Origin: a virus
Virus record (IMG/VR): IMGVR_UViG_3300032144_000009
Coordinates: 1 to 63,344 of that record
Length of the DNA: 63,344 nt
Direction: 5' to 3' (one strand)
The translations under genes and the position numbers were made by a program. Each line of letters starts with the position of its first letter. The first letter of the stretch is position 1. Below the pieces are notes generated by a model. It searched no databases and was not told the DNA's origin. It was given only the letters and a program-made list of their open reading frames with translations. Shown in pieces: positions 1-63,344 of this stretch.

Positions 1-127
1 GAGGTTTGTGCAGCAAGGCGCGCTGCATCCATCATCTCGCGGTTCTGTATCATCGCCGCGGAATAGAAGTTGTTGCACGCTGCTTCGCGCTTCGAACGCA
101 GGGAGTTGATGCGGACTTGACAGTCCG
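1..127. repeat. Terminal identity: 1-127 is an exact copy of 63218-63344 (circular-assembly overlap or short terminal redundancy)
   Basis: Both ends read gaggtttgtgcagcaaggcgcgc...gatgcggacttgacagtccg. A minus-strand ORF reads through the junction without interruption. Confidence 0.95.
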
Positions 128-161
128 CAAGCGAGCGCCGGATCTGGTAGAAGTCGTTCAT
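1..161 (-). CDS. Hypothetical protein, 5' portion. It is 79 aa once the window is circularised; the 3' portion is 63139-63217.
   Basis: The ATG at 161-159 overlaps the TGA of the upstream resolvase-like gene (ATGA). MNDFYQIRRSLADCQVRINSLRSKREAACNNFYSAAMIQNREMMDAARLAAQTS continues as LDAELDEVVTQTMLLTQLIEKSSGL* at the other end of the window. Confidence 0.5.
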   Translation of the reverse strand, partial: MNDFYQIRRSLADCQVRINSLRSKREAACNNFYSAAMIQNREMMDAARLAAQT

Positions 162-622
162 GCGCTAACGCTTCCGACGCCGACTTCCATCAGCTTTTGC
201 TTTGCCCACAGCTCCCACCACGCTAGAAAGTCTTCCCACGTGAATTCGACGCGTAGACGGGTGAACTTTTTGCTCGGAAGTTCGACGTAGGCTAGCGTCA
301 CGCATTTCCACTTCTTCCCGTTCTGGCGATATAGCAGGACGGGGTGTTCCGATACCTTTTCGGCCGATGCGACGCATTGTGCCCACCATGTGTTGAGCGC
401 CAGTTGCTCTTGACGCTTGACCTCAATGCAGAGGCCAAGCGTGTTCACCAGATCCTGCCCGCCGACGGCGGACTGATTCTGGTTGCGCTGCACAGAGGTG
501 GCTTGGTTGTAGATTTCCTTCTCGGGGAACTCAAGTTGCTTTCGCAACCGGTAGAGAACGAGGTTCATGGCGTCCGCCACCTCCCGTTCTCCTCCTGCAC
601 CCTTCTGACGCACGTTGATCAT
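158..622 (-). CDS. Holliday-junction-resolvase-like PD-(D/E)XK nuclease
   Basis: 154 aa with ATG at 622. GGEREVA ... GGQDLV ... IEVKRQE gives the E / D / E-x-K spacing typical of Hjc-type resolvases. Confidence 0.65.
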   Translation of the reverse strand: MINVRQKGAGGEREVADAMNLVLYRLRKQLEFPEKEIYNQATSVQRNQNQSAVGGQDLVNTLGLCIEVKRQEQLALNTWWAQCVASAEKVSEHPVLLYRQNGKKWKCVTLAYVELPSKKFTRLRVEFTWEDFLAWWELWAKQKLMEVGVGSVSA

Positions 623-798
623 GCGATGACCTTGCGTAGACGTTGGACCCGCTTCTGCAGCTTGGACACTTCACAGTCCCATGCTTCTTTTGCGACTTGA
701 GCATCGAGGAGCTCAAGTTCGGCGATTTGCAGTTGCTTCTTGGCGTAAGCCTGGGGCTTGGGCAAGAAGATGCTGAGGTGGCGCTTGATCCAATTCAT
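619..798 (-). CDS. Hypothetical 59-aa coiled-coil protein (below the ORF-track cutoff)
   Basis: Hand translation gives MNWIKRHLSIFLPKPQAYAKKQLQIAELELLDAQVAKEAWDCEVSKLQKRVQRLRKVIA*. It has ATGA overlaps with both neighbours (795-798 and 619-622). Confidence 0.5.
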   Translation of the reverse strand: MNWIKRHLSIFLPKPQAYAKKQLQIAELELLDAQVAKEAWDCEVSKLQKRVQRLRKVIA

Positions 799-1115
799 AG
801 CTTGTTCCTGTGGATTAGGGATATGAGCGAAATGCTCACTTTGTACTTTACCGCCAGTTCACTTTGCTTTGCGCCGGATACAAGTTCCTTCTTGATTGCG
901 TCGTTGCGAGCCTGCAACTTCCAACGTCGGAGAATGGTGCTGCCAGCGCGATTCAGCAATCGGCTCTTGACGCACCCGAACATATTCGCATGGATCTCAT
1001 ACGTCGAGAACCTGTGATCATTGGCGCATTTGCGGTCCCGGCGAGTGATCAACCCTCCGTACACTTCGCGGGTGGCCAATACGGATGACCACACTCCGCA
1101 TTTCGTGCACTTCAT
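795..1115 (-). CDS. NrdR-like zinc-ribbon protein with C-terminal HTH (putative transcription regulator)
   Basis: MKCTKCGVWSSVLATREVYGGLITRRDRKCANDHRFSTYE resembles the NrdR N-terminal ribbon. The C-terminal GAKQSELAVKYKVSISLISLI looks like an HTH. No ATP-cone is present. Confidence 0.55.
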   Translation of the reverse strand: MKCTKCGVWSSVLATREVYGGLITRRDRKCANDHRFSTYEIHANMFGCVKSRLLNRAGSTILRRWKLQARNDAIKKELVSGAKQSELAVKYKVSISLISLIHRNKL

Positions 1116-1456
1116 CGGTCAGGCAGCTCAGGCCACACAAGCTTCTCGGATACGTAGGGCCAGGATGCACGTTGCACCGCGCCACCGCATATCATGTCGA
1201 CACCCGTATTGGCCGCTGCTTCCAGGTCTGCAAGCATGACCCGGGCCGATTGCAGGCGGCTGGGGCCGTTAAACCAGCGCCGCACCGCGTACCCCCTTAC
1301 CAGACTCCAAACGGTGCACAGCGCGACGGTTACGCTGCCCGCTGCTACCTTGTCGTCGATCGTGTACAGACACCCCATCGTGATAAGCCAGCTGCCAATC
1401 ATACCAACGACGGTGCCGAAGAAGACCTCTTTAGCTGAGTCAATGCGAGTTTGCAT
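1112..1456 (-). CDS. Hypothetical membrane protein
   Basis: 114 aa with two hydrophobic segments (FFGTVVGMIGSWLITMGCLY and VTVALCTVWSLV). ATGA overlap with the downstream gene. Confidence 0.6.
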   Translation of the reverse strand: MQTRIDSAKEVFFGTVVGMIGSWLITMGCLYTIDDKVAAGSVTVALCTVWSLVRGYAVRRWFNGPSRLQSARVMLADLEAAANTGVDMICGGAVQRASWPYVSEKLVWPELPDR

Positions 1457-1458
1457 GT

Positions 1459-1863
1459 TTACCTCGTCTGGAGGTAAGGCTCAGGTGTATCACCGCCACC
1501 ATAACCGTCTTGGCGTGGTTCGCCCCCATTGTGCAACGTAGGCAGCGTGCCACCTCGGTGAAACCCTTCAGGCGGAATTTGCAGATTTGCAAGTTGCGTC
1601 AAACATGCAGGCTCGTTGAAAAACAGAGGTGTCTCCTCCTCCTTGCGCATCTCTTGCCAGCGCACCAGGGAATCGATCGCTTCCTTGATGTCCTTGCGGA
1701 TGTCCTTGCCGGCACCGCGCCCACCAGCGACCAGCAGCTTCTTCACCGCATGCTGCACGCACGGGTCAGTGACGTCGAACAGTTGAAGCACACGATAGAC
1801 ATCGATGTACTCCCAGCCCTTGACACTCTTGAAGTAGTGGTTGTGTTCGCGCGTGTCAGCCAT
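1459..1863 (-). CDS. Hypothetical protein, DUF3310-like
   Basis: 134 aa. HYFKSVKGWEYIDVYRVL ... HAVKKLLVAGGRGAGKDIRKDIKEAIDSL resembles the DUF3310 pattern recalled from phage proteins. Confidence 0.5.
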   Translation of the reverse strand: MADTREHNHYFKSVKGWEYIDVYRVLQLFDVTDPCVQHAVKKLLVAGGRGAGKDIRKDIKEAIDSLVRWQEMRKEEETPLFFNEPACLTQLANLQIPPEGFHRGGTLPTLHNGGEPRQDGYGGGDTPEPYLQTR

Positions 1864-2041
1864 TGTTCGTCACCTTGAAGTGCTTGCGGAATTCGACTTC
1901 GCTCAGCTCGGTCGTTTCACCGACGGGAAGTTTCTCTTCGTGTGTCTCCCACACGGTATCAGACCACTCGATCGGTGGCAGGGGCTTGCGCCCGAATACC
2001 TTGTTCAGCAGACTGATTTCTTCTTGATCGTGCGACAGCAT
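1856..2041 (-). CDS. Hypothetical protein (61 aa)
   Basis: ATG at 2041 is preceded by AAGGAGG. I prefer it to the GTG at 2071 given in the ORF track. Confidence 0.55.
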   Translation of the reverse strand: MLSHDQEEISLLNKVFGRKPLPPIEWSDTVWETHEEKLPVGETTELSEVEFRKHFKVTNNG

Positions 2042-2406
2042 GGTGCCTCCTTGTATGGCGCCGGGTGGCACCCCGTGACGGTTCGGCAGATGCGCTTCAC
2101 TGCAACCCCGCTCGGTATCGATGTTAATCCACCCAGCATTGAAAATCGGAACGGTACTTCTTTTCTTGCATCGGCGCCCCGTTCTGGCCCCTGCTCGTGC
2201 TCACTAACGCCGGCCTGGCGCGTTCACCCGAGTTCTTACGTCCGATGCCAACTGTGGTCTCCTGCCCCACCGGAAGGGGAGTCGGTGCAGCGTGACGCGC
2301 TAGAGCGGAATACTTCAGTCTCCGATCCTGCGCATCCTCCGTTATGGGAGTGCTGCACCGCTTGATTCGTATTGTGCACAAACGCAGTTTGAACACAACG
2401 GTCGGA

Positions 2407-2631
2407 TTAAACGACCTTTAAGAAAGCCTCTTTCTCTTTGTTTCGTGTCGGCAGCGGTGCCCACCCGACATAGAAGTCATTGTTCGACCACTGACCGACG
2501 AGGCACATGCCATAACGCGTCAGGAGGAGGACTTTGACACCAAGGGGCGGGCTGGCGTCGCCCGCTCCTGGGTACAGATACGCGGGGCCTCCCGCGAGGT
2601 AAGTTTGAGCAGGTCTGGCGACAGCGTCCAT
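2407..2631 (-). CDS. Hypothetical protein (74 aa)
   Basis: In-frame ATG at 2631; the track start at 2637 is TTG. Same orientation as the surrounding operon. Confidence 0.5.
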   Translation of the reverse strand: MDAVARPAQTYLAGGPAYLYPGAGDASPPLGVKVLLLTRYGMCLVGQWSNNDFYVGWAPLPTRNKEKEAFLKVV

Positions 2632-2658
2632 TTGCAATCCTTTGACAGGTGGCCGTTC

Positions 2659-2847
2659 TTACCGCACCTCACGCAACACAGTTGAGCCATGATGGGTACC
2701 CCAGGGTGAAAAGAGGTAATACGACGCTAGCACGGTTGCCACGATGATCAACAGTGCAGCAATGACCACATGCCACCGCTTCAGCTTCGGTTCAGGGAGC
2801 CTGTAGTCGCGCTGTTGCTTCCGGCACTTGCGTTGATAGAAGGTCAT
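2659..2847 (-). CDS. Hypothetical single-pass membrane protein (62 aa)
   Basis: ATG at 2847 is preceded by GGAGA. The TM segment is WHVVIAALLIIVATVLASYYLF. Confidence 0.55.
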   Translation of the reverse strand: MTFYQRKCRKQQRDYRLPEPKLKRWHVVIAALLIIVATVLASYYLFSPWGTHHGSTVLREVR

Positions 2848-2848
2848 G

Positions 2849-2968
2849 TCATTTCTCCATTGGAAGGGCTTGCGACGCGATCCACGTGTTCCACCGCTTG
2901 TATCCGGTGACACGTTGATAATCGTAGATGTTCGTTGTACCGATGTAGAACGGTTCGTCGAATTTCAT
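2849..2968 (-). CDS. Possible 39-aa protein
   Basis: ATG at 2968 is preceded by GGAGA. Hand translation gives MKFDEPFYIGTTNIYDYQRVTGYKRWNTWIASQALPMEK*. Confidence 0.35.
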   Translation of the reverse strand: MKFDEPFYIGTTNIYDYQRVTGYKRWNTWIASQALPMEK

Positions 2969-3012
2969 ATTCGTCTCCAAACTGCACGGACCAGTAGACC
3001 GTCTAGTTTAGA

Positions 3013-3051
3013 GGAGGCGCCGCCAGCACTGTCAGATGATGCGGCGCCTCC
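3013..3051 (-). other. Perfect 11-bp inverted repeat (ggaggcgccgc / gcggcgcctcc) with a 17-nt loop
   Basis: Read directly. It lies about 165 nt downstream of the helicase stop in a region without a convincing ORF. No T-run follows it. Confidence 0.4.
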
Positions 3052-3215
3052 AAGCCTTGTGTGAGTCGTCAGGGACAACCACTAACCGTAGTCCGTCTTG
3101 CCACCATGGGCAGGTCGAGCGCTGACAGAGCTTTGCACACTACGCACGCAACCGCTGAAGGGTTGCGGAAATGCTTGTGCGAGCACTGTCAGCAAAAGGA
3201 TGAGAAACAGAAAGA

Positions 3216-4661
3216 TCACTTCGCAGCCTCGATGAGCACCAGCGACATCTTGGCGCGCGTTGCAGCAACGTAGCAAAGGTGATACTCCTGCTCGACCTGC
3301 CACGCTTGGCGCGCCCACTTGGAATGGCATTGGCTGCTGTTCAACCAGTACACGACCTCTGCCTCCAGACCCTTGGCCTTGTGGATGGTGGCCAACCTTA
3401 CCACACCTTCCTTGTCGGCGAACAGGTACTCGATACATTCGATGAGGTCCGGGATGGTACGGTTCGTCTCCACCAGCGCACCGATGAGCGCCATGATGGT
3501 TTCGTGCTTATCGCAGATGGCTTCCGCCTTGCCTTCGTCTTCCTTTGCATCAGCCTTGGCAACCTCGCGGTCACGCCACACATCAAGCTTCTCTTGCAGG
3601 TCGTCGATGCCGATCGCGTTCATCTTTTTGATCAGCGTCACCAGCCCCTGGCCGATCTCACGCCCCATCACCGTGACAGGGATGCGCGACTTGACCATAC
3701 GGAACGCTAGGGCGATCAAAGGCTTGGTCGTGCGGCACACCACCAGCTCACCGGGACGGAACGTTGTGGGCGACCATTCTTGGCCCAGCTGCACGACCTC
3801 GCCTTCAGGCGCGTTGTCGGCAGCCTCGATGTACGGTACCCACTGCTGCGCATACTTCACCACGGCCTGCGCGCAACGGTAGCTGATGGTTAGCGGAAGC
3901 TCCTTGCAGTTAAACTCGTCTCTGAATCGCTCCATAGACTCGCTGTCTGCTCCGCGGAAGCCGTAGATCGCTTGCTTGGGGTCGCCCACTGCAATCAGAC
4001 GCGACGTCGGCTTCATGATCTTGCGCAGCAGCTCACGCTGGATCAGGTTCGTGTCCTGCACTTCGTCCACGAACACCCAGTCGAACTTCGGCAGAGCGAT
4101 GTCGTCGAGTACCGCGCGGTACAGCAGGTCGTCGAAGTCGACTTGCTTCGACAGGTTGGACATCTGCAGAAGCTGGCTGGCGTACTCCAACCCGCGACGG
4201 AAGTCAGCGCGCTCGCTCTCGGGTTCCAGGTCGTGGCGCAGTGCAAGCTCTTGCATGACTTGCACGCTGTCCGGAATGACGTAGCCCACCCCTGCGTTGC
4301 GTGCAAGGCCCACAAGGCGGCATGCAAATGCGCCGTAGATGAACTCGTCCCTGCCCATGAACTCCTTGCACAGGTTGCGCAGCTTGTTCGTCTCGACGTT
4401 GCGCTGGCCGAGGAACGACAGCACGGGCGAGAACGTAAGCGAGTGGAACGTGCGTGCGTTGACGCCCCGATCCTTGAGCTCTTCTGCGATCGACTTGTTG
4501 AACGCGAGGAAGATGTGCGAACCCCTGGCGCGGTTGACCGCTTCCACAAGGGTTGTGGACTTGCCGCTGCCCGCCACTGCTTTGACCAGCGCGTTGCCTG
4601 CGTTCGGGTCTTCGACGTGTGCAAAGACCGCTTGTTGATAGGGGGACCAGATGCGTGCCAT
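3216..4661 (-). CDS. UvrD/Rep-family (SF1) DNA helicase
   Basis: 481 aa. Walker A is AGSGKSTT, and FVDEVQD, GDPKQAIYGFRGA and TIHKAKGLEA motifs are present. ATG is preceded by GGAG. Confidence 0.9.
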   Translation of the reverse strand: MARIWSPYQQAVFAHVEDPNAGNALVKAVAGSGKSTTLVEAVNRARGSHIFLAFNKSIAEELKDRGVNARTFHSLTFSPVLSFLGQRNVETNKLRNLCKEFMGRDEFIYGAFACRLVGLARNAGVGYVIPDSVQVMQELALRHDLEPESERADFRRGLEYASQLLQMSNLSKQVDFDDLLYRAVLDDIALPKFDWVFVDEVQDTNLIQRELLRKIMKPTSRLIAVGDPKQAIYGFRGADSESMERFRDEFNCKELPLTISYRCAQAVVKYAQQWVPYIEAADNAPEGEVVQLGQEWSPTTFRPGELVVCRTTKPLIALAFRMVKSRIPVTVMGREIGQGLVTLIKKMNAIGIDDLQEKLDVWRDREVAKADAKEDEGKAEAICDKHETIMALIGALVETNRTIPDLIECIEYLFADKEGVVRLATIHKAKGLEAEVVYWLNSSQCHSKWARQAWQVEQEYHLCYVAATRAKMSLVLIEAAK

Positions 4662-4866
4662 GTTCGTTTACTCCGGTAGGCAGTTGAATGAGGGTTGCAG
4701 TGTACCGCACTGCGTCGGATGTGTCCTGTTAGAGGACAATGACTTCGATGTCAGCGTCGGTGTATTCGTAGACTTCCATTTCGTTCTCCGTTGGTTGCAG
4801 ATGACGTAATAGTGGACGAACGGAGGTCACGATGCAACCCCTAATTCACATCTTTACAATGTAACA

Positions 4867-4896
4867 AAGGGCCCACACATCCCTGCGTTGGCCCTT
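4867..4896 (-). terminator. Candidate stem-loop terminator after gene 4906-5853
   Basis: On the minus strand AAGGGCC - 16 nt - GGCCCTT is followed by TGTTAC. The T-run is weak. Confidence 0.35.
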
Positions 4897-4905
4897 CAAA
4901 CACGA

Positions 4906-5853
4906 TCAGCGGATCTGCGTGCTCTGTGCAGCTTGCGTGCCGCTTGCGGTCATGGTGCCCAGGTTCACGATGTCCTGGTCACTGCGCGTGCGCTGCACCT
5001 GATTGCCGATGTTGGCAATGATGGCGAACAGGCGGTTGAAGCGCTCGTCTTCGAACCGTTGGTGCTGCCACTGCGCCTGGGCTTGTGCTTGCGTCTGGTT
5101 GACGTTCTGCGACACGGAGACCTCCACGTCACGGACGCGACGAGCGGTACGCTCCTCGGCCAGTGCCGATTCCGCAACGCCGAGTTGGCGCTGCAGATTG
5201 GCTTCGTGGTACAGAGCGATCTGCCCACGGGTCTTGTCACCATCGTCACGCACGGTCTCCTTGACCTTGCACAGCCCTTCGAGCACGTTGTTGTTCGTGA
5301 TGGTGAAACCGTTCTGCACGGTATCCTTCACGTTCGACAACGATTGCAGCGTCGCCAGGAGCGCGGCTTGCGTCGCGTCCTTGTTGTTGGCGAAGCCTTG
5401 CTGCACACCCAGCGCCAGGGATGCCAGGGACTGGCAGATCTGATTCTGCGTTTCCAGCGCAGTCGCCGGCACAGCAGCGCGCAGGTCGCTCTGGCCTTCC
5501 ATCAGGGTCTGCAGGATCGCAGTGCGACCATTGCCGTCACCGCAGTCGTCGCCACCACCGAAGCCACCACGACCGCGGAGCAGCGCCAGGAGCAGGATTG
5601 CCCAGATGCCGTTACCGCCGAAGCCGCTGTCGTCGTGATGACCACGCTGAGCCATGGCCATCAAAGGCCCGACCCAGTTCGCGGAATCGTCGTTCCGGTT
5701 GCCCAGAGCAGCGATCAGCGCGGCGTTGTCGTTCCCTTGATTGCGGTTGCCCAGCGCAGCGATGACGGCCGCTAGGCCTGCACCGTACCCGCCACCACCG
5801 CCTTCACCTCCGCCAACGTTGATGTTGACCTTGTCAGATGCGATACCTTCCAT
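4906..5853 (-). CDS. Hypothetical protein with a Gly-rich and hydrophobic N-terminus and a Q/N-rich coiled-coil C-terminus
   Basis: 315 aa, ATG preceded by GAGG. GGGEGGGGGYGAG; a duplicated AA(V/L)IAALGNRN; a TM-like GIWAILLLALL; then a long Q/N/A-rich helix (QTQAQAQAQWQ). Confidence 0.6.
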   Translation of the reverse strand: MEGIASDKVNINVGGGEGGGGGYGAGLAAVIAALGNRNQGNDNAALIAALGNRNDDSANWVGPLMAMAQRGHHDDSGFGGNGIWAILLLALLRGRGGFGGGDDCGDGNGRTAILQTLMEGQSDLRAAVPATALETQNQICQSLASLALGVQQGFANNKDATQAALLATLQSLSNVKDTVQNGFTITNNNVLEGLCKVKETVRDDGDKTRGQIALYHEANLQRQLGVAESALAEERTARRVRDVEVSVSQNVNQTQAQAQAQWQHQRFEDERFNRLFAIIANIGNQVQRTRSDQDIVNLGTMTASGTQAAQSTQIR

Positions 5854-5938
5854 GATATACCTCTACTTGGAGCGAGGGCAAAATTACCCCCAACAGCAAG
5901 TTTTCGGTATTACAGTTACGGCCGCAATACGCGCCTAA

Positions 5939-5972
5939 CGCTTAGTTAGAGCTAGAGCTTAGTTAGCGCTAG
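5939..5972. repeat. Tandem direct repeat GCTTAGTTAG(A/C)GCTAG x2 immediately upstream of the 5978 start codon
   Basis: The sequence reads cgcttagttagagctagagcttagttagcgctagtactt ATG. It sits in the divergent gap between the 5853 (-) and 5978 (+) starts. Confidence 0.8.
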
Positions 5973-5977
5973 TACTT

Positions 5978-6184
5978 ATGACACCTTTACAGTTCGATTG
6001 CCTCGCTAAGTTGATGCGATCAAGGGGAGCTTCGAGGGAGGGGGCGCGCTTAGTCCTGGTCGAAGGACTTCGCCCATGCGACGCAGCACGGGCGTTGAAT
6101 GTCAACCCCGTGCTTATCTCAGTCAGTTTAGCGCACTATCGAGAGGCGCTGAAGCTTATCCAGGAGGCGTTTCTTCCGGGATAG
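5978..6184 (+). CDS. Small HTH DNA-binding protein (putative regulator). It is the only + strand gene inside the leftward block.
   Basis: 68 aa. GLRPCDAARALNVNPVLISVSLAHYR is HTH-like. There is no Shine-Dalgarno sequence. Its 3' end overlaps the convergent gene 6156-6488 by 29 nt. Confidence 0.5.
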   Translation: MTPLQFDCLAKLMRSRGASREGARLVLVEGLRPCDAARALNVNPVLISVSLAHYREALKLIQEAFLPG

Positions 6185-6488
6185 GGCGGTTCCACAGCGT
6201 ACCGCACATGCAGAAGACTTGATAAGCCGTCGGTGACATGCTCGGTGCGGGCAGGCAGTGCTGGCAACCATGACCACGCACAATCTTCCAGCCTCCGGGA
6301 GGCGCCAGGACATTGAAGTCGTCGAGCATGTTCAGATGCAACATCTCGCTGACCTGTTTGTAGGCGCGTTCGTGCAGCGGCGCACCCTTGGCACCTGACA
6401 TCCCGTGCGTCGACAGATACTGGTCGTATCCGAAGTTCCTGCTAGCGCAGTAGACCTCGATGCTGTTCCAGATGCTAGTGCTTGACAT
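6156..6488 (-). CDS. Hypothetical protein (110 aa)
   Basis: ATG at 6488 is preceded by GGGAG. The track start at 6566 adds an R/P-rich extension that looks non-genuine. Confidence 0.5.
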   Translation of the reverse strand: MSSTSIWNSIEVYCASRNFGYDQYLSTHGMSGAKGAPLHERAYKQVSEMLHLNMLDDFNVLAPPGGWKIVRGHGCQHCLPAPSMSPTAYQVFCMCGTLWNRPIPEETPPG

Positions 6489-6756
6489 TGGAATCTCCCG
6501 GTATGAACATGGGTGCAGGAGGTGTCTGCGAAGCCCATTGCTTGGCGAGGTAGTCGGCCAGTGCAACGAAGTTATTGTCGATCATGAGTATGCACTCGTT
6601 CTGATTGTGCAACACATCACGATGGGAGTTCACCATGACATGCAACTCGCGCAGCGTGCGGTTGAAGCGATAGACCGCATACAGCGTCCACGCAAGGGCA
6701 ACGAAGAACGCGACCATAAGCACAGACAGCAGCGTCAGGAGTTGGAGGTCGCTCAC
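6475..6756 (-). CDS. Hypothetical membrane protein (93 aa)
   Basis: The GTG start overlaps the upstream TGA (GTGA). The N-terminal TM segment is LLTLLSVLMVAFFVALAWTLYAV. Confidence 0.5.
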   Translation of the reverse strand: MSDLQLLTLLSVLMVAFFVALAWTLYAVYRFNRTLRELHVMVNSHRDVLHNQNECILMIDNNFVALADYLAKQWASQTPPAPMFIPGDSNVKH

Positions 6757-7034
6757 AGAATTCCCTTTTTGGCGTCAAGCTCCGCCGTATCGTTGATCGG
6801 AAAGAACTCGTTCAAGGCCTGCACCGCACGGATGTGAAATGTCGCCGTGTTGCGGTACTTCTGACGGTTCCTCTGCACGAGGAAGACGCGACCCTTGGCT
6901 GCTTTCTCCGCCCACACCCCTTCGAGCCTGTCGTTCCGCAAATACTCGAACCAGTGCCACAAGCGCAGCTCACGCAGCGCTTGCAGGTTCTTCGTATTGC
7001 GAGTCAGGCCCAGCTGACTGATCGGTGTGCTCAT
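6753..7034 (-). CDS. Hypothetical protein (93 aa)
   Basis: ATG at 7034, same orientation as the operon. Confidence 0.5.
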   Translation of the reverse strand: MSTPISQLGLTRNTKNLQALRELRLWHWFEYLRNDRLEGVWAEKAAKGRVFLVQRNRQKYRNTATFHIRAVQALNEFFPINDTAELDAKKGIL

Positions 7035-7161
7035 GTTTGATCCAGGTTGTCTTGCAGTGCTTACAGCGATGCAAGGTTGCGATAGATTGAGGTGGCGTGC
7101 ATTCCTTGCACCCCTGCCGAGTGTACTTGGCTTCTGTTCTGATGCGGTAGTTAGAGGTCAC
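6970..7161 (-). CDS. Possible zinc-ribbon protein (63 aa)
   Basis: GTG start directly after the upstream TAA. It carries CKEC ... CKHC. Its last 65 nt overlap gene 6753-7034. Confidence 0.4.
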   Translation of the reverse strand: MTSNYRIRTEAKYTRQGCKECTPPQSIATLHRCKHCKTTWIKHEHTDQSAGPDSQYEEPASAA

Positions 7162-7425
7162 TTACTGAATCACCTCAGGTTTGTTGATCAAGCCTCGCCA
7201 TTCGAAGCAACCCAGGAAGCCGAACAGGCCAGCCCAGTGCCCAGACGCATAGTCCCTGAAATGAATCTTGTCGGGTTGCCCGAGGAACCCGTATTTGTCG
7301 CGGAACTCATACCTGCCGGGATTGACAGGCGGTTCGGTTTGTGCGTTGAACCACTGGGTTCGGGTCTGGTCGTAGATGGGCAAGGGAGTCACCTTGTCGT
7401 CGAGGTTGAAAGCACCGGGCATCAT
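7162..7425 (-). CDS. Hypothetical protein (87 aa)
   Basis: ATGA overlap with the upstream gene. Confidence 0.6.
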   Translation of the reverse strand: MMPGAFNLDDKVTPLPIYDQTRTQWFNAQTEPPVNPGRYEFRDKYGFLGQPDKIHFRDYASGHWAGLFGFLGCFEWRGLINKPEVIQ

Positions 7426-7724
7426 GCTAGCTCCGCCAATTTCACAAGCGCTACCTGCAAGTGCATTGCAGCTTCGGTCAGCGTATTACGCACACCACCA
7501 GTCGGCGTCCGCAAGACAAGGATGTCCACTTCGTCGAGGTAGAGCTGCACGCCACGCACAACACGGCGAATGTCATGGCTAGCAGGCGCTACAGGCGACG
7601 ATCGAGGATGCAGAGGTATGCTAGGCTTGATCAGCCCGTCGATGCCGCTCTGCGTGCAATAGTTCCGATCCCTGCAAACCATGGGCAGCTCGCAGTGGTT
7701 GCACGGTGTGAAGCCGAGGTTCAT
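7422..7724 (-). CDS. Hypothetical Cys-rich protein (100 aa)
   Basis: CNHCELPMVCRDRNYC lies near the N-terminus. ATGA overlaps on both sides. Confidence 0.6.
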   Translation of the reverse strand: MNLGFTPCNHCELPMVCRDRNYCTQSGIDGLIKPSIPLHPRSSPVAPASHDIRRVVRGVQLYLDEVDILVLRTPTGGVRNTLTEAAMHLQVALVKLAELA

Positions 7725-8440
7725 TTCCCGTACTTCCGCAGCATCCGCAGAGCGTATTCCCGCGCAAGGTCGAAATACATCTCATCACCCCAGTCAGGCG
7801 TGTCACCCATGTCGTTGTGAAACTGATCCATCTGCTTTCGCAGGAACGCTTTGTCGTGCTCGAATACGCTTGCTTCCCCTGGGCCTCTGGGGGTGAAGGG
7901 AGTGGCGAGGGCCTTCTCCGCAGCGCGCACGCGAGCAATCAGCCCTTGCACGCTGAAATACAGCATGTACATGAACTGCCGGTCGCCTGCATTGAGGGGA
8001 ATGCTGCGGCCATTCCAGGGCGTGTAGCCCAGGCGAAGCCAGTTCGCCAGTTCGGCCAGCATGTCGTCGCTGATCGGCTTGATGACCGTCCTGTCAAACG
8101 ATCCGCCGTTGCCCATTTCCCAAGGGCCTTCGGGGCGCTCTTGAATCAGCGCCTGCCAGCGGTTGATGTCCTTCTCGTTGATCTTCGGTGCTGCCTTGGC
8201 CTCCGGTGCAGGCTCTGGTTCTTCCCCCTGGGTGGAAAGGGCAGAGCGGGTGGCGTAACGCTTGATAGCTTCGATCAGCATCAGGCTCGCTGGAGCATCC
8301 TCATCAAACCCGGGCCGCGCCCGTTCTTCAGCCTCATCGATACCCAAGAACTTGCCGACGCTGACAAGGGTTTCAATCCTGGCATCGAGCTTTTGTTGCA
8401 GCAGGGCCAGCGCTTCGGCGAGGCGTTGTGCTTCGTTCAT
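7721..8440 (-). CDS. Hypothetical protein (239 aa)
   Basis: Long ORF with an ATG start in the operon orientation. I recognised no motif. Confidence 0.7.
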   Translation of the reverse strand: MNEAQRLAEALALLQQKLDARIETLVSVGKFLGIDEAEERARPGFDEDAPASLMLIEAIKRYATRSALSTQGEEPEPAPEAKAAPKINEKDINRWQALIQERPEGPWEMGNGGSFDRTVIKPISDDMLAELANWLRLGYTPWNGRSIPLNAGDRQFMYMLYFSVQGLIARVRAAEKALATPFTPRGPGEASVFEHDKAFLRKQMDQFHNDMGDTPDWGDEMYFDLAREYALRMLRKYGK

Positions 8441-8541
8441 ACTGCACCCAGCTGAGGAAAGAGAAGGATGAGCATCAGAAGGCCGTACAGCCCCGTCAGC
8501 ACGAGGGAGCTGATCCCGAACAGTTTCAGAAAGTGATTCAT
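8437..8541 (-). CDS. Possible 34-aa hydrophobic peptide
   Basis: Hand translation gives MNHFLKLFGISSLVLTGLYGLLMLILLFPQLGAV*. ATGA overlap with gene 7721-8440. Confidence 0.35.
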   Translation of the reverse strand: MNHFLKLFGISSLVLTGLYGLLMLILLFPQLGAV

Positions 8542-8550
8542 TGAGGTCTC

Positions 8551-8823
8551 CTACTTAACATAGATCGTCCCGTTCGGGCATGTCCAGGCATGGGTGACGG
8601 GCATCTGCACCAGCATCTTCTGACCCATGTCAGTCTCGGTTTCCATCACCTGGGACTCGAGCTTGCCGAAGTACACGCATTCGGGCGGCCCTGCAGGCTG
8701 CACCGCTTGCTTGACCACACTGGTCTCCGCTCGGCAGTTCGCATCGCCAATCTCATGCGAGCCCAGCGCGATGAAAACGCAGAGCACGACCAGGCCGAAG
8801 TATTGGTTCATGAAGAAGGACAT
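8551..8823 (-). CDS. Small secreted Cys-containing protein (90 aa)
   Basis: ATG at 8823 is preceded by AGGAG. The signal-like N-terminus is MSFFMNQYFGLVVLCVFIALGSHE, and the mature part has Cys residues. Confidence 0.6.
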   Translation of the reverse strand: MSFFMNQYFGLVVLCVFIALGSHEIGDANCRAETSVVKQAVQPAGPPECVYFGKLESQVMETETDMGQKMLVQMPVTHAWTCPNGTIYVK

Positions 8824-8831
8824 GGTGGCTC

Positions 8832-9032
8832 CTAGTTTACCGCGTCGGGAGGGCGCGGTGCGGTGATGAGTGCGCGGATCTGCACCTCGCGGCGCAGCTC
8901 TTTGATCCACTCAGGGATAAACCAGCCCACCTCAGTGAATCTGGCGAACTTGACGTCAAGCCAGTCGACCTGGGCTTCCGTCATCTCGGTGAAGAGGCAA
9001 GACCCCTTCGCGGCTTGTCTGACCTTGGGCAT
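8832..9032 (-). CDS. Hypothetical protein (66 aa)
   Basis: ATG start, operon orientation. Confidence 0.5.
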   Translation of the reverse strand: MPKVRQAAKGSCLFTEMTEAQVDWLDVKFARFTEVGWFIPEWIKELRREVQIRALITAPRPPDAVN

Positions 9033-9035
9033 GAT

Positions 9036-9332
9036 TCATCCGATCCAATAGGTGGGCTTGTCGCCCGTGCTGTAACTGAACTCGTCGATCTTGATGCGCC
9101 CACCGCGTGCCTCGAGAGCAGGTGTGAGCATGTTGGTCACCATGTGAAGAGCGTCCTTGCGGCTGATGTTGAGGTACGTAAAGCAGCCGCCAGAGAAGAT
9201 GCGTTCCGGGTTGTCCACCAGCGGCGCATCGACGCGGATGTGCACGCAGAACTTCCCGTTGTTGGTGCGGTCGACCTTCTTGACGAGCGCGATGGCTTCA
9301 GCGGTCGTCAGCAGATGGGTGACGGTTTGCAT
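9036..9332 (-). CDS. Hypothetical protein (98 aa)
   Basis: ATG at 9332 is preceded by GGAG. The longer track ORF adds an S/R-rich extension. Confidence 0.6.
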   Translation of the reverse strand: MQTVTHLLTTAEAIALVKKVDRTNNGKFCVHIRVDAPLVDNPERIFSGGCFTYLNISRKDALHMVTNMLTPALEARGGRIKIDEFSYSTGDKPTYWIG

Positions 9333-9336
9333 TTGA

Positions 9337-9555
9337 TTACTCCGAGATGGCTTCGATGGTTTCGGTGCGCGACAGGCTGTCAGTGAAGTCGTCGAACCGT
9401 GCTTCCGCACGCGAGCTGAAGAACTTGACCTTGAACCAGACTTCGGTTGCACCGCGCTTGAAGGTTGCAACGAGCAACCCGTTTTCGAACAGCTCGCCCT
9501 TGACAATGTAACCCTTAGCGTTGCGGGTGACTTGCGTGGTGTAAGGATGGGTCAT
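9337..9555 (-). CDS. Hypothetical protein (72 aa)
   Basis: ATG is preceded by GGAGA. First gene downstream of promoter module A. Confidence 0.6.
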   Translation of the reverse strand: MTHPYTTQVTRNAKGYIVKGELFENGLLVATFKRGATEVWFKVKFFSSRAEARFDDFTDSLSRTETIEAISE

Positions 9556-9589
9556 TTCATTTCTCCGGGTTGCGTGTTGCAGTGGTGTT

Positions 9590-9618
9590 AATGTAAGACA
9601 GATTTCGGACCTATGCTT
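9590..9618 (-). promoter_or_regulatory. Promoter module A: GGTCCGA - 9 nt - TACATT (minus strand)
   Basis: The minus strand reads aagcat a GGTCCGA aatctgtct TACATT. This is the same geometry as modules B, C and D. Confidence 0.45.
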
Positions 9619-9625
9619 AGTTCAA

Positions 9626-9650
9626 GTGTAACAGTTCAAACTGTTACACT
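9626..9650. promoter_or_regulatory. Perfect inverted repeat gtgtaacagtt-caa-aactgttacac (two TGTAACAG boxes)
   Basis: Read directly. It lies upstream of promoter module A. Confidence 0.6.
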
Positions 9651-9658
9651 TGACCCAT

Positions 9659-9883
9659 TCAACGACCGCCGTTCAGTGCGACGCGCACCTCCTCCGCTGC
9701 ACGCGTCAGCGCTTCCTTCAGACCGAAGGTGCTGAACGTCTCCCGCCCATCCGACAGCAGACCGCCGTCAACAAACACCTCGAAGCTCTCCGAATGCGGG
9801 TATTCCCGCACGATGACCGTGATCTCCTCCGTGTTTTCGGTTGCGCGTGCCTTGAACTCAGCGATAGTGATACCTGCGTACAT
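9659..9883 (-). CDS. Hypothetical protein (74 aa)
   Basis: ATG at 9883 is preceded by AAGGGGA. Confidence 0.6.
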   Translation of the reverse strand: MYAGITIAEFKARATENTEEITVIVREYPHSESFEVFVDGGLLSDGRETFSTFGLKEALTRAAEEVRVALNGGR

Positions 9884-9894
9884 TTTCGTTCCCC

Positions 9895-10038
9895 TTACCA
9901 CCAGACAGCAGCGCGAGCGACTTCCGCTTGCGACACGTTGAAGCGTTGTGCGACGATGCGGATAGCGCGTTGCTTGTTGAACTGTGCACGCTTGACTTGG
10001 AACAGGTCGCGGGCTTGGGTGTTGAGGAAGAAGTTCAT
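9895..10038 (-). CDS. Hypothetical 47-aa protein
   Basis: ATG at 10038 is preceded by AGGAG. The product is MNFFLNTQARDLFQVKRAQFNKQRAIRIVAQRFNVSQAEVARAAVWW. Confidence 0.45.
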   Translation of the reverse strand: MNFFLNTQARDLFQVKRAQFNKQRAIRIVAQRFNVSQAEVARAAVWW

Positions 10039-10069
10039 TTCGATCTCCTGTTGCGTTGTTGATGTATGT

Positions 10070-10097
10070 ACTTTAGCAGATGCATCAGACCTGTCAA
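10070..10097 (-). promoter_or_regulatory. Promoter module B: TTGACA GGTCTGA - 9 nt - TAAAGT (minus strand)
   Basis: The minus strand reads cTTGACAGGTCTGAtgcatctgcTAAAGT, with a consensus -35 and a 16-nt spacer. A TGTAACAG box lies 19 nt upstream (10111-10118). Confidence 0.55.
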
Positions 10098-10164
10098 GCA
10101 CTTTATCGAACTGTTACACCTCTTTACATCTGACCGGATGCATTGCTGCACCCGGTCCCCTTAC

Positions 10165-10539
10165 TTAGTAGGTCTTAAACTGCCTCCACTCCTTGTTCTG
10201 GTACATCAGCACGTAATCCGCCCCCAGAGCCTTCGCGCGGTCGAGCAGGTTGTCCCAGTCCGGCGCAAACATAGCGTCGTGCTTGGGTTCCCCACGGTCC
10301 CTGTGGTATGCAATGACCACGTTTCGTGCCGGGTCATCGAAGGAGTGCTGCTCGCCCGGCTTCGGTGCAACTTGCGCACCCAGCACGCTGATCGAACCAA
10401 GCTCGAGCAGCTCGTTGATCTTGCTCACGTCGTTGTAATACGTGCGCAGGATGGGCAGGTTGCCGAGACCGTTGTTGTGGCAGTAGATCGCCTTGAAGCC
10501 GAAGTCGGTTTGCATAGCGATAAGAACTCGTGTAGCCAT
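10165..10539 (-). CDS. Hypothetical protein (124 aa), first gene of the leftward block
   Basis: ATG is preceded by AGGAGA. Confidence 0.65.
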   Translation of the reverse strand: MATRVLIAMQTDFGFKAIYCHNNGLGNLPILRTYYNDVSKINELLELGSISVLGAQVAPKPGEQHSFDDPARNVVIAYHRDRGEPKHDAMFAPDWDNLLDRAKALGADYVLMYQNKEWRQFKTY

Positions 10540-10577
10540 TTAACTCTCCTAAAGCGTCGCAACCATTTGCGACACAC

Positions 10578-10607
10578 AAAGTATAGCGCAGTTCGGACCT
10601 ATTGCAC
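10578..10607 (-). promoter_or_regulatory. Promoter module C: GGTCCGA - 9 nt - TACTTT (overlapping TATACT)
   Basis: The minus strand reads gtgcaa ta GGTCCGA actgcgcTATACTTTg. A TGTAACAG box lies at 10629-10636, 29 nt away. A 6-bp hairpin gtcgca/tgcgac sits in the leader. Confidence 0.45.
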
Positions 10608-10798
10608 GGGTCGTATCAATCTTTACACTGTAACAGTTCGCTATGACCACAATCCGGCGGCCAGGCTTGCCGTCCACCCCGCACTGCTTCGATGGGTGAA
10701 CTATAGCGACAACTCGACCTTCGGTCTAGCAGCGTTACATCTGTTGCATTTGAGAGCGACGCCGTGCGAAAGTGGGCGTTAGCAGTCACTGACAAAAT

Positions 10799-11058
10799 CA
10801 TTAACATGGGTCAACTAGACCGAATGTTAATCTTTTGCACCAAGTTGGGGAGTTAACACTTTTCGTGTTAACGGCGAATTCGGATGTTAATGGCTCGTTT
10901 ACCTGTGTACTACCTACTATAAATTAACAATTAACATAATAAACACCAAGGGACTCATTAGGGTTTCCCCGGTCCCCTCCCCCCTCCCTCCCGGCGCTTT
11001 CCCGGCCCCCATGTTAATCGTGTTAATTTGGTTAATTTGTTAATGAAATTCTGTTAAT
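10799..11058. promoter_or_regulatory. Array of about 12 (T)GTTAA(T/C) sites in the AT-rich divergent control region (candidate origin or regulator-binding array)
   Basis: Forward-orientation sites are at 10825, 10852, 10866, 10885, 11012, 11021, 11030, 11038 and 11052. Reverse-orientation sites are at 10801, 10923 and 10930. The last five are spaced 8-14 nt apart. Confidence 0.6.
10961..11010. other. C-rich tract (G-runs on the minus strand) embedded in the site array
   Basis: gggtttccccggtcccctcccccctccctcccggcgctttcccggccccc has at least 6 runs of 3 or more C. Confidence 0.8.
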
Positions 11059-11118
11059 GTTTTGCTGCACACTTTCCCGCATTTCGCGCCAACTTCACCC
11101 TTCAACCAAGGTATCGCC

Positions 11119-11802
11119 ATGCCTAACCTCTTCTCTTTCATCAAGCCCACCGCCACCACACCCTCCACACCCGCGCCCACTGCGGACACACAAGTCATCG
11201 TCGTGGACAGCCTTACCGCCTTTGCACAAGCGGAACAAGCATGCACCCCCACGCACGCGCCCGCACAAGCGCCTGCAGACCCCGTGCTACCCGTAGACGC
11301 AATAGATCCGACAACTCTGCTCCCCATGCCAGCAGCGGACCCAAGCGACCCGCCCCTACCATCGTTCGAACAACTCTACAGGGAAGAGCAGTCACGTCAG
11401 GTACGCACACAGCTGGCTTTCCATCACGCCCTGTTCGGTGTGCACGAACCCAGCTTGTCCGAAGGGCAACGACAGTTCGAAGCTGAGCTGCAAACCAGCG
11501 CGCCCAATCCTGTTCAATCCGTCACGCCCATCGTATCCGAAGAACGCGAAGCTGAAACCGAAGTCAAGCGTGTCACTCGTGCACGGGTGGCGGAGGAGCG
11601 CAAGCAACGCATCGACGCATGCAAGGACGCAATCGAGACAGCGGAGCTCGCACGGAAGGAGCGGTACGTTGAACTCATGCGCGGTGTCGCCAAGGAGCTC
11701 GAGCCTTTCGACGCTGCATGCAAGGCTGCACGCGAGGCGCTGTTGCGTGAACGCAGTAGCACGGTGCAGGAGCTGCTTGAACGTGCACGCCAAGGTAAAT
11801 GA
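11119..11802 (+). CDS. Hypothetical protein, Pro-rich N-terminus and coiled-coil C-terminus (first gene of the rightward operon)
   Basis: ATG at 11119 is preferred over the TTG at 11062. 227 aa. Confidence 0.6.
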   Translation: MPNLFSFIKPTATTPSTPAPTADTQVIVVDSLTAFAQAEQACTPTHAPAQAPADPVLPVDAIDPTTLLPMPAADPSDPPLPSFEQLYREEQSRQVRTQLAFHHALFGVHEPSLSEGQRQFEAELQTSAPNPVQSVTPIVSEEREAETEVKRVTRARVAEERKQRIDACKDAIETAELARKERYVELMRGVAKELEPFDAACKAAREALLRERSSTVQELLERARQGK

Positions 11803-11863
11803 CCCTTGCGAACTCTGTAGGGTAACGCTTACACTGCGGCAGCACATTCAGCATATCAGACTC

Positions 11864-12112
11864 ATGGTCGAAACTCACAACCCAAGCCCTCAGCAAGTGT
11901 TCGACGATACTTACGTGTCGACCATGGAGATCTGCGAAGAAATGGGCGTCAACCGTGCAAGCGTGACGAACGCCATCAAACGGAAGTTTCTACCCGCTCC
12001 AATCGTGGTCAGCCACTCCCACATGCACCTCTGGGTTCGCAGGGAAATCCGACCTATCTTGGACGCGTGGAAACTGGTCCTCAAAGCGAGACAAGCCAAG
12101 GAAACTGCATGA
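11864..12112 (+). CDS. Small HTH DNA-binding protein (excisionase/MerR-like fold)
   Basis: YVSTMEICEEMGVNRASVTNAIKRKFLPAPIVV...HLWVRREI. The stop overlaps the primase ATG (ATGA). The start position is uncertain. Confidence 0.55.
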   Translation: MVETHNPSPQQVFDDTYVSTMEICEEMGVNRASVTNAIKRKFLPAPIVVSHSHMHLWVRREIRPILDAWKLVLKARQAKETA

Positions 12113-14535
12113 CAGACCCGGTGAGCGCGTGGATGCGCTTGCCTGAGGAGCTGCGTTGGGCGCGACAGTGGGTTGTCGCGGGTCCTGACAAGGCACCTTA
12201 CACGGCAAACGCGAATGGGCAGTTGTACCGCGCAAGCGTCACAGACCCGTCAACATGGTTGGACTTTGATACCGCGTGTGCGTATGCGGTTGCGAACGGG
12301 GCAGGCATCGGGTACGTGTTGCACGAACTCGACCCGTACACCTGTATCGACTTGGATGTCAAGGACGCACAGAATGCGCCCGACAAACCCGAGCTCTGGA
12401 CTACCCCGGAACAACTCAACAAATACTGGTCAATCTGCCAGTCGTTGAACTCCTACACGGAGACCTCGCGTTCGGGCAAGGGCTTGCACGTGTGGGTGAG
12501 GGGCAACATCGGTGCAGGTCGCAGACGCGGTGGCATTGAAATCTACTCACGCGAGCGGTTCATCATCTGCACGGGTGAAGTCGTTATCAACGTTCCCATC
12601 GCTGACCGGCAGGACGCCCTTCAGTTGTTCGTTGATGAGCTCACAGCGCTCAACCGCAGGGAAGGGATCTCCGAAGGCGTTGTTGCTGATCAAGAAGACG
12701 TGCACGACGATGCGGAGATTATCGAACGTGCGCTGAACGCTGCCAACGGCGCCAAGTTCCATGCGCTGTGCTGCGCTACCTCGTGTGAAGGCGAGGGTGA
12801 GGACAAGGTGCACGGGTCTTACACGGAGCTGGGCTACACGTCGCAATCCGAAGCTGACTTGGCGCTCATGTCCATGTTCACCTTCTACTCGCGTTCGAAC
12901 GAGCAATGCAAACGCTTGTTCCGCATGACAGGCTTGGGCAAGCGTGCCAAGGCCACACGTGACGACAAGTATCTCGACCGCACCATCCAAGGCAGGCGCA
13001 AGTTCCAATTCAACGAAGAGCAAGCGGCCAAGCACGGTGAGAACCAAGCGGCCGCAATCCTTGCCAGCGCGCGTGGGCTGGTTGACAAGCTCAACGCTCA
13101 GGGCGCTGCTGCACTGGGCATCGCAAGGGTGGAAGAGCCCGCTCCAGGCCCGCAGGGGCCGACCAGTGCGGCGATGGTTGCTTCCATGGTGCCCAAGCGG
13201 GACACGGAAGATAGCTCGCTGGAATGGCCCCCTGGGTTCATGGGCGCCATTGCGAACTTTATCTACTCCTCGGCGCCGCGCCCTGTCAAAGAAGTCGCAA
13301 TCGTTGCAGCGCTTGGACTGGTTGCTGGCATCTGCGGTCGCACGTGGCTGTTACCACAATCAGGGCTCAACCTGTATGTGATCCTTGTTGCACGGTCAGC
13401 GATCGGCAAGGAAGCAATGCACAGCGGGATTTCCATCCTGTTGTCCAAGCTCATGCAGACGTTCCCGCAGGCTTCGCAGTTCGTTGACTTTGCGGACTTT
13501 GCGTCTGGCCCAGCGTTGCAGAAGGCGGTCGCTGCCAACCCGTGCTTCGTCAACGTTGCAGGTGAGTTCGGTAAGAAGCTTTCGCGCCTGGCTAAGGAGA
13601 ACGGTGAGGGGCCCATGCAGCAGCTCCGCACGGTCATGACGAACCTGTACCAGAAGAGCGGGCCCACCAGCATCGTTGGCGGTATCACCTACTCGAACAA
13701 GGACGGGAACATTGCGTCCGTGTCTGGCGTGTCGTACAGCATGATCGGTGAGACCACACCCAGCACGCTCTACGAGTCGCTCACCGAGTCCATGATGTCG
13801 GACGGCTTCCTTTCCCGCTTCAACATCATTGAATACAAGGGCAAGCGCCCACCGCAGAACTACAATCAGCAGCTTGAGCCTGACTCCGCGCTTGTGGACC
13901 ACTTGCGGGGCCTAGTTGCATACAGCGCGGACTTGCAGAATCGCCCCGCAGCCCGCATACAGATTCAGCGCGACACCGAAGCGGGCGACATGCTGCACGC
14001 GTTCGACGTGGAATGCGATGGGGAGATCAACAGCACGGACGACGAAGGTGTGCGTCAGATGTGGAACCGTGCCCACCTGAAGGTCTTGCGCATCGCGGGC
14101 CTGCTTGCTGTTGCAGACAACCCTGCCAACCCGTGGATGACACGCGAATACGTCACGTGGGCGCTCTCCGTTGTGCGCAAGGACATACAGATGATGCAGA
14201 CACGCATGGGTGAAGGTGACGTCGGTGTGGACGACGACTCGCGTGAGAAGAAGATCATGAACGTGATCAAGGACTACCTTCAGTTCGGTGCAGGCCCTGG
14301 GTACAACATCAACCCCTCGTTGCAGTTCGCTGGCATCGTGCCACGCAAGCTGCTGCAGATGCGTGTGTCGCGCCTCACCGCGTTCTACTCACACAAGCTG
14401 GGTGCCAACGTTGCCCTTGACGGTACCATCCGCAACCTGATTGACACAGGGCGTCTTGTCGAGATGGACAAGACGAAGCTGATCACGGACTACGGCGCCC
14501 ACGGCAAGTGCTACCGCGTTTTGGACCTCACTTAA
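12109..14535 (+). CDS. AEP-family primase-polymerase fused to a DUF3987-like NTPase/helicase domain
   Basis: 808 aa. CIDLDVKD, GKGLHVWVRG and GIEIYSRERF are prim-pol motifs. LNLYVILVARSAIGKEA is P-loop-like. Confidence 0.8.
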   Translation: MTDPVSAWMRLPEELRWARQWVVAGPDKAPYTANANGQLYRASVTDPSTWLDFDTACAYAVANGAGIGYVLHELDPYTCIDLDVKDAQNAPDKPELWTTPEQLNKYWSICQSLNSYTETSRSGKGLHVWVRGNIGAGRRRGGIEIYSRERFIICTGEVVINVPIADRQDALQLFVDELTALNRREGISEGVVADQEDVHDDAEIIERALNAANGAKFHALCCATSCEGEGEDKVHGSYTELGYTSQSEADLALMSMFTFYSRSNEQCKRLFRMTGLGKRAKATRDDKYLDRTIQGRRKFQFNEEQAAKHGENQAAAILASARGLVDKLNAQGAAALGIARVEEPAPGPQGPTSAAMVASMVPKRDTEDSSLEWPPGFMGAIANFIYSSAPRPVKEVAIVAALGLVAGICGRTWLLPQSGLNLYVILVARSAIGKEAMHSGISILLSKLMQTFPQASQFVDFADFASGPALQKAVAANPCFVNVAGEFGKKLSRLAKENGEGPMQQLRTVMTNLYQKSGPTSIVGGITYSNKDGNIASVSGVSYSMIGETTPSTLYESLTESMMSDGFLSRFNIIEYKGKRPPQNYNQQLEPDSALVDHLRGLVAYSADLQNRPAARIQIQRDTEAGDMLHAFDVECDGEINSTDDEGVRQMWNRAHLKVLRIAGLLAVADNPANPWMTREYVTWALSVVRKDIQMMQTRMGEGDVGVDDDSREKKIMNVIKDYLQFGAGPGYNINPSLQFAGIVPRKLLQMRVSRLTAFYSHKLGANVALDGTIRNLIDTGRLVEMDKTKLITDYGAHGKCYRVLDLT

Positions 14536-14604
14536 TCCAGTTGTGTGGTCAACGAGCATTGCGTTAAATTAACAGCGTGCACGGTGCACTAAGGAAACAC
14601 ATCA

Positions 14605-15510
14605 ATGACACACCACATCGCTTTGCCGGACGAGCTCCGTGCGAAGATCAACAGCAACCTCGTCAACTGGCGCTGTGCGCAGGGTTACGAGACGCCACCT
14701 GAGAAGCGCATCCCGAGCTACCCGGTTTTCGTGGACCGGTTGTTCAAGGAGCTGCACCTGATCGACAGCGTCAAGCTGTCTGAGGTCCTGGATGCCATCG
14801 AACAGATGGAGGTTTCGGGCGTTGGCGCCAAGGAGTTCCTGATCAGCAAGCTGCGTCAGAGGTTCACGGCCAACGACAACCCGAACTGGTCCATGATGCA
14901 CGCTGCCATCGGTGCAGCCGGTGAAGGTGGCGAGCTGCTCGACGCCGTCAAGAAGGTGTGCATCTACGGCAAGGACTGGAACGTGCCCGACAAGGACGGT
15001 CGCACGCCCCTGGAAGGTGTGATCGAAGAGCTGGCCGACCTCAAGTTCTACGTCCGCAAGATCATGAACATCCTGGGCATCACGGACGAGGAGATCGACG
15101 CCTGCAACCACGCGAAGCTGGACAAGCGCTACACCTCGGGCACGTACAGCGACGCACAGGCCCAGGGTCGCGCAGACAAGGACAAGGGCGAGGCGTTGGC
15201 GGTTGCGTCGCCTGCGCCGGCCCCTGTCGCCGCTGTGCCGGCCGTTATCCCGCTGGGTGAACGTGTTCCTACGCGCGTCCCGAGCGAACCGCGCAAGTTC
15301 ATGGGCCAGGCTAATGGTGCGGACGTCGTACGCGAGATGGCTGCGGATCGTGCAGATGCCGAAAAGCATCGCAAGAGCTGGGACGGCTACCGTGCCGATC
15401 TGCTCCAGACGCTGGGTGCGCAGTTCGAAGCCCTGCCTATCGAGCGCCAGAAGTTGTTGCTGGATGGCTCCTTCGTCGTGGAGCTCAACATCGCTCGTAA
15501 GGGGAGTTAA
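14605..15510 (+). CDS. MazG-like nucleoside triphosphate pyrophosphohydrolase with N- and C-terminal extensions
   Basis: AAGEGGELLDAVKK ... VIEELADLKFY ... NHAKLDKRY. 301 aa. AAGGA precedes the ATG. Confidence 0.75.
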   Translation: MTHHIALPDELRAKINSNLVNWRCAQGYETPPEKRIPSYPVFVDRLFKELHLIDSVKLSEVLDAIEQMEVSGVGAKEFLISKLRQRFTANDNPNWSMMHAAIGAAGEGGELLDAVKKVCIYGKDWNVPDKDGRTPLEGVIEELADLKFYVRKIMNILGITDEEIDACNHAKLDKRYTSGTYSDAQAQGRADKDKGEALAVASPAPAPVAAVPAVIPLGERVPTRVPSEPRKFMGQANGADVVREMAADRADAEKHRKSWDGYRADLLQTLGAQFEALPIERQKLLLDGSFVVELNIARKGS

Positions 15511-15512
15511 GC

Positions 15513-16100
15513 ATGTTCGACCCCTCTGTTGTTCAGGAGGGGGCTCCCGAAGCCCCCAAGGTCGCGCTGACGTTCGACCAACTTCCTTCACGTGCAGAAC
15601 GTGATGCGAAGAACCGGACCCTCATTGCTGAAGGCAAGCTGCCCAGCGACGAGCTCGTTAAGGAAGACGTGTTCGAGTGGTACAAGCTGACCGAGACGCT
15701 CAACAAGGCCAAGGCGGCCGAGATGTTGATGCGGATCAAGATCTTCAAGACCATGTTCGTCAACCCCAAGGAAGGCACCAACAAGACCCCTCTTCCCGAC
15801 GGCTGGCAGATCAACGCGCAGCGGGTTGTCACGCGCGATGTCGACGAAGGTGTGCTGGAAGCCATGTCCGCAAAGATGCTCGGTAAGAACGATGTGCCGT
15901 GCCCTTCTGTGTTCGAGCAGAACGGCATCAATGTCAACAAGGTCTTCAAATGGAAGCCCTCGCTCGCAAAGTCGGAGTACAACACGCTCACGACTGAGCA
16001 GCAGAAGGTCGTCGACCGTGCACTGATCATCAAGGACGGCAGCCCGCAGATGAAGATCGAGCTGCCTGCCAAGAACGATCCGAACAAGCAACGGAAGTGA
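15513..16100 (+). CDS. Hypothetical protein (195 aa)
   Basis: AAGGGGAG precedes the ATG. I recognised no motif. Confidence 0.7.
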   Translation: MFDPSVVQEGAPEAPKVALTFDQLPSRAERDAKNRTLIAEGKLPSDELVKEDVFEWYKLTETLNKAKAAEMLMRIKIFKTMFVNPKEGTNKTPLPDGWQINAQRVVTRDVDEGVLEAMSAKMLGKNDVPCPSVFEQNGINVNKVFKWKPSLAKSEYNTLTTEQQKVVDRALIIKDGSPQMKIELPAKNDPNKQRK

Positions 16101-16104
16101 CCAC

Positions 16105-16608
16105 ATGCGTGTCACCCTGCTAGCTGACGCCTCCTTCTGCCCCAACACCAGAATCGCTGGGTACGGGTTCTGGATTGCGGCTGCACGGGGCAAGCTACCC
16201 GGCCACGGTGTCTTCAAGACGCTGTGCCGGGACAACGTGGTCGCAGAGATGCGCGCCATCGTGTACGCGATGCGTGCGGGTATGCAACACGGTGTCATCC
16301 AGAAGCATGATGAGCTGCTGATTCAAGTAGACTGCTTAGCAGCCATATCCGCGTTCGACGGTTCTCGAACTGAGCTCAACGAAGAGGAGAAAGCAGTCCA
16401 CAGATACTTCAAGGACCTCAAGAGGCAAGGCAGTTTTGAAATCGAGTGGCGGCATGTGAAGGGCCACTCCTCAACCACAGACGCACGGTCCCTGTCGAAC
16501 AACTCATGCGACAGACGTGCACGACGCGAAATGCGCAAAGCGCGTGACGCATTCCTACTCAAGGAGAACGAAGATGCAAAACAAGCACATCCTGACGCTT
16601 CTGCGTGA
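16105..16608 (+). CDS. RNase H (RNase HI-like)
   Basis: The D-E-D-H-D pattern is present: LLADASF, VVAEMRA, IQVDCLA, VKGH, SCDRRA. Confidence 0.75.
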   Translation: MRVTLLADASFCPNTRIAGYGFWIAAARGKLPGHGVFKTLCRDNVVAEMRAIVYAMRAGMQHGVIQKHDELLIQVDCLAAISAFDGSRTELNEEEKAVHRYFKDLKRQGSFEIEWRHVKGHSSTTDARSLSNNSCDRRARREMRKARDAFLLKENEDAKQAHPDASA

Positions 16609-17179
16609 GGACTACACCACTGTGCAGGTCATCATGGGCCAGCACAGCCTGCGGGGTTTCCAAGCTGACGCCATCGCGCATGCCAACGTCAAGGCCTATC
16701 GCGACTACCAAGTTGCAGCGGTCGAATCGTTGCAAGACCCTGCACCCTGGCAGCGCACCGTCGTCAACGGGCAGCCCGACCGTCCGAGCCGTGCGTCCCC
16801 GCACAAGCTCTACACGTACAAGGCCAAGAAGTCGCTGGGCCTGCAAGTCGGCCAGACCGTCATGGTGGAACGCGACGACATGCTCGCGTTCGCTACCGTG
16901 GTCAAGGTACACGACGTTCCCGAGATCGACCTGGACGCGCCGTTCGATTACAAGTGGATCGTCAACAAGGTGGACCGCGCCGAGTACGACCGCACGCTGG
17001 TCGAAGAAGCGAACTTCATGCAGCTGGCACGCGCCGCCGAACGCGAGCACCAGCGGGAGCTGCTGAAGGGCAAGTTCATGGAGCACCTGCCAGCCGACAG
17101 CATCGGGCGCAAGCTCTTTGACGAAGCGGTGGCCAAGTTGCAGGCCGGCCAGCTGGCTGCCCCGGGAGCGGCACAATGA
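16574..17179 (+). CDS. Hypothetical protein (201 aa)
   Basis: ATG at 16574 is preceded by AAGGAGA. It overlaps the RNase H 3' end by 35 nt. Confidence 0.6.
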   Translation: MQNKHILTLLREDYTTVQVIMGQHSLRGFQADAIAHANVKAYRDYQVAAVESLQDPAPWQRTVVNGQPDRPSRASPHKLYTYKAKKSLGLQVGQTVMVERDDMLAFATVVKVHDVPEIDLDAPFDYKWIVNKVDRAEYDRTLVEEANFMQLARAAEREHQRELLKGKFMEHLPADSIGRKLFDEAVAKLQAGQLAAPGAAQ

Positions 17180-17955
17180 AGGACATCATCAAGGTCCTCG
17201 ACCACGGGTTCGTCAAGCTGCGCAACATCGCGGGTCCGACTCGGCGCACGTTCAACCCGATCGATCCAGCGCAGCCCAACAACTGCGGCACGGAGCGGCC
17301 TTTCGACGCAGACGACACCGACGTCGCCAACGCTGCGCGTCTGTCCTTCGAAGGGCAGGACCAGGACCGCACGTACGACACGGAGATGAAGCTCAACCGC
17401 TACCTCCTCGTCAACAAGCACATGACGCCGTTCGAGACGATCGTTGTGTGGCTCGAGATGAAGCTCCCGATCTTCGTCGCCCGCCAGTTGGTACGGCAGC
17501 GCACGCAAACCATCAACGAGGCGTCGGCACGGTACATCCAACTCCCTGCTGAGTGGTACATCCCTGAGCTTGCGGATGTGCTCATCCAGTCCAAGGACAA
17601 GAAGCAAGGTGGCAAGCCCATCGACCTCAACGACCCTGTGCAGGTTGACGCGGGCGAGCGGTACCGCATGCGCCTCCAGGCCAACTGCGAGCTGTCTTAC
17701 CGCTCGTACGAGCAATCCATCGCTGACGGTATTGCGATGGAACAGGCACGCCTCGAGCTGCACGTCAACCACTACACGCACTGGATGACGACGATGAGCC
17801 TGCGCAACCTGTTCATGTCGTTCCTGGTACTGCGCGACCACAGCCACGCGCAGATCGAATCACAGCAATACGCACGAGCGACCATCCAACTCCTGGAACC
17901 GCACCTCCCCGGGCTGATGGACCTTTACAAGCTAGTTCTCAAGGAGCTTCAATGA
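17176..17955 (+). CDS. thyX: Flavin-dependent thymidylate synthase ThyX
   Basis: N-terminal VLDHGFVKLRN and the ThyX signature variant RQLVRQRTQTINEASARY. ATGA coupling on both sides. Confidence 0.85.
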   Translation: MKDIIKVLDHGFVKLRNIAGPTRRTFNPIDPAQPNNCGTERPFDADDTDVANAARLSFEGQDQDRTYDTEMKLNRYLLVNKHMTPFETIVVWLEMKLPIFVARQLVRQRTQTINEASARYIQLPAEWYIPELADVLIQSKDKKQGGKPIDLNDPVQVDAGERYRMRLQANCELSYRSYEQSIADGIAMEQARLELHVNHYTHWMTTMSLRNLFMSFLVLRDHSHAQIESQQYARATIQLLEPHLPGLMDLYKLVLKELQ

Positions 17956-18143
17956 ACAACGCAAACGACGGCGCAACCAAGGTGCCCGAGCAGATCTCCG
18001 TCAAAGGGGAATGCATGGGTCGGCACAAGCATTCGTGGCGCTGGAAAGCGGGTACGTTCACGAACCCCGAAAACCCCGCAATCAAGGAGTGCAGCACGTG
18101 CGGCACGGAGAAGGAAGTCAAGCTCGGAAGGAAGCAGGAATGA
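17952..18143 (+). CDS. Hypothetical small protein with a Cys/His cluster (63 aa)
   Basis: AAGGAG RBS. ECMGRHKH ... CSTCG. Confidence 0.55.
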   Translation: MNNANDGATKVPEQISVKGECMGRHKHSWRWKAGTFTNPENPAIKECSTCGTEKEVKLGRKQE

Positions 18144-18346
18144 ACACTCAATGCCCTCGCTGCCTGAGCAGCAGCTTCAAACCTGTGATGACGGACTTCG
18201 GCAAGGGTTGCGAGTTCTGTAAGGACTCGACGGTCATGCGTACAAGTGGCCTGACAGATAGCACCCATTACGTGAGCGTCAAACCGCTTGCGTCGGACAA
18301 CGTGATCCCGCTGCACGGCAGCCACGCAACGAGGGCCGCAGAATGA
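18140..18346 (+). CDS. Zinc-ribbon protein (68 aa)
   Basis: ATG at 18140 (ATGA overlap). CPRC ... CEFC. Confidence 0.55.
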   Translation: MNTQCPRCLSSSFKPVMTDFGKGCEFCKDSTVMRTSGLTDSTHYVSVKPLASDNVIPLHGSHATRAAE

Positions 18347-19284
18347 AACCGATGCTCGCAGATGACTACGTCGAGTCGAAACTCAAGTTCCCGCTGCTCG
18401 TGCAGCCGAAGATCGACGGGGTGCGTGCCCTCAACATGCTCGGTACGCTTACCGGCCGCTCCGGTAAGCAGCACGCGAACCGCTACACGACGCAGCTCTA
18501 CAGCGATCCTGAGCTGATGGGTCTTGATGGTGAGCTTGCCGCTGGACCTGAAACGCATTCCGATCTGTGTCGCATGACCACAAGTGCTCTCAATCGTATC
18601 GAGGGTCAGCCTTTCACGCTCTGGTGGCTGTTCGACTGGGTTGGCGAACTCACCAAGGACCTGCCCTACATCAAGCGTTACGAGATGCTCTGTGAGCGGG
18701 TTCGGCAGCTCCAACTGGTGTACGCACATCAGCGTTACGGCAGCCTGCGCGTCGTGCCGAGCAGGCTGGTGCACACGCTGGACGAGCTCAACGAGATCGA
18801 CGCACAGCATCTGGCTGAAGGATACGAAGGATCAATCCTGCGCGATCCCAACGGCCTCCACAAGCAAGGACGCAGCACTCCGACCGAAGGCGGACTGTTG
18901 CGCGTGAAGAGGTTCATCGAGGAAGAAGCGGTCGTCGTAGGGATTGAGGAAGGGCAATCCAACCTCAACGAAGCAACGCTGGACCCGCACGGGTACACGG
19001 AGCGCAGCACGCATGCTGAGAACATGGTGCCGAACGGGCTGGTCGGCAACTTGCAATGCAAGCTCTGCAAGGATGTTCGTGTCGATGGCAAGTTGATCAT
19101 GATGCAGAACCAGCTCATCACGGTTGCAGCGGGTCGGCTGGATCATGCCGAACGCAAACGCTACTTCGAGAACCAGCACGAGATCATTGGCAAGACGATC
19201 AAGTTTCAGTTCTTCCCCAAGGGTATCAAGGACAAACCGCGCTTCCCGACCTTCCAGAGTTTCCGCGCAGATAGCGATATCTGA
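18343..19284 (+). CDS. ATP-dependent DNA ligase (minimal T7-like type)
   Basis: The adenylation motif is PKIDGVR, followed by EGSILR and LLRVKRF. Confidence 0.85.
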   Translation: MKPMLADDYVESKLKFPLLVQPKIDGVRALNMLGTLTGRSGKQHANRYTTQLYSDPELMGLDGELAAGPETHSDLCRMTTSALNRIEGQPFTLWWLFDWVGELTKDLPYIKRYEMLCERVRQLQLVYAHQRYGSLRVVPSRLVHTLDELNEIDAQHLAEGYEGSILRDPNGLHKQGRSTPTEGGLLRVKRFIEEEAVVVGIEEGQSNLNEATLDPHGYTERSTHAENMVPNGLVGNLQCKLCKDVRVDGKLIMMQNQLITVAAGRLDHAERKRYFENQHEIIGKTIKFQFFPKGIKDKPRFPTFQSFRADSDI

Positions 19285-19339
19285 AGCGTGCAATATCTGG
19301 CTAAATAGCACACAATACGTGACACAGCAAAGGGGTTAA

Positions 19340-20059
19340 ATGATTCAGTTCTCTACTGCGTCCCAGGAGTCGGTCAGCAACGGTATCAAGTGCCTTGTGT
19401 ACGCCGATTCCGGCATCGGAAAGACAGTGCTTTGCGCAACGCTTCCGAAGCCCGTGCTGATCAGCGCCGAGTCCGGTGCTCTGTCCTTGCGTCGACCGAA
19501 CCTCGAGCGTCTGTTCGGTGTGGGCAACCCGTCGATCACCTATGACATGCCCATCATCAAGATCGGCAGCGTGGAAGACCTCAAGGCTGCCTACGAGTGG
19601 TGCTACACCGCGCAAGCGGCTGCCTTCGAAAGCGTGGCGCTTGACAGCATCAGCGAAATGGCGGAAGTCATTCTCAACAACGCGAAGCGGCAAGTGAAGG
19701 ACCCGCGCCAGGCCTACGGTGAGCTCATCGAGAAGATGGAGACCACTGTGCGCGCGTTCCGCGACATCCCGAACAAGCATGTGCTCGTCGTGGCGAAGCA
19801 GGAGCCCACCAAGGATGAATTGACAGGTGTGGTCAAGTACGGACCGGCCATGCCTGGATCGAAGCTCGGGAACAAACTCCCGTACTTCTTCGACGAAGTG
19901 TTTCGCCTTGGGGTCAACAAGACGCCCCAAGGCGAGTCATATCGGTTCCTGCAAACGCAGCCCGATCTTCAGTTCGTGGCCAAGGATCGTTCAGGTGTCC
20001 TGGCTGCGATGGAACCCCCTCACCTGGCTCAACTGTTCAACAAAATTCTAGGAGTCTGA
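19340..20059 (+). CDS. Sak4-like RecA-fold ATPase (AAA_24 type, recombination)
   Basis: Walker A is VYADSGIGKTVL. It has the expected size and sits next to DUF669 and an exonuclease. Confidence 0.75.
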   Translation: MIQFSTASQESVSNGIKCLVYADSGIGKTVLCATLPKPVLISAESGALSLRRPNLERLFGVGNPSITYDMPIIKIGSVEDLKAAYEWCYTAQAAAFESVALDSISEMAEVILNNAKRQVKDPRQAYGELIEKMETTVRAFRDIPNKHVLVVAKQEPTKDELTGVVKYGPAMPGSKLGNKLPYFFDEVFRLGVNKTPQGESYRFLQTQPDLQFVAKDRSGVLAAMEPPHLAQLFNKILGV

Positions 20060-20063
20060 CCAC

Positions 20064-20903
20064 ATGGCACAACTCAATTTCGACGCTTCGCGCGTCGCTC
20101 CCGACCTTGGCATGGAGGTCTTGCCTCCGGCCTGGTACAACGTTGCGATGGACGAGTCGGAGCTCAAGCCGACGAAGGACAACGCGCAGACCGGCGGCAT
20201 GTACCTGAGCTGCCGTTTCAACATCCTCGATGGCGAGTACGCCGGCCGCAAGGTGTTCACCCGTCTGAACATCAAGAACGCCAACCCGGTCGCACAAGAG
20301 ATCGCGTACAAGCAACTCAGCGCCATCGCGCACGCTGTCGGCATCCTGCAAGTGGCCGACAGCCAACAGCTCCACAACATCCCGCTGAAGGTGAAGCTGA
20401 AGGTCCGCAAGGGCAACCAAGACCCGGCCAAGGGTGACACGTACGAGGACTCGAACGAGATCACCTCCTTCAAGAACATCAATGAGCCTACCCCCGGCGC
20501 CGGCGGTCCCGCCCTGGGCATCCCCGCAGGCTTCGGCGGTCCCGCAGCACAGCCCGTGCAGCCGCCTGCCGCGTTCGGTGGTACCCAGCAACCGACTCAG
20601 CAGTTTGCGCAGCCCCAGGCCGGCGCGCAGCCGCAGCAGCCCGTGCAACAGCAGCAACCCTGGCAACCCCCGCAGGGCGGTCAGCAACCCTGGGGTCAGC
20701 AGCAACCCGTGCAGCAACAGGTCCAGCAACCTGTCCAGCAGCCCGTGCAACAGCCGCAGTTCCAGCAGCAACCGCAGTTCCAGCAACAGCCGGTTCAGCA
20801 GCCGCAGTTCCAACAGCAGCAACAGCCGGTTCAACAACCCGTGCAGCAACAGCCGAACCCGGCCGCTACCGCGCAGGTCGCCACTCCCCCGTGGCAGCGC
20901 TGA
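20064..20903 (+). CDS. DUF669-type putative ssDNA-binding protein with a long P/Q/G-rich disordered tail
   Basis: The N-terminal ~135 aa match the DUF669 pattern (GGMYLSCRFNILDGEYAGRKVFTRLNIKN). The C-terminal ~140 aa are Q/P repeats (QQPVQQPVQQPQFQQQ...). Confidence 0.7.
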   Translation: MAQLNFDASRVAPDLGMEVLPPAWYNVAMDESELKPTKDNAQTGGMYLSCRFNILDGEYAGRKVFTRLNIKNANPVAQEIAYKQLSAIAHAVGILQVADSQQLHNIPLKVKLKVRKGNQDPAKGDTYEDSNEITSFKNINEPTPGAGGPALGIPAGFGGPAAQPVQPPAAFGGTQQPTQQFAQPQAGAQPQQPVQQQQPWQPPQGGQQPWGQQQPVQQQVQQPVQQPVQQPQFQQQPQFQQQPVQQPQFQQQQQPVQQPVQQQPNPAATAQVATPPWQR

Positions 20904-20926
20904 ACTGACACGTTCTGTTCGTTGAT

Positions 20927-20953
20927 AAATGGGGGTCTGTGACCCCCATTTTT
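20927..20953 (+). terminator. Rho-independent terminator
   Basis: aaatgggggtc-tgt-gacccccattt, whose 3' arm runs into a TTTTT run (20949-20953). Confidence 0.8.
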
Positions 20954-20966
20954 AATCGGAGTTGAC

Positions 20967-21983
20967 ATGCAAGTAATTTTGGCGCCAAAGACGGTGCTTG
21001 GTATCGATGCTGCTATCAAGGCGGATCAGGGCGGTGCATACCGCGTCAATCTTGGCAAGGTCATCCCGCACATGGATGACGCGTATCGGGGTCAAGACGA
21101 CGGATTCCGTGCTCACTTGGGTGCCAGCATCGTCGGGCAGGAATGTGCGAGAGCCATCTGGTACGGTTTCAGATGGACCGCGAAAGCTAACTTCGAGGGG
21201 CGCACGCTGCGCCTCTTCAATCGCGGGCACCTGGAAGAAGCACGCTTCATTGCGATGCTGCTCACCATCGGGGTGCAGGTCTACCAGCAAGACGACAAGG
21301 GTAAGCAGTACCGCATCTATCACGCTGGCGGGCACGTAGGCGGCGCAGGTGACGGCATCGCTATCGGTATCCCGGACGTACCTGTCGGCCTGGCGATCCT
21401 GCTCGAGTTCAAGACGCACAACGACGCCAGCTTCAAGAAACTGGCGGGCGACAACTGGAAAGATTACCTCAAGTACCTCGAGAACCCGAAGGCGTTCCGC
21501 AAGCCGGTTGAGTTCAGCGGTGAAGGTGTACGCGAAAGCAAGTTCGAGCATTACGTGCAGATGCAGATGTACATGCGCAAGATGGGTTTGCCTGCCGCAC
21601 TGTACCTCGCTGTCAACAAGAACGACGATTTGCTGTACGGCGAGATCGTGCAGCTCGACACCAGCGTGGCTGACCAGTTCCTGGATCGCGGTCAGAACAT
21701 CGTGTTCCTGAAAGGCCCACCCAAGAAGATCAACGAGTCGGGTTCGTTCTATAAGTGCAAATGGTGTGACCATCACGCTGTCTGTCACGACGGTGCGCAG
21801 CCTCTTGAGAACTGCCGTACCTGCAAGTTCAGTCAACCACAACTGGACGGCTCGTGGTTGTGTACCAGCGAAGACCGTCGCCAGCTGCTGCTCGACCCCA
21901 AGCGAAACCATCTCGGTGAAGACTTCGAGTTGACGAAAGAGCGCCAGCTGATTGGATGCGATCACTATTCGGTGCTCAAATGA
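20967..21983 (+). CDS. PD-(D/E)XK (Cas4/RecB-like) exonuclease with a C-terminal Cys cluster
   Basis: GDGIAIG ... LLEFKT core. C-terminal CKWCDHHAVC...CRTC. Confidence 0.7.
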   Translation: MQVILAPKTVLGIDAAIKADQGGAYRVNLGKVIPHMDDAYRGQDDGFRAHLGASIVGQECARAIWYGFRWTAKANFEGRTLRLFNRGHLEEARFIAMLLTIGVQVYQQDDKGKQYRIYHAGGHVGGAGDGIAIGIPDVPVGLAILLEFKTHNDASFKKLAGDNWKDYLKYLENPKAFRKPVEFSGEGVRESKFEHYVQMQMYMRKMGLPAALYLAVNKNDDLLYGEIVQLDTSVADQFLDRGQNIVFLKGPPKKINESGSFYKCKWCDHHAVCHDGAQPLENCRTCKFSQPQLDGSWLCTSEDRRQLLLDPKRNHLGEDFELTKERQLIGCDHYSVLK

Positions 21984-23737
21984 CCCGTCGCACGCCACGC
22001 CCTTATCAGATCCAGGCTGTCAACTCGATCTTCGATTACTTCGCTGTCAAGGACGGCAACCCGCTTGTCGCAATGCCGACGGGCACGGGTAAGTCAGTCG
22101 TCATCGCTGCGCTGCTCGAAGCGATCTACTGGCACTGGAAGAATCAACGCGTGATGATGCTCACGCACGTGAAGGAGCTCATCCAGCAGAACTATGAGAA
22201 GCTTCTTTCCCAGTGGCCCAGCGCGCCAGTCGGTATCAACAGTGCAGGGCTCGGCAAGCGGGACTTCCACCATCCGATTATCTTCGCGGGCATTGCGTCG
22301 GTCGCAAAGCATTGGGCCAAGTTTGGGCACATTGACCTCATCTTGATCGATGAGGCACATCTTGTTTCGCCCAGCGAAGAAACGATGTACCAGGCCTTCA
22401 TCAGCGGGCTGCGTAGCATCAACCCAAAGCTGAAGGTGATCGGGTTCACTGCCACCCCGTGGCGCCTCGGGCAAGGGCTGATCACCGATGCAGGGTTGTT
22501 CACGGACATCTGCTTTGACATCACTGGTGAAGACGCGTTCAACCGGCTCATTGCGGAAGGGTACCTCTCACCACTCATCCCCAAGCGCACGACCTACATG
22601 CTTGACACGGATGGTGTGCACATGCGTGGCGGTGAGTTCATTCCTGGCGAGCTGCAAAACGCAGTTGACAAGGACGAGATCACTGAGCAAGCGTGCCTCG
22701 AGGCGATCGACAAGGCGAACGACCGGAACCATTGGCTCGTCTTCTGTGCAGGGGTTGAGCACGCTATCCACACTGCACAGATGTTGAACCAGCTCGGTAT
22801 CAGTGCTATTGCCATCCACAGCGAGATGGGTGACAAGGAACGTGACGCTGCAATCCGCGACTGGAAGGCAGGCAAGTACGGTGCAGCGACGAACAACAAC
22901 GTACTGACCACAGGCCTTGACTTTCCTGCCATCGACCTTATCCTGATGCTGCGGCCCACGCAATCGACTGTCCTATGGGTGCAGATGCTCGGTCGGGGCA
23001 CGCGCCCCAGTCCTGAGACCGGTAAGCAGAACTGTCTGGTGCTTGACTTCGCGGGCAACACCAAGCGACTCGGGCAGGTCAACAACCCGCGCATCCCACG
23101 CAAGAAAGGCGAAGCTGCGGGCGACGCTCCGGTCAAGTGCTGCGAGGTATGTGATACGTGGCAGCATGCAGCGCGCACGCACTGTGAGAACTGCGGTGCA
23201 GAGTTCCCGCCGCCCATGACGAAACTGAAGGCACAAGCAAGCACTGATGCGCTGATCAGTGGCGAGCTACCTGTGACCGAGATGTTCAAGGTCGATTACC
23301 TGACATACGCTGAGCACATCAAGCAAGGTGTCCCGCCCATGCTCAAGGTGAGCTATTACTGTGGCTTGAAGTTGTTCACGCGGTACGTCTGTATCGAGCA
23401 CAACAACTTCGCACAGCGCAAGGCGAAGCAATGGTGGCGCGAGCACACAACACAACCGTTCCCCGCTAGCACTGCGGACGCGTTGGAGGTATGCGCCGAC
23501 TATCTTAAGCCCGCGACACACCTGAACGTTTGGACCAACAAGAAGCCTTATCCGGAGATCCTGGCTGAGTGCTTTGACGGGTCTGCGTTCGGCACCATTG
23601 CCCCCACGGACGAAGTGCCCACGATTGACGTGCAGGGCACGCGTGCAGCTATGTCCGTGGAGGAGACTGCGCGCAGGTCTGACCCTGCTAACAGGGTGCC
23701 AGGGTTCGACGACCTGGATGACGACATCCCCTTCTGA
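21980..23737 (+). CDS. SF2 DEAH-box DNA helicase with a Zn finger and an SSB-type acidic C-terminal tip
   Basis: MPTGTGKSV, LIDEAHLV, GFTATPWR and QMLGRGTR motifs, plus CCEVC...CENCG. It ends FDDLDDDIPF*. Confidence 0.85.
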   Translation: MTRRTPRPYQIQAVNSIFDYFAVKDGNPLVAMPTGTGKSVVIAALLEAIYWHWKNQRVMMLTHVKELIQQNYEKLLSQWPSAPVGINSAGLGKRDFHHPIIFAGIASVAKHWAKFGHIDLILIDEAHLVSPSEETMYQAFISGLRSINPKLKVIGFTATPWRLGQGLITDAGLFTDICFDITGEDAFNRLIAEGYLSPLIPKRTTYMLDTDGVHMRGGEFIPGELQNAVDKDEITEQACLEAIDKANDRNHWLVFCAGVEHAIHTAQMLNQLGISAIAIHSEMGDKERDAAIRDWKAGKYGAATNNNVLTTGLDFPAIDLILMLRPTQSTVLWVQMLGRGTRPSPETGKQNCLVLDFAGNTKRLGQVNNPRIPRKKGEAAGDAPVKCCEVCDTWQHAARTHCENCGAEFPPPMTKLKAQASTDALISGELPVTEMFKVDYLTYAEHIKQGVPPMLKVSYYCGLKLFTRYVCIEHNNFAQRKAKQWWREHTTQPFPASTADALEVCADYLKPATHLNVWTNKKPYPEILAECFDGSAFGTIAPTDEVPTIDVQGTRAAMSVEETARRSDPANRVPGFDDLDDDIPF

Positions 23738-23770
23738 AATGTAACTCTTTGTAAGGAAGTGATTTAGTCG

Positions 23771-23799
23771 TTGACACAGTTCAATCAGTCTCCTACAGT
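23771..23799 (+). promoter_or_regulatory. Sigma70-type promoter TTGACA-17-TACAGT
   Basis: Read directly. It lies 47 nt upstream of the ATG at 23846. Confidence 0.6.
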
Positions 23800-23845
23800 A
23801 CAACTCATGCGCAACACGGTGTTGCGCACAAACAGGAGAAACGAA

Positions 23846-24424
23846 ATGAACGCAGCTAACACCACCTTCAAGTCCTACAGCGAAAAGAGCAAGGCCAAGC
23901 GCGCTCTCAAGGGCAAGATGGAAGAGAACATGATCGAAGGTGTCCTGGTGCAGGTCGACGGCAAGTGGGGCTTCTACGTCAACGAAGACGGCACCCCCGC
24001 TGGCAGCAACAACGTGGACCAAGACGGTGTCGAAGTTACCGGCGAGCAAGTCTCCAACGAGACTTCTGTCGAAGATCAGAAGCAAGCAAGCGCATTCGGT
24101 GCTTTCGCACTGGGTCAGCTGACCGGCAACGGTGCAGCGCAAGTCCCGCAATCGGCCAAGACCGAAACCGTGGTTCGCGCTGAAGGTACCGGTCGCGGTA
24201 TCGAAAAGAACCGTCCGACGCAGAACGGTATCACCCGTCCGAGCATCGGTGGCCTCTGCCGCGCAGTGTGGGACGCTTGCGATGTGCTGCGCGCCAACGC
24301 ACCGGACAACGTGGTCACCGCCAAGATGGTCAAGGCCCACGCCGAGACCCAAGGCTGGAACCCGAACAACGCGTCCATCGAGTTCTACCAGTGGCGCAAG
24401 TTCAACGGCATCACCGGCAAGTAA
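23846..24424 (+). CDS. Hypothetical protein P1 with the C-terminal QNG..RP...G.C..W...WRKFNG domain (paralog of 26037-26564)
   Basis: AGGAGA RBS, 192 aa. The C-terminus is QNGITRPSIGGLCRAVWDACD...FYQWRKFNGITGK. Confidence 0.7.
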   Translation: MNAANTTFKSYSEKSKAKRALKGKMEENMIEGVLVQVDGKWGFYVNEDGTPAGSNNVDQDGVEVTGEQVSNETSVEDQKQASAFGAFALGQLTGNGAAQVPQSAKTETVVRAEGTGRGIEKNRPTQNGITRPSIGGLCRAVWDACDVLRANAPDNVVTAKMVKAHAETQGWNPNNASIEFYQWRKFNGITGK

Positions 24425-24459
24425 GCTAAACTTGCAGCCTGCCAGCAACTAACACGGAA

Positions 24460-24477
24460 CGCACCCGCAAGGGTGCG
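24460..24477 (+). terminator. Stem-loop cgcaccc-gcaa-gggtgcg after P1 (no T-run)
   Basis: Read directly. Confidence 0.35.
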
Positions 24478-24484
24478 TCAAATC

Positions 24485-25168
24485 ATGGATCGCACCAAGC
24501 TCCTCGAACGAATCAAGAAGTGCCTGACGATGGCTGAAAACAGCCGGGGTGACAACAGCGCGGAAGCCGCAGTCGCTCTCGGGATGGCACAAAAGCTGAT
24601 GACGAAGTACGGCGTCACAGACGCCGAGATCGGCGCGGTAGGCTTCGGCAACGACTGCGTCCGCGTTCCGATCCAAGTGAACAAGAAGCTCCCGCTGGTG
24701 CTTGTGATCCTGGTGAACCTGATCAAGGAAGCCTTCGGGGTGGAGCCCGTGGTCGAACATGAAGTTCGTGTCAGCGACAAGTCCTACGTCATCCGCTGGT
24801 TCGGGCGCGAAGACCGCGTGATGCTTGCGTGCTACAGCCAGACCGTTGTGCACCGAGCGATGAATGCTGCGTGGGCCAAGCACCTTTCAGAAAAGCCCTA
24901 CCTCCGCAAGGAACGCGGCGCTCGTGCAGGGTTTCAGATCGGCTGGCTCGAAGCGGTGCGTGCGCAAGTGGAGGCCCTTGCTCTCGAAGAAAAAGAAGTG
25001 GCAGCCACTGAGCTTGTCAAGAAGAACCACTACGGCCGGGAGCTCACGAAGACGAAGCGCAATGACATGAAAATCGACCCGTATGCGCAGAATGCAGGCG
25101 CTCAAGCTGGTGCGGACTTCAAGTTGCACCGTCCGATGACCAGCGACCGTCTCAAGATCGAGAAGTAA
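24485..25168 (+). CDS. DUF2786-family protein
   Basis: The N-terminal LLERIKKCLTMAENSRGDNSAEAAVALGMAQKLMTKYGV matches the DUF2786 pattern. A GTG at 24473 is an alternative start. Confidence 0.65.
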   Translation: MDRTKLLERIKKCLTMAENSRGDNSAEAAVALGMAQKLMTKYGVTDAEIGAVGFGNDCVRVPIQVNKKLPLVLVILVNLIKEAFGVEPVVEHEVRVSDKSYVIRWFGREDRVMLACYSQTVVHRAMNAAWAKHLSEKPYLRKERGARAGFQIGWLEAVRAQVEALALEEKEVAATELVKKNHYGRELTKTKRNDMKIDPYAQNAGAQAGADFKLHRPMTSDRLKIEK

Positions 25169-25170
25169 TC

Positions 25171-25950
25171 ATGTACGTCACAATCGATCGCTCGAACCTG
25201 CGCGTCATGCGCAAGCACCAGAACCAGCGTGCGCTCTCTTACCTCACGGTGATCGAAGCGCCCCATGTGGTCACAACCGTCTGTTGCGCGTATGGTGTCA
25301 CGTTCCTCCACGGGTACACCGATCTCGAGAAGCGGAAGCTCTATTGCAACCTGACAGGCGAGAAGACGTGCGTATGGTCTGGTGACCACATCACAGCGGT
25401 TCTCATGGAGCTGGTGCAGCGACTGCCGGAAGACAACATCAACCCTATCGAGGTGCGAGCTCAGGCGAGTCGACTTGCCGATGGGGATGACGAGATCTAC
25501 ATCTACGTCCCCGGCAAGCTGGTCCCACAAGCCGCACCGGATCTTTTTGAGTTTGCGTATCCGAAGGTGGCACGCAGGCTGCATGACGATGAGGTGACCC
25601 TTGCTGCCAACCACAAGGGGATCACGAAGCTGCTGTACCCGGATGCGGAAGAGCAGGAAGCAACAGCCTTGGCCCGCGTACAGGCCGAGATCGCGCAAGC
25701 CGCCACCCATACGGCAGCCCCGACTCGATCGGGCAGCACAGCCGGCACCAGCGCACCGCGTACCGCAGGGGTACGCGACAAAGTGTGGTCGGTTGCTGAC
25801 GCTATGTGGACGGCAGCTGGCAAGCCGACGGATCCGAAGGCGGTGCTTGCACTGCGCAAGGAGATCATGAACACCCTTGAACGGGAGCATGATGTGAAGC
25901 GCACCAGTTCGTCCAATGAGTTGGGCAACTGGCAGAAAAATCGTATCTGA
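25171..25950 (+). CDS. Hypothetical protein P2 with a divergent copy of the P1/P3 C-terminal domain
   Basis: 259 aa. GVRDKVWSVADAMW...NELGNWQK aligns with GLCRAVWDACDVL...EFYQWRK. Confidence 0.65.
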   Translation: MYVTIDRSNLRVMRKHQNQRALSYLTVIEAPHVVTTVCCAYGVTFLHGYTDLEKRKLYCNLTGEKTCVWSGDHITAVLMELVQRLPEDNINPIEVRAQASRLADGDDEIYIYVPGKLVPQAAPDLFEFAYPKVARRLHDDEVTLAANHKGITKLLYPDAEEQEATALARVQAEIAQAATHTAAPTRSGSTAGTSAPRTAGVRDKVWSVADAMWTAAGKPTDPKAVLALRKEIMNTLEREHDVKRTSSSNELGNWQKNRI

Positions 25951-25959
25951 CTTTGCAGT

Positions 25960-25988
25960 TTGCAAGAACCCTCGTTTGCCGCTACAGT
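25960..25988 (+). promoter_or_regulatory. Sigma70-type promoter TTGCAA-17-TACAGT
   Basis: It has the same -10 hexamer and spacer length as the promoter at 23771. It lies 49 nt upstream of the ATG at 26037. Confidence 0.55.
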
Positions 25989-26036
25989 GCAATCACGTCA
26001 ATCAAGACGCTTTTATCAACCACAGGAGTGAACACC

Positions 26037-26564
26037 ATGTCCGAAAAGACCCCCGAACAAGTTGCTGCCGAAAAGGCTGCGAAGGCCGAAGCTGCTGCGG
26101 CTGCCAAGGCAGAGAAGAAGGCTGCGGCTGACGCTGCGAAGGCCGAGAAGGCGAAGGCTGCTGCTGACGCCAAGGAAGCCAAGGCCAAGGCTGCTGCTGA
26201 TGCGAAGGCTGCCAAGGAAGCCGATGCGAAGGCCAAGGCCGATGCGAAGGCCAAGGCCAAGGCCGATGCCGAAGCGGCCAAGCAAGCCTCGCGCATGCCC
26301 GAGCAGAACGGCGTCCGCCGTCCCAAGGCTGACGGTCTGTGCGGCAAGGCCTGGGCCATCTTCGATCAGGTGTCGCAGAAGCGCGGTGCCCCTGCGTCGA
26401 TCGGTGAGTCGATGGAGATCGCCAAGGCCCAGAACCTGAACGAGGCCAACGTGCGCGCCGAGTACGCCCGCTGGCGCAAGTTCAACGGCGTGGTCGGCCG
26501 CGTCGACAACCCGACGGCTGTGAAGCCTGTCGCGCCCGAAGCCAACGCCGGCGCCGCTGCGTAA
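26037..26564 (+). CDS. Hypothetical protein P3: Ala/Lys/Glu/Asp-rich helical region plus the P1-type C-terminal domain
   Basis: AGGAG RBS, 175 aa. AAEKAAKAEAAAAAKAEKKAAADAAKAEKAKAAADAKEAKAK... is followed by QNGVRRPKADGLCGKAWAIFD...YARWRKFNGVVGR. Confidence 0.7.
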   Translation: MSEKTPEQVAAEKAAKAEAAAAAKAEKKAAADAAKAEKAKAAADAKEAKAKAAADAKAAKEADAKAKADAKAKAKADAEAAKQASRMPEQNGVRRPKADGLCGKAWAIFDQVSQKRGAPASIGESMEIAKAQNLNEANVRAEYARWRKFNGVVGRVDNPTAVKPVAPEANAGAAA

Positions 26565-26578
26565 TCCACGCGCAGCAT

Positions 26579-26617
26579 CACACCCCGCTGCGGTAAACTA
26601 ACCGTTTGCGGGGTGTG
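26579..26617 (+). terminator. 10-bp stem cacaccccgc / gcggggtgtg with a 19-nt loop, after P3
   Basis: Read directly. No T-run follows it. Confidence 0.35.
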
Positions 26618-26672
26618 CATTCACCCTGACGGAAACCCCCAGGCCCTGCCTGCAACTTACCCGAGGTGATGA

Positions 26673-27404
26673 GTGATCAATCTCCAACCGATCGAGAAGC
26701 TTTCCAAGAACAATTCTGATCTCGAGGTGCACAGCATCTTTGAGACCATCCAAGGGGAAGGGCCCTTCTGTGGCGTCCCTTGTGTCTTTGTTCGGCTCAG
26801 TGGCTGCAACTTGCAGTGCCCCGCGTGTGATACCGAGTACACCTCCTCGCGCGTGCTGATGAGTCCGAACACGGTTGTCGGTCACGTGGAATCCCTGCGC
26901 CCGAACGGGCTTGTCGTGATCACCGGTGGCGAACCTTTCCGTCAACCTGTTGCCTTGACACGTTTGCTCGAAGAGCTGGTGGGCGCAGGGTACTACGTGC
27001 AGATCGAGACGAACGGCACGCTCCCTGCGCCGAGTCTGGATGAGGTCGAGTACAACACGGACCCAGTGCAGAAGCATGGTGTCTACGTCGTGTGCAGCCC
27101 CAAGACGCATCAAGTGCAGGAATCCGTTCAACAGGTTGCCTTCGCCTATAAGTACGTGATGTCCGCCAGCAGCGTTGACCCTGCGGACGGGCTGCCCGTG
27201 CAGGTGCTTGACCACCCGGTTGTCGGCCGTGTCTGGCGCCCTTACTGGCATGACTTCCAGAACGACACGTTGATCTACCTTCAACCCGCGGAAGCCGGAA
27301 CGCCGTTCATCTCGGAGATGAATCTCACCGCATGCGTCGAGTCGTGCATGAAGCACGGGTACACGCTGCAACTTCAAATCCACAAGCTGATCGGAGTCGC
27401 CTGA
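26673..27404 (+). CDS. queE: 7-carboxy-7-deazaguanine synthase QueE (radical SAM)
   Basis: The GTG start is preceded by GAGGTG. IFETIQGEGPFCGVPCVFVRLSGCNLQCPACDT carries the CxxxCxxC cluster. Confidence 0.9.
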   Translation: MINLQPIEKLSKNNSDLEVHSIFETIQGEGPFCGVPCVFVRLSGCNLQCPACDTEYTSSRVLMSPNTVVGHVESLRPNGLVVITGGEPFRQPVALTRLLEELVGAGYYVQIETNGTLPAPSLDEVEYNTDPVQKHGVYVVCSPKTHQVQESVQQVAFAYKYVMSASSVDPADGLPVQVLDHPVVGRVWRPYWHDFQNDTLIYLQPAEAGTPFISEMNLTACVESCMKHGYTLQLQIHKLIGVA

Positions 27405-28843
27405 TGTGCTCAGTCTTTGGTGCCCTGGTGCATGTCACCACCGCTAGCGGTCTGGCCGAAGCCAACCGGATCCTGAAGACGCTGTACGAACGCAGCCATG
27501 AGCGTGGGCGTGATGGGCGCGGCTGGACACTGCGGTGGCGAGACTACGAAGACAAGATGGACGTCACGTCGCACCGCTCTGTCGAGAGCGCAAGCGACCG
27601 CCATATCGGCAAAGCACCTCACCTGCACGTGCTGACGGAGAGCGCTGTGCTCGTTGGGAACATGCGCGCAGAACCGACGACCGAGTTCATCAAGCGTAAG
27701 GCAGTGCACGACCAGCAACCTTATGATGTCGGTCGCTGGTCGGTTGTGCACAACGGCACGATTGCGAACGACAAGAAGCTGCGCGTGCTTGATGTCCCGC
27801 ACCCGTCTGCTATCGACAGCGCAGTGATCCCTGAGTTGCTTGCACAAGCTGACCGAGATTTCGGTACCAGCAACGCGACCGACCACGGGAAGTTCAAGTC
27901 GGTCGTGTCACAGTTGCGGGGCAGCTACGCAATCCTGGCCGCCACACACGATGTGGATCAGATTCTGGTCGCTTGCAATTACCGTCCGGTGTGGTATATC
28001 GAGACGCCTGTCGGTTTGTTCTTCGGCAGCACGCGTCGTTCGTTCCCAAGCGAGTACACGCCGAAGATGGTTGAACCGTACACGGTCAACCTGTTCCGGT
28101 TCAGTGAAGGGCGCGCCAAGATCAACCGCTTCACAACCAACTACCGTGACCCGAGCTTCGGGGCGCGTGCCCTGGTTGTGTGCAGCGGCGGCCTAGACAG
28201 TGTGGTCAGCGCGACCCAGGCTCAGGCCATGGGGTACCACATCGAACTGATTCACTTCCTGTACGGAAGCCGTGCGGAAGGTCCTGAGGTGAAAGCGGTG
28301 CAAGCGGTCGGTAAGGCGCTCAACTGCAAGGTCACGCTCTTCCCGCTTCCCGTGTACAGCAAGAAGGACTCGCCTCTGCTGGATCCCGACAGCAAGGTGG
28401 CTGGGGGCGAAGCTGGGGCCGAATTTGCCCACGAGTGGGTACCCGCCAGGAACCTGCTGCTTTTGAGCGTTGCAACGGCCTACGCCGAGGCCAACGGGTT
28501 CGAGACGCTTGTGCTGGGCAACAACCTCGAGGAAGCTGGTGCCTACCCTGACAACGAACCGGAGTTCATCGACAAGTTCAACGACCTGCTACCGTTCGCC
28601 GTTGGTGACGGGAAACGCCTGCGCGTTATCATGCCCGTCGGCAACATGATGAAGCACGAGATCGTGAAGCTGGGCCTCCGCAACGGTGCACCCATGCATC
28701 TGACTTGGAGCTGCTACCGTGCGGGTGAGCTCCACTGCGGTACCTGTGGCCCTTGCTTCATGCGTCGCACCGCTTTCGAAATCAACAACGCAACCGAGGT
28801 CATTGAGTATGCCGATCAAGTCGACAAAGACGTTCACGCATGA
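27404..28843 (+). CDS. queC: Gat-QueC fusion: class II glutamine amidotransferase plus 7-cyano-7-deazaguanine synthase
   Basis: It starts MCSVFG (Cys2 nucleophile) and has HNGTIAN. The QueC half has the PP-loop VVCSGGLDS and the Zn cluster SCYRAGELHCGTCGPC. ATGA overlap with queE. Confidence 0.85.
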   Translation: MCSVFGALVHVTTASGLAEANRILKTLYERSHERGRDGRGWTLRWRDYEDKMDVTSHRSVESASDRHIGKAPHLHVLTESAVLVGNMRAEPTTEFIKRKAVHDQQPYDVGRWSVVHNGTIANDKKLRVLDVPHPSAIDSAVIPELLAQADRDFGTSNATDHGKFKSVVSQLRGSYAILAATHDVDQILVACNYRPVWYIETPVGLFFGSTRRSFPSEYTPKMVEPYTVNLFRFSEGRAKINRFTTNYRDPSFGARALVVCSGGLDSVVSATQAQAMGYHIELIHFLYGSRAEGPEVKAVQAVGKALNCKVTLFPLPVYSKKDSPLLDPDSKVAGGEAGAEFAHEWVPARNLLLLSVATAYAEANGFETLVLGNNLEEAGAYPDNEPEFIDKFNDLLPFAVGDGKRLRVIMPVGNMMKHEIVKLGLRNGAPMHLTWSCYRAGELHCGTCGPCFMRRTAFEINNATEVIEYADQVDKDVHA

Positions 28844-29267
28844 GACAGGGTTGTCTTCGTGCTTCCGCCAATGGCGTGCACAGAGCCATTGCAGGCACTT
28901 GCACGGGTACGCTTTGCAAGTGAAGTTCACGTTCGGTTGTGACGCGCTGGATGTGCGCAACTGGTGCGTGGACTTCGGCAGCATGAAGAGCCTCAAGAGC
29001 TGGCTCGAGGATACGTTTGACCACACCCTTCTCGTGGCCGAGGACGATCCGCACAAGGACCTTCTGTGCTCGCTCGCAGGGCTTGATATCTGCCGTGCAG
29101 TAGTTGTGCCTGCAACCGGGTGCGAAGCGTTCGCCAAGCTCATCTTCGAGTGTGCACAGATCTGGTTGAAGGACAACGGGTACGCGCCACGCTGCTGGGT
29201 TCACAGCGTGGAAGTGTCTGAACACGGCGCGAACAGCGCCATCTATGAAACGGAGACAGTGGTATGA
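28809..29267 (+). CDS. queD: 6-carboxy-5,6,7,8-tetrahydropterin synthase QueD
   Basis: MPIKSTKTFTHETGLSSCFRQWRAQSHCRHLHGYALQVKF...DHTLLV. The ATG at 28809 overlaps the gat-queC 3' end. Confidence 0.85.
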   Translation: MPIKSTKTFTHETGLSSCFRQWRAQSHCRHLHGYALQVKFTFGCDALDVRNWCVDFGSMKSLKSWLEDTFDHTLLVAEDDPHKDLLCSLAGLDICRAVVVPATGCEAFAKLIFECAQIWLKDNGYAPRCWVHSVEVSEHGANSAIYETETVV

Positions 29268-29848
29268 GCGAAGGGCGGAAGTTGCATCAGATCGAACTGA
29301 ACGACATCGAGGAAGCAACGCAAATTCTTTTGCGTGCGGTGGAACCGGATTGTGATCGCGAGGGTTTGACTGAAACCCCTGAGCGGGTCTCCAAAGCTTG
29401 GGCATTCTGGACGCAAGGCTACGGCATGCGTGCAGCGGACATCTTGAAGTCGTTCGAGGACGGCGCTAGTGACTACGACCAGATGGTGAGCGTGGTCAAC
29501 ATCCCAATCTACTCGAAGTGCGAACACCACCTCGCTGACATCATCGGCTCCGCAACCATTGCATACATCCCGAACGGCAAGATTGTGGGGTTGAGCAAGC
29601 TGTCGCGCCTTGCGGATATGTACGCGCGGCGCTTGCAAGTGCAGGAGCGCATGACGGTGCAGATCGCAGACGCGCTGGTGGAGCACCTGCAACCCTTGGG
29701 AGTCGGTGTGCTGATCAAGGCGCGCCATATGTGCATGGAGTCGCGTGGCATCTGCCAACAAGGACACCACACGGTGACGACGGCACTCCGCGGTGTCATC
29801 AAGGACGAACCTCAGACTCGTGCCGAGTTCTTGCGATTGGCGCAGTGA
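29264..29848 (+). CDS. folE: GTP cyclohydrolase I FolE
   Basis: GLTETPERVSKAW and the SKCEHHL motif. Confidence 0.9.
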   Translation: MSEGRKLHQIELNDIEEATQILLRAVEPDCDREGLTETPERVSKAWAFWTQGYGMRAADILKSFEDGASDYDQMVSVVNIPIYSKCEHHLADIIGSATIAYIPNGKIVGLSKLSRLADMYARRLQVQERMTVQIADALVEHLQPLGVGVLIKARHMCMESRGICQQGHHTVTTALRGVIKDEPQTRAEFLRLAQ

Positions 29849-30495
29849 CCGGGTAGAATAGCGCTATGCAGATCATAACTTGCAAAGACGCTAGAGCGGT
29901 CGGTTTGAAACATTACTTCACGGGTAAACCTTGCAAACGCGAACATATTGATTTTCGTTATGTCAGTGGCGGATGTGCGGAATGTGCTCGTGAAGATGCA
30001 CGCCGCTATTACAGTGACAATCCCGAAAAGTACAAACAACTCACGGTTCAATACCGCGAACTGAATCGCGGTAAGTGCAATGAGATACAACGTAACTATT
30101 ACGAGCGAAACGCTGCAAAAATCAAAGCAGAAGCGAGCACCTACCGGGGTTTACGAGCGCTTCGCGTTCCTGCATGGTCAGAAACGGAACTTATTGAAGA
30201 GTTCTATGTAAACTGTCCAGAAGGATATGAAGTCGATCACATTCTGCCCCTACAAGGAAAGACGGTTTCAGGTTTGCATGTCTTTGCGAATCTTCAGTAC
30301 TTGCCGAGAAAAGAGAACCGCGCTAAACATAATAAGGTTCTGCTATGAATATCTATATGGCTGCGCTCTATACAAACGGTTATAGACAAGGGCAAAACAG
30401 ATATGTGAAGCTCACGGATCATGAACGCAAATTAGTTCAAGCGGTCCCTGACGTATTGGAATCATGGCATTATGTTGGAAAACAGCGTTATGTCG
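29849..30495 (+). mobile_element. Low-GC patch holding the HNH gene and roughly the first 50 codons of dpdA
   Basis: My hand counts give about 44% GC over the first 120 nt of the HNH gene and about 41% over the first 150 nt of dpdA. The flanking sequence is clearly GC-richer. Confidence 0.45.
29866..30348 (+). CDS. HNH endonuclease (free-standing, homing type)
   Basis: EVDHILPLQGKTVSGLHVFANLQYLPRKENRAKHNK. It is visibly AT-richer than its neighbours. Confidence 0.8.
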   Translation: MQIITCKDARAVGLKHYFTGKPCKREHIDFRYVSGGCAECAREDARRYYSDNPEKYKQLTVQYRELNRGKCNEIQRNYYERNAAKIKAEASTYRGLRALRVPAWSETELIEEFYVNCPEGYEVDHILPLQGKTVSGLHVFANLQYLPRKENRAKHNKVLL

Positions 30496-31265
30496 ACGAG
30501 ATGCGAGCTGACGGAGCATCCATCTTCCTCGACAGCGGTGCCTTCTCCGCGTTCACTCTTGGTGTCGAACTTTCCGTCGCCGAATACTGCGAGTACATCC
30601 ATCGCAACCGTGACATCCTGCGCGTCGAAGACGGGGTCGTTATGGCATCGGTCCTTGACGGAATCGGCGACCCACTCCAGACGTGGCGCAACCAGTACGA
30701 GATGGAGCTGCGCGGCGCCAAGCCGCTCCCGTGCTTCCACGCGGGGGAGGATGAGCGCTATCTTGAGCACTATGTTGCGAACTACGAATACATCACACTC
30801 GGCGGTATGGTGGGTTCCAGTACGAAGCAGCTCTGTATCTGGCTGGATCGTATCTGGGACCGATTTCTCACAGATGGAAGCGGTCGTCCACGACTCAAGG
30901 TGCACGGGTTCGGGATCACGGCCATTCCCATCATGGAACGATATCCGTGGTATTCGTGTGACTCTTCATCGTGGATCCAGTCAGCAGCCTTCGGGTCGAT
31001 TGTCACGCCCCAACACGGTCCTCTCAGTGTATCCACGAAGTCACCCAGTCGACACGATGCTGGCCAGCATGCCACCACGCTGACGCCACTCGAGCAGGAC
31101 TACGTGTTCCGCATGCTCGAGGAACAAGGGTTTACCTACGAACGTCTCTCAACCGTGTACGAGTCCCGTGCAGCGTACAATCTGTGGGCATTCGGCGTCA
31201 TTAACACGATGATGAATGCACAGAATAACGAACGGTTCAAAGCACGAGTACAGGAGCTCTTCTAA
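30345..31265 (+). CDS. dpdA: DpdA, DNA-guanine transglycosylase (TGT superfamily)
   Basis: IFLDSGAFSAF, ITLGGMVG, VHGFGIT and SCDSSSW motifs. It sits next to the preQ0 pathway genes. Confidence 0.8.
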   Translation: MNIYMAALYTNGYRQGQNRYVKLTDHERKLVQAVPDVLESWHYVGKQRYVDEMRADGASIFLDSGAFSAFTLGVELSVAEYCEYIHRNRDILRVEDGVVMASVLDGIGDPLQTWRNQYEMELRGAKPLPCFHAGEDERYLEHYVANYEYITLGGMVGSSTKQLCIWLDRIWDRFLTDGSGRPRLKVHGFGITAIPIMERYPWYSCDSSSWIQSAAFGSIVTPQHGPLSVSTKSPSRHDAGQHATTLTPLEQDYVFRMLEEQGFTYERLSTVYESRAAYNLWAFGVINTMMNAQNNERFKARVQELF

Positions 31266-31519
31266 TGGCTACAGTCGAAGAACAACGCGCGCTGGCTGCG
31301 GAATTCGCGGTCCCGATTCTCACAGTCAAGAAGGTACTGGAAGAGAACGGCGACGACGTGGAAAAGGCACGCAAGCGCCTTACCGTGTTGACGACCCCCA
31401 TCGACACGCGCATCGCCAAGCTCGAGGCCGAGAACGAGCGTCTGCTCGCTGCCAACGTGACGCTCAACCAGCGCATCCAAGCGCTGGAAGACATGCACAA
31501 CCAAACTGACGTCGTGTAA
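31265..31519 (+). CDS. Small protein with an EF-Ts-N/UBA-like helix bundle plus a coiled coil
   Basis: LAAEFAVPILTVKKVLEENGDDVEKARKRL resembles the TS-N/UBA pattern (KKAL.E..GD.E.A...L). TAATG coupling on both sides. Confidence 0.45.
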   Translation: MATVEEQRALAAEFAVPILTVKKVLEENGDDVEKARKRLTVLTTPIDTRIAKLEAENERLLAANVTLNQRIQALEDMHNQTDVV

Positions 31520-32472
31520 TGCTCAAGGAACTCAAGTTCGTGATGGGCGCGGTAGCGAAGAAGGACTTCCTGCCAGCACTGACCCACTTCCGTATCGAGA
31601 ACGGTCGTGTGCGTGGGTTCAACGGTACGCTGGCGCTATGCTCGCCCATAGCGTTCGACATCGACTGCACTCCCAAAGCCGACTCCCTCGTGCGTGCGAT
31701 CCGGCAGTGCGACGATACGGTGGCCCTGTCCATGACGAAGGCAGGACGCCTGAGCGTGCGCAGCGGTGGCTTCAAGACCTTCATTGACTGCGTTGACACC
31801 GAGACACCACACGTCGAACCGACCGGTACCGACTTCCAGTTTGATGGTGAAGTGTTCCTGAAGGGCATCAAGGCCATTGCGCCCTTCATCGGTGACGACG
31901 CTTCGCGTCCGTGGTCGAATGGCATCCTGTTGCGTGGTCAAAGCATGTTCGCCACCAACAACGTGACGCTGATCGAATACTGGGCTGGTTCCAACTTCCC
32001 GATCGAATGCTGCCTGCCCTCGCCCGCAATCAAGGAAGTGCTGCGTATTGACGAAGCGCCGACACACGGGCAGGCGGATGACCACAGCCTCACGCTGCAC
32101 TTCTCTGATGGTCGCTGGGTGCGTACGAACCTGCTCAGTACCGAGTGGCCGGACTTGAGCAAGGTGTTTGACGTCGAGTCGAGCCCTACCGCCATCAACC
32201 CCGCTATCTTCGAAGGCCTGCGCAAAGTCAAACCCTTCGTGGACAAGATCGGTCGCATATACTTCCAGGAGGGTGCGTTGTGCACCTCGCTTGAAAAAAA
32301 CGAAGGTGCAACCGTGGAAGTCGATGGGTTCGCAGAAGAGGGGTCATACCAGATCGAGATGCTGGCGCTACTCGAAGGGGTAGCCGAGCGTATCGATTGG
32401 AAGCTTTATCCGAGGCCCGCCATGTTCTTCGGGGACCGTGTGCGAGGGGCAATCGTCGGTCTGAGAATGTAA
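31519..32472 (+). CDS. DNA polymerase sliding clamp (DnaN/beta-like)
   Basis: 317 aa. FLPALTHFRIENGRVRGFNGTLAL, GILLRGQSMFATNNVTLIEY and STEWPDLSKVF resemble beta-clamp repeats. It lies directly upstream of the polymerase. Confidence 0.6.
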   Translation: MLKELKFVMGAVAKKDFLPALTHFRIENGRVRGFNGTLALCSPIAFDIDCTPKADSLVRAIRQCDDTVALSMTKAGRLSVRSGGFKTFIDCVDTETPHVEPTGTDFQFDGEVFLKGIKAIAPFIGDDASRPWSNGILLRGQSMFATNNVTLIEYWAGSNFPIECCLPSPAIKEVLRIDEAPTHGQADDHSLTLHFSDGRWVRTNLLSTEWPDLSKVFDVESSPTAINPAIFEGLRKVKPFVDKIGRIYFQEGALCTSLEKNEGATVEVDGFAEEGSYQIEMLALLEGVAERIDWKLYPRPAMFFGDRVRGAIVGLRM

Positions 32473-34511
32473 TGGCTCGTGCAGATGCGCTAGGGATGTT
32501 CTGGTTCGACGAGCCAGTCGTCAAGCAGCTCAAGGAAAAGCCTCCGAAGCGCACACCGCCGGAGCGCACCTGGGAGCAGCCCGGATACTTGCCCGGCCTT
32601 GCTGAGGCCCGTGCTTTCAACAAGCACATCATGACCGACGAGGAGCTGCTGCAAGCGTGTGCGAACCGCGAGCGGCTGCGCTTCGACATCGAGTGTTATG
32701 AGAATTACTTCCTGATCGCTTTCATGTCCGAGCGTACCGGCTGGGTGTGGTTCTCAGAGATGCGCCCCGGTACCGAGCTCGACATCAACCGCGTCGGTTG
32801 GATCATGACCAACTTCACGGTCGTGGGGTTCTATAGCAAGAACTATGACATCCCGATGGCGTCCCTTGCGCTGGCGGGCAAGAACTGCGCGGAGCTCAAG
32901 CAGGCGACATACGACATCATCGTTGCCGAGCAGCGCCCGTCGGACGTGCTTCGTGTGCACAAGGTCAAGCAACTGAAGTGCGACCACGTTGATCTGATCG
33001 AGGTTGCGCCGCTCTATGCGTCGTTGAAGATCTACGGGGGTCGGTTGCACTGCAAGCGAATGCAAGACCTGCCCTTCCACCCTGACACATGGTTGTCGGA
33101 AGACCAGATTGCAATCGTTCGTTGGTACTGTATCAACGACTTGTCGAATACCGGGCTGCTAGACGAGGCGTTAGCCGAACCGCTGGCGTTGCGCACAGCA
33201 ATGAGCCAGCAGTATGACATGGACCTGCGTTCGCGCAGTGACGCGCAGATTGCTGAGCATGTGATTGCGTCGGAGATTCAAAAGCTGACCGGCTCGCGCG
33301 CAGCCCCTCCGAAGATTGCCCCAGGTACCGTCTACAAGTACAACGTCCCCCACTTCCTGCAATTCAAGAGTGACCTGCTCAACTGGGCGCTCAGCACTGT
33401 GTATCACGCGGACTTCGTTGTCGCCGAGCACGGTGCTGTCGGTATGCCCGAAGTGATTAAAGAGCTGTCGCTGAAGATGAACGGCAGTACGTACACGATG
33501 GGGATCGGCGGGCTGCACAGCACTGAGGAGCGTGCAGCGCACGTCAGTGACAGTCAGCACACGCTCTACGACATCGACGTTGAGTCGTACTACCCGCGGA
33601 TCATCTTGAACCTCGGGTTGTACCCGAAGCACCTGGGGCAAGCATTCCTCCGCGTGTTCAACGAGATCGTTGAGAAGCGTATCGCGGCCAAGAAGAACAT
33701 GCAGGCATGTGACGAAGCTGGCGATAAGAAGGGTCGAGCTCACTGGAAGGTCATTACCGAGTCGCTCAAGATTACGATCAATGGCGCCTACGGTAAGCTC
33801 GGGTCCATGTTCAGCGTCATCTATGCGCCCGACCTGTTGATCCAAGTGACGCTCACTGGTCAGTTGTCCCTGCTGATGCTTATCGAGCGTCTGGAGTTCG
33901 CAGGCATTCCGTGCGTGAGCGCCAATACGGATGGTGTGGTCATCAAGTGTCCGAATCACTTGCGTGACACCATGAACGCCATCGTTGCACAGTGGCAGCG
34001 CGACACTGGGTTCAAGACTGAAGAGACCCAGTACGACGCAATCTATTCCGCGAACGTCAACAACTACATCGCGGTCAAAGCGAAAGGCAAGGGTCTGAAG
34101 ACGAAGGGTGTGTACGGCAACCCGTGGTCGAAGAAAGACTTCCGGGAAATGCTGTCGAAGAACCCTGTGACCACAATCTGCATGGACGCGGTGGAGGCGC
34201 TGCTGCTGCACAAGAAGCCGCTCGCAGAAACGATCTGGGAATGCAAGGACATCACCAAGTTCATCGCGGTACGCAAGGTGAACGGGGGTGCAGTGCAAGC
34301 GGGCGAGTACCTCGGTGCGTCGATTCGTTGGTACTACTCAACCGAGGAACGCGGGGAGATGGTTGCAGCCAAGAGCGGGAACAAGGTGCCAATGTCTGAC
34401 GGTGCGAAACCGTGCATGACGCTACCGGAGGAGTTTCCGACTGACATCGACTACGACTGGTATCTGGCACGGTGTGTGCGTACCCTGAAGGAAATCGGAT
34501 ACTACGTCTGA
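32472..34511 (+). CDS. Family B DNA polymerase with 3'-5' exonuclease
   Basis: Exo motifs are FDIECYE, GFYSKNYDIPM and YCINDL. Pol motifs are DIDVESYYPRII, KITINGAYGKLG and SANTDGVVI. Confidence 0.85.
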   Translation: MARADALGMFWFDEPVVKQLKEKPPKRTPPERTWEQPGYLPGLAEARAFNKHIMTDEELLQACANRERLRFDIECYENYFLIAFMSERTGWVWFSEMRPGTELDINRVGWIMTNFTVVGFYSKNYDIPMASLALAGKNCAELKQATYDIIVAEQRPSDVLRVHKVKQLKCDHVDLIEVAPLYASLKIYGGRLHCKRMQDLPFHPDTWLSEDQIAIVRWYCINDLSNTGLLDEALAEPLALRTAMSQQYDMDLRSRSDAQIAEHVIASEIQKLTGSRAAPPKIAPGTVYKYNVPHFLQFKSDLLNWALSTVYHADFVVAEHGAVGMPEVIKELSLKMNGSTYTMGIGGLHSTEERAAHVSDSQHTLYDIDVESYYPRIILNLGLYPKHLGQAFLRVFNEIVEKRIAAKKNMQACDEAGDKKGRAHWKVITESLKITINGAYGKLGSMFSVIYAPDLLIQVTLTGQLSLLMLIERLEFAGIPCVSANTDGVVIKCPNHLRDTMNAIVAQWQRDTGFKTEETQYDAIYSANVNNYIAVKAKGKGLKTKGVYGNPWSKKDFREMLSKNPVTTICMDAVEALLLHKKPLAETIWECKDITKFIAVRKVNGGAVQAGEYLGASIRWYYSTEERGEMVAAKSGNKVPMSDGAKPCMTLPEEFPTDIDYDWYLARCVRTLKEIGYYV

Positions 34512-34516
34512 AGAGA

Positions 34517-34565
34517 TGTAACAGATTGTAAATCCACAACACGGGTCTGATGCTTCAGCTACATT
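34517..34565 (+). promoter_or_regulatory. Promoter module D: TGTAACAG - 19 nt - GGTCTGA - 9 nt - TACATT (plus strand)
   Basis: The GGTCTGA-to-hexamer segment ggtctgatgcttcagc matches module B (ggtctgatgcatctgc) at 13 of 16 positions. Confidence 0.5.
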
Positions 34566-34610
34566 AACGGTCATGCGCTGCACAACGCAGCAACAACCGG
34601 AGCAAACGAA

Positions 34611-34826
34611 ATGGCACACCTGATCAACCTGGAACCTAACAAGACTTACGCAACCCGCGAGAACGCAGTCAAGGCGGTCGAGAAGAAGTTCCCCTCGAGC
34701 GAAAAGCAGTTCGATCAGCTGACCTATTTCATTCACACCCACACCGACGGTCGCTTCTTCCCGGTCTTCATCGGCGAGCGCGCCCTTCACGCGATGGTCC
34801 ACTTCCACTTCAACGTGGTTGCATAA
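34611..34826 (+). CDS. Hypothetical protein (71 aa)
   Basis: GGAG RBS, downstream of module D. Confidence 0.6.
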   Translation: MAHLINLEPNKTYATRENAVKAVEKKFPSSEKQFDQLTYFIHTHTDGRFFPVFIGERALHAMVHFHFNVVA

Positions 34827-34853
34827 GGAGGCGGGGCTTCGGCCCCTATTTCA

Positions 34854-35153
34854 ATGATTGCAGAACTCATCGAACACATCTGCACCCGCTACATCGAGTT
34901 GCGAGGTGAGAACCATGCACCTGGGCAGACGCTACAGATGCTGTTCTTGACGCTCGAGTGTCTGGACGATGCGGTGCCGCTGGATCTGGCAATGTTCGCA
35001 CTCGCAACTGATGCGCAACTGATCGCTGAGATCGATGGCATTTGGGCACACTTCGACACCAAGACTGGGAAGCTCGCGCCTGAAGCTGAGACCGGGTTTT
35101 GGCCCCGTTACGCGATCGAGCACCAGTGTGGCGGGGGTAGCTGCGGCCACTAG
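34854..35153 (+). CDS. Hypothetical protein (99 aa), last rightward gene
   Basis: AAGGAGG lies upstream, partly within a small ggggc/gcccc hairpin. Confidence 0.6.
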   Translation: MIAELIEHICTRYIELRGENHAPGQTLQMLFLTLECLDDAVPLDLAMFALATDAQLIAEIDGIWAHFDTKTGKLAPEAETGFWPRYAIEHQCGGGSCGH

Positions 35154-35201
35154 CTGATCGCGGCCTGTACCCCCGAAAGCGCGGCCCGCAGCATGCTTCA
35201 T

Positions 35202-35597
35202 TTATGCGATTTTAAACGCAATCCCCAGCACAACCGAGATCCCTCCGCTCCCAGCGAGCGTGATATCCATGTCGTAATCTTCTTCTGTGACGACTACTTC
35301 TTTAACACCGGAAAGGGTGCACAAGTTCAGACCGCCGTCATCGTTGCCCAAATGCCCAGACATTGATACGCCATCAATGGACAAACCCATGTTCACGCCG
35401 TTCACCTCGTACGCCGAACTCGTGGCAAAGACAACATAGGTGCCGGGTTGCAGAACCAGCGTGCAAGGAGTTGCCCCCTCTTGGTTGAAGATAACTTGGG
35501 AGTTCGCGACGCTTTGCAGGGCGTTGACCGCTGCGATGATCTCGTTTTGCTTCTCCGCGAAGGCAGAGAAGCCTGGGGTGATTGGTGCGATGGGCAT
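35202..35597 (-). CDS. Hypothetical tail-distal protein (131 aa), last gene of the late operon
   Basis: GAGGA RBS. It lies directly downstream of the J-like gene. Confidence 0.6.
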   Translation of the reverse strand: MPIAPITPGFSAFAEKQNEIIAAVNALQSVANSQVIFNQEGATPCTLVLQPGTYVVFATSSAYEVNGVNMGLSIDGVSMSGHLGNDDGGLNLCTLSGVKEVVVTEEDYDMDITLAGSGGISVVLGIAFKIA

Positions 35598-35599
35598 GA

Positions 35600-38500
35600 T
35601 TAATCCTCGTTGTATCCTGTATCAAAGACGTATGGCGGGTCTGAGCTCGGCGGAATGGTGTTAGAGCTCTCTTCAGCCCAGAAACCACCCGTCTCTTTCT
35701 GAGTGTCGTCGGCGCTGCTGTACGGGATGTTGTAATCCGTGTAACGCAGAATGCGCGCGGAGTTGTCAAGGTCGTTCTCGTAGTAACGCGCGTCGTAGTT
35801 GTACGCAGTCACTTTCGAGGTCGAAGGGCTTTCGTACGAACGCTCATCCACCAGGAACGCCATTCCTGTGTCGCCCACACCGGCTTCCACGATGGTGTAC
35901 GTCGTGAGTGCGTAGTTTGCAGGGTCAACTGAGAAACCGTCCGTCGGCGGCAAGTAGTCGAGTTCGAACTCGTATTCATTGCCGCCAGGATAGCACGGTA
36001 CCGCATGCACTGAACCTTCGATACCTTGCAGGAACGCAACGTACGACAACGAGTCGTCAAACAAGACCCGTTGTGACGTGGTAACGATCAGCCCGTCCAT
36101 CGCACGAATCTCACCGTCCTGCGTGCCCTGCCGAACATTGTTAGCCACAAGGATGCGATCGGTGCGAAGCAACAACTCCGCTTCGCGGGTAGCTACGAAC
36201 TCGACGGTTGTACGACGATATCGAATCTTGTTCCACGCACGGTTGGCATGAATGTACGCTTGCGTGTAAGAGCGAACCCCGATGCTCTTGATCGTCTTTG
36301 GTTTGATTGCGGACCCGTCTGCAGGCAAGCGAATGATCTGCGGCGCACTGTCAAGGGGGTCGACGTACTCGTATTCTACCCCGTCATAGTTGCCGTCGAT
36401 GCCGAACGTTGTGGTCCGTTTCTCCGAGCCTGGAATCTTGTTGCGATGACAGAACAACAGCGACGACGTATCGGTTTCACGTTCGAACGCAAGCCGAATG
36501 ACATTACCTCTGCGGTATGCGGTGCAAAAGCAAGCATCAGCGATAGCTGTGAGCGTGTCTTCGAACGACATATTGTCGTCGTCAAACGTGTGAGAGAAAC
36601 GCGATGGCGCATTGCGGTTGAAGTACGTGCGAATCGCAACCGACGTCTCGTAGAGATTGCGGAAGTCAATCTCTTGCATCGAACGCCCACCGATCTTCGG
36701 ATCCACCGCTACCGCAGCAATGATGTCAGCGACGTCTCTGCTGGGCAGCGTATCGCCGAACCAGCCCCAAGACCCGTCATCGGACGGGTCTGGCGGAGGC
36801 GCATTCAGGATCGGGATCTTGCGAACGACCCGCATGTTCAGCTTGCGGTTCTTGAGCGACAGCGCGCCCTTGGTGGCCACAGTAATCGTCTGTACCGTGG
36901 TCACGTCACCGAAGTGCTCCTGGGTGATGGGTGCAGTCACATACAGGTCTTTCCACTGAACGTTGTCGACGACTTGGCCAGTGAATGCAGTATCACGGGG
37001 AGTGATCTTGCGTGCACGGAAGCGTCCGACAGGAGCAGGGTAAAGCTCAACGTTCGCACTGATCGTCAGCGCTCTTTGTGTCTGCGTAACGGAAGACCCT
37101 TCGATCGTCCTCGTGTACGTACGACTTAATCCGAGTGGCACCCCCGTGCTAGACACTGGTGTGTACTCCAACTGAAGCTCGACGTCATGCGCGCTCTGTA
37201 TCGTACCGTTGTCCTTGTACAGACCGTTCACCGCAATGAAGTTCGCAATGAAGTTTGTCTGCCCTTGTAGGGGCACATCGAACGGGCCAACCCAAGGCAG
37301 CTCTGCGTCGTTCAGTGCAAGCGATGCGCTGATCGTACCGCCGCCGTAAGGAGCTGTTTCTCCATAGTTGTATGTTGTCGCCCATGCGTTGTTGACCAAG
37401 CGAGCATTCAGGAATTTGATCGAGTTTACATTGACTTCGGAAATTTCATATGAACCGGAAATGTTGTTTGATCCACCGATGTACATATTGCCGAATTGCA
37501 CCATTGTGGTGGCGTCAACAGCCACGCCTGAACCGGACAAAGCAGCCCAATTCGCGTTGAATGCGGACACCTCCGACAATTGCATAGTGCCCATTGCATC
37601 ATCGGTAGCAACGAGATAGATACCGGATAAGTCCTGACCACCTACCGTAAGACCTGCAAACGTGAGTACCGCGCCAGCGAGCGACAGTTCGCCTTCTGTT
37701 GCGCTGTTATACCCTTGAAGCCCTGTGATAGTTCCGTCAGGGTAAAACGTGACAGTTGGGCCAAATGTCCGAATCCAGCGCCCGTCGTAGAGAGTGAAGA
37801 AGAAATCCCCACTTAGCGTAACCTGATCGCCGACGATGTAGAGCTCTGTAAAATCGATACCGAGACCAGGGCCGCCTATTACTGTGTCGGGGTACAAGAA
37901 TTGAAATTGAGAAGAGAACGTATCTTCGTTCGGCGCGGGCAAGGATTGTCCGTTCACCGCTTCAGTCTTGACGACCGTCATTAGGCGCTCATTGATCTCT
38001 TCGCCGACAACAATCTCCGGTTCCACGACAGGTGAGTTTGGAGACGTACCGGGTCCGAAGACGTTAGCCGACGCACCCTCGATCTGAGAAATGAGCGTCG
38101 TGTCGTCCTTGATCTCAGTGATCTCGTAGGCACCCCTGCCAATACAGAAGTAACCGTGTTCACGCTCCTCGTGGTCAACGAACGTGCTGTAAGTCTTCGT
38201 CAGTACATCAGGGATGGAGATCACTTCCCCATAGATGTCGGGTATGCGTGCATTCGGGCGCGGTTTGTTCGTGCGGGACGAGAGATCGTTGTTCGCCGAA
38301 GGAGGGGACGTGTTTCGGTTCACCCCGACCGGTGGGATGTCGACACCCTTTGCCATCACAATGACAGCAACGAAGATCAGGGCGTAAGCGATGTAGGCGG
38401 CTGTGCTGATGTCGTGAGGGTACTGTACCGCATACACATCGCCCTCGAGCTGCATGAACCGATCGACGTCTTCCTTCGTCTTCGGTGTTACATTTGTCAG

Positions 38501-38650
38501 CGTCGACACACGCCCATGATAAAGCGCCATGTATGGCGGAAGGTGCTTCCAGCGTGAGGCAAGAAACTCTGCGTGGCTGTTGACCACATGAATCTCATGT
38601 TCGCTGGGTGGGCCGAACGGGTCAGCCACAAGAATGACACGATTCGTCAT
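35600..38650 (-). CDS. Central tail fibre / host-specificity protein (lambda J-like) with a gpI-like N-terminal domain and a TM segment
   Basis: 1016 aa. Assigned from its position after the K/L-like genes. The N-terminal ~110 aa resemble tail assembly protein I and are followed by AAYIAYALIFVAVIVMA. Confidence 0.7.
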   Translation of the reverse strand: MTNRVILVADPFGPPSEHEIHVVNSHAEFLASRWKHLPPYMALYHGRVSTLTNVTPKTKEDVDRFMQLEGDVYAVQYPHDISTAAYIAYALIFVAVIVMAKGVDIPPVGVNRNTSPPSANNDLSSRTNKPRPNARIPDIYGEVISIPDVLTKTYSTFVDHEEREHGYFCIGRGAYEITEIKDDTTLISQIEGASANVFGPGTSPNSPVVEPEIVVGEEINERLMTVVKTEAVNGQSLPAPNEDTFSSQFQFLYPDTVIGGPGLGIDFTELYIVGDQVTLSGDFFFTLYDGRWIRTFGPTVTFYPDGTITGLQGYNSATEGELSLAGAVLTFAGLTVGGQDLSGIYLVATDDAMGTMQLSEVSAFNANWAALSGSGVAVDATTMVQFGNMYIGGSNNISGSYEISEVNVNSIKFLNARLVNNAWATTYNYGETAPYGGGTISASLALNDAELPWVGPFDVPLQGQTNFIANFIAVNGLYKDNGTIQSAHDVELQLEYTPVSSTGVPLGLSRTYTRTIEGSSVTQTQRALTISANVELYPAPVGRFRARKITPRDTAFTGQVVDNVQWKDLYVTAPITQEHFGDVTTVQTITVATKGALSLKNRKLNMRVVRKIPILNAPPPDPSDDGSWGWFGDTLPSRDVADIIAAVAVDPKIGGRSMQEIDFRNLYETSVAIRTYFNRNAPSRFSHTFDDDNMSFEDTLTAIADACFCTAYRRGNVIRLAFERETDTSSLLFCHRNKIPGSEKRTTTFGIDGNYDGVEYEYVDPLDSAPQIIRLPADGSAIKPKTIKSIGVRSYTQAYIHANRAWNKIRYRRTTVEFVATREAELLLRTDRILVANNVRQGTQDGEIRAMDGLIVTTSQRVLFDDSLSYVAFLQGIEGSVHAVPCYPGGNEYEFELDYLPPTDGFSVDPANYALTTYTIVEAGVGDTGMAFLVDERSYESPSTSKVTAYNYDARYYENDLDNSARILRYTDYNIPYSSADDTQKETGGFWAEESSNTIPPSSDPPYVFDTGYNED

Positions 38651-39000
38651 TGATAGAACCTGTAAGGTGGCGTCGTACCTCGAACTGCAATCTCGAAAGG
38701 AAACAGTTCAGGACCCGTGTTGCGGATGTGCAGCAAGCCTTCGGGAAGCAAGACGCCAACGTGCGGGTCGTGCCCTAGCGAACGCATGTACACGATGCAG
38801 GGGGCTACGGGCCGGCGTAGCCGCTTAAACGCTCGCAGGGGCCCCCTGTGTGGCTTGCGCTGCCCTTCAGGCGCTAGCAGGCCTTGTAGCCGATCGGTGA
38901 TGTCGACCCCGGTCAACTCCAACCACACATCACGAGTGAAATGAAGGCAGTTGTACCGGTTTCGGTCGTAGTTCTTGAGGAGGAACTTGTCGGTATTCAC
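38647..39000 (-). CDS. NlpC/P60-domain tail protein (lambda gpK C-terminal-half-like)
   Basis: YNCLHFTRDVW (Cys) ... HVGVLL (His). GTGA overlap. Confidence 0.6.
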   Translation of the reverse strand: MNTDKFLLKNYDRNRYNCLHFTRDVWLELTGVDITDRLQGLLAPEGQRKPHRGPLRAFKRLRRPVAPCIVYMRSLGHDPHVGVLLPEGLLHIRNTGPELFPFEIAVRGTTPPYRFYQ

Positions 39001-39500
39001 AACAGCCCTCGCAGCATAGGGAAGCGGTCCAAGCGATACAGCTCGCCCGTGCGCCCGTCGTTGACCAGCGGGGCGCGCGCTTCAAACGTTGCACCTTCTT
39101 TCGCCATGGTGATACGCTTGATCGTAAGATGGACAGGTCCGAACAGCGGTTGCGTGAGGTCGTCGCTGCGGTACGCTCTGTAGATGAAGGTCGGGAGAAT
39201 CGAAAACCCATCCGCTGCCTCCACAGCATCCAACTCGTTGGGCAAGGTGTCGCCCGTATCGCCAACGGTGATTGCGAATCCTTGATCAAGGTCGTCCTTG
39301 AACCCCAGCGGTTTGACGCTCAGCGGGTAATACAGATACGTCTGTTCGCCATAAGGGGATTCGAGTTGAACAGTGACGCCCGAGACAGCGTTGCGAACGT
39401 AGTGATATTCCTGAGTAAAGTTCGGATGCGTGATACTCACGCAATCAAGCTGGGCCACCGCGCTGGATGTGGCCAGAAAGAACTCTGTATATTCACTCAT
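38997..39500 (-). CDS. Minor tail protein (DUF1833/gpL-like)
   Basis: MSEYTEFFLATSSAVAQLDCVSITHPNF... plus its position. Confidence 0.55.
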   Translation of the reverse strand: MSEYTEFFLATSSAVAQLDCVSITHPNFTQEYHYVRNAVSGVTVQLESPYGEQTYLYYPLSVKPLGFKDDLDQGFAITVGDTGDTLPNELDAVEAADGFSILPTFIYRAYRSDDLTQPLFGPVHLTIKRITMAKEGATFEARAPLVNDGRTGELYRLDRFPMLRGLL

Positions 39501-39862
39501 AGACCGAAGTATTCTTTGATCATGTTCGCATATTCAAGCGCGACAGTGCGAGAATTATCGCTGAGCTTTCTGTAGGTATCAATTTGGCTAGTATACCCCT
39601 CAATTGTCCCTGAATAGCAACCGCGAGTAACCCGAACCCCGCAAAGTTCGTCACGATGCGCTGTGGTATAGGCGCCGCTGGGGCCAGGGCCGAGCACCAA
39701 GAGGTCAGCTTGGCTTGAAACACGCCCTTCGCACAGAATACGTGCCCCAACAGGCAACACCACATTCCCCGATACTTCGGAGCGTCCACCAACATGCGGC
39801 GCGGGCGTTCCGGCTTCCGCGGTAACACTCTCGGCCACTTTGGCCAGTCCTGTAATGCGCAT
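39497..39862 (-). CDS. Hypothetical tail protein (121 aa)
   Basis: ATGA coupling within the tail module. Confidence 0.6.
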   Translation of the reverse strand: MRITGLAKVAESVTAEAGTPAPHVGGRSEVSGNVVLPVGARILCEGRVSSQADLLVLGPGPSGAYTTAHRDELCGVRVTRGCYSGTIEGYTSQIDTYRKLSDNSRTVALEYANMIKEYFGL

Positions 39863-39864
39863 AC

Positions 39865-40392
39865 TCAGGGCTCTGGGTTGAGGCCGTCACCATCACCCCA
39901 GGGGATGCAGCCGGCCGGTATAGGGTATTGGAACTGATCCTCGTAGGTGCACAAGCGTATCTCGGTGTTAGAGCCGAAATCATAGTCGGCGCTAAAGGAC
40001 ACGCACCACGGAGCGCCAGGGCCGAACTCGCCTAGGAAAAACAATGGTTCCTCTGTAGGGTCAACCTCGATCCACTCCCCGAACTGGGCCACCCAGACTC
40101 CACCATCTGTTGGTCGAACCACAAAAGAGAAAATATTGCTGCCGCCCGAACTCGGGCCTACCGGCAGCACTCCGTGGGTCGCTCCGTATGACCGGACCAG
40201 AGCAATCTCTTCGGCGATGTCGATGTCAACACCGCCGCCATTGTCTCGGACGTTCCAGTCAGGTGTGGCATTGAAATTGGCCAGGCCCACGCCGACCCGC
40301 CCATCCCAGAAAACAAGGTTCACCTCGAAGTAGCGCCGTTGCGTTGTCGCCCCTGTGAGGTGAGAGCGAGATTGAATTGTGATTCCTGACAC
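39865..40392 (-). CDS. Hypothetical tail protein (175 aa)
   Basis: The GTG start is preceded by GGAG. Confidence 0.55.
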   Translation of the reverse strand: MSGITIQSRSHLTGATTQRRYFEVNLVFWDGRVGVGLANFNATPDWNVRDNGGGVDIDIAEEIALVRSYGATHGVLPVGPSSGGSNIFSFVVRPTDGGVWVAQFGEWIEVDPTEEPLFFLGEFGPGAPWCVSFSADYDFGSNTEIRLCTYEDQFQYPIPAGCIPWGDGDGLNPEP

Positions 40393-40395
40393 AGC

Positions 40396-41898
40396 TCATG
40401 CTCCAAAGAATGCAGCGTCAAATTGGTCCCCGTCGTACGGGTAGAGCGGGTAGAGATTTGCGTATGAATTGGCGAAATCCCAGCCTACTCTAGGTGTGCA
40501 CGTACAGAACGGCAAGTCGTCTAGGGTATACGATTCCGTGTGCTCAACGTAGTTGGTGACGCGCACCTCGTCAAGCATGACATATGAATCTTCGGAGCCA
40601 CTAGCCCACTGGAATTGCGATATGCCGCCTTCCTCAGAGCCTGTTTCTAGCGTACCGATGAGAGTACCGTTCACAAACAAACGAGCGATCGCCGTGATAT
40701 AATCAAAGCTCACTTCAATGTGATGGACTTGCGTCAGGCTAAACGTCGCATCAGGTGAGACGTCTTCCTCTGATTCAAGGCATTGCAGCTCTAGATTGAA
40801 TAGGCCACTTCCAGCAGCCCTCGAGATCAGCAGGATGTGAGGTAATTCGAAATCATCTGATAGCGTCAAAACCAGATTGCGCTCTGATCCAGAACCGAAC
40901 CATTCTGTTCCAGGATAGTAGCTGAACCGCATAGTCCAACTACCCGGCACGATCACCGCAGGTGAGGTGAAATACACAGGGCCTTGAACGTTCAGCGAAT
41001 ACGTACCGTAGAGAGCGCCTTCAGGCTCTTGAACAGGCAGACCTCCACCATCGAAGACTGTACCGACCCCATGTTCCATCGGAAGCTCGTAGTCGTCGAC
41101 GATGGGTCCGTTCTCCATGTTCATGTGCCACGCTGTCAGGGAACAGTCGCACTCTTCAGGAGCTTCGATTGCGGGCATGACTTCAAGCTGAGCAGTGACC
41201 ACAATGCTGTGACCCTGCACGTTGCCGACCTTCATCGTTCCCGGGAGGTATCGAGCGTTGTACTCCTGAACGGTTGGCAGCTCGAGCAACAAATCGATCG
41301 GAAAGGCTTCCTGCGGGCGCACCTTCCACTTCCGATAGTGATCGCGCAGGTACAGGAACCCGCTCGGGCTTGTGCGCCATTCCACGTTGACGATGATGGA
41401 GGTGCCAAGCTGGTCACGGTACGCGCGCGGCAGACCGCCTTCAAGCTCCGTCAGAACCACTTCAGGGCTGTACCTGAACGAATAGCCGTCACGACAGATC
41501 GGCAACGTGTTCTTCGGAACAGGACCTTCGAAGCTCTCAATTGGAATGGGCTCAACCAGCAACGAGCATCCCACGACATACTGATGCCCCGCTTGAGACA
41601 TCAGCCCGAACGTGCCAGGAACAATCATGACCCGATGTTCGACGAACCGCATCGTGTCGATGAACAGATCGATCGGGAATGGTGCGTGGCCCTCCAAGAC
41701 GTGCTGCGCGTGAACCCCTTGGAGATAGGTGTACTCGTCAGGGTCGCACGTCCATTGCACGTTCAGCGGGATTGCGCCGTTCAGAACGCCGATGGCATAT
41801 TTCCCCATCCCGCTGTCGAGCACAGCGCGAAGTGTTTCGCTCTCAGGGTCAGCGAAGCTATACCCTTCTTGATCCGGTGCGAGCGTGACTTTTTCCAT
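40396..41898 (-). CDS. Distal/minor tail protein with an internally duplicated ~120-aa domain and a C-terminal LamG/ConA-like domain
   Basis: Residues ~5-125 and ~130-250 align (GYSF, (L/V)NV(Q/E)W, FPIDL, PGT...GH..VV). The C-terminus has a LFVNGTLIG...MLDEVRVTNY pattern. Confidence 0.65.
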   Translation of the reverse strand: MEKVTLAPDQEGYSFADPESETLRAVLDSGMGKYAIGVLNGAIPLNVQWTCDPDEYTYLQGVHAQHVLEGHAPFPIDLFIDTMRFVEHRVMIVPGTFGLMSQAGHQYVVGCSLLVEPIPIESFEGPVPKNTLPICRDGYSFRYSPEVVLTELEGGLPRAYRDQLGTSIIVNVEWRTSPSGFLYLRDHYRKWKVRPQEAFPIDLLLELPTVQEYNARYLPGTMKVGNVQGHSIVVTAQLEVMPAIEAPEECDCSLTAWHMNMENGPIVDDYELPMEHGVGTVFDGGGLPVQEPEGALYGTYSLNVQGPVYFTSPAVIVPGSWTMRFSYYPGTEWFGSGSERNLVLTLSDDFELPHILLISRAAGSGLFNLELQCLESEEDVSPDATFSLTQVHHIEVSFDYITAIARLFVNGTLIGTLETGSEEGGISQFQWASGSEDSYVMLDEVRVTNYVEHTESYTLDDLPFCTCTPRVGWDFANSYANLYPLYPYDGDQFDAAFFGA

Positions 41899-44867
41899 CA
41901 GTAGTTCCGTGCACCGCCAACCGTGCGCTGCTTGAGGGTTTTGGAGGGACGCGAGTTCGGGTCTTGCAGTTGCTGCGACATGACCTCAGGCGTGACCGAC
42001 CGTGCCTCGTCGCGTGCAATGATGCGAATCTCTTCCCGGCTGAGCTGCTGCACTTCGAACTGCTTTGAGGTGCCATAATTCTGAATGTTGACGTTGACAC
42101 CCGGCGCACCAACGGCCATCGAATCACCACGGTTCATTGCCTCGAGTGCGGGACGGTTCGCTGCGGTTGCTTGCGCGTTCATCACGAACTCACGTCCGTG
42201 TACCACACCCGCAACCTCGTCCACTCCGCCGTTGCCCGTGTACCCACCGGTCTTGAACCCCGTCTTGGTGTTCAGGATCTCCGCCACGTTCATCGCTGCG
42301 GTCACTGCTGCACTTGCGGCCACCGCGTAGTTGTACGGGTACGGAACTTCAGCGAGCGCCTTCTGCACGGACAGGACCCCGTACATCGTCGCCTGGGCGA
42401 CGGCCGCTGCTTTTCCGACCTCTGCCAGCTTGGTGTTCCCGCTCTTGGACAGGGACGTCAGATTGCCGAGGAACGTGTTCGTGTCGTCGTACATCTGCTG
42501 GTTGGCAGAAATCTGCAACTTGAGACGCATGCGGTTCGCATCGTCCTCGTTGATCAGGTCCGCTTCACGGTAAGCTGCAATCTGTTCGTACATGAGCCGA
42601 TAGGCTTCAGATTGTGCATCGAGAGACGCTTGCGTACCCTTGAACAATTCCTCATTCTGGCGAACGATCACCTCAGTAGCGTCCTCCTTGGAGAACCCGC
42701 TTGTCGGGTCTGCCAGCAGCGCTTGAATGGCGTTGAGCTGCGTATAGAACGCACGACGCTTTTCGACCGTCTCCGACATCAGTTGGTCCTGAGCGGCAAC
42801 AACCTCGTTCAGGCGTTGCATGTCGGCGAGGCGTTTGCGCAGCGCAGCGGACTCTTCCGCGTTGAGCGTCTTGCCCTTGCTCAGCAGGTCTTGCTGGATC
42901 TGCAGGAATTGGATTTCAACCTCTCGAGCGCGTGCCGACATGCCAAGGAGTCGCGTCTGGATGTCGAGTTCGCGGTTGTACGCACCCAGCGGGTCCATGA
43001 CGTCGTTGAGTTGTTCGTAGAGCTTCGACAGGTACTGCAAACGCTTCTCGTCCGAGATCAGCCCCATCTTCACCGCATCGTCAAGCGTCTTCCACGCTTG
43101 CTGCATTTCCATGATTGCAGCCGCAGCAGGGTCAACTTGGCTCAGAAGTGACTGCAATGCCTTGCGTGCCTTCTCGAGCTCCTTGGGATCGAGCGCGGAC
43201 TTGGTCGCACCGCCAACTGGTTTTGTCAGATCCGCCTGGTTAGCACCGAACCCCTCGATCACTTTGCGCTCTTGCGCGATCTGCTGTGCACGATCAAAGA
43301 TGCCGTTGACCTCATTGAGCAACGCGCCACCTTGAGCCTCGAACCCTGCCGCAATCGAGTCAGCAATGGTCTGACCGTACTTCTCGTAATACGCCGGGTC
43401 CGCGTCCGCACGGTCAATCTTGATATTCTCGAGCAGCGACGCGCCAACAAACCCTCGCACACGGTTGACACCATCGATGACCGTGTTGATGATCTTCTCA
43501 ACCCATTCGACCGCCACGTTGTACATGAGCCTGAATGGTGTGGTCACTGCTTCGGGGATCCCCTCGAAGACACGCACAATGGCGATGCCAAGACCGGTCA
43601 ACAGGCCACCGATGGCGTCAAGTGTCTTTGCAATGCCCCGCACGAGGCCTGCAAAGCCGGATCCTACATCACTGTAGAACCCTGTGTAGTCACTCATCCA
43701 CTCCGTCGTTGCATCCGACGTCGAGCTGGTGATTGCGTTGTACGCAGATTGCACGAGGTCCGCAATACCCGTGAAGGCTTGCGACGCCATCAGATACAGG
43801 TTGTCGAACGCCTGAACTGCGTACTCGCCGAACGCTTGCAACAGATCCGTCAGCTTCGTTGTCTCGTCAATCCCGACCGTGATCGCGTCGCGATACTTGT
43901 ACAAGACGACAGCCGCCGCTGCAATCGCTGCTGCCAGTGCCCCGAAGGGGTGTGCGGCGATCAGCATAAACAACGAGCGCACGCCGGCAGCAAACGAGGC
44001 TAGCAACCCCGGCGCAAACGCTACCGCTGCGGCAGCGGCGATGGCCAGCAGTGCGGTAGCGATACCGTCAATGTTCTTGGCGATGAACTTTGCCGCTTCG
44101 CCGAACTTCTGGCTCAACCCGAGGCTGGTGTCGAGCTCGCCGATGTAGCGCATGAGCGCATTGTTGATAACAGTCAAGCCTTGGGAGATGGTGAGCGAAG
44201 ACTTAGCGAAGTCCTTCTCGATGTCACCGCTGCCCTTCTTGAACGCATCGAAGAACGCTTTGCTGGTGAGTTCACCATCGAGCATCTTCTTCCGGAGGGT
44301 TGCAATGTTGCCGTCAACCCCCTTGATGTTGTTCGCAACGACCTGAAGGATGTAAGGTGCACCTTCCAAGATCGAGTTGAATTCTTCCGCCCTGACCACA
44401 CCTGAGCCAAGCGCCTGGCCGAGCTGCAAGAGTGCACCCTTCGCCTTCTCTGCGGTCGTACCTTGCACCGCAAGTGACTTACCGATGTCCTCGGTGAAGT
44501 CAATGATGTCCTGTTGCGACGCTGCGAGGGACTTGCCTGCACGTGCAGCTCGCGTGTACAGCTCAACCAAGTCTTCAAACGGTTGGCGCGTGTTCTGTGC
44601 AGCCTTGAACAAGCCTTCCGTCACCGCAGCCGCTTCTGCCGTGTTCTTGGTCGCAATGCGGATCTGGCCCGCTGCTGCATTCCATGCGTCGGCGTACTGG
44701 CGCACCTTGTCGACAGCAAGGAACGCGCCCAGTGCAGCGAGCGCACGCTTCAGGAAGTCAACTCCGTCAGCTGCCTTCTTTGACGTTTCCCCGATGTCCT
44801 GAATGTTGCGCCGGACGACCCGCGAACCGTCTTCGTTGATACGAATTGTGATTGTTTCGGTCGTCAT
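41898..44867 (-). CDS. Tail tape measure protein
   Basis: 989 aa, helical and Ala-rich with TM-like central segments. It sits downstream of the chaperones. Confidence 0.85.
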   Translation of the reverse strand: MTTETITIRINEDGSRVVRRNIQDIGETSKKAADGVDFLKRALAALGAFLAVDKVRQYADAWNAAAGQIRIATKNTAEAAAVTEGLFKAAQNTRQPFEDLVELYTRAARAGKSLAASQQDIIDFTEDIGKSLAVQGTTAEKAKGALLQLGQALGSGVVRAEEFNSILEGAPYILQVVANNIKGVDGNIATLRKKMLDGELTSKAFFDAFKKGSGDIEKDFAKSSLTISQGLTVINNALMRYIGELDTSLGLSQKFGEAAKFIAKNIDGIATALLAIAAAAAVAFAPGLLASFAAGVRSLFMLIAAHPFGALAAAIAAAAVVLYKYRDAITVGIDETTKLTDLLQAFGEYAVQAFDNLYLMASQAFTGIADLVQSAYNAITSSTSDATTEWMSDYTGFYSDVGSGFAGLVRGIAKTLDAIGGLLTGLGIAIVRVFEGIPEAVTTPFRLMYNVAVEWVEKIINTVIDGVNRVRGFVGASLLENIKIDRADADPAYYEKYGQTIADSIAAGFEAQGGALLNEVNGIFDRAQQIAQERKVIEGFGANQADLTKPVGGATKSALDPKELEKARKALQSLLSQVDPAAAAIMEMQQAWKTLDDAVKMGLISDEKRLQYLSKLYEQLNDVMDPLGAYNRELDIQTRLLGMSARAREVEIQFLQIQQDLLSKGKTLNAEESAALRKRLADMQRLNEVVAAQDQLMSETVEKRRAFYTQLNAIQALLADPTSGFSKEDATEVIVRQNEELFKGTQASLDAQSEAYRLMYEQIAAYREADLINEDDANRMRLKLQISANQQMYDDTNTFLGNLTSLSKSGNTKLAEVGKAAAVAQATMYGVLSVQKALAEVPYPYNYAVAASAAVTAAMNVAEILNTKTGFKTGGYTGNGGVDEVAGVVHGREFVMNAQATAANRPALEAMNRGDSMAVGAPGVNVNIQNYGTSKQFEVQQLSREEIRIIARDEARSVTPEVMSQQLQDPNSRPSKTLKQRTVGGARNY

Positions 44868-45301
44868 TAGCGGCCCCGGCTTGAACGTACAACGGTGATA
44901 CGAGCGTCTTTGATGGTGTCGACGCCAACTGCGATAGCCTTCTCAACGAAGCCAGAAGGCGCTTGTGCGCTCCAACCCTCATTGAGACGCATGATGTAAG
45001 GGAGGTTGTTGACGATGTTGATCACGTCGCCCGTCCGATACCCCGCAATCGTTGCGCGTGCTTGTGCAAGCGCTTCAGACGCGCCAGACGCAGGGTTCTG
45101 CGGTTCGGGCAGCGTGCCCGAGGGAGTAGCGTTGATCTCAACCTGCCAGTTGAGGCGAGCACGGCCAGTATCAACAGGGGTCGCAAGAACGACTGCGGCA
45201 TCAACCTCAACGGCAACTCTGCAGACGAGGTTGCTGGTGTTAGTCTCAACGGACTCACCCATCAACGCCATCACCCTTGCAAAGCCCCGCAGATCGGTCA
45301 T
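44867..45301 (-). CDS. HK97 gp10-family protein
   Basis: The ATG at 45301 overlaps the upstream TGA (ATGA). PVDTGRARLNW and FVEKAI motifs are present. Confidence 0.55.
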   Translation of the reverse strand: MTDLRGFARVMALMGESVETNTSNLVCRVAVEVDAAVVLATPVDTGRARLNWQVEINATPSGTLPEPQNPASGASEALAQARATIAGYRTGDVINIVNNLPYIMRLNEGWSAQAPSGFVEKAIAVGVDTIKDARITVVRSSRGR

Positions 45302-46079
45302 TTGGTCGCTTTCGCCTTTGCGTCCCTGTCGGCCTTGTTCTTTCTTGCGCGCCAATTCAGGTACGCGGAATCAAGGTGCTGCACGTGAAAGAAAACGTCC
45401 TCTCGCTGTTCGCCCTGAATGTCAAACGCCTCGCAGTAGTCAAGGATCGTTTTCCAGCGAATCGGTCCTTCTCCGTAACCTAGCTCCCGTGAACTTGTGA
45501 GGTCCATGAAAGCTGAGTAGAACAATTCAAGACCGAGTAGCAGCTCCGGCGCGTTTTGTATCTTCAAAGGGATCGGAGTTCGATCCCTGTAACACTGCTC
45601 AAGAATTGCTTTCTCGGTCTTGCCTTGCTCTAGCTGGTAGATCAGGACCGCTGCGAGTTTCCCGCGTCGATCTCCTGGATGTGCTTGCGGTACAGAGCAG
45701 CACGGTTGGCCTGCTCACGGATGTCCTGGAACAGGTCCGGCAGCTCCTTGAAGAGTTGCACGACCGCGTTCTTCGAGAACACGATGGGGTTGCCTTGGCG
45801 GTCCGTCACGTTCTGCCAGCTGAGCACGACGGTCTGCGCGAACACTTCCCGCTCGAGCGCTTGCAGTTGCGCGGTCTCGACCAGATCGTTCTGCAGCTGA
45901 CGACGGATCGGCTTCGCTTTCGCTTCCATCATCTTCTGGAACGCGAGGTTGGCGCCGCCGGCACGTGCAATCAGGAAACGGGGTGCGGGTTCTTCGTCCG
46001 TGCCCACACCGTATTCGATCCAGACCCCGCTCTTTTCAATGGCGGGATCGGTCTCGAATTGGTCGTAGAGGTTCTTCAT
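45298..46079 (-). CDS. Tail assembly chaperone G-T fusion, produced by a -1 frameshift at 45663-45657
   Basis: The -1 frame is open for 30 codons from the slippery site into ORF 45298-45567 (DUF1799-like). That ORF has only a TTG as a possible start. Confidence 0.6.
45642..46079 (-). CDS. Tail assembly chaperone (gpG-like)
   Basis: 145 aa, GGAGA RBS. It lies between the major tail gene and the tape measure gene. Confidence 0.75.
   Translation of the reverse strand: MKNLYDQFETDPAIEKSGVWIEYGVGTDEEPAPRFLIARAGGANLAFQKMMEAKAKPIRRQLQNDLVETAQLQALEREVFAQTVVLSWQNVTDRQGNPIVFSKNAVVQLFKELPDLFQDIREQANRAALYRKHIQEIDAGNSQRS
45657..45663 (-). other. Slippery heptamer G GGA AAC in the zero frame of the chaperone gene
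   Basis: The codons read gcG GGA AAC, four sense codons before the stop. Confidence 0.65.
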
Positions 46080-46101
46080 GTGGTCTCCGAGGTAAGGGTT
46101 G

Positions 46102-46128
46102 ATACAGCCGACATCGCGCCGGCTGTAT
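46102..46128 (-). terminator. 9-bp stem-loop atacagccg / cggctgtat after the major tail gene
   Basis: Read directly. No clear T-run follows it. Confidence 0.35.
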
Positions 46129-46136
46129 AGGGTACC

Positions 46137-47657
46137 TTACATTGCGAGATCCGGCAAGTATGCAAACGACATGAAGGCCAGCGTGCTGTTGAACTTCGAT
46201 TCAGCCGCGTTCGTTTCCAGAGGCAGCGTGATCGCTTCGTCCTGCTGCACGTTGAGGCGGCCGTCGCCCAGGGACAGCAGCGGGATGTCGAACAACAGGC
46301 CCTTGTTCCCCTTCACCAAGATCATGTCGATGGTGACGTCGCCGTTGTCACGCACGGCCTGCACCGCTTCGATCGAGCTGAAGTACGCGGTGACGTTGCC
46401 GCCCACCTCGAACGTGCCTGCGCTGGTGTCGAACGCACCCAGCACACCGATCGCCTTGTTCGGCGTCACGTTGTTGTTCAGCGTCAGCGTCATCTCGGTC
46501 GCGTAGCCGAACAGCGCCACCGGGCTGGAATCGGTCTCGTCGACCAGTGCCAGCTTGATGCGTGCGAAGTCCGAGCTGGTGTTGAACGCGTCCGCAGGGT
46601 TGAGCGCGGGGCGGGTACCGGTCTTGGGCCCGACGGTACCGTTGCGCTGTTCGTTGTCGACCGCAACGAAGGACAGGTCCATCGTCACCTTGTCAGCTTG
46701 CGCCACGTTCACCGTCATCTCGTTGGGCACCGCGCCCACCAGATACTCGCTCATCGTGCCGTTGTCGTCCTCGCCCAGCGTGCGCTCGACTTGGTACGTG
46801 CGACGCACGATCATGTCCGGGTCGCTCTCGTTCTTCAGCAGGTCACCGAAGAAGATCTGCACGGTGAGACCCGTGCCAGCTTCCGTAGCGCCGGTCCAAC
46901 TGGTCTTGTCCAACTCGATGTAGGTCGTCGTGACCGCGTTGACGCGCCCCCAGCCCTGATTGCTCAGGAACCGCAGCGTGGCCGAGTCACCGCCCACAAA
47001 GATCCACTCACCAGCGATCAGGCCGAGTGTGGTCATGTCGAACGCCGCAGACGTCAGCCGCACGTAGTTGCCATTCAACACCACGCTCAGATCCGCGGAA
47101 GCGAACTGGTGGCCGACCACTTGGATCTTGGCGGTAGCGGGCGGGCTTGCTTCGTCGGACAGACCGGGGCTGGAACCGACCGTGATGTCGTCCGCGTCCG
47201 TGCTGACCACAAGCTTCAGGCCGTTGTTGGCCACCACGTTGAACCCGGTCACGTTGATCAGGTTGTTCGCCAGGAACGTACCGGGGTCGGCGCCAAAGTT
47301 GTACTTGTCATCCGCTGCGGTCACGCTGGTGCAGGGCACAGCGACGCCGTTCGTGGGCAGGTTCGACGTCTTCTCACGCACGTCAGCGAAGAAGAACCCC
47401 TGGGCCAAGTGCCAGAAGTTGTTCGTCGTCAGATCCTGGTTGAAGCCGCCGCTGGCGTCGAGGTCGGTCGTCACGCCCTTCTTGCGCTGACGCGACGGGT
47501 TGATCGGGTTGCGCGCAACGGTTGCAATCTGCCCGCCGAAATCCGAATAGGAGTTCGGTTCCAGCGGGTACCAGATCGGGGTGCCGGGCAGGGTGCGCAA
47601 CGCAACCTCTTCGGCGTACCGAAGGCCGGTGATGTTTGAGTCGATCTTGTCAGCCAT
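46137..47657 (-). CDS. Major tail (tube) protein, large form
   Basis: 506 aa, GAGGTG RBS. It lies between the terminator-like gene and the chaperones. Assigned by position only. Confidence 0.55.
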   Translation of the reverse strand: MADKIDSNITGLRYAEEVALRTLPGTPIWYPLEPNSYSDFGGQIATVARNPINPSRQRKKGVTTDLDASGGFNQDLTTNNFWHLAQGFFFADVREKTSNLPTNGVAVPCTSVTAADDKYNFGADPGTFLANNLINVTGFNVVANNGLKLVVSTDADDITVGSSPGLSDEASPPATAKIQVVGHQFASADLSVVLNGNYVRLTSAAFDMTTLGLIAGEWIFVGGDSATLRFLSNQGWGRVNAVTTTYIELDKTSWTGATEAGTGLTVQIFFGDLLKNESDPDMIVRRTYQVERTLGEDDNGTMSEYLVGAVPNEMTVNVAQADKVTMDLSFVAVDNEQRNGTVGPKTGTRPALNPADAFNTSSDFARIKLALVDETDSSPVALFGYATEMTLTLNNNVTPNKAIGVLGAFDTSAGTFEVGGNVTAYFSSIEAVQAVRDNGDVTIDMILVKGNKGLLFDIPLLSLGDGRLNVQQDEAITLPLETNAAESKFNSTLAFMSFAYLPDLAM

Positions 47658-47661
47658 GGTT

Positions 47662-48093
47662 TCACCTCACGTCGTCAAATTGAAAATCAGCAAGCACGTT
47701 CATTTGACTGAACGCCCCACCCTCGGATTGAACGTCACGCATGCGCGGATTCCTGATCCACACCTGCGTTCCCCGCACTTCTCGATATGCGTTGACCACA
47801 AGCTGCGCCATCTCACGCAGCTTCTGCTTTCCGTCACCTACTGGTGCGAACACCTGTACGATCACCGTGCCGTTCTGATTCCAGCGTCGCGCACCTTGTT
47901 CACCTGCAAGGCTTGCTTGCCCGCCTGTTGGCGCGAAAAGAACCGTTGCACGCGCCCAGGGTGAATCGACGCCATCTTCCGTGTCAGGCACTTCCTTCTC
48001 CGGGATGTCGTTGTATTTCGCAACGAAACCCGTCGTGTCCCAGGCTTCCTTGAAGATGCCCAGAATCTCGTCTTCAGCTTCGGTAGCAGTCAT
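47662..48093 (-). CDS. Tail terminator-like protein (DUF4128/gpU-like)
   Basis: WARATVLFAPTGG...GTVIVQVFAPVGDG pattern plus its position. Confidence 0.55.
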   Translation of the reverse strand: MTATEAEDEILGIFKEAWDTTGFVAKYNDIPEKEVPDTEDGVDSPWARATVLFAPTGGQASLAGEQGARRWNQNGTVIVQVFAPVGDGKQKLREMAQLVVNAYREVRGTQVWIRNPRMRDVQSEGGAFSQMNVLADFQFDDVR

Positions 48094-48482
48094 CGCTTGA
48101 TCCCGAAGGCATACAGAACAATCGTGTCACCGGGCTTGAGCACTTGTGCCCAATCGATCTTCCAGCGGCTACCACCGTCCAAGATGCTCGTGTAGAGTTC
48201 GATAGGCTCTTCGTTCCCCGGGACGAGAACCACTTGCTCAACTCGCTTCAAGAGCTCCTTGTCAGTCACAATCTGTCCGAGGTCAGTACCGGAAGGCGGC
48301 ACGAACGTTCCGAACGTATCCACGGAGGCTTCAACGGTCTGTCCGTCTGTGCCAACCCCTCGCCACGGTTTGTCTTCGTCCTGCGGTGCAGCCAGCAGCT
48401 TCTCGATCGTGATCTCACGCCCTGTGTCCCGAATCAGTTCGAGTGCAAGGGTAGTGAATTCGTCGTAATCGAGCGCTGCCAT
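48090..48482 (-). CDS. Neck / head-tail joining protein (by position)
   Basis: 130 aa, ATGA coupling. Confidence 0.5.
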   Translation of the reverse strand: MAALDYDEFTTLALELIRDTGREITIEKLLAAPQDEDKPWRGVGTDGQTVEASVDTFGTFVPPSGTDLGQIVTDKELLKRVEQVVLVPGNEEPIELYTSILDGGSRWKIDWAQVLKPGDTIVLYAFGIKR

Positions 48483-48483
48483 T

Positions 48484-48990
48484 TCAGTTCCGAATCACGC
48501 CCGCAGTGCGGCGCAGCAAGGGAAGCATCAGCATGTCCGCAGCGGGATAGGGTTTCAATAGCATGATCGAAGACCCTTCCGCCGCGTACTGGGTCTCGGT
48601 CTCGATTGGCCCCACCTTGCGGCGGCTGCCTGTCACCGTGCGACCCGTGTCGCTCACAACCGGGTCCGGCGCCAGCGGTGCAACCCGTGCACGGTTCGCG
48701 TACTCCGCAGTCGCCTTGAGCAACGTGTCAGGCATACCCTCCACCGCAGGGTCACCAGTGCGCGGGAACGGGAGCGCCTGCGTGTCAGGATACAGTTCCT
48801 CACCCTTGAAGCGACGACCGAAACGCGTGACAATGTAGTCCGTCGCGCGAATGATGTATGACTGCTTCAGTGCGTCGGAACCGGTCCAACTCGTAATGCC
48901 CCGGTCAACGAAGTACGCGTTCACATAAGCGACGGAAGCGAAGGCGTTTGCGTCTGCAACCCCACTCCCGTCTTCAAGGACGAATGCCAT
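48484..48990 (-). CDS. Head-tail connector/adaptor (gp6/DnaT-like N-terminal pattern)
   Basis: ANAFASVAYVNAYFVDRGITSWTG...ALKQSYIIRATDYI. Confidence 0.6.
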   Translation of the reverse strand: MAFVLEDGSGVADANAFASVAYVNAYFVDRGITSWTGSDALKQSYIIRATDYIVTRFGRRFKGEELYPDTQALPFPRTGDPAVEGMPDTLLKATAEYANRARVAPLAPDPVVSDTGRTVTGSRRKVGPIETETQYAAEGSSIMLLKPYPAADMLMLPLLRRTAGVIRN

Positions 48991-49328
48991 TACGCACCCT
49001 CCGCAATCTTGACGTACACACCGAGCCCCATGTGCAGCAGCATGTCGAAGCCTGCGGAGACTGTGACCACACTACCTCGTTCGAGGCGGTCGAGACGGAA
49101 GAAATCACCGTCCTCCATCGCAGGGCACGCGATAGCTCGGTTCGTCGGTCCTGCAACCGTGCACACGGTTGCGCCTGCGCTGTGGGCCGCAGTAGCCTGA
49201 AAGGCGAACGTCCCGTTGGCGGGCAGCGTGATCTCCGCTTCCGTCGGGTCGTCGATCAACGAGGCATAAGCTGAACGGTTCTGGCGTTCAGCTCGTACCT
49301 TGTTGATTTGGGACCGGACGAAGTTCAT
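48990..49328 (-). CDS. Hypothetical head-module protein (112 aa)
   Basis: The ATG at 49328 overlaps the upstream TGA by 1 nt. Confidence 0.55.
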   Translation of the reverse strand: MNFVRSQINKVRAERQNRSAYASLIDDPTEAEITLPANGTFAFQATAAHSAGATVCTVAGPTNRAIACPAMEDGDFFRLDRLERGSVVTVSAGFDMLLHMGLGVYVKIAEGA

Positions 49329-49969
49329 CACTTGCGGGGGTGAGCAGGGCGCTGGCCACCGCGTGCGGTCTTGCGAGCCATCGCTTGGTCGATCGGAGCC
49401 TTGAAGGTGAGCAGCGCCTTGAAGTCGATACCGGTCGCCTTCAGAGATTGCATGCGTTGGCCACGCTCAGCGAGGTTGGCCTTCTGCTGCGCGAAGTAGC
49501 CGGCCAGCGCGTCTTGCAGCGGGGTCTGCCCGTGAACCTTGGAGTGCTCATCGATCAGCTTGTCCACTTCCTTCCGCTTGGCATCGATGATCACCATGCC
49601 AGCAGCGAGCTGAGCTTCCATCTCTGCCAGCTCAGCGCGGGCCGCTGCGAGCTTCTGCTCCAACTCGCTGCCACCTTCGTCTTGATCCGTGCCTGCGCCG
49701 GGCTGTTGCTCGGCAGGGGCGACGATCGGCGTGTCGGTGCTGGCAGTGGTGCTGGCCGCAACGATCGGGGCCTGTGCGCCGGCTGCGTTGGCCTCCTCGG
49801 CAGCGGAGAAACGCGTGAAGCTGGGCGCTTCCTTCGTCACCAGCTCACGCGTGATGGAGCTGTCACCCGCCAGCAGCTTCACCGTATCGACACGGGGCAA
49901 GCCGTCCTCGGTCCAATGGTTGTCGTTCTTGTGGTCAAGCCGTTTCAGCGCGTCGAGGATCTTGCTCAT
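49328..49969 (-). CDS. Hypothetical head-module protein (213 aa)
   Basis: GGAGA RBS, coiled-coil centre. Confidence 0.6.
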   Translation of the reverse strand: MSKILDALKRLDHKNDNHWTEDGLPRVDTVKLLAGDSSITRELVTKEAPSFTRFSAAEEANAAGAQAPIVAASTTASTDTPIVAPAEQQPGAGTDQDEGGSELEQKLAAARAELAEMEAQLAAGMVIIDAKRKEVDKLIDEHSKVHGQTPLQDALAGYFAQQKANLAERGQRMQSLKATGIDFKALLTFKAPIDQAMARKTARGGQRPAHPRK

Positions 49970-49993
49970 CTAGGTCTCCGTGTCGTGGTCAGG

Positions 49994-50515
49994 TTAATCG
50001 TCGCCCAGCACTGCGTAGACGAGATCGACGTAACCGTCGGCCGTCATCGCTTGCGAGGCAGCGTTGATCGAAGCGTCATCGATCATCACGTTCAGGTTCA
50101 GTTCGAGCGAACCGTCCGTGTTGTCCAACATCACGCCGGTGATGTTCGTGCTGCGGGACGTCGGGCTCACGCCGGACGTGGCAGCAACGCCCATCGAGGT
50201 GCTCGGCAGGATGTTCGCTTCGTTGGTGTCAGCCACGTCAGCGTCGATCGTCGCTTCCGTACCGATGGCGTAGTCACCCTCGAAGGTGGCAAGGATGCCG
50301 GTGGAGGCAGCGGGGCGCGTGAACCGCAGATAGCCCACCGCACTCATGAAGTGGATGTTCCCTTCCGGCAGGTCACCGATCACCGTGGTACCGAAGCCGA
50401 CGCCGGTTGCACCGCTGACGGTGACGGCCTTGTTCGTCAGCACGATGCGCTGGCGACGCACAGCCTGGCTTTGAGGCTTGGCGCGGGAATTGGAACGAGG
50501 AAGACCCTTGGTCAT
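49994..50515 (-). CDS. Hypothetical head-associated protein (173 aa)
   Basis: AGGAGA RBS, directly downstream of the major capsid gene. Confidence 0.6.
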   Translation of the reverse strand: MTKGLPRSNSRAKPQSQAVRRQRIVLTNKAVTVSGATGVGFGTTVIGDLPEGNIHFMSAVGYLRFTRPAASTGILATFEGDYAIGTEATIDADVADTNEANILPSTSMGVAATSGVSPTSRSTNITGVMLDNTDGSLELNLNVMIDDASINAASQAMTADGYVDLVYAVLGDD

Positions 50516-50533
50516 TTCAGTTCTCCTGGTTTG

Positions 50534-50561
50534 AAAAGACCCGGACCACTAGGGCCCGGGT
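50534..50561 (-). terminator. Candidate terminator/attenuator after the major capsid gene
   Basis: The minus strand reads ACCCGG-11 nt-CCGGGT followed by CTTTTCAAA. Confidence 0.5.
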
Positions 50562-50593
50562 GGAAGAGGTGTGGCACCTCAGGAGACAACAGG

Positions 50594-51637
50594 TCAGACC
50601 GCGTACTCGCGGGTCTTCAGGCGGGCGATGTGGATCTGCTTGCGCTCGCTCCACACACGGCGCCACGAGGCAGCGGCGGCCAGGTTGTTGGTCGTCGCAG
50701 CGTTCGTCGGGCCGCCGTTGGGAGCAGTGCCCACGTAGGCATTGCCCACCGGGTGGAAGCACCATTCGACGCGGTTGTGCAGCACGTCTTGGCCGCCACC
50801 GTTGCCGGCCGCAGGCTTGCGGTCGATTTCGGTCGGCACCTTGGGCGAACCCACACCGAGGCGCACCGCACCGCGGCCGAACAGCCAGGTCTCGAACACG
50901 CCACCCGTGTTGGGCATCGCGTCGTCCACGATCACCATGCGACCGAGGAAAGTCGGGATCGCTTCGGCGTTCGGGTTGATCGCATCGGGGATGAAGTCGA
51001 TCAGGTTGTTCTTCAGCGCGCGGCTGTAAACGATCGAGTGCATCATCACCAGGCCCAGCGCGTTCTGGCTGTCACCCATCGTCTGGCACGCGTCGATGAA
51101 CGCTTCGGTGGAGAAGTTCGTCACACCGTCCACGAAGCCGCCGCCCGAGGCGTCGAACGTCATGTCACCGATCGTGTGGGTGTCACCACCGGTCGGGGCC
51201 GCGTCGTTGTCAGCGAAGATGCCGGCCATCGTTGCGACGAACGCGCCTTGTGCGCGACGTACCCAGTAGTCGGACACCAGACCAGCGATCGCTTCCATGG
51301 GGTCCACACCAGCCAGCGCGGCGGACAGGTCCATCGAGCTCCACGACTGGTTGCGCGACAGACGCACCTGGATCTCGGTCGCGGTACCGATCTTGTTCGG
51401 CGTGCTGTTGGCGTCCGGATCGTCGCTCGACACGTTCTCCGCGTCGTCATCCAGGTCCTTGAAGGACGGGTTGTTGAAGGTGATGCCGCCACCGGCCAGG
51501 TCACGGTCCAGAACAGCGTCACGCGCAATGGCCGCCGAACGGATCAGGCGGGACTTTTGCTGCGTCAGTTGTTGGATGTAGGGGGTGAAGATCGCCGGAA
51601 CGACGACGTCAGAAATTCGGGTCACGCCAGAAGCCAT
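50594..51637 (-). CDS. Major capsid protein
   Basis: 347 aa, AGGAGA RBS. It lies after the scaffold gene and has typical size and composition. Confidence 0.8.
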   Translation of the reverse strand: MASGVTRISDVVVPAIFTPYIQQLTQQKSRLIRSAAIARDAVLDRDLAGGGITFNNPSFKDLDDDAENVSSDDPDANSTPNKIGTATEIQVRLSRNQSWSSMDLSAALAGVDPMEAIAGLVSDYWVRRAQGAFVATMAGIFADNDAAPTGGDTHTIGDMTFDASGGGFVDGVTNFSTEAFIDACQTMGDSQNALGLVMMHSIVYSRALKNNLIDFIPDAINPNAEAIPTFLGRMVIVDDAMPNTGGVFETWLFGRGAVRLGVGSPKVPTEIDRKPAAGNGGGQDVLHNRVEWCFHPVGNAYVGTAPNGGPTNAATTNNLAAAASWRRVWSERKQIHIARLKTREYAV

Positions 51638-51722
51638 GAGGTTCTCCTAAAGTTGGGCGGTTCAAGTTGCTAGACTCGAAGCCCACACCCCATGGCTGGC
51701 TCGACGGTCGCAGGGCACATGC

Positions 51723-51755
51723 CCCGTTGATCAGTAATGTAAATTGATCAACGGG
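51723..51755 (-). other. Perfect 11-bp stem cccgttgatca / tgatcaacggg with an 11-nt loop, between the scaffold and capsid genes
   Basis: Read directly. Confidence 0.6.
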
Positions 51756-51770
51756 ACCCTGCAAGTTTGA

Positions 51771-52595
51771 TTAGGTTTTCTTTGCCGGCTTCAAACCACC
51801 GATCTCGGTGCCAGCAGCCTTGGCCAACTGTTCCGCACGCGCCGGGTTCTGCGTGTAGATCTTCCCTTGCTCGGTCATGTTCCAACCGTCATGGGACCAA
51901 GGGTTCGCACCGCCACCCTTGCCGTTGTTGTTGCCACCAGCGCCACCACCGAAGGTCGGACCCCACCAGTGAGGCTTCCGCGACGTGGATTGGATGTCGG
52001 CGAGCCATGCTTCGGGTTCCAGACCCTGCGTGATGCCGTTGAGCTCCTTGGTGACCACACGGCCGTCCTCGCTGAGTTCGAAAATGCGCTCACCGAACAT
52101 GATCACATCTTCCAGGGCCGTGTCTGCCACCTTCAGCTTCGTTGCAGCGGACTTCACAGCGTCGCCGATTGCACGGGTGCGATCACGGGTCTCGTAGTCG
52201 CTCACCTTGGTCGTCAGTTCGCCGTTCAGCGTCTTCAGCTTGTCCCGCTCACGTTCGATGGGGCCCAGCTTCGCCTTCACGCGGGTGTCCACGATGACGT
52301 CGATCTTGGCGTCATCCAACTTGCCCGCGGCCGCAGCTTCGAGCTCGGGGATGCGAGCGATCTGCGCTGCCACGTCTTCGGGCTTCACGCCGTCGCCCAA
52401 AACCTTCCACGCTTCCTTGAGCTTCTTGTGGTCGTTGCGTTCGAACGTCAGCGATTGCTGCAAGCGGTCGACGTCCGCCTGGGTACGCATACCCTCGATG
52501 CCGGTGATCTCATACTGATCACCCTTCTTGGTGTAGAGGGAATGGAATGCTGCATCCACTTCTTCGAGGTTCGGAACGATTGCTTTCAGGCCCAT
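51771..52595 (-). CDS. Scaffolding protein
   Basis: 274 aa, charged and helical. It lies between the head-morphogenesis and capsid genes. Confidence 0.7.
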   Translation of the reverse strand: MGLKAIVPNLEEVDAAFHSLYTKKGDQYEITGIEGMRTQADVDRLQQSLTFERNDHKKLKEAWKVLGDGVKPEDVAAQIARIPELEAAAAGKLDDAKIDVIVDTRVKAKLGPIERERDKLKTLNGELTTKVSDYETRDRTRAIGDAVKSAATKLKVADTALEDVIMFGERIFELSEDGRVVTKELNGITQGLEPEAWLADIQSTSRKPHWWGPTFGGGAGGNNNGKGGGANPWSHDGWNMTEQGKIYTQNPARAEQLAKAAGTEIGGLKPAKKT

Positions 52596-52661
52596 GCCAG
52601 TTCTCCAGTTGAAATGCCATCACAGATGGCGGTTGTGACCACACCACAGGTGCAGTCGGAT

Positions 52662-53858
52662 TCAGTATTCCTTGGGATCCAACCCAGCCGCACGGAATGC
52701 CGCAGCGTCACGCTGAGCAATCTCGGCCAGTGTCAGTTCGTCTCCATTGCGATTGATAAAACGATCCAGCGGAAGATTGCCGTCTCGAAAGAGCTTCGCT
52801 TTTGTCTTGCCGAGCACGTCATCTTGGAACTCGACGCTTTGCTTGCGCATCCATTGCTCGTATGTGGTGTCAGCAGGGATCGGACCGGTCAACTCACGGA
52901 TCCGCTTGCGCGCCCACGAATCGTAATCACCCTTCGTACCGCGTGGCAGGTCGTTGCGAGACGTGATGTCACCCAGGTTGTTCGCCTTGCTGTACTCCTT
53001 TACCAGGAGCTTCTCTGTTGTGGGCTTCGCAGGGCGATCACCCATACGCTGACCGTCAAGCGCTGCTATGCGCAGGGATCGGCAAGCGTAGTGCAGCGGT
53101 GGGCGCGGCCCCTTGTTTAGCTCGAACACCTTACCGTCATTGGCACGGCAAACGGGGGTTGTACGGCTGTCGAGCGTAGCGACGAACTGCTCGGCCTCAA
53201 TGACCTCTGCATTCTCGTTCAAGAACTCAGCGCGAGCATTGTTCGAGATATGCGCCACTGCGGTGCGGGTGATCGCTTGGATCTGCCTGCGCGTGAGCTC
53301 GGTCATGCCATCCGCACCAGACAAGGCCTTTGTACCGACGACACGGGCCGCGATCACATCGCTGGCCTCACCAGCTACCATGCCGGTCTTGATCGCGTTC
53401 CCAATGCGGCGCAAATCGTCCGCCTCCATGGTGTCTGCCCACCCCTTCAGAATGCGCCCCTCGAACGGCTGCGACAACGCAATTGCCTTCAGGGTGCGTG
53501 CAGTCGGGAGCACGGTATCGAGAATGACGGGAGCTGCGGTATGGACCGCTACTTGCATGAACAACGCTTCCTGATTGGCGAGCTTCACTGCTTCCTCTAT
53601 CAGCTCTTCGTTCGCCTTGTCCCATGCTCCGCTGCGGATCTTTTCGATTGAATCGATCACCGCTTGCAAGCGACGCCATTCGGCAGGAGCTGTCAACCCC
53701 TTCGAGTTGCGCAACTTGTCGCGGATCCGCATCGCAATGTCTTCTTCTGTGGCGTCAAGAACCTTCCACATACGATTCCGAATCCACCCGCTGTATCGCA
53801 GCAGATGGATCTGGTGACGCAGCAACGCGTCGAAGAGGTCTTCGTTCGACGTTGACAT
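52662..53858 (-). CDS. Head morphogenesis protein (SPP1 gp7 / Mu F-like)
   Basis: ATLDSRTTPVCRANDGKVFEL motif, directly after the portal gene. Confidence 0.8.
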   Translation of the reverse strand: MSTSNEDLFDALLRHQIHLLRYSGWIRNRMWKVLDATEEDIAMRIRDKLRNSKGLTAPAEWRRLQAVIDSIEKIRSGAWDKANEELIEEAVKLANQEALFMQVAVHTAAPVILDTVLPTARTLKAIALSQPFEGRILKGWADTMEADDLRRIGNAIKTGMVAGEASDVIAARVVGTKALSGADGMTELTRRQIQAITRTAVAHISNNARAEFLNENAEVIEAEQFVATLDSRTTPVCRANDGKVFELNKGPRPPLHYACRSLRIAALDGQRMGDRPAKPTTEKLLVKEYSKANNLGDITSRNDLPRGTKGDYDSWARKRIRELTGPIPADTTYEQWMRKQSVEFQDDVLGKTKAKLFRDGNLPLDRFINRNGDELTLAEIAQRDAAAFRAAGLDPKEY

Positions 53859-55417
53859 TATTCAGACTTGCTGGCTTGCTTCAACTTGTCGTTGGCGGCC
53901 TGAATGGCAAGCTGGTTCGCAACCGTATCCGGATCGTTCGGGCCGCCCGGTGCAGCACTACCCGGAGCGGGCAAGGTCGCTTGGACCTCGGCATGCATCG
54001 CGTCCTCTTCCTCGATCTGGTCGAGCTCTTCTTCGAACGTCATCTTCGTGACACCACGGTCCACCATGAGGGCGTGGATGCTCTTCTTGCTCAACGGGGC
54101 GCCCATTGTGCGTGCGCTCATCATGTCGACCAGCGTCTTGCCGTCCAACGCGAAGTCCGTGAACTCGGTGTTCGGAATGACCTTGACTTTGCTCTCGTCC
54201 TGACCTGTCCAGCGAGCGATCAGTTTCAGCATCCACTCAAGTGCGGCTGCACCAGTGAGCGCAATCTGGTTGAGCGTAGCGGTCTGTGCGCCAAGGCGTG
54301 TGGTCAAATGAGCGCCGCTCTCCTGCGTGTTCTTCTCAGGGGAAAGCATCTGCCCCGACTTCGCTTCCGCACGCTTGCAATCGTTCTGGATCGCTTCGCG
54401 TTGTTCCGCCAGACCGCTCGACTGCACGCCGATGTATTTTGCATCGCCCGCAATGTCCACGTCAATGCGTGCGCCTGCACCCGTGCGCAGAGGACTGTCT
54501 TCAACCCCTTCACCGGGCAAGGCGCCCGCTTGCGTACCGCCGATGACCACAAGCGTGTCCTGGCCCTGCATGAACAGATTCTGACGGTAGTCAGCTTCGC
54601 CTCGGTAGATTGCAAGCACGAGGCGACCCAGGCCCACCAGCGGCGGAATATCCGGTTCGGGCAGGATGTCCTTGCTGTTGCAGAACACGAACGGGATCTC
54701 GTTAAGGGCCTCCCCGCGAATCATTGGGGTCACCATACCTGCTTCCGTGAGCAGCTTGCCCTCGAACACACCAGTTCGATAGACCCCGTCAGCTTCGTTC
54801 TGGTCGAGTTCGCCAAGCTGCAAGAGCCTGTACTTCGTCACTTGCTCCCATTGGAACCCGTTCCGCTTGAAGCCCGTTTCATCTGCCACGACCATGTTCA
54901 GCTTCGAGAACCCGTCTTCGAAGCTGCCGTCGTCCCAGTTGATCAAGGACTCAGCGATGTACGTTGCGATGTAAGGCAGGTTCGTCTCGGGAGAAGGATC
55001 CGCAGGCAGGTCCGCAAGCAAACCCACGCGCCCCGTCACAAGCTGCTGCTCATTGATGCGCCGCAGCAGGAGCTGCAAGCTCTCGCCCTGCACGGTCGCC
55101 TTCTCCAACAGCGGCTCCATAGCCTTCGGAAGCTCAATGGTGGCAGGCTTCTGGTGCATCAGGCCGACAAGGTGTTCGACCGCGTCCTTCACGTAGTCAT
55201 GGAACACCGCGCGGAGCTTGTAGGCGTCGTACGCAGCTTGGCCTTCCTTTGGCTTTCCGCCGCTCTGTCCCATGCCGTCGAGGCGCATACCTGCGGTGGC
55301 AGGCAAGTACGTCTCACCCTTGTCCTTGACTGCGCGTTCGCCCTTGTACAGGTCGCGCATCAGCTCCCAGTCAGGAAGGAATTCGATGTAGAGTGGGTTC
55401 TTGCTGTCAATCGACAT
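53858..55417 (-). CDS. Portal protein (DUF4055-like)
   Basis: ATG at 55417 is preceded by GAGGT. FLPDWELMRDLYKGERAVKDKGETYLP. Confidence 0.8.
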   Translation of the reverse strand: MSIDSKNPLYIEFLPDWELMRDLYKGERAVKDKGETYLPATAGMRLDGMGQSGGKPKEGQAAYDAYKLRAVFHDYVKDAVEHLVGLMHQKPATIELPKAMEPLLEKATVQGESLQLLLRRINEQQLVTGRVGLLADLPADPSPETNLPYIATYIAESLINWDDGSFEDGFSKLNMVVADETGFKRNGFQWEQVTKYRLLQLGELDQNEADGVYRTGVFEGKLLTEAGMVTPMIRGEALNEIPFVFCNSKDILPEPDIPPLVGLGRLVLAIYRGEADYRQNLFMQGQDTLVVIGGTQAGALPGEGVEDSPLRTGAGARIDVDIAGDAKYIGVQSSGLAEQREAIQNDCKRAEAKSGQMLSPEKNTQESGAHLTTRLGAQTATLNQIALTGAAALEWMLKLIARWTGQDESKVKVIPNTEFTDFALDGKTLVDMMSARTMGAPLSKKSIHALMVDRGVTKMTFEEELDQIEEEDAMHAEVQATLPAPGSAAPGGPNDPDTVANQLAIQAANDKLKQASKSE

Positions 55418-55425
55418 GATGTACC

Positions 55426-57069
55426 TCAATGAGTTCCGGTTGTGCGACCGCTACGTGCGCCCAGCGCAGCGCTCAGGATCTTGTATCGAACTTCGTCGCC
55501 AATGTGATCTTCCGAATCGCTATCGACGTCGTCCATGTCTTCTTCATCGCGTGGCAGAATAGGAAACAGTTCCTTGAACGCCTGGCAAGTGTTGAACGCA
55601 AACATACCCGGCCGTTCGCGCGGGACTCGATACGTCTTTCCTTGCGCATCAGTCACATACTTGCGCAGCCCGTTCGCCAAGTACACTCGAATCTTTAACC
55701 AGCCTGAAATTCTGCTTCCTGGGGACTTGTCACTGCGAAGCCATTTCACCCCTGTGTACGTGCTGCCGTGGACCTTGACGCTGCGCGCCATATCCACTGC
55801 AATCGAATTCCCGTTCTCGACGTCCCAGATGCTGTTGTCAGCTGGCCCGGGACGCACACGACCGTAGATGCCCAATTTCAGCTCGCGCTCCACTATACCG
55901 GCAGCAATGTCGTTTGCCAACATACGAAGGCCTTGATTGGCTTTCCCTGTTGAGCCATACCATTCTGCAATCCGGAATAGATCGCCTCGAACTGTGCTTC
56001 GCACGGTGCCATCACGCAACACGACGTCACTACCATCCGACTCGGCCCACCAGCCCACCGAGAATGGCGCACTGGAACCCCAGTCAAACGATCGGTCGAT
56101 CTTCCACGTCTTGGGAATGTCGAACGGCGGAATAATGTGCTGCGTCGTGTCCCACACATCCTCGAACATACCGCCAGCAACGATGTCCCAGGAACCCTCG
56201 AGCCACGCCTTCTTCTTGTTCTTGTCGCCAAGCGTTTCCAGCTCGGCAATGTACTCAGGGCTGAGATAAATGTTCTCGCGGTACGAACCGTAGATGTGGA
56301 CCTGTGTTTTAACCACGTCCTCACGGTTCTGCGTCCGCGGGTTGAATACGTTCACAGACCGGCTAACGATCTGGCCCATCTCGCCCGCGGTAATGAAACG
56401 CTTCTTGACCCAGTTGTGACCCGCGCCATAGGGGTTGCAGGTCGCGAACACCTCGAGCGGGATCTCGTCAGGCACCCACACCTTACCGGTATCGTTGTCG
56501 ATCACCGTGTAGTCTTCCGGTCGGAACGAAGACCGGTTGCAAGACATCATGGATTCGAACAGTTCGTCCGTGGGGTACTTCGTCAATTCGTTCCAGCCAA
56601 TCCACGGAAACTCCTGACCGTGGTATGACCAGTAATCGGTGGCACGCTTGACCGTGCGAAACAGCAGTTCTTCACCCGTAGGCCAGACCCAGCGGTAGTC
56701 CGACTTTGAACTGATGAACCGTGCCCCGTCGTTGTACATCGGGAACCAGCGCATCGACTTTGAAACCAAGTCGTCGAGGTTCTTATATTCACGGTCGAAG
56801 ATAACTCCGCGCCAGAATCGCCCATACCCTTTGCCCACGTTGCGCCGGAAACGCATGAGCTGGCAATCCGTCTTACCCGGACCCCGTGTGCCGTGGTAGA
56901 CGATGATATGCGCAGGGCAGGAGATTGCGAGGGTTTGTGACCCTTCAAGCGGAGTCCAAATCTTACGCGGAGGCTCAGCGATTACGGTGTCGCCGTCTTC
57001 CCCTGCGTAGGATTCAAAGTCAAATTCCTGGCTCTCTAGATCAAGCCAAGCAAAGGAATCGAATGCCAT
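55426..57069 (-). CDS. terL: Terminase large subunit
   Basis: Walker A is GTRGPGKT and the Walker B-like motif is WIGWNE. 547 aa. Confidence 0.85.
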   Translation of the reverse strand: MAFDSFAWLDLESQEFDFESYAGEDGDTVIAEPPRKIWTPLEGSQTLAISCPAHIIVYHGTRGPGKTDCQLMRFRRNVGKGYGRFWRGVIFDREYKNLDDLVSKSMRWFPMYNDGARFISSKSDYRWVWPTGEELLFRTVKRATDYWSYHGQEFPWIGWNELTKYPTDELFESMMSCNRSSFRPEDYTVIDNDTGKVWVPDEIPLEVFATCNPYGAGHNWVKKRFITAGEMGQIVSRSVNVFNPRTQNREDVVKTQVHIYGSYRENIYLSPEYIAELETLGDKNKKKAWLEGSWDIVAGGMFEDVWDTTQHIIPPFDIPKTWKIDRSFDWGSSAPFSVGWWAESDGSDVVLRDGTVRSTVRGDLFRIAEWYGSTGKANQGLRMLANDIAAGIVERELKLGIYGRVRPGPADNSIWDVENGNSIAVDMARSVKVHGSTYTGVKWLRSDKSPGSRISGWLKIRVYLANGLRKYVTDAQGKTYRVPRERPGMFAFNTCQAFKELFPILPRDEEDMDDVDSDSEDHIGDEVRYKILSAALGARSGRTTGTH

Positions 57070-57590
57070 TAGGTCGAGCGTGTCGCGTCAACCAGCTTAC
57101 GCTGACTCGGCATCGCAACAGCTTGCCATTCCTCCGCCTTGGCGATCCCAGGGACCACCATGACACCCATTCCCTCTTTGGTGGTGCTTGCGCGGCCACC
57201 AGGGCGAGGCGCGTCCATGCCGTGCACCCGTGCCAGGGTAGTCAGCGCGCTCACGCGTGCAGCCTGGGATCCGCCCCACTGGTGCGCCTCACGCATGAGA
57301 CCCGCCATGACGATGCGTTTGCGAGCTTGCTCCGCACGACGACCTTCACCGGAGAGCAGCATCTCGCCTTGCTTGATGCGAACGCGGACGTAAGTTTCGT
57401 CCATGAACTTCTTTGCCCATTCCTGCGCGAACTGGCCGTTGAACCCGCAACGAATGGCCGCAGCAATTGCGTCCCAATCCTTGAGGTATTCGAAGACAAA
57501 CAAATCCCGGAGGGCAATCTCTTCGTTGGTCAGCGTCGGTGACATCACCTTATCCAACCACGGAACCCCGGTTGAGGATAATCCATCCAT
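57069..57590 (-). CDS. terS: Terminase small subunit
   Basis: EIALRDLFVFEYLKDWDAIAAAIRCGF is HTH-like. TAATG coupling to terL. Confidence 0.7.
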   Translation of the reverse strand: MDGLSSTGVPWLDKVMSPTLTNEEIALRDLFVFEYLKDWDAIAAAIRCGFNGQFAQEWAKKFMDETYVRVRIKQGEMLLSGEGRRAEQARKRIVMAGLMREAHQWGGSQAARVSALTTLARVHGMDAPRPGGRASTTKEGMGVMVVPGIAKAEEWQAVAMPSQRKLVDATRST

Positions 57591-57671
57591 ATGGGTAACT
57601 CCAATCGGTTAGAATCGGACACCCGATCCTGATGGGAGTATAACGGGATCAGAGTCGAATAGTGAGTCTGA

Positions 57672-57938
57672 TTATCTGACCTGTTTGTGCCAGTTCGACA
57701 ATCTCTTCTTTTCCGACGCGCAGAGCTTCGCTGCTTTTATCCAGTCGTTTCGGGAATTCATTATGTCCCGAGTGACCACAAGATTCTCCGCAGCGCCTGG
57801 CAGTGCGCAGTCAGCGAGAAGTTCCTCTGGCGGGGCCGCTCTTTCCACCTTGATCACCGGTGGCGGCACAGGTGTCGTTGAGCACGCACTGCAACTCAGG
57901 AGGAATAGGAGTTTCCAGGTATTTCCGAACGACTTCAT
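57672..57938 (-). CDS. Outer-membrane spanin (Rz1-like lipoprotein), overlapped arrangement
   Basis: MKSFGNTWKLLFLLSCSAC carries a lipobox (LLSC), followed by a Pro-rich stretch. It starts inside the i-spanin gene and extends beyond it. Confidence 0.7.
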   Translation of the reverse strand: MKSFGNTWKLLFLLSCSACSTTPVPPPVIKVERAAPPEELLADCALPGAAENLVVTRDIMNSRNDWIKAAKLCASEKKRLSNWHKQVR

Positions 57939-58296
57939 TTGTCTGCTCCAATCTCCGCAAACGATCTCTGACCGTGGCATCATTTTGTGAGAGGGACTTA
58001 TAATCACTCAACAGACCGCTGAGCGCTTCCGCGTCTTGCACGCGTAAGGATTTCAGATCGTCAATCGTTGCACCTTGGATGCCGACTTCGTTAGTCAGCG
58101 AGACCACTTGTTCTTCCGTGTGGTCAAGTTTCGCGGAGATGGAATTCCGCTGCACCCATAAGGTCGTCGTCACCGCGCACAGGGCAACGACGCAAGCGAT
58201 CAGCACGTACTCGATAGCGAGTCGGATCTTGCTTTTCAGGAAGGAGAGCGCAGTTCCCAGGAACGGGAGCTTAGCGAGTATCTTGGTCCACATCAT
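57811..58296 (-). CDS. Inner-membrane spanin (Rz-like)
   Basis: N-terminal TM segment (IEYVLIACVVALCAVTTTLWV) followed by a coiled coil. Confidence 0.7.
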   Translation of the reverse strand: MMWTKILAKLPFLGTALSFLKSKIRLAIEYVLIACVVALCAVTTTLWVQRNSISAKLDHTEEQVVSLTNEVGIQGATIDDLKSLRVQDAEALSGLLSDYKSLSQNDATVRDRLRRLEQTNEVVRKYLETPIPPELQCVLNDTCAATGDQGGKSGPARGTSR

Positions 58297-58630
58297 GAAA
58301 CTCCGACAAAGGGGCCGGGCGAGTATTCATGATTCCGAGTTTCTTGCGGACCATCTTTTCGAGGATTCTGATCGTAGCGTTTGCCCCCAGCCAGCCGCAC
58401 ACGCCAACAATGACCCCGGTCCACTGCGCAGGGACGCCCATCGCATTGCACGCGAGCATCACCAACAGACCAACGAATCCCGCAGCGATGCCCTCAAGGG
58501 CAGCTCGAACCCAGTTGATCTTTTCCTTCGCATCCATGGTTCGCATTACGTGACCCAAGAAGCCTCCGATGGCTGCAAATGACGCATAGGCGAACACTCT
58601 TAGCCAACTGAATTGTGGATCGTCCCACAT
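58271..58630 (-). CDS. Holin-like protein with three hydrophobic segments
   Basis: 119 aa. VFAYASFAAIGGFLG, IAAGFVGLLVMLACNA and GVIVGVCGWLGA. Confidence 0.6.
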   Translation of the reverse strand: MWDDPQFSWLRVFAYASFAAIGGFLGHVMRTMDAKEKINWVRAALEGIAAGFVGLLVMLACNAMGVPAQWTGVIVGVCGWLGANATIRILEKMVRKKLGIMNTRPAPLSEFHDVDQDTR

Positions 58631-58715
58631 AACTACTGGGCCCCTTGAATTATGAATAGAAGGATCAGCCCATGCTGAAGATGGCCGGATAATACCATAC
58701 CCGGCCTCTGATACG

Positions 58716-59237
58716 TTAGGGGTACACGTATCCCTTCAGCATCCCCTTTGCCAGTTTCTCGTACACCTTGCCCGCAGCTTCCTTTTTCGTCACCTTGCCA
58801 TCGTGGTCGGTATCGAGGCCGGAATTCTGGCGATAACTGACACCCCCTTGAAACAGAACCTCGGTATCTGGCTTGCCGATGTACTTGGGCAGGAGAATCG
58901 CCATATACATATCGGGCAAGCTTTGAATCCGGCGTGCATAAGGCTTGAAATACTTATAGACGTATTCCAGCTGCTGCTCCGCAGTCATCAGCGTCAGATC
59001 CGCAGGCGTCGTGCCCAGGTATGCAGCGGTGGACGGCATGAACTGAATCAGTCCGATTGCACCGCTGCCGGCCCCGTTCCGGATACGAGGGCTGAACGTC
59101 TCCCCGGACTCAAACGCCATGCAGCTCATGAGCCAGTTCGCATGCTCCTCGGACCAGCCGAACCGGCTGCAAATGTCATCCACGCCGTCCCGGAAAGCGG
59201 ACGACACCTTCGCACCCCATGCAAGCCCACCCCTCAT
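58716..59237 (-). CDS. Endolysin: MltB/SLT_2-like lytic transglycosylase with an EF-hand-like loop
   Basis: The ATG at 59237 overlaps the upstream TGA. CMAFESGETFSP...GAIGLIQFMPSTAAYLG, and the loop DTDHDGKVTKKE. Confidence 0.75.
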   Translation of the reverse strand: MRGGLAWGAKVSSAFRDGVDDICSRFGWSEEHANWLMSCMAFESGETFSPRIRNGAGSGAIGLIQFMPSTAAYLGTTPADLTLMTAEQQLEYVYKYFKPYARRIQSLPDMYMAILLPKYIGKPDTEVLFQGGVSYRQNSGLDTDHDGKVTKKEAAGKVYEKLAKGMLKGYVYP

Positions 59238-59512
59238 GACTGTTCCTCCTCCTTCGGCATCGGTGTCAACGACTTCTGAGGCTGCACGCGCGCCCAGATC
59301 CAAGCAACAGCAGTCAGCGTCGGCGCCCAGTCTTTGAGGAAGGGGTAGTTGACCAAGAGCTCTGCTTGTTTGGCGGCATCGAGTTGCAGCCAATACGTCG
59401 CAGCAGCCGATGCGCCAATGACGATCCAAGCGCTGACCATTCGTGGCAAGCGACGAAAGTTACGTTTGAACTGACTGCGGTAGAACTTCTTTTCAGACTC
59501 GGTGCGTGCCAT
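59234..59512 (-). CDS. Two-TM small membrane protein (possible holin or antiholin)
   Basis: AGGAG RBS. MVSAWIVIGASAAATYWL and APTLTAVAWIWARV. Confidence 0.5.
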   Translation of the reverse strand: MARTESEKKFYRSQFKRNFRRLPRMVSAWIVIGASAAATYWLQLDAAKQAELLVNYPFLKDWAPTLTAVAWIWARVQPQKSLTPMPKEEEQS

Positions 59513-59526
59513 TCCAGCTCCTGTGG

Positions 59527-60168
59527 TTACGGTTGACGAGTACAGACGGTGACGCGAGTCGGGACAGGGTTCGAACCGAACGCCATGTAGTACGTGACGA
59601 CCCCGTTGCTCACAGTGCTTGTCCAGGCCACGCTAGGCCGGCATGGGGCCCCTACAGTCGCCCCGCTGGTGCGTGCCCCTAGCACGTCACTGGCAGCGTC
59701 GTATGCGTACCATTGCCGCGTTGCAGCGGTACCGTTCACCGCGACAAGCCACACCCCTCCAGGCACGGGTTTCGGATCGTTGTAGAACCCATGTTGACGC
59801 GCGAAGAAGTGCAGGCGGTTGAACGCACCAGTCTGACTTTCCGTAGGGGGCACGTGCAGACGCGTGACCGCTTCATTGAACGCTGCGAGCGGGTTCGGAG
59901 CAGCCAGGATTGCTGCCAAGACGTCCATAACGCTAAGGGAAGGGACTTGAACGCTGGAGACAACCGCGTAAGTCTGAGAGCGCCAGATCACGCCACCGTC
60001 AACCTGCTGGATCGGACATGCCCACTCATACCAGTCGCCCTCATCCGTGCCGCCCGTGGCAAGAGCTGTGCCCGTGCCGTTGTAGTTCGATGGCAGGCAA
60101 TCGTAAGCCAGCGCAGGCAGCGCGAGCGCAAGCAGGCAAGTGATCAACAACGCTTTCAGATATTTCAT
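59527..60168 (-). CDS. Secreted protein of unknown function (213 aa)
   Basis: The signal peptide is MKYLKALLITCLLALALPALA/YD. Confidence 0.65.
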   Translation of the reverse strand: MKYLKALLITCLLALALPALAYDCLPSNYNGTGTALATGGTDEGDWYEWACPIQQVDGGVIWRSQTYAVVSSVQVPSLSVMDVLAAILAAPNPLAAFNEAVTRLHVPPTESQTGAFNRLHFFARQHGFYNDPKPVPGGVWLVAVNGTAATRQWYAYDAASDVLGARTSGATVGAPCRPSVAWTSTVSNGVVTYYMAFGSNPVPTRVTVCTRQP

Positions 60169-60178
60169 TTTCTTTCCC

Positions 60179-61615
60179 TTAGAGGATAACTACGACGGAA
60201 CCGTCTGCACGAATGGCAAGCAGGCCCAGATCAAACGCTGTGCGTGACATGATGTCTCCGCGCACAATGATCGGCACGGGGGTGTCGGAACCCACGTGCC
60301 GAATGGTGGCCGCAAGCATGTCCGCCGCTTCCTGCATTGCAGCGGAGCACACAATGGCGATTGCCACAATGCCTGCTGCGGAGTCATCCTGTTCAAACAA
60401 GCTTGCGGTGAGCAACACACCTAGAGCGCTTGTTGCTGACAACGTGTCAGCGCCCTCGCTCAGTGCTCCCGCAAGCGATATCGACGTGGCAGCGGTGCTC
60501 GTGACCGTATCGCTGTCTTCCACGAGCGAAGCTGTGATGATGATCCCGCCTGGGCCAACGGCCGTTGCAGCAACCGTGTTCGCTGCTTCTGTGAGTGCAG
60601 CATTGACTAAGATGGCAATCGATGCTGTCGACGCAACGGTATCAGCAGCCTCGGTGATGGAACTTGTCAGCGAGAGCGCGGACACGACTGTTGCAGCGAG
60701 AGTGTCATTTGCATCAGCGAGGGACGCAGACGCGATGAGCTGTGAAGTCAGAGTGGCTGCAACGGTATCGGATGCGTCAGCAAGACTTGCGGAGGCTGCC
60801 AGTGCAAGCGACGCAGTTGAAGTAACCACATCTGGCGCTTCTGTCACCGTGGCGGTTGCAACGATCGCTGACGTAACTGTCGATGCAATCGTGTCGTTCG
60901 CTTCTGTGATGTCTGCGGTGATGGTAATCTCACCGGGGCCCGTCGCACCAGCAAGTCGCGCCCCGTGAATTGCGAACGCCATCGCCGCTTCACTGGCGTT
61001 GTTCACGTTCACGCGAACAGTCACAGTACCTGCGGAGGCGACAACCTTTTCTAGGACAGCAACAGCGACAAACTCGTCATCGTCTTGAGCGACAATGATC
61101 GTGCCGTCGCTTGCAACCTCCGTGAACGCATCGATCGCAAGATTGCCTGACACTACCTGGATGATGGCGGTCAGTACGTCATCCACCTCGCAATCAGGAA
61201 ACTCGAGTTCCGCTTGGAACGTCGAGACGTCACCTTGAGCCCCGCTGTTGACAACGTAGTCCTCGACACTGTCAACTTCTTCGTATGCAACGCCAGCAGC
61301 TACACCTTGTAGGCCACCGGTGGCGGATCCGTAGATCGTTGTGGTCCCCGTGGGACCGGGTAGCACATAGCCACCACGGAAAATGCCGTTCGAGAAATAG
61401 AACGTTGTGTCAGATGCGCCAGGCGTGATGTCTGTTCCGCCTGAGCCCCCGTACTTGAGGGACAGCATCGTCGGAGCACCGCCGAACGCGTTGACGAACC
61501 CTGATGCTCCCAGCAGGAATCGACCGCTGCCACCTTGCGAGAACGAAGGTGTGCTACCGCTCGAGGATTCGAACGCTAGGACAGTCGCTTCAGCATCGAC
61601 ACGGGTGATGGGCAT
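60179..61615 (-). CDS. Fibre-like protein with ten tandem 21-residue repeats
   Basis: 478 aa. The repeats follow the pattern hxhxxxhxEAxDThxxTxxxx. Confidence 0.7.
   Translation of the reverse strand: MPITRVDAEATVLAFESSSGSTPSFSQGGSGRFLLGASGFVNAFGGAPTMLSLKYGGSGGTDITPGASDTTFYFSNGIFRGGYVLPGPTGTTTIYGSATGGLQGVAAGVAYEEVDSVEDYVVNSGAQGDVSTFQAELEFPDCEVDDVLTAIIQVVSGNLAIDAFTEVASDGTIIVAQDDDEFVAVAVLEKVVASAGTVTVRVNVNNASEAAMAFAIHGARLAGATGPGEITITADITEANDTIASTVTSAIVATATVTEAPDVVTSTASLALAASASLADASDTVAATLTSQLIASASLADANDTLAATVVSALSLTSSITEAADTVASTASIAILVNAALTEAANTVAATAVGPGGIIITASLVEDSDTVTSTAATSISLAGALSEGADTLSATSALGVLLTASLFEQDDSAAGIVAIAIVCSAAMQEAADMLAATIRHVGSDTPVPIIVRGDIMSRTAFDLGLLAIRADGSVVVIL
60293..60928 (-). 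repeat. Ten tandem ~63-bp (21-codon) coding repeats, diverged at the DNA level
   Basis: ITITADITEANDTIASTVTSA / IVATATVTEAPDVVTSTASLA / LAASASLADASDTVAATLTSQ / LIASASLADANDTLAATVVSA / ... / IVCSAAMQEAADMLAATIRHV. Confidence 0.8.
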
Positions 61616-61624
61616 AGTGACCTA

Positions 61625-61807
61625 TCAGATGGTCACTGCGAAACCGATCTGCACCAACTTCGCAAGCACAAGCTGGATTGTTTCTTCAGTCAGCTGAGAC
61701 CGTGCGGCATCGACATGCTGTTGCAGCACAGGGGGCAACTGTACCCCTTGCACGATCGCGTCACGCGTCGCTCGTGCAACCAGCTGAAGGGCAATCGCAT
61801 TCTCCAT
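61625..61807 (-). CDS. Hypothetical 60-aa protein
   Basis: ATG at 61807 (MENAIALQLVARATRDAIVQG...). The longer track ORF adds an R-rich extension. Confidence 0.45.
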   Translation of the reverse strand: MENAIALQLVARATRDAIVQGVQLPPVLQQHVDAARSQLTEETIQLVLAKLVQIGFAVTI

Positions 61808-61808
61808 C

Positions 61809-61982
61809 TCAAAGCTGGTCGATCTGCTCGCGGACCTTGTCGGTGATCTTCGCGCGGGCTTCGTCCACCATGTCCTGCACCTTGTCGAGCGCACCCTTGC
61901 GAACTTCAGCGTCGACGTCTTCGTGCTCAGCGATGCTCTTGATGTGCATCTGCGTGTACTCGAGCTTTTTCTTCAGATCCAT
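61809..61982 (-). CDS. Hypothetical 57-aa helical protein (below the track cutoff)
   Basis: Hand translation gives MDLKKKLEYTQMHIKSIAEHEDVDAEVRKGALDKVQDMVDEARAKITDKVREQIDQL*. Confidence 0.45.
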   Translation of the reverse strand: MDLKKKLEYTQMHIKSIAEHEDVDAEVRKGALDKVQDMVDEARAKITDKVREQIDQL

Positions 61983-61993
61983 GTCAGGGCTCC

Positions 61994-62407
61994 TTAGTTG
62001 CCGGAGGTGAGGGTGAACGCAGAGACCGTGAGGGTTTGTGCGTTGGCGATGTTCTTGTTGTCCGCAACCATCTCAGGCGTGTCAGCGGTCTCACCGAACG
62101 TGCCTTGCAGGTGAGACGTGCTGCCCGTGCTTTCGAACAAGCGGAAGAACGTGCCGTCAGTGCCTGCACCAGCGCCGGATTGACCAGTCAGCGTCCACGC
62201 GCTGGCGGACTTGGCCTTCGTGCCGCCGGATGCAGCGTTCATCCAGTCACTCGGCAACGTGCCTTGTGCGAGCAGGACCGCAGCGCCGAGGGATGCGCTT
62301 TCGTCCGCCGGGACAGAGCCGCTGTAGATGCGCAGAATGGGCGCCGTGCCAACCGCGACCTCAAGGGCGTCGAGTTGTGCGTTCTGCACAGTGGGACTTT
62401 TGAACAT
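61994..62407 (-). CDS. Hypothetical structural-module protein (137 aa)
   Basis: AGGAGG RBS. Confidence 0.65.
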   Translation of the reverse strand: MFKSPTVQNAQLDALEVAVGTAPILRIYSGSVPADESASLGAAVLLAQGTLPSDWMNAASGGTKAKSASAWTLTGQSGAGAGTDGTFFRLFESTGSTSHLQGTFGETADTPEMVADNKNIANAQTLTVSAFTLTSGN

Positions 62408-62418
62408 GATGAAACCTC

Positions 62419-62688
62419 CTAAGAAATCTGGGCTGACGTGATGCGACCGAGCGAGTCCGTCACAGTGACTCGAGTAGCCCCGCCTCCCACATCAGTCATC
62501 GTGACGTTTCCGCTGCCGTCAGTGGAGTACGAAACCGTGTGCGGAACCTCGTTCATCAGATACGAGATGACGCGGTCACTGCCGTCGTATTCAATCTCTG
62601 TGATGTTGACGGTAGGTGGAGCACCCGCGGGCCCTTGGTTCGTGCCAATGGTCAGCGTGATGACATTGTCGACAACCGTTACGCTCAT
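62419..62688 (-). CDS. Hypothetical protein (89 aa)
   Basis: ATGA coupling to the upstream gene. Confidence 0.6.
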   Translation of the reverse strand: MSVTVVDNVITLTIGTNQGPAGAPPTVNITEIEYDGSDRVISYLMNEVPHTVSYSTDGSGNVTMTDVGGGATRVTVTDSLGRITSAQIS

Positions 62689-63071
62689 CGTGTCACCTCG
62701 CGGAAGACGACGACCTTGCCGTACAGTAACGGGGTCACACCGCCAAGCGAATCCTCGAACTCGATGTCATACACGTAGTTCGACTCGGGCTTCGTGGTTG
62801 TCTCACCTGCAACGATGGCAGCAGTTTGCTCATCCGTCAAGCTGAAGGTGAACGCACCCGCGGCAGCGTCTGTGATCGTGCAAGTCAACGAGGCGATGAT
62901 GTCGACGTCCAACGCCTTGCGTCGAATCTGACCCCGCACTGACCCCGCTGTGAGATCCATGGGGGTGCCGTCGTCATTGGTGAGGTTGACTGTTGCGCCG
63001 AAGCTGGCCCCTTGCTTCACCTTGAGATCAAGGTTTTCGCCATAGGTGCCAATGCTCGGGGTTGTCGCCAT
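62685..63071 (-). CDS. Ig-like (BppU-N-like) domain protein
   Basis: VNLTNDDGTPMDLTAGSVRGQIRR...ITDAAAGAFTFSLTDEQTA...YVYDIEFED pattern. No Shine-Dalgarno sequence. Confidence 0.55.
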   Translation of the reverse strand: MATTPSIGTYGENLDLKVKQGASFGATVNLTNDDGTPMDLTAGSVRGQIRRKALDVDIIASLTCTITDAAAGAFTFSLTDEQTAAIVAGETTTKPESNYVYDIEFEDSLGGVTPLLYGKVVVFREVTR

Positions 63072-63077
63072 GCGCGC

Positions 63078-63107
63078 ACAATACGTGCACGATATGCGTC
63101 ACCGCAA
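63078..63107 (-). promoter_or_regulatory. Candidate promoter TTGCGG-18-TATTGT placed to give a leaderless transcript of 62685-63071
   Basis: The -10 hexamer ends 6 nt before the A of the ATG at 63071. Confidence 0.3.
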
Positions 63108-63138
63108 GTCGGATAATCTGGTAAGCGGGTCTAGTTGG

Positions 63139-63344
63139 TCACAACCCGCTAGACTTCTCGATCAGCTGAGTGAGCAGCATCGTCTGCGTCACAACCTCGT
63201 CGAGCTCAGCGTCGAGAGAGGTTTGTGCAGCAAGGCGCGCTGCATCCATCATCTCGCGGTTCTGTATCATCGCCGCGGAATAGAAGTTGTTGCACGCTGC
63301 TTCGCGCTTCGAACGCAGGGAGTTGATGCGGACTTGACAGTCCG
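63139..63344 (-). CDS. 3' portion of the junction-spanning 79-aa ORF (63218-63344 duplicates 1-127)
   Basis: Stop TGA at 63139-63141. It is in frame with the 5' part at 1-161. Confidence 0.5.
   Translation of the reverse strand, partial: DCQVRINSLRSKREAACNNFYSAAMIQNREMMDAARLAAQTSLDAELDEVVTQTMLLTQLIEKSSGL
63218..63344. repeat. Second copy of the 127-bp terminal identity
   Basis: Identical to 1-127. Confidence 0.95.

Follow-up and report, generated by a model that had tools for sequence, protein, structure and literature searches.

The genome of an uncultured phage very likely carries, at positions 26673-31265, a complete and intact Queuovirinae-type module for the modification of DNA with 2'-deoxyarchaeosine (dG+). 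Every enzyme of the module can be identified and is intact, the catalytic residues and the synteny of the genes are likewise established, and comparison with orthologues predicts that its product is dG+, that it acts on DNA and that it serves to counter restriction. The window analyzed, a stretch of 63,344 nt, represents the complete genome (63,217 bp) and has a GC content of 58%; nucleotide alignments to any cultured phage covered at most 4-9% of two queried segments. As recognized in the original prediction, the pathway class is already known. The same enzymes occur in the same order in Queuovirinae phages. This exact architecture and gene order, present in dozens of RefSeq phages including Pseudomonas phage MiCath, defines the ICTV subfamily. 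The module is a well-described gene set, ordinary in kind, that appears here in a new lineage.

Organization of the gene cluster

The cluster consists of six open reading frames (ORFs) on the plus strand, encoding QueE, Gat-QueC, QueD, FolE, an HNH endonuclease and DpdA, whose boundaries were identical in independent gene calls on an identical Logan contig. It was originally described as a set of five translationally coupled genes. All five are indeed intact and lie on the plus strand at the predicted coordinates, but the HNH endonuclease ORF (29866-30348) had been overlooked. Similarly, translational coupling is real, with overlaps of 1 nt between queE and gat-queC, 35 nt between gat-queC and queD, and 4 nt each at the queD/folE and HNH ORF/dpdA junctions, but it is broken by a gap of 17 nt between folE and the HNH ORF. 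Pfam, NCBIfam and PHROG searches upheld all five family assignments, and each of the motifs reported earlier (CNLQCPAC, MCSVFG, HNGTIAN, SGGLDS, the zinc site, CEHH, FLDSGAFS and HGFG) was found in the ORFs. The scores of QueE, QueC, QueD and DpdA fall below the curated NCBIfam cut-offs, as expected for phage versions, and do not amount to formal equivalog membership.

Downstream of dpdA, overlaps of 1 nt run on through a small ORF of 84 codons, a gene for a sliding-clamp-like processivity factor (31519-32472, plus strand; PHROG 947, 2e-74) and a gene for a family-B-like DNA polymerase (32472-34511, plus strand; PHROG 1252, 7.9e-204). The modification genes lie within the replication module and are coupled to it. 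The resulting order, queE-queC-queD-folE-dpdA-clamp-polymerase, agrees in its first five genes with that published for the Queuovirinae (PMC10484667), and the succession of dpdA, clamp and polymerase is common to 9g, PaMx25, CAjan, MiCath, Iggy and Vid5.

The free-standing HNH ORF (29866..30348, plus strand; 160 aa) matches PHROG 1035 'endonuclease VII' (3.8e-20) and probably encodes a homing endonuclease outside the pathway. It is 55% identical to gp36 of PaMx25, which occupies the same slot, and the slot is likewise filled in NP1 (annotated 'homing endonuclease'), JG012 and the Nonagvirus members SE1 and JenP1. A comparison of gene orders revealed no HNH ORF between folE and dpdA in 9g, MiCath, Iggy and Vid5. 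The insertion separates dpdA from direct coupling with folE.

Gat-QueC and the predicted product

The gat-queC gene (27404..28843, plus strand) encodes a fusion of a class-II (Ntn) glutamine amidotransferase with QueC (479 aa), predicted to combine preQ0 synthase and archaeosine (G+) synthase in one protein. Its QueC half (PP-loop ATPase with a zinc site) would convert 7-carboxy-7-deazaguanine via the amide to preQ0, while the N-terminal glutaminase may provide ammonia, through Cys2, for the conversion of the nitrile to the formamidine of G+, either before or after insertion of the base. Pfam recognizes QueC over residues 255-460 (8e-52) and, with a score near threshold, GATase_7 over residues 101-213 (3e-6); PHROG 10428 matches residues 1-472 (1.5e-197). 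A three-sequence profile identified the QueC structures 3BL5/2PG3 (E 1e-15), human GFAT1, in a match beginning at residue 1 (E 1e-5), and the glutaminase domain of E. coli GlmS, 1XFF (E 4.5e-4). The protein retains all catalytic positions of Ntn amidotransferases (Cys2, Arg88, Asn117-Gly118 and Asp138), as well as the PP-loop (S261GGxDS) and the zinc-binding cysteines (C437-x7-C445-x2-C448-x2-C451) of QueC. An in-frame ATG is located 24 codons upstream of MCSVFG, at position 27332 within queE. However, Met-Cys is also the N-terminus of the homologous proteins from 9g, PaMx25, MiCath and Vid5, and a GGAG sequence lies 8-11 nt upstream of the Met-Cys start at 27404, making this the most plausible start and placing the catalytic cysteine at residue 2, as originally proposed.

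Gat-QueC is collinear with its counterparts in 9g (48% identity), MiCath (50%), Vid5 (53%) and PaMx25 (58%). Since the proteins of the module are full-length orthologues of those in 9g and Vid5, two phages whose dG+ has been proven by LC-MS/MS, the prediction of dG+ for this phage stands on more than the general association with Gat-QueC and appears well founded. The modified base accounts for ~25% of G in virion DNA of 9g (PMC10516641) and for 7.55% in that of Vid5, as determined by LC-MS/MS (PMC8306585). Moreover, E. coli producing 9g DpdA alone accumulates dPreQ0, whereas with Gat-QueC added, dG+ takes the place of 9-18% of G, also in a ΔqueC background, demonstrating that the pair is sufficient (PMC6884629). 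The same domain fusion is found in crenarchaeal Gat-QueC, an archaeosine synthase that acts on preQ0-containing tRNA rather than in a DNA context, and published sequence-similarity networks group the phage and archaeal proteins in a single cluster (PMC6884629). By contrast, the dPreQ0 systems of Escherichia phage CAjan and Pseudomonas phage Iggy, which have the same gene order, contain a plain and a C-terminally extended QueC, respectively, in place of Gat-QueC and therefore stop at dPreQ0. The identity of Gat-QueC to the two validated enzymes, from 9g and Vid5, is just 48-53%.

It is conceivable, though unlikely, that the phage mainly installs dPreQ0 (or dADG) instead of dG+, with the Gat domain being inefficient or regulatory and the fusion acting essentially as QueC. 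The Gat half is far less conserved than the QueC half in the alignment, and its Pfam scores are close to threshold. In addition, 9g DpdA itself inserts preQ0, some dPreQ0 appears when Gat-QueC is limiting (PMC6884629), and traces of it are present in the DNA of Vid5 and nt-1 (PMC8306585, PMC10516641). However, dG+ dominates in every Gat-QueC phage measured, with dPreQ0 making up no more than 0.005% of G in Vid5 (PMC8306585), and the catalytic residues of the Gat domain are all kept. The selection acting on this 250-residue domain in Nonagvirus, Nipunavirus, Vidquintavirus, MiCath and Vibrio phages also argues that it is functional.

The upstream enzymes and a non-canonical QueD

In the proposed pathway to dG+, FolE would convert GTP to dihydroneopterin triphosphate, from which QueD may produce 6-carboxytetrahydropterin as a substrate for the radical-SAM enzyme QueE, which would generate 7-carboxy-7-deazaguanine. 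Stand-alone QueC, QueF and ArcS are missing among the called genes of the genome, and no riboswitch was detected. QueE (26673..27404, plus strand; 243 aa, GTG start) contains the cluster motif CNLQCPAC (C45-x3-C49-x2-C52), matches Radical_SAM (Pfam, 1.3e-7) and, over its whole length, PHROG 2076 'QueE-like' (1.4e-52), and finds QueE models in its best five NCBIfam matches, each below the curated cut-off (1e-22 to 1e-13). It shares 46-52% identity with QueE of 9g (49%), PaMx25, CAjan and Vid5. FolE (29264..29848, plus strand; 194 aa, CEHH) is a type 1 GTP cyclohydrolase I (Pfam GTP_cyclohydroI, 9.5e-66; NCBIfam FolE, 2.6e-66, above the curated cut-off) with 58-76% identity to other phage FolE proteins, including 58% to that of 9g. 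The 9g genes folE, queD and queE each complement the corresponding E. coli mutants, among them ΔqueE (PMC6884629).

QueD (28809..29267, plus strand; 152 aa) is a predicted 6-carboxytetrahydropterin synthase (Pfam PTPS, 2.8e-17; PHROG 2389, 1.7e-41), and its top sequence match in the PDB is the CPH4 synthase 7V0F (E 1.7e-5). It belongs to a non-canonical subtype, not mentioned in the original prediction, that also occurs in Iggy (57% identity), MiCath and the Rhizobium phage RHph_X3_2 (57-67%, in local alignments over nearly the full protein). The QueD proteins of 9g, CAjan, Vid5 and PaMx25 align only locally, over 68-91 columns with 29-43% identity; that of 9g, with 91 columns and 29%, carries HGH where HGY is found here. 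Only one of the canonical three zinc histidines is present, with a C28-x3-H32-G-Y34 (CxxxHGY) motif and Phe19 at the position of His16 in E. coli.

The combination of an Iggy-type QueD with a Nipunavirus-type Gat-QueC raises the question of whether the product of this mosaic module is another 7-deazaguanine derivative, instead of or alongside dG+, or whether the pathway runs through another pterin intermediate. COG0720/PTPS enzymes are catalytically promiscuous, both QueD changes are conserved throughout the subtype, and four new derivatives came to light only in 2023 (PMC10516641). We nevertheless consider this possibility very unlikely, given that Iggy, with the same QueD subtype, has plain dPreQ0 DNA, that MiCath similarly pairs this subtype with a Gat-QueC, that QueD still has its catalytic Cys28, His32 and Asp71-His72 as well as its conserved glutamates, and that no homologues of DpdL, DpdM, DpdN, QueF or ArcS2 were detected in the genome. 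In the case of Iggy, CPH4 could come from the host.

DpdA and its predicted DNA substrate

DpdA (30345..31265, plus strand; 306 aa, FLDSGAFS, HGFG) is a predicted DNA guanine/7-deazaguanine transglycosylase of the DpdA1 type (PHROG 887 'queuine tRNA-ribosyltransferase', 7.2e-92) and is 81% identical to its homologue in MiCath, 80% in PaMx25, 75% in Vid5, 72% in 9g, 69% in Iggy and 68% in CAjan. The alignment with CAjan DpdA is free of gaps through residue 225, and Asp63, Ser64, Phe67, Asp105, His132, Gly153-Gly154, Phe189 and Asp206 coincide with its published active-site positions (PMC7544227); Iggy DpdA is also identical at these positions. The catalytic aspartates, whose loss would have spoken against the original prediction, are thus conserved (Asp63, Asp105 and Asp206), together with the substrate pocket. 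An AlphaFold2 model (pLDDT 96.4) retrieved exclusively tRNA-guanine transglycosylases (TGTs) among its best 50 PDB matches, headed by the archaeosine TGT 1J2B (E 1.8e-7).

Salmonella Montevideo DpdA (7UI4), part of the DpdA/DpdB/DpdC restriction-modification system, is likewise a TGT-fold DNA transglycosylase using an Asp nucleophile and an Asp general base. The GGMV and SxDS motifs of the two proteins align, and in a diverse profile Asp206 corresponds to its Asp256, the nucleophile proven by mutagenesis. This similarity is marginal (E 0.089; NCBIfam DpdA, 15.8 bits versus a cut-off of 200), and the large Ins8 insertion of the Salmonella enzyme, the DpdB ATPase and DpdC are all absent from the phage system. 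After replication, DpdA could use Asp206 as nucleophile and Asp63 as general acid/base to exchange guanine for a 7-deazaguanine base at short motifs in double-stranded phage DNA.

That the module instead modifies tRNA with queuosine or archaeosine, or raises the preQ0/queuosine supply of the host for translation, as the TGT fold of DpdA and its public annotation as 'queuine tRNA-ribosyltransferase' might suggest, is extremely improbable, because 9g dpdA does not complement an E. coli Δtgt mutant and 9g gat-queC does not restore queuosine in tRNA (PMC6884629), DpdA shares 68-81% identity with DpdA1 enzymes, of which those from 9g, CAjan, Iggy and Vid5 have been shown to modify DNA, its 306 residues are fewer than in any TGT structure among the matches listed (chains of 354-577 aa) and leave out the C-terminal parts of those proteins, dpdA is coupled to the clamp and polymerase genes, and no tRNA genes on which a TGT could act were detected in the genome.

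The dG+-modified phage DNA would be expected to resist many type II restriction enzymes. The previously noted absence of a DNA methyltransferase holds, at Pfam sensitivity, for all called genes of the genome. A CAjan-like motif (GA and GGC) would lead to the replacement of ~30% of G in this genome, an Iggy-like motif (GA only) to that of ~23%. However, extent and specificity are not predictable, because the share of dG+ differs widely between the validated relatives (7.5% versus 25%) and the motifs differ between CAjan and Iggy. The DpdA proteins of the latter two phages recognize different motifs, yet each is ~68% identical to the one described here.

Relationship to characterized phages

Phage 9g (Nonagvirus) has the same five enzymes in the same order, followed by clamp and polymerase, and shares the Met-Cys start of Gat-QueC and all catalytic residues. 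Its queE and gat-queC are separated by an additional hypothetical gene, and it shows no significant nucleotide similarity to this phage. Pantoea phage vB_PagS_Vid5 (Vidquintavirus) also has this gene order, but with several small inserted ORFs, a canonical QueD and a VUT/YhhQ-type preQ0 transporter that is absent here. The closest proteins are those of MiCath and Nipunavirus (PaMx25, NP1, JG012 and others), with 80-81% identity for DpdA, 50-58% for Gat-QueC and 74-76% for FolE, although their DNA polymerases are just 52-58% identical; the literature searched contained no published DNA chemistry for these phages. Iggy belongs to the group with the closest TerL proteins (68%). Pfam and PHROG searches gave no match for the coupled 84-aa ORF between dpdA and the clamp gene (31265..31519, plus strand; function not assigned), and small ORFs in this slot share no detectable similarity among the four compared, but the slot itself is filled by at least one small ORF in CAjan, MiCath, Iggy, RHph_X3_2 and Vid5 as well.

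Organization of the modification module

The five enzyme genes of the deazaguanine module are all identifiable and intact, and they follow one another on the plus strand in the order queE (26673-27404, 243 aa), gat-queC (27404-28843, 479 aa), queD (28809-29267, 152 aa), folE (29264-29848, 194 aa) and dpdA (30345-31265, 306 aa), the latter preceded by an ORF for an HNH endonuclease (29866-30348, 160 aa). The identification as a 7-deazaguanine module is upheld by family matches, catalytic residues and synteny, and each of the motifs quoted in the original prediction (CNLQCPAC, MCSVFG, HNGTIAN, SGGLDS, the four-cysteine site, CEHH, FLDSGAFS and HGFG) was found. The prediction had described five coupled genes; while the five enzyme genes are confirmed, the interval 26673-31265 comprises six plus-strand ORFs, because the HNH ORF had not been listed. 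The junctions from queE to folE are formed by overlaps of 1, 35 and 4 nt, followed by a 17-nt gap between folE and the HNH ORF and a 4-nt overlap of the latter with dpdA. Beyond dpdA, 1-nt overlaps continue through a translationally coupled 84-aa ORF (31265-31519, plus strand) and a clamp-like processivity factor to the DNA polymerase, so that translational coupling ties the modification genes to the replication module. Gene calling performed independently on an identical contig (Logan SRR9694932_405512) returned the same boundaries.

The arrangement queE-queC-queD-folE-dpdA beside the genes for clamp and DNA polymerase, in a siphovirus-like genome of ~60 kb, exactly matches the published gene order of the Queuovirinae (PMC10484667) and is shared by phages 9g, PaMx25, CAjan, MiCath, Iggy and Vid5. 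A scan for promoters and terminators around the module gave counts no higher than the shuffled expectation, and a search of the window against Rfam at gathering thresholds detected no preQ1 or other riboswitch, nor any other Rfam family.

Several neighboring ORFs vary between these phages. Homologs of the HNH ORF (54-56% identity) occupy the same slot between folE and dpdA in some genomes of Nonagvirus (SE1 and JenP1) and Nipunavirus (PaMx25, NP1 and JG012), whereas 9g, MiCath, Iggy and Vid5 have none there. Such a sporadic, position-specific spread across Nonagvirus and Nipunavirus is typical of homing endonucleases. One or more small ORFs likewise lie between dpdA and the clamp gene in CAjan, MiCath, Iggy, RHph_X3_2 and Vid5. 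The 84-aa ORF was considered as a conserved partner of DpdA and rejected, since it has no detectable similarity to the ORFs in this slot of CAjan, MiCath, Iggy and RHph_X3_2. Upstream of queE, two paralogous ORFs (23771-24424, 217 aa, and 25953-26564, 203 aa) both match PHROGs 18634, 11298, 21588 and 17772 and have a common C-terminal '...RWRKFNG..G' domain, with the second containing a long, low-complexity linker rich in Ala and Lys. In 9g, CAjan, Iggy and Vid5, the position directly upstream of queE is taken by a gene for a hypothetical protein or a 'transcriptional activator'.

DpdA has a predicted transglycosylase fold and retains its catalytic aspartates

DpdA has no Pfam match and only a faint NCBIfam DpdA score (15.8 bits), but is readily assigned to PHROG 887 (7e-92). 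In tblastn comparisons, it is 81% identical to the MiCath protein, ~80% to those of Nipunavirus, 75% to Vid5, 72% to 9g, 69% to Iggy and 68% to CAjan DpdA, with the alignments to 9g, CAjan, Iggy and Vid5 spanning the full length, which reveals close kinship to the experimentally characterized DpdA1 enzymes of these four phages. Searches of PDB sequences with the single sequence or a shallow profile returned nothing meaningful. A first AlphaFold2 model, built from 32 near-identical homologs, was discarded because of its low confidence (pLDDT 58.7) and its generic TIM-barrel matches (E > 0.01). Searching 1.84 billion representatives with a profile then yielded 6147 relatives, of which 76 diverse ones were aligned. 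The model obtained from these sequences (pLDDT 96.4, pTM 0.92) retrieved tRNA-guanine transglycosylases as all 50 of its top 50 Foldseek matches in the PDB, the best being archaeosine TGT (1J2B; E 1.8e-7, probability 1.0). DpdA is thus predicted to adopt the (beta/alpha)8 catalytic fold of the TGT superfamily.

The active-site residues of CAjan DpdA have been assigned by modelling on arcTGT (PMC7544227). As the alignment between the two proteins is gapless up to residue 225, these assignments transfer number for number to the DpdA homolog described here, which retains the predicted nucleophile Asp206 and the general acid/base Asp63 along with the pocket residues Ser64, Phe67, Asp105, His132, Gly153-154 and Phe189, with Asp105 and His132 implicated in base recognition. 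All 76 diverse homologs have Asp206, and at least 90% of them keep Asp63, Asp105 and His132. The best PDB sequence match of the diverse profile is Salmonella DpdA (7UI4), albeit with a marginal E-value of 0.089; its alignment places GGMV on GGMV and the aspartate of the SxDS motif (Asp206) on Asp256, which, like Asp95 of the same enzyme, abolishes guanine exchange when mutated (PMC10164549). The original prediction had named a lack of the catalytic Asp residues as grounds for abandoning it, yet Asp206, Asp63 and Asp105 are all there. By analogy with its orthologs, we infer that DpdA exchanges guanine in double-stranded DNA rather than in tRNA (PMC6884629).

A side observation concerns five longer DpdA relatives from outside the window (P0123, P0127, P0136, P0149 and P0175; ~600-640 aa), which match the profile in two stretches. 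The best-scoring stretch stops at position 205, just before the nucleophile Asp206 (between YSC and DSS), which suggests that some relatives carry an intein or another large insertion at the active site.

Gat-QueC as a putative bifunctional enzyme

Along its entire length, Gat-QueC is collinear with the enzymes of PaMx25 (58% identity), Vid5 (53%), MiCath (50%) and 9g (48%). Its C-terminal half represents a complete QueC domain (Pfam QueC 8e-52, model positions 1-208 of 210) that also matches the QueC structures 2PG3 and 3BL5 and contains both the PP-loop (S261-G-G-L-D-S) and the zinc-binding cysteines C437, C445, C448 and C451. The N-terminal half is more divergent, scoring 27.7 bits with Pfam GATase_7 (cut-off 25) and 26.9 bits with GATase_6, just below the cut-off of 27, and the isolated domain found no match in a phmmer search of the PDB. 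A three-sequence profile combining the window protein with those of 9g and PaMx25, by contrast, matched human GFAT1 from residue 1 (E 1.1e-5) and the glutaminase domain of E. coli GlmS (1XFF; 4.5e-4), besides QueC crystal structures (1e-15). Arg88, Asn117-Gly118 and Asp138 are invariant across these three proteins. Cys2, the PP-loop and all four zinc cysteines are conserved as well. The N-terminal half can hence be assigned as a class-II glutamine amidotransferase domain equipped with oxyanion and glutamine-binding residues.

An enzyme of this class depends on Cys2 as its N-terminal nucleophile, a point on which the original prediction had staked its reading. The predicted start Met-Cys (MCSVFG, at 27404) is preceded by a GGAG ribosome-binding site, was chosen by an independent gene call and agrees with the 9g, PaMx25, MiCath and Vid5 proteins, which begin with MC as well. 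An in-frame ATG 24 codons upstream (27332), which would bury the cysteine, was rejected in view of its location inside queE, the N-termini of the homologs and the ribosome-binding site. As no separate QueC, QueF, QueF-L or ArcS is encoded in the genome, Gat-QueC must also make preQ0, as shown for 9g. The subsequent formation of G+ or dG+ from preQ0 is suggested by its 48-53% identity to the enzymes of 9g, for which this activity has been shown, and Vid5, whose DNA is consistent with it.

The predicted preQ0 pathway includes a non-canonical QueD

FolE is predicted to be a full-length type 1 GTP cyclohydrolase I, exceeding the curated cut-offs of NCBIfam NF006825 (222.5 bits, cut-off 174) and TIGR00063 (206.5 bits, cut-off 181.6), with a Pfam score of 221 bits and the CEHH zinc motif. 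The putative QueE contains the radical-SAM Cx3Cx2C cluster and exceeds the Pfam Radical_SAM cut-off. Its top five NCBIfam matches are all QueE models, though far under their cut-offs (80.7 versus 300), and it matches the QueE-like PHROG over its full length (1.4e-52). It is 49% identical to 9g QueE, which complements an E. coli delta-queE mutant (PMC6884629).

QueD possesses a clear PTPS/T-fold domain (Pfam PTPS 63.2 bits, cut-off 22.4) and matches the CPH4 synthase 7V0F (1.7e-5). With the type found in 9g, Nipunavirus and Vid5 it aligns only locally (68-91 columns, 29-43% identity), whereas it is 57-67% identical over nearly its whole length to the type found in Iggy, MiCath, Rhizobium phages and cyanophage Pan1. 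MiCath shows the same mosaic, combining Gat-QueC with an Iggy-type QueD. The comparison of metal sites is based on E. coli QueD, whose zinc ligands are His16, His31 and His33. In place of the canonical CxxxHGH motif, the protein has CxxxHGY (C28-R-H-L-H32-G-Y34), and Phe19 stands at the position of His16, which leaves only one of the three canonical zinc ligands in place. The homologs of Iggy, MiCath, RHph_X3_2 and Pan1 share both changes. The catalytic Cys, one His, the Asp-His pair and conserved Glu residues are retained. Together with a score below the NCBIfam QueD cut-off (40.5 versus 89 bits), these motif changes assign the protein to a distinct phage QueD-like subtype (PHROG 2389) rather than to canonical QueD. 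It is tempting to speculate that His11 and His27, which are conserved within the subtype, could stand in as zinc ligands. The literature examined contained no complementation test of the CxxxHGY subtype.

Predicted product and extent of the modification

The best-supported reading of this module, drawn by analogy with 9g, is a pathway leading to 2'-deoxyarchaeosine (dG+). FolE, QueD, QueE and the QueC domain would convert GTP to preQ0, DpdA would act after replication, exchanging the base into duplex DNA, and, before or after this insertion, the preQ0 nitrile would be amidinated to the G+ formamidine with ammonia from glutamine. When expressed without gat-queC in E. coli, 9g dpdA inserts dPreQ0, whereas dpdA and gat-queC together generate dG+ at 9-18% of G and confer resistance to EcoRI; dG+ also arises in a delta-queC strain yet not in delta-queD cells, and neither dpdA nor gat-queC complements the tRNA pathway (PMC6884629). 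In virion DNA, ~25% of G is replaced in 9g (PMC10516641), and dG+ accounts for 7.55% of G in Vid5, with almost no dPreQ0 (PMC8306585). The substrate, product and biological role proposed for the present module are modelled on these orthologs, and the dG+ assignment of the original prediction is sound.

CAjan DpdA targets GA and GGC, and Iggy DpdA only GA (PMC7544227, PMC10484667). In the present genome, 23.3% of G lies in a GA and 6.4% in a GGC context, such that ~23-30% substitution would be expected if motif use were Iggy- or CAjan-like, although Vid5 shows that much lower levels occur. Alternatively, chemistry or specificity in this lineage could differ from that of 9g, with QueD using another metal site or intermediate or DpdA recognizing a motif set different from GA or GA and GGC. 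We consider such a divergence rather unlikely, but if real, either change would mean that an uncultured phage group without a close cultured relative has a novel pattern of substitution or makes small amounts of a novel 7-deazaguanine.

DNA of this phage group is likely resistant to many restriction enzymes, and some sequencing and cloning workflows may under-represent or miscall it. The suggested lack of a DNA methyltransferase holds at Pfam sensitivity, as no such domain was detected in the precomputed matches of the called genes, among ten ORFs of the remaining region or among 57 otherwise unannotated products, whose scan returned 19 families in all; a very divergent methyltransferase could escape detection at this level. 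ARAGORN found no tRNA genes in the window. Unlike CAjan and Vid5, which carry the preQ0 transporter YhhQ/VUT inside the cluster, the window has no detectable copy of it.

Genome and lineage

The deazaguanine system itself is well known; a virus subfamily is named after it, and RefSeq contains this architecture many times. The module reveals no new mechanism but is a further case of a complete and intact dG+ pathway, found in a metagenome-derived 63-kb phage distant from cultured Queuovirinae. The remaining novelty lies in this lineage's own motif, extent and product of modification and in the non-canonical QueD subtype. The lineage broadens the DpdA1 and Gat-QueC sequence space for studies of motif specificity and could help to settle whether amidination precedes or follows base insertion.

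The 4.6-kb module and a structural region of 24.9 kb were compared by megablast with 50,697 phage records, which covered at most 4-9% of the query. The DNA polymerase is 52-58% identical to those of Nipunavirus and relatives, and TerL is 68-71% identical to those of Iggyvirus and an Acinetobacter phage. Collectively, these values point to an uncultured lineage inside or next to the Queuovirinae that represents a new genus at the least. The genome has a GC content of 57.9%. The first and last 127 nt of the window form a perfect direct repeat (1-127 = 63218-63344) that resembles an assembler k-mer overlap, indicating a circularly assembled, complete genome of 63,217 bp. A JGI contig and the Logan contig SRR9694932_405512 (63,247 bp) represent the same genome. 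A replication and nucleotide-metabolism module (12109-14535, 16105-16608, 17176-17955 and 18343-19284) includes an AEP primase-polymerase with a fused DUF3987 helicase-like domain, as well as RNase H, ThyX (a flavin-dependent thymidylate synthase) and a DNA ligase of the ATP-dependent type.
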